A stretch of 63,401 nt of DNA, counting the filler, from Nemertoderma westbladi (lineage: Eukaryota > Animalia > Xenacoelomorpha), in NCBI GenBank assembly GCA_032718475.1. It is 3 parts of 3 records of this genome, joined end to end, with 100 filler letters (N's around TTAATTAATTAA, not from the genome) between each part and the next. Parts side by side here need not be neighbours in the genome. Positions count along the whole stretch, not along the records: positions 27,248 to 58,990 come from JAUCBJ010007919.1; 2 more parts are not named here. One strand, written 5' to 3'. Position numbers and translations under genes: made by a program. The notes below the pieces were generated by a model. The model was not told the origin of the DNA. It worked only from the letters and a program-made list of their open reading frames with translations, and made no database searches. This document shows positions 1 through 63,401 of the stretch, in pieces (position 1 is the first letter of the stretch; every line of letters starts with the position of its first letter).

Positions 1-714
1 ACTGGCAAAAATGTGATCAATGGTGGTTTTTGAGTTCGATGTTATTCGGGTGGGTTCGGATATCAGCTGTTCAAGTCCAGTGGAGTTGCAGAAATCTAGA
101 AGACGTCTTCGTACGGCTGCAGTGTTAGGGTTGCGTGAGTTCAGTGTATCGCTGTTGGTATCTCCCAAAATGAAAATCTCTTTGTATTTGGAAATGTCGC
201 CTAGTTGGTACTCAATGTCATCGAAGAAAGATTGGTCATTCTCGGGTCGGTAGATAGAGCCAATAAGGATTGGTTTTGTTTTGGGCAGGATGAGAGTACC
301 AAATATGCACTCTGTGTTAGATTTTGGGGGTCTCGGTAGTTCGTTGAAGGATAGTTTTTCTGCTATGTACATTCCAACTCCGCCACCGTCTCGAGATCTG
401 TCATTCCGGTAAAAGTTATATCCCGCGACTTTTATAGCTTCATTAGTGACCGTGATGTCCAGCCAGGTTTCAGAAAGGGTTATAATATCAATTGTTTGGG
501 GTTGTAGTATAAGACGAATTTCAGATATTTTTGGTAGGAGGCTTCGCAAGTTGGCATGGACAATGTGGATTCCGTTGGAGTTGAAGCGGGAGAGCCAGGG
601 ATATGTAGGTGATGGGCCTGATGGGGTTGTTGTGGTGGTAGGGGTGGGGGGGTTGATGGACTGTTTGGTGTCTCGAAGTAGGCTAATTGTTCGAGCAGTT
701 GGGGTTTGATATAG
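1..714 (-). CDS. CR1/L2-type LINE ORF2, N-terminal APE endonuclease (runs off the window start)
   Basis: Manual minus-strand translation gives HANLRSLLPK..IDIITLSETWLD..GYNFYRNDRSRDGGGVGMYI..GSIYRP..ILGDTN, the standard APE motifs of non-LTR retrotransposons. Confidence 0.9.
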
Positions 715-1674
715 TCAATCTACTTGAGAGGCTGGGGAGTTTGGTGAAGTCGGATTACAGGGTGGTACGGTTGCGTTTGTGGGTGAAACGGGTTGTTTGG
801 TAATGGTGGCCGAGTGGTTTGGGGTGTTCTGTTGGCATACTGAATCGTCCCGTATAACAAAGAACTTGTCAGGTTGGGCAGCTTGTGCCGCACGTTTCTC
901 TTGTCTGAGGTCATACCGAAGTTTCTGTTCGGCGATTGTGTAGTCCGGGCTAATATATACCTGGTTGAATCTTAGGCTGGATCGTAGGGTGCGTGATTTA
1001 CGGAGCAGCTTGGATCGAGATTCGGGGGAAAGGGTTAAGATGAGGTTCTGGCTTTTGTCTGGTTGCTGTTTCCCGATGCGCTTGGTAAGCACATTGTCTA
1101 TCGTGATTTCGATGTCTAATTCGGTTGCGAGTTCTTCAACAAGCTTGAGTTCTTCGAGTTTGCTGGGTCTGGGAGAGGTTCCGCGAATAAGTACGTTGTT
1201 CTCACGGAGAGACTGTTCCTTTTCCTCTTTGCGAACCTGTTTAGACAGTAGAGCAACGTTTGGCGTTGGTTCGGTTGAATTAGGCTGCGCCACGATGGAG
1301 GAGTAACTCGGGCGTGTCGGGACATTAGGTCGGGACTCAACTTCCATTAACTTTTCTTGTAGGGTTCTGATTTCATCTTTGGCGGATGAAGCGCAGAAGC
1401 CACAGGTGAAGGCTTTGGTTTCGAACTCGTGGGAATGTTTGCTGGGGATTTGAATGTCGGTCCATACTACATTGCAGCTGGAGCATTCAATTGAAAGTGC
1501 TCTCCATTTGTCGCGATTGTTAAGTTTCGCATCGGTGGTGGTGGTGGGTGGTGTCCCGTTCGATTTACGTTTGCAGGCGGGTTTGCTGGTGTTCGTGTTC
1601 GGTGTCGCCGTCGCGTGGACAATGGAATTTCTGGTGTTTGGCCGGGTGGGACCGGAGTTAGTAAACGTTGCCAT
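715..1674 (-). CDS. CR1/L2-type LINE ORF1 (PHD-like Cys cluster, coiled coil, RRM-like/C-terminal region), 319 aa
   Basis: CSSC..CGFC cluster followed by heptad-like segment, RENNVLIRG and VYISPDYT motifs typical of CR1/L2 ORF1; directly upstream of the APE ORF. Confidence 0.8.
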   Translation of the reverse strand: MATFTNSGPTRPNTRNSIVHATATPNTNTSKPACKRKSNGTPPTTTTDAKLNNRDKWRALSIECSSCNVVWTDIQIPSKHSHEFETKAFTCGFCASSAKDEIRTLQEKLMEVESRPNVPTRPSYSSIVAQPNSTEPTPNVALLSKQVRKEEKEQSLRENNVLIRGTSPRPSKLEELKLVEELATELDIEITIDNVLTKRIGKQQPDKSQNLILTLSPESRSKLLRKSRTLRSSLRFNQVYISPDYTIAEQKLRYDLRQEKRAAQAAQPDKFFVIRDDSVCQQNTPNHSATITKQPVSPTNATVPPCNPTSPNSPASQVD

Positions 1675-2017
1675 CGGTCAAATGGTCTATGTGGTAAATC
1701 TTGCGGAGTTGGTTCGGTAGCAGGTTGAGTATCGATGCAAATATGTCGTATATATTTCAGTAAGCAGTATGTCAGTTATATTGAGCCAGATGCTGGTACT
1801 GGCTGACTCCATGTACAGATGTACACCGTACCTGTAGTTGGCGTAGTGCTGTAGTGACCGATATGCTCACCACGATTAAAACTGTCTATTAAATAAAAAT
1901 CTGTCAGTTAAAGTCTTGTTAAAGATCGTTAAAGATCTGGAATCTGGAATGGAAGTTACAAACAACGCGTATCTCCGCGTAGCTACGCGTAGGTCGAAAA
2001 GATTTACCCAACAAGGG

Positions 2018-2339
2018 CAGTGATTTTTTATGTCCTTTTATTTGACTATTTTGTCCTCCTTTTTTACGAATTGTGCATAATGACTTTTGTTGTCCCTTTA
2101 ATGACTTTTGTTGTCCTTTAATGACTTTTTATGTATGTATTTCTTCAAACTGTCAGACTGCTGATTTCTGGACTGTCAGACAGTTGATTTCAACATACTG
2201 ACATATGTCTATGCCAAAACATTCAAAATTTGTTGATTTCTGGTCTGTCGGACAGTTGGTTTCACTATGCCTGTGCCAACACATTCAAAATTCCATGATT
2301 TATAGACTATGAGATAGATTTCCATATGCGCCTGTGGTA
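2018..2339. repeat. Dispersed ~310-bp interspersed repeat (second copy at ~34239-34551)
   Basis: ggcagtgatttttatgtcc...ccatatgcgcctgtggta occurs nearly identically at both loci. Confidence 0.8.
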
Positions 2340-2836
2340 CTACTACTAGGATCGGTATGCTGCATTGCAGTTGCATTTTTAAGAATGCTGTGCCGGCTTA
2401 TCGACAAAATTGCACCGCCACAACTCCCTATCACCCATGACATTTGCTACATCATCCGCATCTTCAAGGCCAGTGTCCTTTAAGGTGCGTCTCAAGAAAG
2501 TCATGGGCTGTCCACCGTGCTTATTCACTCCATGAGGCTGCCAAAGTACAAGATTATGCACTGGCTGGTCCTCACGGCGAAAGCAATGTCCTGCAAAGCG
2601 GAGGCGATTTTGTTCTAGTGTCAAGCTTGGGGGAACAAATGAGACACCTCCAACTGTCCAATGTTATATAGTGTCTGGTTGGAGATGTGTGCATTGTACT
2701 TGACACAATGAACCCGGCGTAGCATTCTTGTGAATGTGCCATCCAGAGATTTGGTGTCCTCAGCAGTTAGAGCCCAGCATGGACTCCATAGAGGAGTACT
2801 GGAACTACTGCTGCTCTAAATAATCGGACCTTAAGT
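2340..2836 (-). mobile_element. RTE-clade LINE, short 3' fragment with (TAG)n tail
   Basis: RLRFAGHCFR..LWQP RTE C-terminus; near-identical to 25710-26196; ends gatccTAGTAGTAG on the minus strand. Confidence 0.9.
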
Positions 2837-3004
2837 ATCCGATTATAACCTTACGTTTCAGTATATAAAACTACATAGGCCTACTCAGTCAGCGCTAGGT
2901 ACCGTTCTGATAGTAGGCCTTACAGCTTGTACCAGAACCAGTATCGGTACGACGCTTAGCCCTCGAAGTCTGACAAGAAAGATTATTAGACGAAAGATTG
3001 AAAG

Positions 3005-3991
3005 ATGGCAGCCAAACGTAAAGCTGAACTTCAAGAGTTAATGCAGAAATCATTATCATCGCGGAAGTTAATGAAAACCCAGCATTTGGGATCCGTTACT
3101 TCATCCACCGGCGTCGACTCTTCTATAACCAGAACAGATAAATTCGGCCGCATATATTGTACATTATGTAAAGTTCTTGTAAAGTCAGACAACCTTTGGG
3201 CTGTCCACGCGACCGGCGATAATCATAAGAGTCTAATGCGAACGAGAATGGTGAGTGCCGATGTAGCGCGAACTACAGCCGAGTTGAAAGATCCATTGGG
3301 TGGATTCCTTAAACCCGCCAACTCGACAACCCGTAATTTCGCCCACAAATCAACAACTCTGCGTGGCCACGAATCGGTTTCCGAAACCGGCAATACGAAT
3401 ACATTACCTACTAGTAGTACCGGTACCAGTAGGCTTAATGTTAAAGTTAAGGATGAAGTTGTTAAACTCGAAGATAAACCCTCATTGCCTGGAAACCGAC
3501 CTCTTCCTATGCCAACGGCTTCAGAAACAAACTTAAAAGTCGGCCTAATAACAAACTCAGATAAAATACCCGAAGTTCCGGCACCCGTTTCCATGGTTAG
3601 CGGTAATGAACCGACGGAAGCTGAAGAAAGTAAACTCCCTGAAGGATTTTTCGACGACCCCGTCGACGACGCGAAGGCCCGGAATGTGGAGCACGTTGAC
3701 CCCCAGGAGAAAGAGTGGGAGGAATTCCAGAAAGCCGTCTCCAAGGAGACCGTAATATCGGATAGTTTGATGGAAGACGACTACAATGTGACCTCGTTAG
3801 ATCGGGATCTACACGAGGCTGAGGCACAAATAAACCGATATTCTAGAATAAACAGTCTCTATGACGAGAAGGAGAAGCGGACAGTAGAAGCGAAGCCGAA
3901 TAGTTACGAAACCGATGATATTGATTACGACGATGTCACTTACAACTCAGATCTACAATTAGACTGGCGATCTAAAACCTCTCTACTTTAA
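3005..3991 (+). CDS. ZNF830: Zinc finger protein 830 (CCDC16)-like, single exon, 328 aa
   Basis: N-terminal CTLC..VKSDNLW..H..GDNH finger, LPEGFFDDP..DAKAR motif, EWEEFQK coiled coil and C-terminal DWRSK. Confidence 0.9.
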   Translation: MAAKRKAELQELMQKSLSSRKLMKTQHLGSVTSSTGVDSSITRTDKFGRIYCTLCKVLVKSDNLWAVHATGDNHKSLMRTRMVSADVARTTAELKDPLGGFLKPANSTTRNFAHKSTTLRGHESVSETGNTNTLPTSSTGTSRLNVKVKDEVVKLEDKPSLPGNRPLPMPTASETNLKVGLITNSDKIPEVPAPVSMVSGNEPTEAEESKLPEGFFDDPVDDAKARNVEHVDPQEKEWEEFQKAVSKETVISDSLMEDDYNVTSLDRDLHEAEAQINRYSRINSLYDEKEKRTVEAKPNSYETDDIDYDDVTYNSDLQLDWRSKTSLL

Positions 3992-4290
3992 TTTATATTT
4001 TATCCTTAAATAATATATCCGTTTATAACATATTCTCACTTATTGTAACCGGTTGATATACACAGGTGCTTAGATCGTGGCTTTACCAGTTAACATTATT
4101 CCATTTTGTATAAATCGAGTGATGTGGTTGGATAAAGCTGCTACTAAGCAACAGCCAATCACGTTAATCCTGTTTAACACAGAGTCAATGAGAATGGAAT
4201 ATTGGTAACATGAAAAAGTTCAAGTCACCTTTATTCCAAATCTGTAATCAGATAAATTAAGCTGCTATTGTTAGTCATCGGGTAAGTCAT

Positions 4291-5330
4291 CAGGGCTCCA
4301 CTGCGTTATTCAGCTATTATTGAGCAAAAACCATGAAAATTGCGTTATTTTAAGATTTTCCATTTAATAGTCATGAAATTTATAAACCTTGTAAGTTGTA
4401 ACTGAAATGATAGCTGTGGCGGTATAATAAATTATTGTATAAGTTGCATGTGTACCTGTTCATTCTGAAGGGAACATGCGAAGCGACCTTGGATTTGGAC
4501 ACACCCCCCCCCCCCCCCCCCCCCCCCACCCACCCACCTACCCACAATTAGAAAACCAGGATTGATTTAAATTTACATTAACATTTCAATAGACTAGGCC
4601 CTACAGGGTGTCGAGTCGATGCACAATATCCACTACTCACTACCCCCCACCCCTCCACCTATACCAATGCATTTTCTGAATAATATAATATCTAGCTTTA
4701 ATTGGTGCTTAAGTGAAGAGGAGTAACTAAAATTTACTTTAGCGACTCCAAATATTATTTTTTGTCCCAAAGGCTATACAAAATACCGCACCTTATTTTA
4801 TACTGCACCACAATTTTTCAATCTGTGTTTTATTCAGTGTAATTTTTTTTATGAATCGGTTCAAATCATTATTATGTATGTATATCCAGTGCCATAAAGC
4901 AATGTTGGCTGAAATTGAGCTTCGGCCATTTTATACACAAGAATGCTCAAAAAGCGCCGTTTTGTGTTTTCAGTCAGAATTGTTTAAGAAATAGAAATAG
5001 ATTCTGAGAAAAATGGGTTTAACGATGAAGGAAAAATACAGATAATAGGATCTTTCATGTTTCGACAATAACTTTTAGCAATTTTATTCATATCTTTTTT
5101 ACTTTGGGAGCCTTTCTGATGAAATGGCCTTAAACAATTGTAAAATGCTTGTAGATTTTAAATCTCCATTAAATTCGGCACATGATATGATCATAAAAAA
5201 TTTTACCATTTTCAAAATACGGGGCCCGATCCCATCCCCCCCCCCCCATCCACCCCCTCTCTCTTAAAATACGTTGCGTTATTTTGAACTCTCTGCGTTT
5301 TTATTTTGTTGAGCACCGGTGGGAGCCCTG
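4291..5330. mobile_element. Non-autonomous hAT-type element (MITE)
   Basis: Ends CAGGGCTCC...GGAGCCCTG; perfect 8-bp TSD TAAGTCAT at 4283-4290 and 5331-5338. Confidence 0.85.
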
Positions 5331-5448
5331 TAAGTCATATAATATTATACATTTATTATAGGAAGGGATCTAGGGGTCTTAACCGGGTATTGTACAAATT
5401 TAGGAATCGCGTAATTTTTATTGAAATTAATATCTCATATCTCTCCAA

Positions 5449-5491
5449 ACCACGTACGCGTTTCGACCTTACTGAGTCTCATCAGCGTGGT
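5449..5491 (-). ncRNA. Type I hammerhead ribozyme
   Basis: Minus strand ACCACG-CUGAUGA-GACU cagtaa GGUC-GAAA-CGCG-UA^-CGUGGU: intact core, 6-bp stem I, 4-bp stem II, short palindromic stem III, GUA cleavage triplet. Confidence 0.85.
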
Positions 5492-6788
5492 GTCGGATTC
5501 GAACCTGGGACCTCGAGGTGGAAGTGAAATACGGGCATTACTACATCTTGGGTACCCAGAGATTGGCCAATTTTTCATATAAAAAGTCTTTTATCATGGG
5601 GTTATTTTTCTAGAACAAATATTTGACCTCCTGACAGTAAGTACCGGTATGGTATTTATTTATGGTATTTATTTCCAAAAAATGTTCTAGAAAAAAAATG
5701 TGTTCTAGAACAAAAATATTTATCAAATTTGATAGCTAACACGTGTTCTATAACATTTATAAAAAAATTAGTAAAACCAAGCTAGTATTAGAAATTATCT
5801 ATTTAAATGCAATATTATTATTATTAATGTCATGGCAACATTACTTTTTGTGTTAACATAAAAGGTCTTATTTTTATGTCAAACTTGTTGACGACTTTGA
5901 CAAAAAAAGTGTCTTACAACAAATAAATAATTATTTATTACATGGGAAAAAAATAGAACTTTTTTTCATTATTCTCGAGGCATTTTATTTACCGAGCGAG
6001 ATTTTAATAAAGGGTCGAAAGAATATCGAAAAAAAAATATTCTACCGGTACGTTTTTTTTCCCATGTAATACGTAATTTTATTCTTAAATTTGTACTTTT
6101 TTGTTGCTAAATTCTTTACTAAAACGTAGCGATATACTTCAGTACAGTTAGTAGTGTTACAAAATATATTGAACTAAAAATTGAACTAAAAATAAATTGA
6201 ATTTTACTATATTGCTTCCATATAGTAACTGCGATTCAAATCACTGTACTCTTCAACTCTCGATGCTGCCTTACTCAATGTTAAATACATTAATTAGTGT
6301 TCCCGAATATTTATCACGTAACTAAAGAGCCGCTTAACTACATAAACCAATATTGGATATTGAGTTCGCGTTTCAGACACTAAAGTTGCAATAACTCTTG
6401 AGTGTGTGAAAGGATTTTGCTCAAATTACTTCCAAACCTTTTCTACGTCGATTCTCTTTCAATATATGTGATAAAATTTAAGAAATTTCACCAAAAATAT
6501 TTTACTTTACTAACATCAATGCAATCCTACTGTATGGGTTACTTTTTACCCTAGGGATAAAAAGTGAAACTTTTTCTCCCGATTTTGGGGTATATTCGAG
6601 CGAAAAAGTAACAATTTAAAAATAATTTATTTTATTGAAACTTGATAGTAATTTTCAAAAGTTGTAAAACATGTTATATTTAAAAAATGTCTTCCGATAT
6701 AATTTTTTATTCTGGAACGTTTTAAAAATTAAATTAATTCAAGTATATTTAAATTTACCAATGGAGATTAAGTATTAGTCTACACGAA

Positions 6789-7299
6789 GTGGGGACTTCG
6801 CGCAGCACGAAGTTGGCGAAGCCTTAGCGAATTGACACTGTTAGGGGGTGGGTCAATTTATGCAAATAGTTGTCGTTGTCACGTTGGCCCTCTAGCGGCA
6901 GACTGGAGAACTGCAGATGGATTCGCCTCCTTTGAAAGTCACAGCTAATAGTCTAATACATATCTGCCAAGTTTCAGCTTAAACGGATTAAAAGCAAAGA
7001 AATGGGAGGGCATTTAATGTTTAGACATGTGGCCCTCTAGCGGGAGACCATTGCACTGATGGTGTCTGAAAGTCTCTCAAAAATCTCAACTTTTGCTCAT
7101 ATTGATACCTACAAATTTTCAACTTGGCAGCTTTAAATCCGACAAAGTTATTAGCATGTCAAAATCGTAACGACGACGACAACGACGACGACAACGACGA
7201 CGACGACAACGACGACGACGACAACTATTTGCATAAATTGACCCACCCCCTAACAGTGTCAATTCGCTAAGGCTCCGCCAACTTCGTGGCTCGCCCCAC
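6789..7299. mobile_element. Non-autonomous element with ~70-bp inverted repeats and internal (ACG)n microsatellite (MITE or Helentron/HINE-like)
   Basis: cacgaagttggcg..ttagcgaattgacactgttagggggtgggtcaatttatgcaaatagttgtc (~6808-6875) is inverted at ~7220-7288; ACG/ACA repeat at ~7170-7225; related end gtggggcgagccacgaag at ~41867. Confidence 0.65.
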
Positions 7300-10139
7300 A
7301 GTTACCTAGAAATAATTAAAATAAAATAATAATTGTATCTAGTTTTGTGTCTCTCCAGTTCTCCAAATACAATATCTTCTCATCATCTCAAGAGTCTGAC
7401 ACCCTCACAGTATACTTCACTACGATATGTTCTGCTTGGACGCAGCGAATTAGCGAGATTGTTGAAGTATATTATGCGGTTCCTATCCGTAGGCATTATG
7501 TCGGAGTAGCTTTTCATCACCTTTCGATCGCCGCACCCCTTAAAATCATTTAGGAAAAAGAGGGGCATAGGTTGGAAGTAAGCCGCGGATCCTCTGCTGG
7601 CACGGTGGTATAGGAAAGAGGACTACGGTGACCTCGAAGACAAAGCCCAGTTGTACGGAGTAAGCTGAAGCGTTTAAAAAATTTGCTATTTTTAAAATTT
7701 TATATTTTAGAAAATGTTTTCTATTTTACTATTTTTCTATTTTCTGGAACTTTTTTGTGCGAAAATGTTGAAGGCCTAGAACTTAAAATAAATTGATTGA
7801 ATGGAGATTTTATTCTAGAATAAGAAATATGTTCCAGATCTTTTTTAATTAACAGCAGTAACATGACGAACATTAATAATGATTTTTTGTAGAAACAATA
7901 GCTCTTACTGTATTAATAATAATTCATACTTGCACCATATACAGTTAGTACTAAATTATTGTGGGATAAGGTTTGCCTTACCTTCGTGTGCACCTTGCCC
8001 CACCTCGTGTTTAAAAGTTCTTCTAACATATTATGTGATAGACAGAATATCACCTGTCTAGGGTGATATTCTCTGTCCAATCATTATTATAAGCGATTCA
8101 ACACAGAATTAAAAATGTAATTTTAGTGATAAGTTATAGGCAGTCAGATAAAGTACATTTAGTTCAACACGTATCTAATTGTGTAAAGACACTGGGGGGG
8201 GGGGGGGGGGTGTTATCGCCTTTTGAAGACCTTTAGTTTTTGGAGAATTAAAAGAGTTTTGTTTGCGTAAATGCATTCAAATTGTACTATACTGGGTTTT
8301 AGTTAGTTCAGTTTGATTTTCAAGGAGAATAATTTAAAATAATATGTAATTTTAAATTTCCCGCCTAATTTATTTAAATTTTTACGATGTTTCATTATAA
8401 CTGCTACTCCTCTGTCATTTTCATTTAAACTTCTAGGATAATTTTGATCAGAAGTGTAGAATGTGTTTTTGAACAAAACATTTTTTTTTATTTTGCCAAA
8501 TTATTGCATTAAAACACAACTTAACCTCTAGATGCGAATTGCACCGCCACAACTCCCTATCACCCATGACATTTGCTAGATCATCCGCATCTTCAAGGCC
8601 AGTGTCCTTTAAAATGCGTCTCAAGAAAGTCATGGGCTGTCCACCATGCTTATTCGCTCCATGAGGCCGCCAAAGCACAAGATTATGCACTGGCTGGTCC
8701 TCGCAGTGAAAGCAATGTCCTGCAAAGTGGAGGCGGTATTGTGCTAGTGTCAAGCTTGGTGGTACCAATGCGACACCTCCAATGTTATATAGTGTCTGGT
8801 TGTACTGACATTGTACTGTGTTGGCATTGTACTTGACACAATGAACCCGGCGTAGCATTCTTGTGAATGTGCCATCCAGAGATTTGGTGTCCTCAGCAGT
8901 TAGAGCCCAACATGGACTCCCATAGAGGAGTACTGGAACTACTGCTGCTCTAAATAATCGGACCTTAAGTTTCCGATTAATTCTCGGTGACTTCCAAATC
9001 CTGGAAAGCCTATTCAAGGCTGCCCATGCCTTTCCCTTACGTATTCGAAGGTCCTCACCTGACTTCCGGATCCATGATCCCAGGTAACAGATGTCGTCCA
9101 CATGCTCAAGCATACCATCCTTTGAGCTTATGCTCATCCGGTGAGAGACTTGCTGAGGACTTTCAAAGTTAACTGTCAAAAGTTTGGTCTTTTTGAAGTT
9201 AATAAAAAGACCAATACTAGAAGCAGCATGTTCTAATGAGCTGAGGAGCCTTTGGGCTCCCTCTAGTGATTCTGAGAGTACTCTTATGTCATCAGCAAAG
9301 TCTAGATCAGTTATGTACTTGGCAGGATTTCCTCGACTTCTGGAGCCAGTAGGTGGAGTAACCATCACCCCATCACCATTATGATGATCTAAGGACATGC
9401 CTAGAACATAGTCAACCACAATTATGAATAAGAATGTCGCAAGTGTGTCTCCCTGGAGGACTCCCCATAACACTTCAAATGGTTCTTTTTCACCGTTAAC
9501 CAGGGCCGGATTAATAAGGTTTTGGGGGCCCCTAGGATAATGACAAATGAGGGGCCATCGACCTTTGGCAGAAGGGGTCGTTCTGGGGGGGGGGGCAGAG
9601 ATGGACACGGGCCGGGCTTGGGCCGCATTCTAAACATTGGAAAACTCGCTATTGTTGAATAATTATATTATTCAGTTAACAAAACACAAAAATATAAAAA
9701 TTTTTGTGACACATTTTTTATCACAAAATTAAATTTAATATCTGTATTTAATTTTCCAATAAGACACTTCCAATGTTTATTGTACTTGACCTAAATCAGG
9801 TTAGGTATTCTAGGTCATTGATCAAGAAAATCTCCATGCAGCATAAAGGAGGTGCCACCTGTGGCTGTATAGACCCTCTTTCTTGGGCCAATTTAGTTCT
9901 GGGTCAGGGACACCCTTGGTCCTGGGTTAAGAACCCATATACTTGGCTGCAGGGGTATATGGCCTGGCCAGGCAGATGGTGATGTACTAATGGCTGGTCA
10001 GGAGTAGAGTGTTCTCATGACCACTCTGAGTGCACTTCACTGCGACCTGCACCTGGCATCAGGGGTACAGGGCATGGCCCAGCCTGCGAGCAGATGAGCT
10101 GCATAGCCAATGGTGGGTAATGTGCATCAAAGTAGGTGA

Positions 10140-10790
10140 TGGGCTTTTTCTGATGAGTTTTGTTAACTCCAAGAAGACCACAATTTTCACCGTTAACTTT
10201 GTAAGTCCTCAGGAAATGTCTGATATGTATGATCAGGAAATTGATAGTAACAATGTGTTGGCAAGCTGTATTTTTCGAGGTGTTTGTTATTATACATTTA
10301 TTATAGGAAGGGATCTAGGGGTCTTTTACCTCGAATGATAAGTTTATTATACCGAAAATATCTTATCTTTTATTGGCGCAATTGTAGGCCAAAAAATTGC
10401 GCCAATAAAAGATAAGATATTTTCGGTAAAATAAACTTATCATTCGAGGTAAAAGACCCCTAGATCCCTTCCTATAATAAATGATCAGGAAATGTCTGAT
10501 CATCTGAGCATAAGCTCAAACGATGGTATGCTTGAGCATGTAGACCACTTACCTGGGATTATCGATCCGGAAGTCAGATGAGGACATTCAAATACGCAAA
10601 GGAAAGGCATGGGCAGCATGGAATGGGCTTTCCAGGAGTAGGAAGTCACACAGAATACATCGGAAACTGTAGTAGTACCAGTACTCCGCTAAGGGAGCGC
10701 ATGCTGGGCTCTAACTGCTGAGGACGCCAAATTTTCGCACTTTCACAAGAATGATACGTCGGGTTCACTATGTCAAGTACAATAAGCACA
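10140..10790 (+). pseudogene. Decayed RTE RT fragment inside the hAT element, interrupted by a palindrome
   Basis: Diverged match to ~25380-25855 (ttaactccaagaagacca.., gagcataagctcaaa.gatggtatgcttgagcatg.., tgtcaagtacaat). Confidence 0.75.
10295..10483. repeat. Near-perfect 189-bp palindrome (foldback element)
   Basis: Arms of ~89 bp (catttattataggaagggatctagggg...ggcgcaatt) with one visible mismatch and an 11-nt loop. Confidence 0.9.
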
Positions 10791-11355
10791 GCATTATTTG
10801 AAAAATCAGTGCATATTGTTCGACATTACCAATATATTGGGTGCAGGCATTTGTTCGAGTTTCTGTGTCCATTATTAGCTCGGTTGCTATGTTTAAGGGT
10901 CTGTAAAAAAAATTCCCCACAATGAAAATATTGAGGGAATTTTTCTGAATGACTGACTACTCAACCAACTGCTTCAAAAAAATCAACAATGGTTTAGATC
11001 GGAATTTGTGGGCAAAATCATAAATTCATGACGTATCTCGCTTAGCCTACTACTGCTCAGAGTTTAAAAACCAATAACTGAAGTTTAATGGCAGTGAATT
11101 TAGTAATATTAATGATGACCCCTCTGTAAAATTACATGTAAACCGGTAAAATTCATGGCTTTCAAGTCAAAGAATGGTTTCCATAGTTTCAATTTTACAT
11201 TACTCATTGATTTCTATTTTTTAATTTGCACCTCCTTTTACATGTTATTGGAATTGGGGGCCCCAAAAAGTCGGGGGCCCCTAGGCTATAGCCTAGCTAG
11301 CCTAGGCATTAATCCAGCCCTGCCGTCAACAGTAGACACAAATGTTGTCGAACCA

Positions 11356-11818
11356 GTAGCTACCAACCAATTGGTAGGTACTTTTTTCCTATTGGCTAAA
11401 TACATGTAGATGGTAGGTACTTTTTTCCTATTGGCTAAAATAAACTGCCAATAACAAAAATGTAGCTACCAACTAGTTGGTAGGTACTTTTTTCCTATTG
11501 GCTCAATACATGTAGATGGTAGGTACTTTTTTCCTATTGGCTAAAATAAACTGCCAATAACAAAAATGTAGCTACCAACTAGTTGGTAGGTACTTTTTTC
11601 CTATTGGCTCAATACATGTAGATGGTAGGTACTTTTTTCCTATTGGCTAAAATAAACTGCCAATAACAAAAATGTAGCTACCAACTAGTTGGTAGGTACT
11701 TTTTTCCTATTGGCTCAATACATGTAGATGGTAGGTACTTTTTTCCTATTGGCTAAAATAAACTGCCAATAACAAAAATGTAGCTACCAACTAGTTGGTA
11801 GGTACTTTTTTCCTATTG
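11356..11818. repeat. Tandem repeat, 106-bp unit, about 4.4 copies
   Basis: gtagctaccaac recurs at 11356, 11462, 11568, 11674 and 11780; the unit contains the palindrome ctaccaactagttggtag. Confidence 0.9.
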
Positions 11819-11873
11819 ATTCTGTAATATGTAGGGCTGGGAGACCTCAAGTGACAAAATAAAACAACAGTTT

Positions 11874-11909
11874 TAGCTAGCTTTCACCCACAGGGCTTCT
11901 TCAGGCTAG
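11874..11909 (-). ncRNA. Minimal Penelope-type hammerhead ribozyme motif
   Basis: Minus strand UAGC-CUGAAGA-A-GCCC ugu GGGU-GAAA-GC-UA^-GCUA; palindromic AGCU replaces stem III; lies ~400 nt 3' of the Penelope ORF stop. Confidence 0.65.
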
Positions 11910-12347
11910 TTGGTTTTACGTATTTACCGAAAAACTGCACGCACTGACTGAATGACCGGTACCGGTTTCGAGGCTACATTACAAATGTTGTTGGGTCAAA
12001 TATACTGTACATGTACCTACCTGTATTCCTATCTACTGTATTCCTATCTACTGTATAGAGCTAATCATAATGATATGTGACCAAATAATTATAGTTTTAA
12101 TGTACTAGCACCAAAAATCCTAAACTAATGTATAGAGCAAAAATAATAAATATTAAATACATGTCACGAAATAATTGATTTAAATGTACTAGTACCACAA
12201 ATGTCTAATTATAATTTTGATGTCAATAAATTTATACGAGTGTAAAAAAAAATGGGTTGTAAAAAACATTATTTAATAATACAAAATTACAACAATATCC
12301 TACCAACCTGTATCGTATTCAGTTGCGTACTGTGTGTTCATAGAGGG

Positions 12348-13533
12348 TGTTCGCGCTTTCAGACCTTTAGCAGTTTAACCTGCCAAATTGGGATGTCTTT
12401 TAGATGATAGATAGTCTTTAGCCTATGACAAGTATTTGATACACTACATTAGCCGAAACCAGTCTATGCGCGATCATTCACCCGCTGGATATACCCGGGA
12501 GACTGGATTCGGGAGCCTAACCGTATTGCGGGGTAGGCCTACTGTATTATTCGACTGATCGTAATATATATAATCTCTGACAAATATTATTCACTTTCGG
12601 GAAATATTAACAGTTCCTTTAGGACGTGGCGCTTTAAATATATAAACAGAGTTATGACTTAAACTAGACACAACGGGATGGCTATAGATTCACGTATATG
12701 GCGCATTCTTTAGGAGATGCTTCGTTATCAATCACGATCATACACAATACTGCACAATGCTGCACACTAATCTGCCGACCTTCACTAATTTTAGTCGCAT
12801 ATAAGGAGAACGACAGACAATACGTGTAGGGCCTATAAAATAGCATTAGATTCACTTCAAACCACTTAATGTAAGTCGCAATTGTTATATGTAACCGGTC
12901 TCTCTAACCTTTAGTATATCAAGAAGATTGGGGTGTCTGATTATTTATCAGTATTCCAAATATAATATTCCATCAACAAATATAATGAATAACCGACAGT
13001 AAAAGCAGTAAAATGTTTAAGGTATGAATGGTTATGAATGCAGAATTGGTATGAGATATGTTAAGTGAGTGAGTGAGTAAGATATGATAACAGATATACG
13101 TTCTATAATTAAGCCTACTAATGTTGGGCTAAAGACTGAAACACGGAGGTTCCAAAGCCGGTGTTCTTAGGCTGTGGACAAAATCACATACTGACTCAAC
13201 TCCACGAGTTTCTATATACCATCTCCAACACAGAGGCAAAAAACGCTCTGATTGGTCGACCGAACAAAGAAGGAACAGAGAACAAAGAAAAGCTACACGT
13301 GTACAGCATCAGCTGTTTGCCGTCGTCATGGCAGCTACACTGTTTTAAGAGGATTTGGCGTATTGCGTCATAGAATTGCTAATTATGTCCGCTAAAGTAC
13401 ACATACAGAAGAAATGGCTTTTATGTCCTCTAAAATACCAGTACAGTAAGGACACGGCCTTTTATGCCTGTTAAACCAACTACAGAGTACTTTACGGGGA
13501 AAATAACCGGCTAATTCCGCAAAAGCCTTTACA
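12348..13533 (-). repeat. 3' LTR of the BEL/Pao element
   Basis: Direct repeat of 23633-24818 with roughly ten differences seen by eye. Confidence 0.95.
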
Positions 13534-14460
13534 CCGCTCCCAGAAAATGGGATTTAAGTCTATAAAATATAACAAATCACAGTTTCTAAAATATAAAAAT
13601 ACTCTAAACAGTTAGTCTTTCTTACGAGGACGGCGTTTACGCAGTTTTTTGAGGCTAGCAAGAGTCCTTTTCTCTTTGGGGGGAGCCACTTTACTAGGTG
13701 GGCTATAAATCCTGGGTGAAGGGTGCAATATGATTGCATCAGAAGGTGTAGGATTATGGTCGGGGTATCCGCCGTTTCGATATGCTTCTCCTCGAGCTGA
13801 TTTTCCTCCGCTCGTAGCTGGATACGTTCATCCAAAAACTCTCGCAGAGAATAGGGTCGTCCAAGTTCGATAACTTCTTAGAGATTCTGGATTTCCCGAT
13901 CGAACTGAGATAAAGTTACTTTGTTTACCGCTTGGACTTGCTAGTGCAATTTACGTTTATCTGAACAAGCGTAAGTTCCTTTTCTGATCTTTGTAGAATA
14001 GCGTCTAACTCATTTGGTACAACGCTCTCCGCCACTTTGGTGACAGGTTATATCGTGTTAAGCCGGGACGATGGTAAGGGTTAAACGGCGATATTAAATG
14101 TCCGCGTCCCAATCCGGCTAGGTAGGATGGGCTAATATCTAGGAAGCCCACAATTGGGGTGCCACCGACTAATTGTTCAGTAACACTAGATCTTTGAACA
14201 GTGAGTACAGCTCGGGAGGATCCGTCATACTAATAGGATCAAGAGTCTGAGGTCTCACTAGGGAATGAGGAGGTCTGATCGAGTATTCCGAAACTCTGAT
14301 CATTGGTTTATTTAAGGATCATCTGAGTCGAACGAGCGTAGGTGATACGTCAAACAAATTTCGCTAGAAACTCCCGCCAGTATAGCGAGTAAAACCGTGT
14401 TTAGTGCAACGTCTCCGCGGATGTTTATGTCTTTCCGTTTATTGGTTGGGTCTTGGGCAT

Positions 14461-14994
14461 TCATCGCAATAATACCAAAACGCACGTCTTGTAGGGGAAA
14501 CGCGAGTGATCTTTCTCCAGCTTACAATATTCCTCCATCCGTTCGAAGCTATCCGGTACAACAGGTAGCGGTCGATCGGCGGTAAGATACATCATAGTGG
14601 AATAGAGCCGTTTGAGTTCTACCATGCGGTCATGATGTATACCTTGAGGGTATCGAGTTTCTAGATTCTGTTGACTGGTAATATCGAGATAGGTTTCTCT
14701 CAAGAATTCCAGGTATTTGGTGAAGTCGCTGCGTTTATCCGGCTCTTCAACATCTGCACTTTCGAGTCGGTTTCGAATAGAATTTTCGTGTTCGAGTCTC
14801 AGTTTATCGTTCCGCTTCCGCTGGGTATGATATTTAAATAAAACCATTTCCCTTTTGGTGTCTATATCGTTCGTATCGTGTAGGTCGATAGGATGACCAG
14901 TAGTTAAGAAGTCCATATACGTACCATTACGATGAGTATAGCGAGCGGTGAATTTTCTACAGTCCAACCCACGCGCAAGTTGCTCCCGGGACAT
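14461..14994 (-). CDS. Extra 177-aa ORF of unknown function in the 3' internal region of the BEL element
   Basis: ATG-initiated, same strand as gag, protein-like composition; no motif recognised. Confidence 0.4.
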   Translation of the reverse strand: MSREQLARGLDCRKFTARYTHRNGTYMDFLTTGHPIDLHDTNDIDTKREMVLFKYHTQRKRNDKLRLEHENSIRNRLESADVEEPDKRSDFTKYLEFLRETYLDITSQQNLETRYPQGIHHDRMVELKRLYSTMMYLTADRPLPVVPDSFERMEEYCKLEKDHSRFPYKTCVLVLLR

Positions 14995-16777
14995 TGGCGG
15001 TTAGATATAACGACCATCGTCCTCCGTAGTAGTTGGACCAGCGTCGCCGCGTATCAAGCTATCAACAAACGCTTGTAAAGGTAGAGTATATCGCTCCCTG
15101 ATACCAAGATCATCTTCTATCAACTCAATCATATCTGCTATATAAGTTTATCCATATTATAATGAGTTTATATTTAGGCGAGCGGGCGTCGCTGCCTACC
15201 CCTCTCTGCCCCCGGACAGTGCGAGATCCTCAGCGCTGGTGTACTTTCGCCGATGTGCCTATCGCCAACGTCGTAGCTGCACAACGACTACAACAACCAG
15301 CACGAGTCACTCCACCGTCCGTCCCAAAGGCTTAGATATACTTCAGGTTCTTACTGGAGAGTTAGGGTTACTTTCACAATTGCGACTCGCTACTGTAAAC
15401 ACACCTTAGTAGTAACATTCACCTACAAACGCACAAATTCCACGTAACTGTCACAAATGGTACACATTCTATCACACATTCGGGTCATTTGTCCGTTAGT
15501 CAAGTGCCTTCCAGAATGTCACGTTGTTATTATGTATCCTTGGATACTAGCGGTGTGCTATTTATTCCGTATGCTATTCAATGGGGCAAGCTTTCTATTG
15601 TTCTTTAACTCACTTCTAATTCTAGCGTGGTTGTTGCCATGGTGACATTATGGAAAGCTAGCGGTAGAATTAGGGTAATTCTCATGCATACAGATCTGGG
15701 ATGCTATTTAATAGTAATTCTTTAATTGTCAATATTTCTCCTTATACATGATTTTATGAATTTTATTGGCTATTGACTATATTGGAGATTCTCGCACACT
15801 AATACACTTAATAGAGTGAATCTCCGCTCCCATGATCTATTAATTAAAGGAATTTTGGGAATGTTATAAATTGTATAAAAATAACAATTTATTAAATTCA
15901 TTAAAATATATGAATTTAAATTTATTCCCGTAAATTTTATTATTTAATGTTAAATAGACACAATTTTATTCCAGAACGTGTCTGGGGACTGGGATCCTTG
16001 ATTCTAGGAATTTTGACCTTTTAAGAGTATCGGTAAGTGCTACGATATCTTAATCGACTAGAATTTTAAAGGATCTAAAATTTCGACAGATTTTATAAAT
16101 ATTAATAATTAATATTTAGGATGGGCACCAGTTTATTCCAGAACTTGTCTGGGGACGTTAACCACTGATTCTAGAATTTGTCTTTCAAGTATATCGGTGG
16201 GTGCCGCGATATCTTAATCGACTAGAATTACAGATGGTCAAAGGGTTTAACAGATTTATTTGCGTTGTACGCCACTGTTAAAGGGACATCACGCTACTAT
16301 ATGTATTATTCAATATACGGTATGAGAGCAATATCGCACGAAGCAATGTCAGTGAGAAGAGGCAAGTCGTTTCCAAGGTCTACCCAGAGCTTGGTTTAGC
16401 CGAGACACGAGGATCTGAATTTTGCATTCCTAATACTCTGCTTACCAATAATACTTAAATATAGTAGGAGCTTTATTGTACTTTAATAAGTACGGATATT
16501 TCATCTTACTGTAGTCACGTATTTATAATATGATACGGACAGTAAGGAAAGAGAAAACGAATTATTTCTCGCCGTCGCACTAAATATAATATATAAGTAA
16601 TTAAGTAATAAACACTAATATATATTGCACTAATCTACTAAATAATCGCTAAATAACATTTGACTAAATAAAATTAAAGAAAACGATTATAATAAAATTA
16701 CATAATAATACATACATAATATAAAATAATAAAAATAAATATAAAATAATATAGTCACACACCCACTCCATATGTTG

Positions 16778-19700
16778 TTACGTTATGGAGTCCCTTGATA
16801 TTTGTCGGATTAGGGAAGTGGTCGTAGGAAGAGTATCTTGCCTTCCATAGTTTCCGGACAGTTGTCGGTCTCTTTCTAGTAAATATAAACAACCAGATGG
16901 GCGCTTGAGTTGTTGTGTTACTTTCTCCGCTCCCTTGGCCTGTCTAATCTCAGCCGGTTTAAGGTGGGGAGGCCATTCATCTTCTTTACTTAGGAAGTCG
17001 GGTTCACCTAACCAGTCTGGAGTATCTGTCAGTTCTTGAGGAGTTGCTCCTCTGGAGGCGATGTTGGCTAGATTAATCGTCTCGGGGCAATGTCTCCATT
17101 GATCTACATTGGAGTTGATGTCGTCATTATCTGAGGAGTATGGTCTTCCCTCAGTTGGATCGTCTAACTCACTGCTCTCATCTTCCCATTCTCTTACTTG
17201 ATATACCTGATCTTTCGGTAATCTTTCCATGAGAGTTCTACGGGAAGGGCCAGTAAAGTACCAACCCACTCTAGTTCTTCCCGCATAAGCTTGTAGTGGT
17301 TGCGGTTGAGCAGGCCGTTTCTCCAATGTCTCGAGCGCTTCATGCGCATTTTGACCGATGAGTATTTGGACTCCAGGGTAATCGGTGTTGAATCTAGGTA
17401 TTTCAAGCTGCTGGGTGAAATCGTTCTCATCCCAGTTATAAGGTTCCACTTGGCTGGTAGCGAAGTTCTTTATCGCTACCATTTTTACTGACCTTATGCT
17501 GTGTTCTCCTAGTTCATCCTGGGGGGTGGACAACGCGCCTACATAATAATCCGCTATTACGGTAGATTTCCAAACCTGCATAATTCCTGACATGTTTAGC
17601 TTAGTTCGGAACTTGGGTTGTCCAGCAAAGATGTCTTCGGCTAGTTCTTTGTCGATGAATGTTCCTGTACTACCGGAGTCAAGGAGGGCGTTCACTATAT
17701 AACACCTTGTAGGTCCGTGGACCCTTAACTGTACTACAGGAAATTCTCGGATTCCTACATTGGAAGTTGGTGCTTTCCAAGATGGTTGTCTGTCAGAAGT
17801 AGTTAGGGGGAGCTCGCTGTCGGTGTCCTTTTCATACGTAAGTGCTCGATACACTGCAGTATTTGTCAGGTAACAGGATTCGTTTTCGTCGGAGAATTCG
17901 TCCGTATAGAATCCTTCCATCTCAGAACTTTGGTCAGTGTCGTTCACATTACTGAATTGGACATGTAGTTCGGACTCACTTACCTGACTCGGGCTGTTTC
18001 TTTCGAATTCGGTGTGCAACAAAGTATGATGTTTCGCGCCGCACTTCGCACACCTTGCGTCGGAGTAACAGGTTCGCCGTTGGTGTCCTCGTCTGAGACA
18101 ATTATAACACAACCGCTTATCCCACATGACTTCACGTCTATCCTTTAATGATTTCTTTAGGAATTCATTACACACATTTAAACGGTGGGGCCCGTCGCAC
18201 AACACACATTTGGGCTTGATGTTACTTACTTTAACATGTGCTGTGTGGTGCACGCTCGTTCTTTCCTCGGGCTTTCTTCCGTGAATTCTTTTAGGAGACG
18301 TGGGAGGAGTTTTTCTTACCTGTTCTCTCCTGTCATTGGTTCGAGACTTGAATTTACTTACGTCCTTAGGCGTTGTGTTGTCATAGTAAGATCTTTCAGT
18401 GTCTTTCCCGCTGTCTTCCTCTCGAGAAGTCTGGCTTTCGTCGTCGTCTGTATAACACACTGGTATTACCTTTCTCCTAGAAACGGGTTTCTCACTTACC
18501 TTATTTTCCGGTGTCTTCTCTCTGGACTGCTTTAGGAGCTGTAGTTTTACCTCGCTATCCAAGAATGACATGAGATCAGCCATGGTAGGGTCTCGTCGTT
18601 GTTGCTCCATCATATATAATACTTTCTTGTCCCAGCGTGTACCTACTCCACCCTTTGGCAGAGTTGATGCTAAGGCTCCTACAACCATAGAATTCTGGTA
18701 TTCATGAGACTTACCTAACCAATCTAGCTGTCTACAGATCTCCTGAATTTCGTCGGAAAACTCTATAATCTCGCTGCTAAGAAACTTTCGGGGCGCCATT
18801 AATTTTGCATACAAATACCTAGCTATGTTATTCCTATTACCATACCTGATGTTTAATGTATCCCAAACTTGTCTTAATCCATCTGGATGTCCAATAAACT
18901 TTAACGCCATTAACTTGGGAGATCCTTCCAAGCACTCGATGAGGAATCTAAGTTTCTCTCCGTTAGATAGCACAGAGTTCTGTATGTTATCTTTGTAATA
19001 TTCATTAAAAGGTAACCATTTCATCTCATCTCCATTGAACTTGACGATCTCTCCCATCTTTACCGCTTGACGGGCTTCCGTTCTAGCCATTTGACGCGTA
19101 AAACTTTCTTGGGCCATCGTATTATTTAATATCGAGTTATCGGTATATAAATTTCTCGGATTATTATCAAGTCTATATGGAATATCACTGTCAACAGGTT
19201 TATAATTACCCTTAATAGGGTTTACTATAGGAGTTTCTACTTCACTAGCAGTATAGATGCGTGTAGGCTCCACACCTTGCGCATGAGATACTTCAGACCT
19301 AACAGGTTGACACATTGTTACAGGGGGTGGTGGTATACCTCTTTGTGTATTTACTAATTTATCGCGTTCTAATGCGATACTTTGCTGCACTTCTTGCAAC
19401 TCTAACCTACTTTCCCTTACTGTGCCCTTGAATTACTGAACAGTCTCCTGCATCTGCCCGAGCAGGAGATCCATCCCCCGTCGTCTCTCATCCACCCACT
19501 CGACCGCCGAAGCGGGAGCCGCCAACGTTGTAGCGGGCGGACGAGGGACAACGGGTGACAAATCATTAATTTTTCGCTCGGAGTCAGGGACATGAACATT
19601 TTCAGGGGTGGTTCTGTGGGGCACAGGTAGCTTAGTGCTGTGCAGAGGGAATTTAGAGGTAGGTTCTGGGAGCACAGGTGTCTCTATCACCGAAGGGGTG

Positions 19701-21448
19701 ATTTCAAGAACAGGCCTAATTATTTCAGGCTCATCTACTATAGTAGGGAGTCTTTCTATTTTAATTATTTGGTCTGTGGGTTCTGCACTACCTAAGTCTG
19801 TGTTAGTTAGTTGCCTTCTAACAGCTGGGGGCAAATCAGGCAATTTGTGACGGTGAGATGTTCTTCTACGCCTACTTAGACGAGATCTATTTCCTCCGCC
19901 TTCAGGATCGGTGGTATCGCCTTCCTCAGATGATGTATAACCTTGTCTTTTGGGAGTAGATTGATTCATCATCTGCATATTACTAGCTGTTAACTGTTTA
20001 TTAAAGTTGTCTTGCCTCTCTTGAAGATTTTCCAACTCTAGTTGGGCAGTCTCTTCAGACGCTCTCCGTTCTGCTTCTGCCACTGCCTCTGCCGCTGCCA
20101 CTGCCGCTTTTCTTTCCGCTTCGGCCGCTGCCACTGCCGCTTTTCTTTCCGCTTCTGCCTCTGCCGCTGCCGCTGCTGCCTTTCTTTCCGCTTCTGCTTC
20201 TGCCGCTGCCGTTGCCGCTGCCGCTTTTCTTTCCGCTTCTGCCGCTGCCACTGCTGCTGCCACTGCCGCTGTCTTTCTGTCTTCTATACGTTTTTTCTTT
20301 ACTTGTTCGTCTTGAACCTTAGCGATGCGGATGCTTTCATTGAATTTAGCTTGGTTCGCAGCTAACCTATCCACATCAATTGCGTCCAACACAAGCTTGG
20401 CTCCTTCACTATTAGGGCTAAGTCCATCCAGCCGTCTCCTCAACTCTTTGTCACCTACAAAGCGTTGATAGTCTGACAGATAGATGTCAATAGCATCCCT
20501 CTTATGCGGTTTCTCTGCTGTCGCTTCACTTTCCACTTGGGAAAAGGTGGCGTCTGTTGATTCTCCAAGGGTTGAGCGCTCATCTAACTGAGATTTCCAC
20601 GGGGCAGTTCTTTGAACTTGGAGACTCACCCGTTGAAACCAAGTCTTTACGGCAACTTGCAACGACGTGTCTTGTCTTCTTTTAGAAGCCTCCTCAAAGG
20701 CCGATAAGATTAGCCTGATTCGTAGGATTCTTTCTCTAACTTGATAAAGCAGCTGTCCCTGCTCTTGAGGTCCTTGGGGTTGTTGAAACAGTTGTTCTTT
20801 TAATCGCTCCATAGAGCTGAAGAGTCCCTGTACGTATCCTGCTGCTGACCTCTTCCACACAGCTGGATCGATGGTTTCCTTGGTTACTCCCATCCTGTGT
20901 ATGTCTTCCCAGGCAGCTTCTGATAAATCAAACGGGAGTCCGGGTCCGGGGAAGTTCCATTGCGACTCGACAATAGACTTCAGTTCTTCCCTTGTGTATC
21001 CCGCATAACTATCTTTAGTCGATCGCTTATTTCTCGCCCAATCGATCTGGTGTTCTTCCACCGCAATCAATAACCTAGTGAGTACGGCTGCAGGAAGGAT
21101 GAGAAGGGGATCCGAATAAACCGCATCCGTCATCTTTGCTCCGCGCTCGGGTGTCAGCTCTACAGTATCCTCACTACTGGAGCTGTCGGGCCGTTGAGAA
21201 ATAAGTTCTTGGCTCGCGGGTTGTTGCTGTTCCGCTGCTTCTTGGTCCCGCTTGACCTGAGCTCGAGTGCCTATGATAGACCTACGATGTTGGACTAGCC
21301 TAGGGTCTGATATTACTACGGGAGGGATGATCTTTCTTACAGTAGGAGGTGAGTTGAACTTCGGTCCTACACGTTCCACACTCCTGTCTGGGTCACATAT
21401 GGTTGTATCTAGGAGACTGTCTGACAGGTTTTGCTTTGTGTCAGACAT
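16778..21448 (-). CDS. BEL/Pao Gag-protease polyprotein: the 671-aa and 873-aa ORFs share a frame and are separated by one TAA at 19433-19435
   Basis: DUF1759-like KFNGD..WLPF region, triple knuckle CVLCDGPH..C / CYNC..GH..C / CAKC..HHTLLH, protease ALLDSGST, post-RNase H remnant WRHCP..NLANIASRG..W..EPDFL. Confidence 0.85.
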
Positions 21449-23632
21449 GTTGGTTTGTACAGTTGAATGCTTACTGCTATATTACAGTTTAAGCAAGTCT
21501 AGTAATTCAGTATCACCGTTAGCCTAGTAATTAATTACCGATACTGCTACTCAGTGTAGCGTGATATATATATAATATATTAGAATACCGGTATGCTTAT
21601 AGTATATATAAGTATTATTACAGACTAGGTTTGTCACAGAATACCGGTAGGTAATTTCAGCACAAATATATATAAATATATAATAGGCCTATCGTGAATA
21701 CCGGTATGCAGCTTACACTTATAGTATATATAAGTATAATTATGAACTAGAATTAATTACAGAATACCGGTATAATTTCAGCCTAAAATTTATAGAAATA
21801 AATATAATAAGCCTATGGTAAATACCGGTATGTCAATTATTTTAAATAATTGAATTTCTGAATTTTTAGGGATTACTTGGTTACTTTGCTTTACTTGATT
21901 ACCGTTATTTAAGCAGTAGTCCAACTGATATTTAGACCTAATTGTTGTGTGACAGGCCTACTATTTTATAAATCGGTTTGAGTTGATTTATAATATATAT
22001 ACCCCTATAATGGGTTTTTGTCAATATTTGAAATAAATGTTATTATTTCTGGGGGGAGTCACTACACAGAAGCTGTGCGCTCTCAGTGAAGTGCTACTTG
22101 TTGGACACTAAAACAAATAATTCTAATTTACCTAAGTTACTTAATACTACAAATTACATACAATTTGGGTGAGATTACAATCTCTAAATAAACACAAAAA
22201 TTACAAGTACGAATTTTTAGGGTAATTTTACAAGAAGTCTACAAACCAGCCTAACAAAGGGTTAGAATATCTGGTTATTACAACGGACAGGTTACTACGG
22301 TATTTGAAAATAATAAGTAGTAGTAAATATACTGCGTTGTCCAGATAGAAAAATACCACCGTCTGACGACTTATAGCCGTATCGCTATAAGTACTACGTT
22401 ATGTATCACGGAGTGTTCCTACCTAGAAGTTAATTACCGCGGTCTACCAGAACCAACGTGCCTATTAACCACTTTACAACACAAATATACTGCCTACACA
22501 CTAATCACCTTCGGAAAGCACTGTACACTAAACCCTAAATTAGGTACAAGTACTTATATAACAAATAACCAGCAGTTAGAAATACTTGTACAGCTAAAGG
22601 AACCACGGTATCTGCCGGAGTGACCAAAGCATAAAATCTCCAGTCTTTACCTACGCCAAGCAGCCCTGATGTAGTACCGGGGTTAGTTTAACTATAACGG
22701 TATATATAACAAGCACAATTACTGTAGGAATAAACTTGGGGATATGAAGGTTGCGAATCATCGCATAAACTCTGAATAATAAATATTACGCTACGCGTAC
22801 AGACTACTCAAACAAAATGCAGACCAAATGATGACAGACTACTATCAAGCCCAAACAAACTACGGTATATGCAGACTCCGAAATGGTTAGTTAGTATGCG
22901 TTCTAACCGAGTAGTACGACTTATTCTTTCGAGGGGGTTTACCTCACAGCTCTGGAAGCCCCTACGTTCCCAACTGGCACTTTATCGGACATACACTCTA
23001 CACATACCGAAATCTCTCAAGACCTAACAACAGCCAGACAAAATCCAGCCTACAAATTATCTAAGTAAGAAATATTACGCTACCCGTACAAACTACACAA
23101 ACAAAGTACAGACCAAACGCTGGCAGACTACTATCAAGCCTAAATAAACTACAGTATATGCAGACTCCGAAATGGTTAGTTAGTATGCATTCTAACCGAG
23201 TAGTACGACTTATTCTTTCGAGGGGGTTCACCTCACAGCACTGGCAGCCCCTACTTTCCTAACTAGTACTTTTTCGGACATACGCTCTACACACACTACA
23301 GTCCCTTCAGACTTAACAACAGTCAGACAACAGTCCAGCCTACAAATTGTCTGTACAATCTGAGCAGGCTTACACGCCTTCTGCTCAATATTGGCCTACA
23401 AATAAATAAACTTGACAGAAATAAGTAAAATCTCAATAAAAAACCAGGGCGGGCCCTCCCTGATTCAATATTAAGGCCTACCGGTATATAATTATCAAAT
23501 TCGAATAATACTGCTGTACCTGTACTGCTGTAGGTACCGGTCCGGGTGGTTAGGTAGTCAGGCCTACTAGGTACCGGTTGTCCGGTACTTCAGCTTTATT
23601 GCCTACTGCAATACAGAAGCTATATCTGTTAT

Positions 23633-24818
23633 TGTTTGCGCTTTCAGACCTTTAGCAGTTTAACCTGCCAAATTGGGATGTCTTTTAGATGATAGATAGT
23701 CTTTAGCCTATGACAAGTATTTGATACACTACATTAGCCGAAACCAGTCTATGCGCGATCATTCAAACGCTGGATATACCCGGGAGACTGGATTCGGGAG
23801 CCTAACCGTATTGCGGGGTAGGCCTACTGTATTATTCGACTGATCGTAATATATATAATCTCTGACAAATATTATTCACTTTCGGGAAATATTAACAGTT
23901 CCTTTAGGACGTGGCGCTTTAAATATATAAACAGAGTTATGACTTAAACTAGACACAATGGGATGGCTATAGATTCACGTATATGGCGCATTCTTTAGGA
24001 GATGCTTCGTTATCAATCACGATCATACACAATACTGCACAATGCTGCACACTAATCTGCCGACCTTCACTAATTTTAGTCACATATAAGGAGAACGACA
24101 GACAATACGTGTAGGGCCTATAAAATAGCATTAGATTCACTTCAAACCACTTAATGTAAGTCGCAATTGTTATATGTAACCAGTCTCTCTAACCTTTAGT
24201 ATATCAAGAAGATTGGGGTGTCTGATTATTTATCAGTATTCCAAATATAATATTCCATCAACAAATATAATGAATAACCGACAGTAAAAGCAGTAAAATG
24301 TTTAAGGTATGAATGGTTATGAATGCAGAATTGGTATGAGATATGTTAAGTGAGTGAGTGAGTAAGATATGATAACAGATATACGTTCTATAATTAAGCC
24401 TACTAATGTTGGGCTAAAGACTGAAACACGGAGGTTCCAAAGCCGGTGTTCTTAGGCTGTGGACAAAATCACATACTGACTCAACTCCACGAGTTTCTAT
24501 ATACCATCTCCAACACAGAGGCAAAAAACGCTCTGATTGGTCGACCGAACAAAGAAGGAACAGAGAACAAAGAAAAGCTACACGTGTACAGCATCAGCTG
24601 TTAGCCGTCGTCATGGCAGCTACACTGTTTCAAGAGGATTTGGCGTATTGCGTCATAGAATTGCTAATTATGTCCGCTAAAGTACACATACAGAAGAAAT
24701 GGCTTTTATGTCCTCTAAAATACCAGTACAGTAAGGACACGGCCTTTTATGCCTGTTAAACCAACTACAGAGTACTTTACGGGGAAAATAACCGGCTAAT
24801 TCCGCAAAAGCCTTTACA
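23633..24818 (-). repeat. 5' LTR of the BEL/Pao element
   Basis: Direct repeat of 12348-13533, followed by the TSD GAGGG. Confidence 0.95.
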
Positions 24819-25142
24819 GAGGGTGCTTTCCTATTTATCAGTACGTGTTCCGCTAATTTCCTATCTGGCCAGTCCTTGCATCGCCGGAGAATAGTTGTTG
24901 TGAACGGGTGGTCTGTATGTGTGTCGCTATGTTTGTGTGTGAAATGTGCGCCGACCGAGTTATCTTTCTTTCTGTTACGGTTACGGATGGCGTTGCGATG
25001 CTGCATGATGCGCCCCCTGACGGGTCCGACAGTTTCCCCTATATAGTCCTCAGGACATATGTTGCATTTGACATGATATACGATATTTTTCCTGATGCAG
25101 TTCTTAATACCATGGTGACATGTATAGCACTGGGTGTTGGGT

Positions 25143-26196
25143 CAGTATACGATGGTTCGACAACATTTGTGTCTACTGTTGATGGTGACACAGAACCATT
25201 TGAAGTGTTATGGGGCGTCCTCCAAGGAGACACACTTGCACCATTCTTGTTCATTATTGTGGTTGACTATGTTCTACGCATGTCCTTAGATCATCATAAT
25301 GATGATGGGGTGATGATAACTCCACCTACTGGCTCCAGAAGTCGAGGAAATCCTGCCAAGTACCTAACTGATCTAGACTTTGCTGATGACTTAGGAGTAC
25401 TCTCAGAATCATTAGAGGGAGCCCAGCGGCTCCTCAGCTCATTAGAACATGCTGCTTCTAGTGTTGGTCTTTTTATTAACTCCAGAAAGACCAAAATTCT
25501 GACAGTTAACTTTGAAAGTCCTCAGCAAGTCTCTGATCGGATGAGCATAAGCTCAAAGGATGGTATGCTTGAGCATGTGGACGACTTCTGTTACCTGGGA
25601 TCATGGATCCGGAAGTCAGGTGAGGACCTTCGAATACGTAAGGGAAAGGCATGGGCAGCCTTGAATAGGCTTTCCAGGATTTGGAAGTCACCTAGAATTA
25701 ATCGGAAACTTAAGGTCCGATTATTTAGAGCAGCAGTAGTTCCAGTACTCCTCTACGGGAGTCCATGCTGGGCTCTAACAGCTGAGGACACCAAATCTCT
25801 GGATGGCACATTCACAAGAATGCTACGCCGGGTACATTGTGTCAAGTACAATGCACACATCCCCAACCAGACACTATATAACATTGGAGGTGTCTCATTG
25901 GTTCCCCCAAGCTTGACACTAGAACAAAATCGCCTCCGCTTTGCAGGACATTGCTTTCGCCGTGAGGACCAGCCAGTGCATAATCTTGTACTTTGGCAGC
26001 CTCATGGAGTGAATAAGCATGGAGGACAACCCATGACTTTCTTGAGACGCATCTTAAAGGACACTGGCCTTAAAGATGCGGATGATCTAGCAAATGTCAT
26101 GGGTGATAGGGAGTTGTGGCGGTGCAATTTTGTTGACAAGCCGGCACAGCATTCTTAAAAATGCAGCTGCAATGCAGCATGCCGATCCTAGTAGTA
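25143..26196 (+). mobile_element. 5'-truncated RTE LINE inserted in the Penelope ORF
   Basis: Open RT C-terminal half (GVLQGDTLAP, DFADD), (TAG)n tail, 11-bp TSD GGGTGTTGGGT at 25132-25142 and 26197-26207. Confidence 0.92.
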
Positions 26197-27147
26197 GGGT
26201 GTTGGGTAATGCGGGACACCTTGGGTTGCTAAGTGAAGACCGTGTAAGTATATTACGTAGCTTAGGGCCGGTGGATGAGACAATGCGTGTTGTATGTGCG
26301 TATGGAGAATTTTGGACTGCGGCTTTTACTTGTCTCAGTATGTTTTCATTACTGTAAGGTAGAACCAAGGGTTGTATATGTTGTGGTGGGGGGTGTATTC
26401 GTGTATGTATGCGGGGGTGTTTAATTTGTGTAATAAGTTTATTAATAATGTCAAATGGGTAGTCATTGTTTGCCAGCCTCTGTCTAACTTTCTCCAGACA
26501 CCTGTTTATGCCTGCAGCTGTGGTACTGTTATTAATGGCTCGTTTAATGGTACTCCTAGCTACGTTTAAGATTGTGGTTTGGGGGTGAGCACTGTTATAA
26601 TTGAGAATAATACCTACGTTGGCTGGTTTCACGTATAGTTCGAAATCAATGGGACCTACCGTATTAATGGTGGTTAATGTATCTAAAAAAGGTATACTAT
26701 GGAAACTTTTTTCCATTGTATACTTGATGGTCGGATGACATTATATATACATAAATATTTAGATAGACAAGGAATTTATCCAGTTCCTCTTCGCCGTGAG
26801 GCCAAGTGGACCAACCATCGTCATAAAACCTAAACCACACATCCGGTGAGAGGTGATACAGTAGTTAGCTAAAAACTCACTCTCTTTCACGTGAATATAT
26901 ATGATAGCGAATGGTGCTGTTAATCGGTCCCCCATACCTAGCCCAAACTTTTGAAGATAAAATTTACCTTCAAAGTGGAAATAACTACATTCGAGTGCTA
27001 ATTGCAGTAACCCATAAAACTCTGGTAAATTTAACCCAAACATATTAATAGAGTTATGGTGTTTATTTACGAACCCGATTACAACCTCAATACCTTCTTT
27101 AGCAGGTATATTCGTATATAAGGCTACTATATCTGTACTAAACAATA

Positions 27148-27247
27148 NNNNNNNNNNNNNNNNNNNNNNNNNNNNNNNNNNNNNNNNNNNNTTAATTAAT
27201 TAANNNNNNNNNNNNNNNNNNNNNNNNNNNNNNNNNNNNNNNNNNNN
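27148..27247. other. Assembly gap with artificial TTAATTAATTAA linker
   Basis: Ns flank a 12-mer giving stops in all six frames; the same construct occurs at 58991-59090. Confidence 0.95.
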
Positions 27248-27284
27248 TATATATATATACATTTTATATATCATTTATTTTCAG

Positions 27285-27664
27285 GGTTATCTCGATGCAG
27301 AAAGGCGGAAGTATTCGAGAAGTGTTCCGGCGGTTCTGCGAAGGTTTACAGAGAGTTGAAGCAGCTATGAAGGAAGCGGGGGCTGAGTTCATGTGGAACG
27401 AACACTTAGGTTACGTTCTCACATGCCCGAGTAATTTGGGAACCGGGTTGAGGTACGCATGTCCTGTACTGCCAATAATTTGGCAAATTTTTATATGTTG
27501 AGGAACGAATAGTTGATATAGCAATTAAATTGTCCATTAATAATAACTGTATTATATAAAAAGTAATTTTGTAAAGCCGTATTTGAGATCAATCTATTGT
27601 TTTATTAACATGAAACAATATTACACCATGTCCTGGAATATATCTTGTCGTTATTCTGGTACCC

Positions 27665-27696
<32 letters not shown>

Positions 27697-30600
27697 TCTA
27701 CAAAAATGAGATCGCATGAAATTTGAAACAGAGATAGTTTCACTCAGCTGCTCCTTCATGGATGAGCCAGAATTTTTATTTTCGCTTTCATTCTTTAGCT
27801 TCAAGCGTTTAAAAAAGGTGTCTCCGTTGAAATTGCACCAGTTACACCGCAGTTATTCTTCAACCTTATTGGTACTGTTAGAAAGCTGCCATGCAAGGAT
27901 TCCAAATATGTGTTCTAGAACATTAAATTAAAATTGAATGGATGTGCTTCACAAAAATGTTCTTTATTTTCTAAAAATTTATATTCAGTTATATTTCATT
28001 CGTTTTTTTTATACTTCAGTGCCTGTAATTACTAGGTTACGGGACAAAAAAATTATTGTAATTTTCTTTCTATTTAAATTTGGCAGTATTGTTTTTGGTT
28101 ACACTGCTTTTCTAACAAAAACACAAAACGATTTCATTACAAATTTAAGGAAAGGCGTAGGATTCAGAGATGGGCTTTTCCAACCAAAACTAATGATATC
28201 TTTACAACTTGTGGGAAAAAAGCAGGTTTCAGTGGCGGACTTTTCTAACCAAAACAATAAACGATATTGTTACAAATTGAGATAAAGAGCAGGTAACAGA
28301 GATGGATTTTCGAAAAAAAAATCAATAAATTGAGGTTACAAATTTAGGGAAAGGAGCAGTTTAAAGTGACCGGCTTTTCTAAAACAGTAAACTATGTCAT
28401 TCCCAATTTATGTCAACTAGCGAATTTCGCGAAGATCGCGGCGTTTGCGAAGCCTTACCTAAAGTAGGTTCTAGTGTGGTACCGTATGCTGCTTACAAAT
28501 CCTCCTAATTTTTTCATAGCTAGTATTTTTCTTTAAATAGTATATTTGTTTATGAAATTTACATAGATGAAATTTAAATTTCCTTAATGTATGAAACACA
28601 CATTAGACACGCAAAATGAGCAGAATATTGATAATCTCCCCATCACCATTTAAACCTCTCCGAAACTTTATAACGACAACAATTTACATAATTATTATAA
28701 ATATTCGATAAACCCATTCAATACTGAAATGAGATTGCAATGGTAATTTGTAATTGTTTATATTTGACAGAGCGGGTGTCCACATAAAGATTCCTCTCCT
28801 CAGTGCCCACCCAAAGTTCGAGGAAGTTTTAAAGAAGAAACGATTACAGAAGCGAGGTACAGGGGGAGTTGATACCAAAGCTGAAGGCGGAATATTTGAT
28901 ATATCCAACGCGGATAGGTGAGAATATACTCGAACAAGTACTGGAACACTATTTATGAAAGTATAATTTATTGTTTATTAAGCACTATCGTTTATGTTAC
29001 AGTATTCACAACCAACACATTTTTATGGTATTGACCACGGCATTAAATTATTACCGTTCGAATTTAAGTACGCCGAAACATTTATTAATAGGGCACTATT
29101 GAGCGTTAAATCATAGTTGTGTTTATTTATGTTTACCTCCCGAGCTCGATCGGTGTATAAAAACACTCATAACGCTGAAAATTGTTACTTTTTACACGAA
29201 AATAGATAGTAAATATAAGGTAATTTTGAATTTTATCCCATGACTTTTACTAGAAAGGCATTTCCTAAAGGAAATGCAACCACGAAGCTAAGGAAAATTA
29301 AACAAACGGCCACAATTTGGTTCGTTGCTTAGCCTAGTTTAGTAGCATTTGCCAATAAATAACTTCTATTCCCATGGAAACTAGAGTTCTCTGGAACTGT
29401 TGGTTTTACCTTTGAAAAAAGATTCAGTCCAGATTGTGGTTCAGATAACACATATCGAGTTTCAGAAAATATTGTAGTTTATGTCCAAATTACAGATTTT
29501 CTATCAAAATGCATCTGTTTGCAGTGGTTGTCATGGAAACTGAAAAATAGAACAATGTAATTCGGATGCAGAATAAGTCATATAGTGGGGGTAGGGGTTA
29601 ATCCCAAGTCATAATACTATTAACTTGTGCTTCAAATTATCATTTTATTAATTTTAACATCTGTTTAGTCTTGTTGCTATGGTAACTGGATTTTCTAATT
29701 AACTTCGAACGGCTTGTATATGGACCTTATAGATGAGTTGCAAAACCCCAAGTTTATATATATTACAGTTTTGCTACAAATAGAGTTATCAATATAGATT
29801 TGAATGATATAGAGTTTAATAAACTACAGTTACCATGGTAACTAAATTTCTGGAATAATTTAAGTTTCACTAAAAGTTCCAACTAGAGGTCCAGATAACA
29901 CATACCCAGTTTTGTAAAATTTTATCGTGAAGTCTATGTCCAAATGAATAAGTTTTGAATAAAAACATCTGTTTTCAGCGGTTGTCATGGTAACTGAAAA
30001 ATAGAACAATGTAATTCAGATGCAGAATAAGTTATATAGTGGGGGTAGGGGTTGGTCCCAAGTCATAACACCTTGCCTTTAGGCCTCAAATTTACATTTT
30101 ATAAATTTTAACATCTGTTTATCCCGGTTGCTAAGGTAACTGGATTTTCTATTTAGCCTCAATCGGATCTGCTATGGACCTTATAGTTGAGTTGAGAAAC
30201 CCCAAGTTTATATCTATTATAGTTTTCCTACAAATAGAGTTATAAATATTGACTTGAAATACATAGACTTTTTTTGAAGTCCGTTGCCATGGAAACCAGA
30301 TTTTTCCTGGATATGAGACCCGGCCCAAAAGATGCGCCTCGTCGAGTAGTATATACATGCAAAATTTCAGGGTACTTTTAAAGGCTAGTTTTTTCACCTA
30401 TCAAAAAAAAACAAATCTGCCTCCATACAAGTAAAATAGCCCACTATGAATAGACCATCTCAGCTAAGGAAAATCTTTCTTAGCGAAAGTAGTTGATTTT
30501 CCTTAGCTTCGTGGACAAAGAGTCCTGTTTATAAAGTCTAACTTTATACAATCGAATTTGTCAGAAATAATAACGGGTCCAGGTAGGTTTTGTAGTTTTT

Positions 30601-30754
30601 CAACTTTATTGTCATAGTACTACAAATATATTTTAGGTTGGGATTCTCGGAGGTGCAACTCAGTCAGTTCCTCGTTGACGGAATTGATTTAATAATTAAA
30701 CTGGAGAAACGCCTTCAAGAAGGTGGTGAGATCGATGACCTTATTCCAGAGTAG
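27285..30754 (+). CDS. Phosphagen kinase of creatine-kinase type, last three exons (27285-27452, 28771-28917, 30637-30754)
   Basis: GT-AG splicing gives [31 protein letters not shown]|[28 protein letters not shown]|[14 protein letters not shown]. Upstream exons were not found in the window. Confidence 0.92.
29280..30514. mobile_element. Non-autonomous intronic element with inverted ends, a terminal hairpin and an internal ~450-bp duplication
   Basis: ccacgaagctaaggaaaat (~29280) is inverted at ~30496-30514; agctaaggaaaatc hairpin arm at ~30462; ~29440-29800 is repeated at ~29890-30255. Confidence 0.6.
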
Positions 30755-31691
30755 GTTGAAGAAGTTGCCTTATATAGGCGGAGTAAGGGAGGCGAGGAAC
30801 ATGGTCAACTTTATATCAAAGAGCATAATATTATTTATTATAAATATACTCTTTATTTTAATTTAATTACAAACTCATTGTGCTTTCTATAACATTTTTA
30901 GAGGATTTTCAATACAATATGATTATAGTACTGTAGTACAGTACTAGGTCTAATGTTACTTTTACAAAGAAATACTTTACACAAAGACACCTTTAGTTTT
31001 TTATCTTTAGCACGTCTGTATGTATGTGTGTATGTGTATACAGAATATAAAACAGAATAAGAAAATCAATTAATAAATCGGAAGGTATACAACTTATTTT
31101 TACATTTATATTTTCTTAAAATGTAAAAAAGGATTGGATGATTAGAACTAGATGCGAATTTTAGATGACTGGTAGAAACAGCGGTATGTTATCTCGCCAC
31201 TTATCATCAACAATATAGTAAAACCATACCTGTTATAAGCCAACTGTTATAAGTGAAAAGAGACTTTATATTACTAAAATTAGTAAAAATATAGTCTTTC
31301 TGAGTTATAAAGACCTTCTTTCATCTTTCGCTACAATTTATCAAAGAAATTATTGATGCTCATTTGGTGAATGAAAATTATTCGGTTCACTGTTTTTTTG
31401 GATATTTTTTCGGAGGGAGTTCCACCTTGGTGTAGTGTAGTGTAGAATGCTTTAACTGCAAGACAGATTTGGCTAGGGACCATATCTGCCTTGCTTCCGT
31501 AATTGGTTGCTAAAATAATACTGGAGTTTCCTCTGGGGAGTATAATTCTGGGGGGAGGGGGGGGGGGGGGGGGGGGGGCTGGAATTAAGTCGTTAGACTT
31601 TGTGTGTAAACGTAATCCCTGGTCTAACGGCCGAAGAATATTTACCGTTTATATACATTATATATATTTACCGCATATAACCATTTATGCG

Positions 31692-33786
31692 ATAAAGTCA
31701 CAAAGGTTCACAATAAAGTCACAAAGGTTCACAATAAAGTCACAAAGGTTAACAATAAAGTCACAAAGGTTCACAATAAAGTCACAAAGGTTCACAATAA
31801 AGTCACAAAGGTTCACAATAAAGTCACAAAGGCTCACAATAAAGTCCAAAGGTTCACAATAAAGTCACAAAGGTTCACAATAAAGTCACAAAGGTTCACA
31901 ATAAAGTCACAAAGCTTCACAATAAAGTCACAAAGGTTCACAATAAAGTCACAGGTTCACAATAAAGTCCAAAGGTTCACAATAAAGTCACAAAGGTTCA
32001 CAATAAAGTCACAAAGGTTCACAATAAAGTCACAACGGTTCACAATAAAGTCACAAAGGTTCACAATAAAGTCCAAAGGTTCACAATAAAGTCACAAAGG
32101 TTCCCAATAAAGTCACAAAGGTTAACAATAAAGTCACAAAGGTTCACAATAAAGTCACAAAGGTTCACAATAAAGTCACAAAGGTTCACAGTAAAGTCAC
32201 AAAGGTTCACAATAAAGTCACAAAGGCTCACAATAAAGTCACAAAGGTTCACAATAACGTCACAAAGGTTCACAATGAAGTCACAAAGGTTCACAATAAA
32301 GTCACAAAGGTTCACAATAAAGTCACAGGTTCACAATAAAGTCCAAAGGTTCACAATAAAGTCACAAAGGTTCACAATAAAGTCACAAAGGTTAACAATA
32401 AAGTCACAAAGGTTCACAATAAAGTCACAAAGGTTCACAATAAAGTCACAAAGGTTCACAATAAAGTCACAAAGGCTCACAATAAAGTCACAAAGCTTCA
32501 CAATAAAGTCACAAAGGTTCACAATAAAGTCACAGGTTCACAATAAAGTCCAAAGGTTCACAATAAAGTCACAACGGTTCACAATAAAGTCACAAAGGTT
32601 CACAATAAAGTCACAAAGGTTCACAATGAAGTCACAAAGGTTCACAATAAAGTCACAAAGGTTCACAATGAAGTGACAAAGGTTCACAATAAAGTCACAA
32701 CGGTTCACAATAAAGTCACAAAGGTTCACAATAAAGTCACAAAGGTTCACAATGAAGTCACAACGGTTCACAATAAAGTCACAAAGGTTCACAATAAAGT
32801 CACAAAGGTTCACAATAAAGTCACAACGGTTCACAATAAAGTCACAAAGGTTCACAATAAAGTCACAAAGGTTCACAATAAAGTCACAAAGGTTCACAAT
32901 AAAGTCACAAAGGTTCACAATAAAGTCACAAAGGTTCACAATAAAGTCCAAAGGTTCACAATAAAGTCACAAAGGTTCCCAATAAAGTCAGAAAGGTTAA
33001 CAATAAAGTCACAAAGGTTCACAATAAAGTCACAAAGGTTCACAATAAAGTCACAAAGGTTCACAGTAAAGTCACAAAGGTTCACAATAAAGTCACAAAG
33101 GCTCACAATAAAGTCACAAAGGTTCACAATAACGTCACAAAGGTTCACAATGAAGTCACAAAGGTTCACAATAAAGTCACAAAGGTTCACAGTAAAGTCA
33201 CAAAGGTTCACAATAAAGTCACAAAGGTTCACAATAAAGTCACAAAGGTTCACAATAAAGTCACAACGGTTCACAATAAAGTTACAAAGGTTCACAATAA
33301 AGTCACAAACGTTCACGATAAAGTCACAAAGGTTAACAATAAAGTCAAAAAGTTTCACAATAAAGTCACAAAGGTTCACAATAAAGTCACAAACGTTCAC
33401 GATAAAGTCACAAAGGTTAACAATAAAGTCAAAAAGTTTCACAATAAAGTCACAAAGGTTCACAATAAAGTCACAAAGGTTCACAATAAAGTCACAAAGG
33501 TTCACAATAAAGTCACAAAGGTTCACAATAAAGTCACAAAGGCTCACAATAAAGTCACAAAGGTTCACAATAACGTCACAAAGGTTCACAATAAAGTCAC
33601 AAAGGTTCACAATAAAGTCACAAAGGTTCACAATAAAGTCACAACGGTTCACAATAAAGTCACAAAGGTTCACAATAAAGTCACAAAGGTTCACAATAAA
33701 GTCACAAAGGTTCACAATAAAGTCACAAAGGTTCACAATAAAGTCACAAAGGTTCACAATAAAGTCACAAAGGTTCACAATAAAGT
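31692..33786. repeat. Minisatellite, 21-bp unit CACAATAAAGTCACAAAGGTT, about 100 copies
   Basis: Directly visible tandem array with recurring variants and occasional 19- or 20-bp units. Confidence 0.98.
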
Positions 33787-34654
33787 AACTAAAGTTTCAA
33801 ATGTAACAGAAATTGATTTGATATATCAGATTATTTATGTCTAGTAATTTATTGGATAAATAAAGTATCGGAAAGAACTCAATGGCAAAAGTTCCAGTTG
33901 ACCTCAATTCAAAGATTCAAAGATTTATCATACATTAATAGAATAACATCACTTACTTATCTTTACAACTCCCTTTCGACCACCTTTATGATAAGTTCGA
34001 AAAATATGTTGTGAGGATAGGATACTAACTGCAGTCGGTTGGCTATAACATAATATACTTTCAGTATTATGTCTGACATGGATGGATCTGCAGACTACCG
34101 GTAGACATGTTTACTCTCTAGCTGTATCAATACCTGCTTGCTGCTGCTTGCTATCAGTTAGTCAGTATCATATCAGTGACACCTACCTTGTATATTTTGT
34201 AATATTACTGCTGTATGTGACGCAACCTGATTTATTATGGCAGTGATTTTTTATGTCCTTTTATTTGACTTTTCCTGTCCCCCTTTTTTTGTGCATAATG
34301 ACTTTTGTTGTCCCTTTAATGACTTTTATTGTCCTTTTAATGACTTTTTATACGTATGTATTTCTTCAAACTGTCAGACTGCTGATTTCTGGTCTGTCAG
34401 ACAGTTGATTTCAACATGCCTATGCCAAAACATTCAAAATTTGTTGATTTCTGGTCTGTCGGACAGTTGGTTTCTCTATACCTGTGCCAACACATTCCAT
34501 GATTCCATGATTTATAGACTATGAGATATATTTCCATATGCGCCTGTGGTAAAAGACTCTAAATTTAATAGTTTGTGGTTGTTGTCGATAATCGATTACC
34601 ACATGACGTAGCAAAACACTCATTTTATAGGCAAAAACAATTACCAATTATGAT

Positions 34655-35645
34655 CGAAAGGAGCAGGTTAAGGCCGGATTTTCTAACCAAAACAATAAAC
34701 AGTCACTCTACCAAATGAAGGAAAGGAGCAGGTTACAGAGGCGGGCCTTTCTAACCAAAACAATAAACGATCATTTAACTAATTGAGGGAAAGGAGCGGG
34801 TTACAGAGGCGGGATTTTTTAACCAAAACAATAAACAGTCACTTTACCAAATCAGGGAAATGAGCAGGTTACAGAGACGGGATTTTCTAACCAAAACAAT
34901 GAACGATAACATTACCAATTGAGAGAAAGGAGCAGGTTAAAGAGGCGGGATTTTCTAACCAAAACAATTTATGTCACTTTACCAAATCAGGGAAAGGAGC
35001 AGGTTACAGAGACGGGATTTTCTAACCAAAACAATAAACGATAATATTACCAATTGAGAGAAAGGAGCAGGTTACAGAGGCTGGATTTCCTAACCAAAAC
35101 AATAAACGATCACTTAACTAATTGAGGGAAAGGGGCAGGTTACAGAGGCGGGATTTTCTAACCAAAACAATAAACAGCCACTTTACAAAATCAGGGAAAG
35201 GAGCAGGTTACAGAGACGGGATTTTCTAACCAAAACAATAAACGATAACATTACCAATTGAGAGAAAGGAGCAGGTTACAGAGGCGGGATTTTCTAACCA
35301 AAACAATAAACAGTCACTTTACCAAATCAGGGAAAGGAGCAGGTTACAGAGACGGGATATTCTAATCAAAACAATAAACGATAATATTACCAATTGAGAG
35401 AAAGGAGCAGGTTACAGAGGCGGGATTTCCTAACCAAAACAATAAACGATCACTTAACTAATTGAGGGAAAGGGGCAGGTTACAGAGGCGGGATTTTCTA
35501 ACCAAAACAATAAACAGTCACTTTACAAAATGAAGGAAAGGAGCAGGTTACAGAGGCGGGCCTTTCTAACCAAAACAATAAACGGTCACTTTACCAAATC
35601 AGGGAAAGGAGCAGGTTACAGAGGCGGGATTTTCTAACCAAATCA
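34655..35645. repeat. Tandem array, 68-bp unit, about 15 copies, with alternating variants
   Basis: gaaaggagcaggttacagaggcgggattttctaaccaaaacaataaac repeats every 68 bp; decayed copies at ~28145-28400. Confidence 0.92.
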
Positions 35646-36449
35646 ACCGGTCAGCGGGTAGGCCTACCAGTACCGTATTTAAATGGTAGGCTACACAGTA
35701 GGCCTACAGCAGTACCGGTGCCGGTTCCGGTACTAAAATACATATAATACCTGCTTTATACCTATATATGTACATGCAATACTGCAAAATAGTGCTCTAT
35801 ATACTAATACCGGTACTGATAGCTTGAGAGAACAGCAGTAGAGAAACCGGTAGCATGGAACCTAACGGTAAATTTCTGGAGGACATAAAAAGTCAAAAAA
35901 AACTAATACCGGTACTGATAGTCTGGGAGAACAGCAGCAGAGAAGAAACCGTTAGCATGGAACCTAACGGTAGATTTCTGGAGGACATAAAAAGTCAAAA
36001 AAAAGGACAAAAAAAAGATTTAAACGGACAATAAAAATTATTGCGATTTATTAGTATATTGGGTGAGTCGGTTTGAAACATCTTCACTATATCCTCGCAT
36101 TGTTGTCTCACAACAATAAATATACATATCAGAGATTTAAAAAAAGAGGTGGTAAAAACAAATATTTAAATGAGGATTTCTACAATGTAATATATGACCA
36201 ACAATTAAATATATTTTTTAATTAATTAAATAAATTGCACCAAATATAAAACGGCAGATACAATATGTTTTATACCAAAAAAAAAACAGTTCAAATCTGT
36301 ATCTACAGATGGTAACACGCAAGATACCGTAGTAGGTCTAATCACACCGATTTATAACATATGACAACATACTCATCTCCTCTCGACTTCGAAAATCTAG
36401 TGCCACTTTTAATAATACTCATTTTCGAATTGATGATTCATAAGAACGA

Positions 36450-41279
<4,830 letters not shown>

Positions 41280-42284
41280 ATTTTTGGTGAGTTTTCAATT
41301 GATTATGAATGATTTGAATATCAAATTGCGAATTAACTGCGAAATTCAATTACTAATTTATGTTTTTCCGTTATGATTAAAATTAATTTCACGAATAAGG
41401 TTGTCACGGAAATTAGTTTGGCTGAAATTAACCCCAATAATACAGGCCTGAAAATAATTGTCTTTTGTATTGTGTTGTGGTTGTGTTGTATTGTGTGTTG
41501 TATTTTGTTTGTATTAATATTAATTTATTAAGTTATTAATTATTAACGAATAACATCATCATCATACTGTAAATAAGTGGCACAAACAGACAATAACAAT
41601 AATATAATTAAACCTACTGCAGAACTGCAATATAAGTTCAAATATTTGTTGTCTTTTTGGGGTCTGGTTTGTTTATTTTATGGCACGAAGGAAGCACACC
41701 ACCTCGCTAAAATTTTCATTATGGGGGTTTTCTGGGCCGGTGATTTCATTTCTGATGTCAGTTTTAACTGACATCAGAAACCCCCCACTAACCTCCGATA
41801 ACTGCGTCCCCCACACTCTCATATCTGCATTTGTACTCTCTCAATCCATTCATTATTAATCTTAATGTGGGGCGAGCCACGAAGTGAGCGAAGCCTTAGC
41901 ATAGGGGTTCCATTAACGAGTTGTCTGTCGTCGTCGTCCAATTTTTGATCGCTAATAAGTCGGTTATTTTATGATAAAATTAAACCCAACTTGGTACCTA
42001 TGTAGTCCGTCAAAAGGTTAGAAAGAATGTTAAGTTTGCATTACTAATTCAATTCTGCTCTAGATGAAATAGAAAAACAAAAATTATAAATTTTGTAGAG
42101 GTACGGGGTGTCACTCAGAGAATTGTAATGTAATTTTTTACATTGTAATATTTATTTCCCTTTGCTATTGAAACTGCTTACAACTATTTGTCCCATGAGC
42201 GGCTTGACCTGCCACATTTCCTTCAGAACGGCTCAATTTTTTCGCGTTAGACTGTTTTTAATCTATTTTCCCGGGACTAGAATG

Positions 42285-42645
42285 TATGGGTATTAGAGAT
42301 ACTATGGGTACTAGAGTTACTATGGGTACTAGAGTTACTATGGGTACTAGAGTTACTATGGGTACTAGAGATACTATGGGTACTAGAGTTACTATGGGTA
42401 CTAGAGTTACTATGGGTATTAGAGTTACTATGGGTACTAGAGTTACTATGGGTACTAGAGTTACTATGGGTACTAGAGTTACTATGGGTACTAAAGTTAC
42501 TATGGGTACTAGAGTTACTATGGGTACTAGAGTTACTATGGGTACTAGAGTTACTATGGGTACTAGAGTTACTATGGGTACTAGAGTTACTATGGGTACT
42601 ACAGTTACTATGGGTACTGGAGTTACTATGGGTACTGGCGTTACA
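42285..42645. repeat. 18-bp minisatellite GTTACTATGGGTACTAGA, about 20 copies
   Basis: Directly visible; lies ~400 bp downstream of an element end (gtggggcgagccacgaag, ~41867) related to 6789-7299. Confidence 0.95.
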
Positions 42646-43357
42646 TATGCTGATTTCAGGATTTTTAAATCATAATACAATAGATTTGTAGTATCGTTAC
42701 TTAGCGACGTGTTTAGCAATGTATTTTTATTTCCTGCAATGTATGGTTAGTTTTATAATATTAATTCCAGGGGAAGGAATGGGCCCCGTCACCTCAAGGC
42801 GACTCGGGAAGCAAGCCTCTATCCATCTCTAGAATTGTGTATTGATGCTATAGTTACCATAAAAGGCACTACCATGTCGTTATTTAGATAATTCTATATA
42901 CAAATTCAACTGTTAAGTTGTTGAATTTGGTATTAGGCGCAGGGAGGCAGGCACAGGCAGACGCCGTTAGTAAAGCTGTTAAGTAACAATCTAGATCTAG
43001 CAGAATTCATATGGAGGCAGTTACACAAGCAAGGAACGCTATAGTTAATAAATAATGAATCAATGAATTGAAATATTATTTTTTAATATTATGGAGTATA
43101 TGGATGTTGCATAAAACATTAATTAATCAACATCAAAAACTGGAAAAAACTTGCAAGTAAAACACGAAATTTGTGAATATTAGAACCTGCTAGTGCCGAA
43201 TGTATGTCTAAGCATCTAAGAAGTGGGATTGAGCACGGGGCACCAATTATTGTTTTAGCGTTTACTCGAGGTGGCCCAATCTGCCGCAACATTTCAGTAC
43301 GTACATCAATTAATACACAATGTAGAGGTGATTGTTGTCCCAGGTGGATATCGTAGT

Positions 43358-43610
43358 TTAAAACAGAATAGAATAAGTATTGCGATTTTAAACAACATTA
43401 TATTTCAATTAAACGTTCCGTTTGAATTAATTGAAATATAACGTTGTTTAGAATCGCAATACTTATTCTATTCTGATTTAAAATACACAATGTTCTAGAA
43501 CATTTTGTTTATCTCATAAGTAGCTTGGCAACAATGCAATGCCTATATGATAATACTAGTATATAAATATTCATACATAATCAAAATGTTCTAGAACATT
43601 GTGTATTTAT
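43358..43610. repeat. Two adjacent short palindromic elements
   Basis: cagaatagaataagtattgcgatt..aatcgcaatacttattctattctg (~43365-43475) and aatacacaatgttctagaacattttg..caaaatgttctagaacattgtgtatt (~43482-43607). Confidence 0.75.
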
Positions 43611-43799
43611 TAAATAGAATAAAAGGCCTGCAGCGGAAGCAAATACATGCAAAATTCGAATGCCCATATCGCAGCTATTTCCCAACCAAATTCAATTATT
43701 TTTACATATTTGGAATCCTTGAACGGTCAGCTTTCCACTAATACCAACAAATCACTAAAAGTTTGAAGAATAACTGCGATGTAACTGGTGCAATATCGA

Positions 43800-44003
43800 C
43801 GGAGACACCTTTTTCAAACGCTTGTCGCTAAATAATGAAAGCGAAAATAAAAATTCTGACTCACCCAGTCAGTGGTCGGGAGGTGAAACTATCTCTGTTT
43901 CAAATTTCATGCAATCTCATTACGATTTGTAAAAAAATTTGGGGGGGGGGGGGGGGGGGGGCGGGTATCTGAATAACGACACTATATTCCAGGACATGGT
44001 GTA
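43800..44003. repeat. Interspersed repeat end, inverted copy of ~27623-27830
   Basis: tacaccatgtcctggaata..(C)n..gcatgaaatttgaaacagagatagtttcac is shared in opposite orientations. Confidence 0.7.
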
Positions 44004-45370
44004 GGCCTATACTAACTGGTTGGCTATGGCTATATAATAATATGTTACTTAGGATATCAGATTAATATCACATGACTAGGATATTTATGGAAAAAATATG
44101 AAAACTTGTTTAAAAATACAAAATAATGATAATATATCGGCTTGAATATAACAATTATTATTGTAGAAACGAATGAACGAAAAAGAACTTCACAAAGGAG
44201 TAACAATGCTAATTAATTAGCACCATAGGATGATATTGAGCCCTAATGATTGGCTAAAGATAATGATTTGAACAATCCTAATCCTAAACAATGAAAACCC
44301 AGAATAATGCTATAATTAATTAGCACCTAATATCGGGCCGAGGTAGGGAATGAATCGAAAGACGGAACTACGACAATCAGAGCTAATAACTATGGGAATA
44401 ATAATACAAAAGGTAACTGGAAGCGCTACAATTAATTAGCACCATTATTATGGTAATGTTGGAGTCCAATGATTGGTTAACTACAATGTTTAAATCAATT
44501 TAATAATGCTAGAATTAATTAGCACCAAACGACGTAGCCCAATGATTTGGCGAATAGCTAACGTTAGCTGTCTCTATACTACCGGTACAAGAACAATGCT
44601 ACAATTAATTAGCACTAATATAATATTGCCGAAGCCCAATGATTGGCTGAAGGAATAAAAACTAAAAACAACAATTATTTGTATAAACCGGTAAAATCTA
44701 GATATATATTGCGATAAAGAGTGGAATAGAACAGAAACTGAGCCTTTGAACAGTAACTAACAACCGTATAGATAGTTTTACAGGGAATGGAAATTATTTC
44801 AAACAATGTTCCTCAAACCGATAAACTACTAAAAACATTGTTAAAAAACCAGAAGCAATACACTGGCTACGTAGTGAACTTGGTTAAATACAAAACTGAA
44901 CTATTTTAAACCAAGATGCAACAAATATTGCAAGCCAATATGTTCCGAAGTATAAATATCAAGTTCCTGAAATCATAAATAGAAAATTTCTCAGAAAAAA
45001 ATATATATTAGTTTATAACAAAAATCCACAAATTAAAAACTGTTTATAATTTATTATATGAAATCCAAATTGTTACAAAATTGTATCGGACGAAGAAAAA
45101 AAAACGAAACAGTGGCGAACACTTAAAATTGCAATTTTCCCAAAGGGCATATAATTAGTTATATATTTAATATATGTACAATCTGGGGACTACAGAATAT
45201 ATTACTAGATAATACTTATATTGCTATACAGTCGCATTAATAAGATGCATAGAAATGGTGGAAACAACTAGGTATTAACAAATCTCCCGTATCAATAAGA
45301 GTACCGGTACCTATCTCTATACAGTACGAATTTATATACCAAAACATTCTCAACCGGCTGCATTGCGGCT

Positions 45371-46444
45371 CTAGGAGGGTAGATATGGGTTGACGCGGGT
45401 GGGTGCGCGGAATTGGGTGGGAGTGGGGGGCTGCAGCGCGGCAGCTGGAATCCACGGCGTCGAGGAATGCGCGGATCCTGGGAACCGCGTTCGGTAATTA
45501 GCGATGCGACGAACGGCCGGCCCGGCGCTGTAAAACTTGTTGCTCTTCCGGTAGAGGTCCGGAGATATGTGCACGATGGGGGGCGACAGGAATACCGGCT
45601 GGTCGTAGACTGGGGCCGGGTGGTACACCCCTAGCGGCTGGGGTTGGAGTGGCACCGACTGAGCGCCCGGGTGAGCGAACACCTGCTCGTGCTGGGCGCT
45701 CATCATATCGAGTAAGTGCTGCTGGTATTGTTGCAACTGCATCCCGAGCAGAACCTCCTGGTTGGGAACCGGTAGCGGTGTGGCTGGAGGGGTGAATGGG
45801 CTCGCGTTGCCACAGCGTTGGAACGGGCTGCCGGCCACAGGGGGCTGCGCCGCAGCGGCGCCCGACAGCAACCCAGAATGGTTCGGGCTGCAGGGTACAG
45901 ACATGGGCTGGGGGGAGGGCTGCGGCGTGGCGAACGAGGGGTAGAGATAGGGTTGAGTCGCCTGGGACACCGGGAGGTAGCATACTGGTAGTGAGATAGC
46001 CCCGGGTGGGAGACCCCCATGGACAGAGGCCTCGTTGACGCAGCGTTTCCTCACCGCCGGTCCGATGTTTAACTTCTTCTCGTCTATATAGATGCTGTTT
46101 TTAGCCTCGTTGTCTTCCTGCAGTTTTATGCAGTCCTCGTGTCGCGCGAATGTCACGAACGCGTATCCCTTTGATATTCCAAGGTTGTCCCGGATTATTT
46201 TCGCCTCCTGTAATTGTCCGAACTTAGCAAAAGCACTCGCTAATTTCTGCTCGGAGGCGTTGTAAGGAACCCCGCCGACGAAGACACGTCGGGGGATTAC
46301 CGTGCCAGATCCGTCGCCTGCCGGCGGAGGGGACCGTAAACCCGGTGGTAGAATGGTTGGGGAGGATGTTGAGAAATAATGAGGGGATCCGTTGGAATCT
46401 ACAGCAGCGGACGCGGGAATGCTGGTGACAGTTTGTTGCTCCAT
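45371..46444 (-). CDS. BOLL: Boule/DAZ-family RRM protein; single open frame (first ATG at 46444, an upstream exon is possible)
   Basis: GTVIPRRVFVGG (RNP2), SKGYAFVTF (RNP1) and KKLNIGPAVRK, the Boule-type RRM signature, followed by a Pro/Gln/Tyr-rich tail. Confidence 0.85.
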   Translation of the reverse strand: MEQQTVTSIPASAAVDSNGSPHYFSTSSPTILPPGLRSPPPAGDGSGTVIPRRVFVGGVPYNASEQKLASAFAKFGQLQEAKIIRDNLGISKGYAFVTFARHEDCIKLQEDNEAKNSIYIDEKKLNIGPAVRKRCVNEASVHGGLPPGAISLPVCYLPVSQATQPYLYPSFATPQPSPQPMSVPCSPNHSGLLSGAAAAQPPVAGSPFQRCGNASPFTPPATPLPVPNQEVLLGMQLQQYQQHLLDMMSAQHEQVFAHPGAQSVPLQPQPLGVYHPAPVYDQPVFLSPPIVHISPDLYRKSNKFYSAGPAVRRIANYRTRFPGSAHSSTPWIPAAALQPPTPTQFRAPTRVNPYLPS

Positions 46445-47998
46445 ACCTGTTGCAGGTAGTACTGTTTTACAACCAAACAACAGAACGGCTGTACGCGTAT
46501 GGTGGAGGTGGATGGATAAGCCAGTAGGCAGGTAGGCGGATTCAAACTGTGGGAGTCTAGCACTGTCTGGCTGTGGTTGTATGGTCTGCTATCAAGTGTA
46601 ACCAGGTAGAACGTGATAACAATCTTAACAACAAGTTACAGAGTTAATAATAGACTGACAGAAGTTCAAATTTCTGAAGTTATTGACAGGCTGCAGGGCT
46701 GATATTTTTTTTTATTAGGAGCCCGGGGATACTTAGGGTGAGTGAGGGAGACTTGAACCCCAAAAGTTATAATCGCTCTACAGAACAGATAAATGAATTT
46801 TTCAATGCCGTTTTAACTTTTTCACATTACATTTATGATTGCTATCATTATGTGAGAGTTTGAGAATTTCAACTCTTAAACTTTTTTAATTAAACCAATT
46901 ATTTGTATTTTAGAAAAAGCGTCAATGGGGGGAGACTTGACACCTAGGGTGGGAGACTTGAACCCCACCTCGCATTCTTGTAAATTCGTTCAAAACTGCA
47001 TAACAGCATAAGAAATGTAATAATTACATGTTCAACATGTCTATTTTCTAGTAGAGCAGAAAAATTTCAAAAAATGCGATTGTTAAATTGTTAAATTATT
47101 ATCCAAAATTTTATACAAATTTAGGTGGTCGTTCACATGGTTCTCCCAACAAGAACTGAATAAATAATAGTTCATTAAAACCGCATTACAATTTAACTCG
47201 GGGAGGTACTTTTTATTAATGAATATCTTGTATAATTTTCAATCCAGGCACATATTAATTGTTTTCCTGTAATTCTATTGATGTGTGCTGCTTTCTGACG
47301 AAGTGGCATCTTGTTTAAGCTGTCAATCACCCAGTTGATAGGCTACTAACTATACATACATTGCAAAGAAGGAAGGAAGAGTTGGTTGGCTTGGCTTGGG
47401 TGGGTTTATCAAGGCCTCTCTCTCTCTCTCTCTCTGGCCACTCCATTGTATTCACATTCCATTGATAGCTTGGTCTGTGTAAGTGTCAATCAACTATTTG
47501 GAGTACTCTGGTTTATTGGTTCTCTACGTGGGTGTATCTCTAGGTAGACGTAAGCATTGAAGGCTTCAAGTCTTCCTCACACTCGGGCGTCATGTCTCCC
47601 CCAGTGGCGGATCTAGGATTTCTCCAAGTGAAAAAAAATTATACATCATCTATTATAGAGACAGCAAATTTGAACACTAGCAGACTAGTGTATGGTGGCC
47701 CATGGCTGCCACTATAAAACTGTTGATAAAATATTTAAATAATAAATAAATGGAAAAAATATCTTGAAAAAAAAATAATTAAAAAAATATCTTAAAAAAA
47801 ATAAGTAAAATAAAATATCTTAAAAAAAAAATCTCAGTAAAAAAATCTTAAAAAAAAAGGTAAAAAAAAACTCACGAAAAAATTTCCATAAAAATAAGTA
47901 CTGTTAAAGAAAAAAAACACCCCACGTGGCCCAGGGCTGTCATCACCCCATAATCAGGTAACAGTTGGCCCATGGCTGCCATTAAAAACTACTACACT

Positions 47999-49527
47999 GT
48001 ACTACTACTAGGTCGAGCGAACTCGGACAGTGGAAATGAGATCCTTCCAGGCTTCCCGATTCTCCATAGTTGTCGCAATTTCGTTTCTCCCAAGTTCAGT
48101 ATCCCTTTCAAGTTGATCTATATATGTTATGGCAGGTCGTCCACGACTACGCTTTCCACGAGTTGGTTGCCAGAGAAGTAGATTTGGTATGACCTCGTCT
48201 TTACTTCGCCAGCAGTGACCACTGAATCTTAATCTGCGTTCACGGAGGGTGGTTGATACAGGTGGTATTGTACCATAAAGCTCGGCGTTTGTCATGTGTT
48301 GTCTCCAGCTGATGTTTAGGGCTGCCCTTAGTAGTCTTGTGTAGCAACCATCAATTCGTTGTTCAAGTGATTTAGTCAGTGTCCAGGTCTCACCCCCGTA
48401 TAAAAATACACTTTCCACTGTGGCTCGAAAGAACTTGGTCTTCAGGTGCCTGGAGAGATCTGATTTCCAGATGGTATCCATTTTTGATAGAGCTACCCAA
48501 GCCTTTGCTTTCCTAACTTCTATGTCCTTTTTGCTACTCTCTATCCATGATCCAAGGTACTGGAAGTCATCGACCTTCCTTAGTTGATTATTATCAATGG
48601 TTGTCAAGTTTCCATCAACATTAAATAAAGGTCATGAATTCGGTCTTGGTAGCATTTATATGCAATCCAACCTCCTTAGCAGCCCTCTCAACTTTATTTA
48701 GTAGAAGCTGTGCATCTGCTAGCGTATTAGAGAGCAGGGCGATGTCATCTGCAAAGTCGGTGTCTGTGACTGTAGTTGCCGGATATCTACTACTTCTGCA
48801 TTCTTGAAGTGTGAATCCCAGATCTTCACCCTTTGTGGCCGTCCTCATTGCGTAATCCAGCACAATTACAAATAGTAATGGTGCTAATGTGTCACCTTGC
48901 AGTACTCCAGCCAGGATTGAGAAAAACTCAGTTTCACCATCTGGTGAGAGTACCTGCGCTTCTGTGTCAAAATATAACAATCCAATGCCAGCAACAATTA
49001 CTTCTGGTATTACATAAGCTCTTAGGATTTCAAGCATTTTACCTCTATGGATGGAGTCGAATGCCTTCTTGAAGTCCACAAAAGTCATGACTGCGGGGAG
49101 ATTCTTTGACTTAATTCCTTCAATCAGTCTCCGAAGTGCAAGTATCTGAGCTATTGTTGATCTACTTGGTCGAAATCCGTTTTGGCTCTTACGCAGTAGT
49201 TTCTCTATGTGAGGCCTAATCCTATATAGAATCATTTTATTGTATATTTTGGCAGCTACCACAAGCAGACAGATCCCACGATAGTTTGTTGGTATGCCGA
49301 GGTCTCCTTTCTTGGGGAGAGGCTTTAGTTGACCTTTAGTCCAAATTGGTGGTGGCTTTTCCCCTTTTAACATCCGGTTGCAAACATTCAATAATGGTCT
49401 ATTTAGCACTCCGGTTTTCCATACCTCCGCTGGGATTTCATCTAATCCACTCGCTTTATTATTAGACATGCTTTTAATGCTTCTTTGGAGTTCGGCAGGT
49501 GTGAAGTCCCCTGTTTCTATAGGTAAT
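47999..49527 (-). mobile_element. Second RTE family, 5'-truncated, inserted in the left TIR
   Basis: RT motifs NYRGICL, QNGFR, VDFKKAFDS, GVLQGDTLAP, DFADD; frameshift near 48615; (TAG)n tail; approximate TSD attaaaaa(a)cta. Confidence 0.9.
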
Positions 49528-49640
49528 TATTAAAAAACTAATATAATAATAATAATAATAAAATAACCCTTGTGGCCCAGGGCTGCCACTTGTCGATTCT
49601 CATTTAGAGAGATCTCATTCTGGTTCATTAAATTGTGATT

Positions 49641-50942
49641 ATGGAAAGGAAAATCCGCAAGGAAGATGGTGATCTGCTGGCTAATATTGAACATAAACTG
49701 GCGGCTAAGCGTATAAAACGACAATCGGATCGGCATGGGACGAAATTATGCAAGGGTTCCCGTTCCGGTACTGGAAGTGCATATTTGAATGATCAACGAC
49801 TTTCAGAATTTGTAAATCGACAAGGTAAATATGCTACACTTGGTAGCCGTCATTTTGTATGATATAATTATCATGACTTTACAATAGTAGAACTAAAGAA
49901 ATCATGTGAAGAGTATTTTGGGGAACCTGATGGAACTTGTGATGTCCTTGCCACCGACAGGGGACCCAGCTGCTTGGAGGAAAATCAAATTCAAGGTAAG
50001 AAAGTGTACTATGTTCGATTCTTATCTGAGCCTGTGACACCAATTTCAACCAAAGTTGACTATACCGGTACCGGTCCTTCTGGAAGCAATAATTCGGAAA
50101 TGTCACCCGCTTCTATCAGTATCCAAAGTGTCAAAAAACCAGTGTATCCTAAAAGTATCCCATTGTCGAAATTACTTAGGGCCGGCATGTTAATGCCTAG
50201 TACATCGGCTAATAAACTAGAGGAGTGTGATATAATAACCGAAGAATTTAATGTTACCAGCGGTACGTGGTGTTTTAATAAATCAAAAGAGTACAAAGTA
50301 AGCATGGAATCCTTTGCTGAAGGTGGATTTAGGCGAGCTTATGCTGCGTATAATAGCGATATGTCTGCGAAATTTGTTATTAAGAAGTATACTACGGAAT
50401 CTTCTGACTTGTTTAAGGAAGAATTCGGATTGGATAAACAACAACATGCACGAAAACAAGTACAAATGCATGAAGTTGCATCTGCCCTATGTTCATCTTG
50501 GGCCAAGAATCTCTCTGATACCTATTCTGAATGCGGGCCATTGTTGAAATATAACAAAATATGGCTTGGTCATATTGGGGAAGAATGCTTTACTATCGAA
50601 GATTTTGTTGAAGGTGATTTTATAAAATACGTCAACAACGATGGAAGTTTAGTTTCCATACCACCTGTTGAATCGGAAGACCTCCTTGACTGACAAATTA
50701 AAGCTGAGTCGTTTACCCACTATTCATATATCCATTCTAAGAAGAAGTTAATGGTCCTTGATATTCAAGGCGCCAATTATGACCTATAAGATCCTGAGAT
50801 ATCAACAATGGTACTGGCGGAAGAGGATAAATAATTTTATTTTTGTGCTGGAAATTGCAGTGTTGTTGGAATCGCGACTTTTCTTAAGCAGCACAAATGC
50901 AACAAATACTGTCAGTATTTGGATTGGGTTACTGAGGAGTAA
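49641..50942 (+). pseudogene. Alpha-kinase (eEF2K/MHCK/ALPK fold), 433 codons in one frame with four premature stops
   Basis: FAEGGFRRAY, FVIKKY, IEDFVEGDFIKYVNNDG, ESFTHYSY, VLDIQG, DP, AGN and HKCNKYC; stops at 49860, 50691, 50787 and 50832. Confidence 0.88.
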
Positions 50943-51211
50943 GTGACACTAACTGTTTTGTGGTACGAAGAGTTACTCAAGTTTTCTGTTTATTGTGTTT
51001 GTTAGCTTTATAGTTTAGTTTTTTATATTTATAGTTTAGTTTTTTTAGATTTATAGTTTAGTTTTTTTTAGCTTTATAGTTTAGTTTAGTTTAGTTAGGG
51101 GGGGGGGGGGGGGGGGGGTCACTAATTAATAAAAAAAATCGATTTTTCAATTACAATCCCCTCTAGTGCAGATTTTTATGTAACCACAACTGTTTATTTA
51201 TATACTATTTA

Positions 51212-54200
51212 CTAAACATCACTATTTATCACATAAGTTTTCAATTCTATAAATGTTTGCTGAGATGTTGCAATTGTGACGCGATTGAGGGTTTGAAGAT
51301 AATCCTTACAATATTCTTCAAGTGCAGAGTTTAGCAATAGCAGGGGATGCTTTACCTTCAGTGTCTCTGCTGCTTCTTCTAATCTTTCGACATCGAGGTC
51401 TAGTCCCTGTTGTTCACTCCCGTAAGACTCAGGATGGTTGAAAATGTAGTCTGGGATACCTGAAAGGAAAATGAGCAAACATATCTAAAATTATATAGTA
51501 CCATGTATTAGTAGACTATTGGAAACTAACTGTAACTAGTACAATTACCCTCTGATTATGCAACTGCCACCCTCACCAAACACTATTGCGACCCAACAGA
51601 TTCATCTAAAATCCAAACAGGTGTCACAATTGTCCTAACTTCCCTACCACTAACCTGTTGGCAAATCAATTTTCTGTGCACATATCCTATGACTATTCCA
51701 TTCTTTGATGAATTTATCAAGAATTTCTTGAAGCACAGGTAAATACACCATTGCCATTAACTGTCGATCAACTTGACTCCCTGGATCATAATTGTGACAA
51801 TGAAGCAATTCCCTCAGTTGGTCATTCAACACACCCTCAACCCGGTCTGTCAACTCCCTCCACCAACGCTCTATCTTATTCGTAGTTGATGGACCATAAA
51901 TTATGCTCTCCGATGCATCTTCAAAAACATCTAGAGTTTCAATTAAGTATGCATGTAAAGTCGCGGCCTTACCCATTTCAGTTCCACAATCAAAGCGGCA
52001 GTAAATTGGGATCTGATTAGTTTCCTTGAGCATTTCATAATATAAGTTGCTAATAACGATGGGATTTGAGTTAGAATAAACTGCCTTGCACATTAGGACT
52101 TTCCTGGAGTATGTATCCAAGCATCCATAAATTCCTATAGGAAAAGTTGAGTTTTGAAATCCAGAGTTTGTCATGGCCATCGAAACTTAGCATAAACATT
52201 GGACCATCGGATGTGAAATTTCCTTTCTTTCTCTTCTTTTTAAATCTTGGCGTACGATGTGCCATTCCTTCAGGGTCAACCGCTTTCATAACTGCATGCG
52301 TTACCTTACGTGGAATTTTTATGTCATGTTGTACTCGAAGTCTTTGATTGACTGCGCGATACCCCATGTCTCGACAGTTTCCGTTAAGTTCATTTTTCAC
52401 TGTTTGTATTATGTTATCCAAATTTTCTGCGTAATTGATATATTTAACTTCAAAAAATCGTAATCGTCGATCGGGCGTCCTTAAGCTCCAGTCATAATAA
52501 TTAAATTCGTCTTTCACAAACTTTAAAATCTCTTTTCTGTGGAAGTTTTTCCTAACTAAATCCTTAACCCTATTAAACCCAGAGGGGGGTCAATATGACC
52601 CCCCCCCCCCCCCCCCCCCCGTGGTTTTTTATTATAATTCTGAAACAAACGCAGTTGGGAATCTGAAATTTTATGACTTTTCCTAAAAATCTATTGTCTT
52701 CCTAGTAGTGAAAACCGTTTTCAAAAATATTGGGTAGTTTTCGAGTTATAGCACCATTTTTTAACCCTACTTTTGGCACTTTTTTTGAGACGTTTTTTGA
52801 AAATTACATTTCATTAAATATGAATTGTAACATCTCTATTTTTGATTTACACCGGTTTTTTTGTGTTAGTTAGCTATTGGATGGAATTCATATAAATTGA
52901 TTTAGATATTTCAAACTTGTTTTTTTCGGCGGGTGCCAAATTTTGGTGCCAGCACCAAATTTTGAAATATGTCAATTTTGTTAATTGATTGTTTGAAACT
53001 TGTCTTTTACGCAAATTGGGGTTTTTTGGGGTTCTGGTTTCGATGAACATGAAATATATACGAGTTGCACCAAGCGTATCAATCTTGTATTTTTCGGTGC
53101 TGTGTGCAAATTTTGGTGCTAGCACGAAATTTTGAAGATCCATTCAATAGATAAAATTGCTTGTGAGCAATTTATTTCTTGCGTTTTAGAGGTTTATGGC
53201 TGTTCTGAATTCAATGGAATATATAATTATCGAACTAGACATCTCAAACTTGCATTTTCCGGATAGTGGGTGCAAAATGTGGTGCTACAGTAGCACCAAA
53301 TTTTGAAAACCATCAAATATATCAATTGATTTTGTCATCTTGTTTCTTGCGTTATACGGGTTTGTGAGGGTTCTGAATTCAATGGAATCAGTAAAAATTT
53401 CATAAGAGTTTTCAAATTTGTATTTTTCGCTGGCGGGTGAAAATTGTTGTGCCAGCACCAAATTTTGGAAAATATCAAATTGATCAGTAGATAGCATCAT
53501 CTTGTTTCTTGTGCTATACGGGTTTATGGGGGTCCTGAATCCGATGGAATCAATAAAAACAGCACTGGACATCGCACACATTACTTTTTTGGTGATGGGT
53601 ACGAAATTTGGTGCTAGCACCAAAAATTTGCATAATTACGCCGAAAAATACAAGTAGCTATGATCTGGCATATTAGAAATGTATTCCATTAGAATCAGCG
53701 CCCTCGAAAACCTGAAAATACGAATTTATAGCATCGTATAAGTGAATTAAAAATTTTGTGTTCTAACTGAAAAGTGCTGGTTTCTTGTTTTTTTCATTTT
53801 TTTCCTACGCAGAGAGGACTAAACAGCCATTTATAGTAATCATATTATTTTTAAATATTTTCCAATGTATTTTATACCCCAAAAAACCTGTATTGAAAAA
53901 TAATTAGAAAAAAAAATTATTTATAATTTAAAAAAAAATTATTAGTAATAAATAATAAAATAATTGAAAAATTAATATAAAATGTAACTTTCAAATTTTG
54001 TGAAAATTGTGCACTACTTGTAATTTTGGTGCTGCAATATAACCACCCAAGTACATTTTTTCTAAAATTTTTTTTCGGTCGGATCCATACAAGTGATACC
54101 TACGTACAAACAAAAAATCAGACGTTTTCGTAAATATTTGTAGATTTTAGAGGGGGGGGGGGTCCAATATGACCCCCCCCCCCCCCCCGGTATTTGTACA

Positions 54201-54280
54201 ACATTTTATAGCCCGGTACTAATAGGGTTAAGTTTAGTTTTTAATACAACATCACTTTGCCAAATACACGTAGTCGCCAT
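51212..54280 (-). pseudogene. Integrase-core DDE transposase (IS3EU-like), with one intron, one frameshift and a piggyBac MITE insertion
   Basis: ATG at 54280 MATTCIWQSD..KLK|DLVRK..WSLRT; SFDGHDKL, IYGCLDTYSRK, RFDCGTE, GPSTTNKIERWWREL, WNSHRI; GT-AG intron 51460-51654. Confidence 0.82.
52568..54227. mobile_element. Non-autonomous piggyBac-type element
   Basis: TTAA TSD (52564-52567 and 54228-54231), CCCTATTA/TAATAGGG ends, internal diverged tandem units; excision restores the transposase frame. Confidence 0.88.
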
Positions 54281-56931
54281 CTCCTCATTTGAGATGTAGT
54301 GAGCTGTCCACTGTCAGACTGCTTACATGACTGTGGGGTGTGGAGTTAGGAGGCGTCTGTCATAAGTGGAGATAATTATATTAATGTATTATTATTAGTT
54401 ACTGGCATTAATAAACCGAATAAGACAATAGTCAGGCATAGTGCTGCGAACTGAAATGAACATGTTTATTGAAATGAACGTGTTTATTAGAACTGAAATC
54501 GAAACAAGTCCAATTTTCTTTCAGTTCGCAGCACTAGTCAGACAGTAACTACAACCTACTAATGCAATAGCTAGCGATATGGTAGGGTAGATACCATACA
54601 ATAAAAAATGAGCAGGGAAACAACGTGCAGCAACTTGTTGCTGCACACCTCCCACGCAGAAACAAGTTTCAGAAACAAGTTGCTCCTTGTGAGGGGGGCC
54701 TAACAGGCAGAGCAACAAAGTTGAAAAGTCAGTACTGCAGTACTGTAGTACCGGCATCTGGAACTGCGGTAGACCTACTGTGTGATGTGATGTGCTCTGG
54801 TCCAACAGTATTACTGATTCTGGGGGCAGTGGCAGTCCTGGGCCACGAGGGATATTTTATTTTTTTTATTATTTTTTTTAATGGCAGCCATGGGCCAACC
54901 GTTATCTGATTATGGGGTGATGGCAGTCCTGGGCCACGTGGGGTGTTTTTTTTTCTTTAACAGTATTTATTTTTTATGGAAATTTTTTCGTGAGTATTTG
55001 TTAAATTATTTTTTTAATGGCAGCCATGGGGGCCAATACTATTACTGATTCTGGGGGCAGTGGCAGCCCTGGGCCACGAGGGGGTATTTTATTTATTTTT
55101 ATTTTTTTTTTAATGGCAGCCATGGGCCAACTTTTACCTGATTATGGGGTGATGGCAGCCCTGGGCCACGTGGGGTGTTTTTTTTCTTTAACAGTATTTA
55201 TTTTTTATGGAAATTTTTTCGTGAGTTTTTTTTTTCCTTTATTTTTCAAGATTTTTTTACTGAGATTTTTTTAAAGATATTTTATTTTACTTATTTTTTT
55301 AAGGTATTTTTTCCACTTATTTTTTATTTAAATATTTTATCAAGAGTTTTATAGTGGCAGCCATGGGCCACCATATACTAGTGGTCAAATTTCTGGTTGA
55401 AAGTGATGAACTCTGGGTTTTGTGGGTTTTATATCTTTCAATATTAAATTATTCAATTTTAATTAATTTTTCAATGACAAATGCCAATTTTTTTTTGAAT
55501 TATTATATTAAAAGAAAAATTATTAATAGAAGGACTATTATTAATAGGAGGGCTGGGGCAATAGTGTGGGCAATATTGTGGGGCTGGTGGGTATACTAGG
55601 GGTACCACCTACCTTACCTGTCTTACTTTCTTATTTTTCTTTGGACAAGCCTGGGCTGGGATAATGTGAATTCTATCTGGTCTGGATGCTAATGTTACTT
55701 CAACAAAGTTTGCCTTGTGGCTTGCCTGAGGAGACATTTTCATTAAAGTGAATATACAATAAAATGTAAAATGTGTATAAATGTCATAGAAATGGGATCT
55801 TTGGGAGGGGGGTCACATGTTTTTATTTGGTTTTCTTATTATTTGCTTGTGTTCGTTAAAATCATAATTAAAAATTCAATATTTTGCATCAGTTATTAAG
55901 TATAGTGACCGTTTCTCTCAAGAGGGGGGGGGGGGGGGGGGGGGGGGGCACGTGCCCCCGTGCCCAAAACTCTAAAACAATATATGGCAGCCCCTCGGCT
56001 ACACCACTATTATAACTCAATAGTGGTGCGAGCATAAAACTCAAATCACGCAAATTTACAAGAACCGGGTATGTTGTCATAATATCTACAGTATCTCCAC
56101 AGGTTATTCTGCTTGACTGGGTCTGGGTGCCAGGGTGCGAATTTGCTTTTGGGACGGTGTGCTGATTGAAAGGGGGGGGGGGGGGGTGAAGGGGGGAACT
56201 TCCCCCCTTTTCACTTTGACTGATTTGCGGTTTTGTTAAATTTCTTGGATATAGTTGTTGTGATGCTAAAATTTAATTTGTCTTTGATAATGTATTATTT
56301 TGTTTCATATTGTTTAGACCTTCAATTTTCATAATATTAGTTGAGTTTTTGTTTATACATTTGCTCTATAACATATTAAATAATTTGTATTTTTTCAAAA
56401 AATTGAATGAAACTGTTATCACTATTATTATCTTACTAGAACTACTGACACTGATGTGGAACAACTAGGATATTTGCGCTTTTAGTTTTAGTAACTATAG
56501 CTACCCCTTTCTATTGTTAGTTTTGTTCTATAATCCAGCATTGTTGATTGCCTTAGCAGCCGGTGTTGTACAATTTGTATGGAAATGGAGTCTGCATTTA
56601 TAATATAGGGTGGTTCTAGGGTGGGTTCAGGGTCATCACTCGCTCGGTGTCCTGGTTGTGCATCATGGGAATTTTTTATAAATATTCGGTAATCTTACTG
56701 TATATCTTGTAAACCTGCTTGATAATGGAAATATTTGCTTTATATTATATTTTTGTTAGTGGTAGCAAAGTTTCACTTTTTATTATGTGGGACGAGCCAC
56801 AAATTCAGCTAGCCTCACGCCTTACAGTTTAGACAATTGTTTAGTTCACTTACTGCTGACTGACTGACAAGGTTCATTTGTAATAGTCTTGGCTAGGATT
56901 CTTCCCCCGGGCTCCTTCCTTTCTAGTAGGT

Positions 56932-58990
56932 TGTTTGCGCTTTTAAGACCTTTGACAGTTTAACCTGCCAAATTAGGATGTCTTTTGGATGATATATAGT
57001 CTTTAGCCTATGACGAGTATTTGATACACTACATTAGCCGAAGCCAGTCTATGCGCAATCATTCACCCGCTGGATATACCCGGGAGACTGAATTCGGAAG
57101 CTTAATGATTGATGGTGTAAGCCTACCGTATTATTCGACTGATCGTAATATATAATCTCTGACAAATATTATTCACTTTCGGGAAATATTAACAGTTCCT
57201 TTAGGACGTGGCGCTCTAAATATGTAAACAGAGTTATGACTTAAACTAGACACAACGAAAAGGCTATAGATTCACGTATATGGCGCATTCTTTAGGAGAT
57301 GCTTTGTTATCAGTCACAATCATACACAATGCTGCACAATGCTGCACACCAATCTGCCGACCTTCACTAATTTTAGTCACATACAAAGAGAATAACAGAC
57401 AATACATGTAGGGCCTATAAAATAGCATTAGATTCACTTCAAACCACTTAACATAGGTCGCAATCGTTTATCTGTAACCGGTCTCTCTAACCTTTAGTAT
57501 ATCAAGAAGGTTGGGTGTCTGACTATTGATCAGTTAAATATAATATAATCTTCCATCAATAAATATAATGAATAACCGACAGCAAAAGCAGTAATGTTAA
57601 GTAAGATATGCATGATATGTTTAGTAAGCATTGATAAGGTAACTCGATAACAGATATACGTTCTATAATTAAGCCTACTAATGTAAGACTAAAGACTGAA
57701 ACACGGAGGTGCCAAAAGCCGGTGTTCTTAGGCTCTGGGCAAAAACATAACACTGAATTCCTGAGTTTCTGTATCCACCTCCAACACAGAGACAAAAAAC
57801 GCTCTGATTGGTCGACCGAACAACGAGAGAACAAAGAAACAAAGAAATGTCGACGTGGCAATATCAGCTGTTAGCCGTCGTCATAGTAGCGACACTGTTT
57901 TCAAGAGTATCGAGCTTATTGCGTCACGAAATTGCGGATTATGTCCTCTAAAGTACAAATACAGAAGAAATGGCTTTTATGTCCTCTAAAACACCAGTAC
58001 AGCAAGGACACGGCCTTTTTATGCCTGGTAAACCAACCACAGAGTACTTTACGGGGATAATAACCGGCTAATTACGCAAAAGCTTTTACACCGCTCCCAG
58101 AAAATGGGATTTAAGTCTATAAAATATAACAAATCACAGTTTCTAAAATATAAAGATACTCTAAACAGTTAGTCTTTCTTACGCAGACGGCGTTTACGCA
58201 GTTTTTTTTTGAGGCTAGCAAGAGTCCTTTTCTCTTTGGGGCGAGCCACTTTACTAGGAGGGCTATAAATCCTGGGTGAAGGGTGCAATATGATTGCATC
58301 AGAAGGTGTAGGATTATGTTCGGGGTATCCGCCGTTTCGATATGCTTCTCCTCGAGCTGATTTTCCTCCGCTCGTAGCTGGATACGTTCATCCAAAAACT
58401 CTCGCAGAGAATGGGGTTGCCTAAGTTCGATATCTTCTTAGAGATTCTGGATTTTACAATCGAACTGAGATAAAGACAATTCGTTTATCGCTTGGACTTG
58501 CTGTTACAACTTACGTTTATCTGAACAAACGCAGGTTTCCTTTCTGATCTTTGTAGAATAGCGTTTAACTCGTTTGGTACAACGTTCTCCGCCACTTTGG
58601 TGACAGGTTATATCGTGTTAAGCCGGGACGGGACGATGGTAAGGGTTAAACGGCGATATTAAATGTCCGCGTCCCAATCCGGCTAGGTAGAATGGGCTAG
58701 TATCTAGGAAGCCCACAACTGGGGTGCCACCGACTAATTGTTCAGGTAACACTAGATCTTTGAGCAGTGAGTACAGCTCGGGAGGATCCGTCATACTAAT
58801 AGGATCAAATCAAGAGTCTGAAGTCTCACTAGGGAATGAGGAGTTCTGATCGAGTATTCCGAAACTCTGATCATTGGTTTATTTAAGGATCGTCTGAGTC
58901 GAACGAGCGTAGGTGATACATCGAACAAGTTTCGCTCGAAACTCCCGTAAGTATAGCGAGTAAAACCGTGTTTAAAGCAACGTCTCCGCG
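56932..58990 (-). mobile_element. Second, diverged BEL/Pao copy: 3' LTR (56932-58090) plus adjacent internal region up to the gap
   Basis: Colinear with 12348-14420, including the LTR/purine-tract junction ttaca|ccgctccc. Confidence 0.92.
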
Positions 58991-59090
58991 NNNNNNNNNN
59001 NNNNNNNNNNNNNNNNNNNNNNNNNNNNNNNNNNTTAATTAATTAANNNNNNNNNNNNNNNNNNNNNNNNNNNNNNNNNNNNNNNNNNNN
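58991..59090. other. Assembly gap with artificial linker
   Basis: Ns around TTAATTAATTAA. Confidence 0.95.
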
Positions 59091-60516
59091 TCTACATGAA
59101 AATTTGTAGACTTTGGCTTTAAAGTTACAGTGACCATTTGAAAAGTCTTTTTTTATTGTGAGCATGCCCTCTTGCAGTCATATGCCATGAACCATGCCAG
59201 CACCTCCTGCCTGGTGTATGTATGTATCAGCCCCTTCTGCAGTAAGTGCCCCATTGGGCGGACTGCCACATATACCAGCACATGATCTACTCCTGCCTGG
59301 AATAAATAAGTATACCTGTTGTAGTAGAGAAGGTTTGGTTCCAGGTGATTTCCACACCCTTAATAATTTATTTATCTCTTTGCTTTTCCTTTCGTATTCG
59401 GAGTTCCTCGGCAGAATTCAGAATCCTAGGTAGCAGAAGTCTTCTACATGACCAATGAGGCCAATCAACGACTACAAATTTTGGTGTTTTTAGACTAAAT
59501 TTGGTCTCTCCCATTTTAGTGCGTGCTTACTTTATGATCGGCCCCAAATTAATGTCTGCAGGAATAAAGTGGAATACAATTTGTCTACAGTAAGTACAAT
59601 CTCGAGTTTTGATTACAGGTTTAATATTCTATTGACAGAGTGGCGGTTCGATGGTAAACCCTTTCTTATCATACGAAGCGTTCGAACGAATAGGTAACGC
59701 GGGTCAGATGTTACGATGTGCTAATAGGAGTTTGGATAAATTGGAGTCGACCAATCCCGAAGATGCTAACAGGTAAGCTGAATAATCTAGATTTTCTATC
59801 ACCTTTAAATAAGGCGGGAGGTTGGTTTCTTGTGATGCATGTTCAAAAGTATAATTAATAAAAATCGAAACTAATAAAAACAATCCTAAATTATGAGTAT
59901 TCAGATGTAACCTCCCTCACAACCCCCCCCCCCCCCCCTCCCCTCCTCCGTCACACCGGTGGCTAGCGTCGACAATAGCTCTTCTATTAGCCTCGTTGTC
60001 CTTACCTCTCCCCTTCCGTGACACCCTATCATCATTTTTCTTAATTACTAATACTGTATAACTACAGCTTATAGTATTTGGGTGCGTGCAATACAATTAA
60101 TTTCATTTAAAAAAGAAGGATTAAATTGATATTGAATTGAATTTATGCTAATATTCTCAAAGGCATCATCCGGATTATAGTATATAATAGGAAATCACAA
60201 GAAATATGACTATAATTTTAATCTATGATTTAATTATTCATTGTTTTGTTTTCATAAATTGCACCATAACGCTGGAAGTAAGTACATTTATAATCCACAT
60301 CTATTATAATAATAATTATATTATAAATAATTTAGTTTACTAATTATTTCTGGCACTGAAGGATCATAAACTTTTCAACCATTTACGCACGGACGGACGT
60401 GTTACAGGTCGCCCCACCAATGTCACAAAATTTGAGTTTCATTAATTTGTTGATACAAACATTAATTGACCGCGATGTCATTTTATGAACAACCCATTAC
60501 CGCAAATACTCAAAGT

Positions 60517-62575
60517 TTAGCGGATGGCTTTAGGGAAGGTTGTACCTAAACGCCTGTAGTGATGGTGACTGATAAGTTCTACTTTCATGCCCTCTATGTC
60601 GACTTTGTTGTTGGTCTCTGGTTTGGCCATCTCGACGAGGAAGTTGATGGTGTAGACTGCGATCTCGAATTCCGGGGATGTGCCTATGAACGTACTTCCC
60701 ACCGGTTTTAAATCGCCTTTCCATGTGAACTGTATGGTTAGTAGGTGGGGTTGGTTGTCTCGCGATCGGGTCACAGGAATGTAGCCCTGGTAGTCAACAT
60801 TTCCGAGTTTCTCCTGGAGTTAAATAGAGGGGAGGTTATAGGGTGGATATTGGGAAACCAAGGAACAGTGAGGAGTTGAGTGAGATGGGAAACATTCTGA
60901 CGACATTCTGAGTATCAAATACCAGTTATTGTGAGTCTTCAATAAAATCGGAAAAAATCCGTCATCAGTTATGGAATCTATACATTTATAATGGGTGAGT
61001 TGGAAAAAGTGAGCCATCAGCCAACGGTTATAAATTGCAGTTTTCAAATTTCCTTATGTGTGTTTGTCGGTGGCTAATAATTGTAAAGCAACTAGACATT
61101 GTAATGTTACTGTTCGTTGATGATTTATTTGCAGTTCTGATGCATGAAGGCCCCGGGGTCTGATACTCACTTGTAAGTAAAACTGAATCCAGTTGTGGAA
61201 ACCAGTTATTTCTTTGTCTCGAGTCTCCCCAACAAACACGTGTTCGAATCCTGATGAATCTGGTTTGCGTCCCCTTCTTGAATACATTCTAAACCAAAGG
61301 TCGTACAAGAATTCTCTACGAAATAAAATATACTCTTGATCTTGAAGGTTCAATTGCGATGCAATCTTACTGATAGAGTGATAAGAGCAACGTGTACCGG
61401 TACTCGTTTGACACGTTCGTTACACACATGTAAGAATAATCTAGACAAGAGACATTGAGAAGTCGGCGGCGAATGTGCTTGATTGACTGGTCAAGAGCAC
61501 AATCTATTAGTTACATCGAAGACAAAAAAAATCGGTTTTTGCCCGCTGTGTCTCCGGAATATCTGTTAATGAGTTGGTTAATTAATCATCTCTGGTTCAT
61601 ATGGGAAAAATATTAAATTATTAAATAATTTCAAATGGAAGCTGTTTGTTTTTCTGTACGTAATGCGTAAAATTGCCTTTTATCTTCCATTGCTCCACGT
61701 TTCACAATTGTACTGGAAGATGATCCCTATAGTTCTAAATACTGGTAGATGATCCCTATAGTTCTAAATACTAAAAATTAGAGCATGGTTGCTGAGAGCG
61801 ATGGTACATCCGTCTTTTTGAGGAAAATAAGCAAAGTGTATTTGAAAACAGAAAAAAACTTATATATTTATTCTTGAAACGTCAAGTTGTTAAAAGGACA
61901 ATTCTGTGGAATAAAGTGCTGCCCACTCATTTAGTCACACTCTGCACACTCATGTCAGTGTCTGTCACAGATATAGTTTAGCTTCATATGAGGCGGCCTA
62001 CCTGAATTCTTTCTTATCCGCGGGGACTAAGTCCTGCTCGACAAGCCATTTGTGCGCCTCAGCTAATACAGCAGTATCTAAGATGGCGTCCAAAAATGCG
62101 TAGTTTTCATCTATTTCTTCGGAAGTTACCTAAAGAAAAAGTAGTCTAATGTAAAAAAAAAAGTAAAGTAAAGTAAATGGGTTTGGTTTAATTTTATAAT
62201 TATAATACATCCATTGATAGGCCAACATAAAGCGATCGTTATTGGTTAGGCATTTAGGTACCGTACAGCCGTACAGGTATCGGCGAACAGGCCTACATCG
62301 TACTACCATAAACTAACCGTTTCCGGGACTCCATTCTCGCTCGAGTAGTTATCCAGCAGTGCGACGAACCTTCTATACGTCTGTTTCTCGAACACCGACG
62401 GTGCAACCCACGCGAACAGCGGTCGTTCTGCTTTATCCGTGCGCTCCCGAGACCGCGTCTTACCTTGCAGGTCTAACTCGTAATCGCTGCCAGGGAAACA
62501 GCAGTTCGAATCGATATTCCAAAGTTTGGTGAAAATATCGGATAAATCGGTGTTTATGTCAGTGTGCGCTGACAT
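60517..62575 (-). CDS. ENDOU: Poly(U)-specific endoribonuclease EndoU (XendoU/PP11 family), 4 exons (62318-62575, 62002-62129, 61171-61315, 60517-60813)
   Basis: [44 protein letters not shown]; GT-AG junctions in phase. Confidence 0.93.
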
Positions 62576-63401
62576 TTTGTGAACCTTTCTCGTTTTTCTG
62601 GCTATTTCTGAACAAGCAAAACCTAGACCTTACAGTTGATATTACCCTATTACTCTAGACTCATAGTAATATGGTAATATGTTGAGAATCGGACTTCAGC
62701 AGTTAGGCCTATATTACACCCACTAGACTTAGTTGTTTCAGTCTGAAGTAAAACATCATTTTGAATTAACCTCCAATCTATACTTCATCTATAAAAGTAG
62801 GAAAAGTATTTTAAATGGGAATCATCCATGACTACTAGAATTTCATGTGTAGAGCATACCAATACAATTTACACCTTCTGACTATTAGGCCACCAGCTCA
62901 AAATTATATAATAAAAAAAAATATAAATTTTTCTTCGGCCGTCTGACAAAGGATTACGCGCGAAGTTTGGCTATTTATTTCCAGTGCTGTCCCCCCTGAA
63001 CTGTACTCCTTAGAGGAAACTCGCACTCATAATATATTCACTAATAATATAGATTGCCTGTAGTATAATATAAGAATAATAAATACCACACCCAATATTA
63101 ACGCAATGCCGCATTTGGTAGGCGAAGTGCAAGATGGTGCCCATCCTTTATTACTGCCTTGCCCGGTTGTTACAGCTAGAGGATGCTGGTTGCTTGTATC
63201 ACAGTCGTAACTACACGTGGGGCCGCCGGGGATGACTTGGATTCTCTAGACCATGTATTGAACTAGACATATTACTTTATTTTATTGGCATATTTTTTAT
63301 TATACTGGCATTTTATTTAAAATGATTTGCCAAAAATTATTATACCATAATTATTTAATTATACACACCTGGAGAATGTGCTGGAGATATCTAATTCCCT
63401 T

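What the first reader, a model, noticed from the sequence alone, without database searches (positions are those of the whole stretch)
47691..55377. IS3EU-like DNA transposon carrying an alpha-kinase gene
Seen: one unit bounded by long TIRs (TATGG...CCATA) and a CTAGTG duplication holds exactly two genes once the nested RTE and piggyBac MITE are removed. These are an intron-containing integrase-core DDE transposase (-) and, tail-to-tail with it, a full-length intronless alpha-kinase (+). Established, from my recollection of Repbase descriptions: IS3EU elements have TAY..RTA ends and 6-bp TSDs; alpha-kinases (eEF2K, MHCK, TRPM6/7 kinase) are atypical Ser/Thr kinases. Inference: the kinase is a regular second gene of this transposon family, possibly modifying the transposase or host silencing/translation factors. 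I do not recall alpha-kinase being described as TE cargo. If the pairing is general, it could explain expanded alpha-kinase-like gene annotations in invertebrate genomes.
Basis: partly seen in the sequence, partly recalled or inferred. Interest (0 to 1): 0.85.

Follow-up and report, generated by a model that had tools for sequence, protein, structure and literature searches.

The report
Dead transposon with its own kinase
This is a broken copy of a known kind of cut-and-paste transposon (IS3EU) whose second gene is an atypical protein kinase; the same pairing is the regular layout of its relatives, likely all from marine animals, and the kinase is predicted to dock onto the transposase, where it likely acts as the element's own regulator.

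Summary
The element is real, but this copy is dead. It has 300-bp TIRs (TATGG..CCATA), a CTAGTG flank repeat, nested RTE and piggyBac-type insertions, a DDE transposase (-) and an alpha-kinase (+). The kinase has four in-frame stops and the transposase is frameshifted and split.

The pairing is general. In 40 of 43 kinase loci with at least 1.5 kb downstream (24 of 25 families) the transposase lies tail-to-tail. Eleven ends share the terminus. Kinase and transposase distances correlate (Mantel r 0.74), and kinase dN/dS has a median of 0.22.

It is not new as a pairing. Kojima 2025 (PMC12730594) states it in passing for fungal IS3EU, and this scan noted it before in at least 5 genomes, including an intact element in this genome.

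A complex prediction for an intact relative pair passed (0.64 against best control 0.00), docking that helix on the transposase core. That supports binding but does not show it. Best reading: a transposase-bound regulatory kinase.

The parts
47685..47690 (+). Left target-site duplication CTAGTG
47691..47988 (+). Left TIR, begins TATGGTGGCC; holds GGCC-N7-GCCA motifs at 47697 and 47967
47993..49529 (-). Nested 5'-truncated RTE-type non-LTR retroelement (reading frames 49526-48621 and 48631-48008; TAC-repeat tail near 48000; imperfect ATTAAAAA(A)CTA duplication; boundaries approximate)
   Evidence: over 100 contigs per run have loose ends at 48000 in X1-X3; the RTE label rests on recalled family features
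49539..49590 (+). Rest of the left subterminal repeat, cut off by the RTE; third GGCC-N7-GCCA motif at 49574
   Evidence: (I8)
49641..50943 (+). Alpha-kinase pseudogene, 433 codons, no intron; stops at 49860, 50691, 50787, 50832
49668..49712 (+). N-terminal helix of the kinase (family motif W-x-x-F/Y-E-x5-K-R; here L-x-x-I-E-x5-K-R), predicted transposase-docking helix
49782..50021 (+). Likely beta-grasp (ubiquitin/PB1/CIDE-like) domain of the kinase, not in Pfam
   Evidence: modelled on relative L004
50316..50912 (+). Alpha-kinase catalytic domain (PF02816) with C-terminal zinc-binding motif
51212..51459 (-). Transposase last exon with stop codon
51460..51654 (-). Predicted phase-1 intron, GT..AG, 195 nt
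   Evidence: not confirmed by RNA
51655..52567 (-). Transposase body: N-terminal region and DDE core (FDGHDK, RFDCGTE, NKIERWW), frameshift near 52165
52568..54231 (.). Nested piggyBac-type non-autonomous element (TTAA CCCT..AGGG TTAA, about 165-bp internal repeats), including the duplicated TTAA
54232..54280 (-). Transposase start: ATG at 54280, in frame with the part beyond the insertion
54799..55375 (-). Right subterminal repeats (two 231-bp units, seven GGCC-N7-GCCA motifs) and right TIR ending CCATA
55376..55383 (+). Two extra bases TA, then right target-site duplication CTAGTG (55378-55383)

Best explanation
This is a decayed copy of a two-gene IS3EU-type cut-and-paste transposon whose second gene, an alpha-kinase, is a co-inherited part of the element and is predicted to dock by its N-terminal helix onto the transposase core, where it likely phosphorylates the transposase or proteins at the element's ends to control transposition. 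Shown: the layout, its generality among relatives, correlated divergence, purifying selection, kept catalytic residues and the breaks in this copy. Predicted: the docking and the ubiquitin-like domain. Inferred: transcription of each gene inward from its own end, transposase binding to the GGCC-N7-GCCA repeats, and the substrate. This copy cannot move by itself.
For: Pairing: 40 of 43 kinase loci with at least 1500 bp downstream (24 of 25 clusters at 85% nt) and 51 of all 80 loci have the transposase downstream on the opposite strand, none on the same strand (same counts with a profile built from database proteins). Kinase cluster 3 and transposase cluster 4 have members on contigs of the same five lengths. 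The shared terminus occurs at 9 left and 2 right ends. Mantel r 0.74, p 1e-4, 24 families. Kinase dN/dS 0.15-0.56, median 0.22, in the 25 pairs with dS 0.05-1.1; transposase 0.07-0.37 in the 13 of those pairs where measurable. Catalytic K, D, Q, D in 46 of 46 and zinc ligands in 43-46 of 46 aligned kinases, window copy included. Helix residues W6 41 of 42, K16 44 of 46, R17 46 of 46. Complex of P0143 with P0042: ipSAE 0.64, best of 3 controls 0.00; the mark was reached by 51 of 78 solved complexes and 2 of 108 mismatched pairs (eukaryote set: 39 of 65 and 2 of 126); runs share at least 20% of contacts; partner pLDDT at least 68; interface kinase 4-22 on transposase 208-238 and 352-353. No solved relative of the transposase by sequence (best E 0.86), so a memorised complex is unlikely.
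Against: Transposase interface residues are no more conserved than its average (entropy 1.56 against 1.54). The window's helix has L and I in place of W and F/Y, and the helix is not aligned in L080. Trees agree only in part: 6 of 21 splits shared, 5 of 10 well-supported kinase splits and 4 of 9 transposase splits. Three long loci lack a downstream transposase (L002, L003, L029) and L004 is head-to-head. The reverse test (transposase loci scored for a kinase) was not done in the metagenome collection. Nothing here shows kinase activity or a substrate.
Confidence: 0.55

Rival explanations
1. The kinase is a regular gene of the element but works on the host, phosphorylating chromatin, silencing or translation factors so that the element escapes repression; any docking on the transposase would only deliver it to element DNA.
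For: Pairing, selection and kept catalytic residues fit equally. Fungal IS3EU also carry TET/JBP genes, proposed to counter methylation silencing (PMC12730594 abstract). Cleaved TRPM7 kinase phosphorylating histones and eEF2K blocking elongation are recalled precedents, not checked here. The beta-grasp domain could bind a host protein.
Against: No host target was tested or indicated. The predicted contact is on the transposase catalytic core next to the second catalytic Asp.
Confidence: 0.25
2. The protein acts mainly as a stoichiometric partner (chaperone, nuclear escort or inhibitor) of the transposase, like the second protein of Harbinger elements or the CIDE-domain inhibitor of the apoptotic nuclease; kinase activity serves only to switch that binding, for example by autophosphorylation.
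For: Predicted docking by a basic helix; the beta-grasp domain is more conserved than the kinase domain on average (top-residue share 0.75 against 0.59); the best fold match is a CIDE domain (DREP3, Z 6.7, rmsd 2.4, 65 aligned). The Harbinger and CIDE analogies are recalled.
Against: Z 6.7 is tied with PB1 and ubiquitin-like domains and below 8; the beta-grasp domain is not in the predicted interface; catalytic residues are invariant.
Confidence: 0.13
3. The kinase is a passively captured host gene (Pack-type cargo) with no role for the element.
For: GingerRoot elements are reported to pick up host gene fragments (PMC6839031 passage); this copy's kinase is broken; the coding interior is carried by only 1-2 contigs per run in this species.
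Against: Fixed position and orientation in 24 of 25 families, correlated divergence, dN/dS well under 1, and the same opposite-strand layout in fungi. The transposase of this copy is equally broken.
Confidence: 0.04

Closest known systems
TET+ IS3EU families of rust fungi and Tuber (e.g. IS3EU-7_PSt, IS3EU-3_PCor, IS3EU-6_PSt; Kojima 2025, PMC12730594)
   Same: TAYGG..CCRTA termini, TIRs over 30 bp, 6-bp TSD, transposase and alpha-kinase genes in opposite orientations.
   Different: No TET/JBP gene here (268 bp between the stop codons); animal host; about 4.5 kb core. The paper gives the kinase two mentions and no function. Whether the fungal kinases have the same helix and beta-grasp domain was not tested.
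IS3EU/GingerRoot superfamily (Repbase; PMC10045372, PMC6839031)
   Same: TA..TA termini, usually 6-bp TSD, integrase-like DDD/E transposase without HHCC motif; reported in cnidarians, fish, oyster.
   Different: The word 'kinase' does not occur in the main text of either paper. TIRs here are about 300 bp with repeated motifs, against 100-150 bp in GingerRoot.
Host alpha-kinases (TRPM6/7 kinase, Dictyostelium MHCK-A, eEF2K, ALPK1)
   Same: Same fold (1ia9 E 3.6e-17) and catalytic motifs.
   Different: Stand-alone, about 420 aa, 14-23% identical by structure, with a family-specific N-terminal helix and beta-grasp domain and no channel, WD40 or TPR part; no fused form of 829-2365 aa found (weak evidence).
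Harbinger/PIF two-gene transposons (recalled)
   Same: A conserved second gene on the opposite strand whose product binds the transposase.
   Different: There the partner is a Myb/SANT DNA-binding protein and the transposase is IS5-like; here it is a kinase and binding is only predicted.

Membership tests
IS3EU/GingerRoot | TA..TA termini (TAYGG..CCRTA in kinase-bearing fungal families) | tested here: met
   TATGG at 47691, CCATA ending 55375; definition
IS3EU/GingerRoot | 6-bp target-site duplication | tested here: inconclusive
   Exact CTAGTG on both sides but 2 bases off the right TIR; 7-bp and 8-bp readings also fit. No related locus showed the terminal pattern at both ends.
IS3EU/GingerRoot | TIRs longer than 30 bp | tested here: met
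   300 bp, 86%
IS3EU/GingerRoot | Integrase-like DDD/E transposase | tested here: met
   PF24764 above cut-off (60.4 against 26 bits); second D and E align with the family, first D seen in FDGHDK
IS3EU/GingerRoot | Transposase falls in the IS3EU/GingerRoot clade of reference elements | not testable with these tools
   No Repbase reference proteins available; the supplement row seen was cut
Kinase-bearing IS3EU (Kojima 2025) | Alpha-kinase gene opposite to the transposase | tested here: met
TET+ IS3EU subgroup | TET/JBP gene between transposase and kinase | tested here: not met
   268 bp between stop codons, no open frame of 80 aa or more there
Alpha-kinase (PF02816) | Profile match, fold, catalytic and zinc-binding residues | tested here: met
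   113 bits against cut-off 21.3; fold of relative P0005; residues (role labels recalled from MHCK-A/TRPM7)
Alpha-kinase (PF02816) | Intact reading frame and phosphotransfer activity | tested here: not met
   Four stops in this copy; 22 of 51 full-span relatives are one uninterrupted frame; activity not testable
Beta-grasp (ubiquitin/PB1/CIDE) domain | Structural match of the N-terminal domain | tested here: inconclusive
   The 50 rows shown read almost all as ubiquitin-like, PB1, CIDE or FERM entries by title, best Z 6.7, none at 8 or more; Foldseek best E 0.022

The most novel reading that the evidence does not exclude
IS3EU-type elements are two-component transposons whose own protein kinase is a bound subunit of the transposition complex: a conserved N-terminal helix clamps it onto the catalytic core next to the second Asp, and phosphorylation switches the transposase on or off. 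This would be a eukaryotic DNA transposon regulated by a kinase it encodes, shared by animals and fungi, and would account for a large unnamed kinase family (1216 clusters at 50% identity carry the N-terminal domain).
Probability: 0.4. Interest if true: 0.8.

Novelty: new member of a known kind. Interest (0 to 1): 0.5.

Why it matters
IS3EU structure and function are described as largely unexplored (PMC11934779, passage). If the docking prediction holds, the second gene gets a concrete and cheaply testable role, and a transposon-encoded kinase would be a new way of controlling cut-and-paste transposition. In practice many stand-alone 'TRPM6-like' or 'MHCK-like' gene models in cnidarians and tunicates may be transposon genes, and so may the alpha-kinase expansion reported in rust fungi (79 and 39 copies in a table of PMC4469406); both are inferences. 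This particular copy is dead and matters only as one more instance.

Tried and rejected
No own genome was held, so the proposed genome-wide BLAST and family consensus could not be run. Viral contigs held no relative of kinase or transposase. The prokaryote genome collection gave one transposase fragment in a MAG contig (L081), with only about 1.1 kb downstream and no kinase-like frame seen by eye; it is probably eukaryotic contamination and was set aside. No longer fused form of the kinase was found (weak). No RNA holder was listed. Reads were laid on 46500-53900 only, so the right end, the empty site and any joint across the whole MITE were not examined; no joint across the RTE was among the rows shown (802 not shown). 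Read depth was not used as copy number. An hAT reading with an 8-bp duplication was rejected because the transposase is integrase-type and relatives end at CCATA. 'TIRs belong to an unrelated MITE' was rejected because the same terminus lies about 300-550 bp upstream of the kinase in 9 related loci. dN/dS pairs with dS above 1.1 were left out of the median as near saturation. L004 (head-to-head) is counted among the misses in the 80 and is unexplained. Literature searches for print on the animal pairing or on a function; only PMC12730594 links IS3EU and alpha-kinase among those read. Repbase Reports and the 2019 review by Kojima were not available or not read and may hold it.
Full report
Observation. 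The window holds inverted repeats of 300 bp at 86% identity between 47691-47988 and 55107-55375, starting TATGG and ending CCATA. CTAGTG lies directly left of the element and two bases right of the right TIR, so the duplication is real but its length (6, 7 or 8 bp) cannot be fixed from this copy. Two insertions interrupt it: a 5'-truncated retroelement of RTE type at about 47993-49529 (RVT_1 E 1.3e-33) and a TTAA-flanked non-autonomous element at 52568-54231. Without them the element is about 4,489 bp. No genome was held for this window.

The two genes. The plus strand has a 433-codon frame at 49641-50943 matching the whole Alpha_kinase profile (E 2e-32), with four in-frame stops. The minus strand has a transposase that starts at ATG 54280, reads in frame across the MITE site, shifts frame near 52165, has a predicted GT..AG intron at 51654-51460 and ends at 51212; it matches PF24764 (E 2.6e-16) and covers profile positions 16-399 of 402 beyond the MITE. 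Both genes are dead in this copy.

Same species. Four public DNA runs hold the stretch. Laid on 46500-53900, the listed differences in the coding interior rest on 1-2 contigs per run, against 9-17 contigs at one TIR position in X1-X3 and dozens to over a hundred in the two insertions. So the ends are likely shared with more numerous derivatives and the coding part is low-copy. All four runs read C at 50691 and part of the contigs read T at 50789, which are sense codons at two of the four stops; 238 further differences were not shown. In X1 (the best holder) the contigs covering the first stop and the frameshift show no change there. One X3 contig runs on for 91 letters beyond 52567 that do not lie on the MITE, which fits a copy without it.

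Is the pairing general? The kinase has 95 relatives among 2331 candidates, mostly stand-alone proteins of 370-470 aa at the top of the list, with source names from Ciona, Paramuricea, Actinostola, Clytia and Exaiptasia. A kinase alignment retrieved 80 metagenome loci, the best 80 of 148 confirmed in a scan that covered 54 of 64 parts; they were chosen by the kinase alone. A transposase lies downstream on the opposite strand in 51 of 80 loci, 46 of 51 with at least 1 kb downstream and 40 of 43 with at least 1.5 kb (24 of 25 clusters), and never on the same strand (identical counts with an independent profile). Misses with room: L002, L003, L029 (L029 diverges from its cluster-mate L028 about 600 bp after the kinase), and with 1.0-1.3 kb L026 and L059; L004 is head-to-head. 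The terminus TATGGTGGCC-N7-GCCA occurs at 9 left and 2 right ends, against 0.08 expected, and inverted matches link the two flanks within many clusters. Members of kinase cluster 3 and transposase cluster 4 sit on contigs of the same five lengths, which implies five copies of one family with both genes. The loci probably come from a limited set of hosts, so clusters are not fully independent, and the reverse test was not run in this collection.

Co-inheritance and selection. Over 24 families (23 locus clusters and the window; 36 loci had 200 or more aligned residues in both genes, one kept per cluster) kinase and transposase distances correlate (Mantel r 0.74, p 1e-4), but only 6 of 21 splits are shared, 5 of 10 well-supported kinase splits and 4 of 9 transposase splits. 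Kinase dN/dS is 0.15-0.56, median 0.22, in the 25 non-independent pairs with dS 0.05-1.1. The ATP-binding lysine, the D-x-Q-G motif and the following aspartate are present in 46 of 46 aligned kinases and the zinc ligands in 43-46 of 46, the window copy included (role labels recalled). Of 51 full-span kinase genes in the loci, 22 are one uninterrupted frame and 13 span more than 1480 bp, mostly through one likely intron, so 'intronless' is not a family rule.

Anatomy of the kinase. A model of relative P0005 (mean pLDDT 83) matches TRPM7, MHCK-A and eEF2K kinase domains. The N-terminal 113 residues of relative L004, modelled alone (pLDDT 86), form a helix followed by a domain whose best matches are CIDE, PB1 and ubiquitin-like folds, best Z 6.7, suggestive only. 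This N-terminal part has no Pfam match in the window protein yet finds 1216 clusters at 50% identity; of the 27 hits of 342 aa or more that I scanned from the 150 listed, 24 carry Alpha_kinase.

Complex prediction. An intact transposase (P0143) and kinase (P0042), both on a contig of 85,488 bp, scored ipSAE 0.64 (0.63-0.66 in three runs) against 0.00 for the best of three controls. The mark was reached by 51 of 78 solved and 2 of 108 mismatched microbial pairs, and by 39 of 65 and 2 of 126 eukaryotic ones; runs share at least 20% of contacts and the partner's pLDDT is at least 68. The interface puts kinase residues 4-22 on transposase residues 208-238, just after the second catalytic Asp (D207), and on 352-353. 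W6, K16 and R17 of that helix are nearly invariant in a region where the next loop and the linker are variable. Against this: one pair, one method, neighbours pass 7 of 44 times, and the transposase side is not more conserved than average. The model supports binding; it does not show it.

What is known. PMC12730594 (seen: passages, section 4.1 in full, one supplement search that showed one cut row of Table S1) states that all TET+ IS3EU families have a TET/JBP gene between transposase and alpha-kinase genes, which are in opposite orientations, with TAYGG..CCRTA ends and 6-bp TSDs. PMC10045372 (passages) defines IS3EU by TA..TA termini and usually 6-bp TSDs and joins it with GingerRoot. PMC6839031, PMC11934779, PMC10853768, PMC3520738 and PMC4469406 were seen as passages only; none of those passages links the kinase to IS3EU, though PMC10853768 says an ancestral IS3EU encodes two proteins. 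Eight searches found no paper on the animal pairing or on its function; Repbase Reports are outside the library and may describe it. Earlier notes of this scan report the same pairing in at least 5 genomes, including an intact element in this genome; none held all the words of a search for a predicted complex. They are unchecked notes and are not counted as evidence.

Verdict. A dead new member of a known kind. The added value is the quantified generality among related loci and a specific, testable docking model. Interest 0.5.

Noticed in passing
   Followed up: no
L004:900-1000: Kinase and transposase lie head-to-head with their 5' ends under 100 bp apart around a CCATGG palindrome, with no TIR between; rearranged copy or assembly chimera.
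   Followed up: partly
window 45371-46588 (-): Uninterrupted 405-codon frame with an RRM (PF00076 E 2e-14) that looks boule/DAZ-like by recall, about 1.1 kb from the left end of the element.
   Followed up: partly
window 3002-3991 (+): Uninterrupted ZNF830/ZNF380-like gene (PF23406 E 2.6e-28).
   Followed up: partly
window 16778-23352: Gag-like frame with DUF1759 (BEL/Pao-type retroelement by recall) preceded on its strand by a 682-codon frame with no Pfam match, separated by one stop codon; 289-bp and 122-bp tandem pairs nearby.
   Followed up: partly
window 31692-33799, 34656-35646, 42285-42649: Minisatellites: 21 bp x 101, 68 bp x 15, 18 bp x 20.
   Followed up: no
window 8448-9629, 24857-26158, 36832-36934: Further RT fragments of RTE-like elements and a short piece matching both ends of the piggyBac-type MITE.
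   Followed up: partly
L026, L034, L035, L038, L056, L057, L062, L068, L075 termini: The six bases next to family termini end in C or G in 9 of 9 and begin with C or G in 7 of 9, as CTAGTG does: a possible target preference.
   Followed up: partly
protein P0330: The kinase's N-terminal domain appears behind a retroviral-type integrase core (rve) in one 566-aa protein; may be a gene-model fusion.
   Followed up: no
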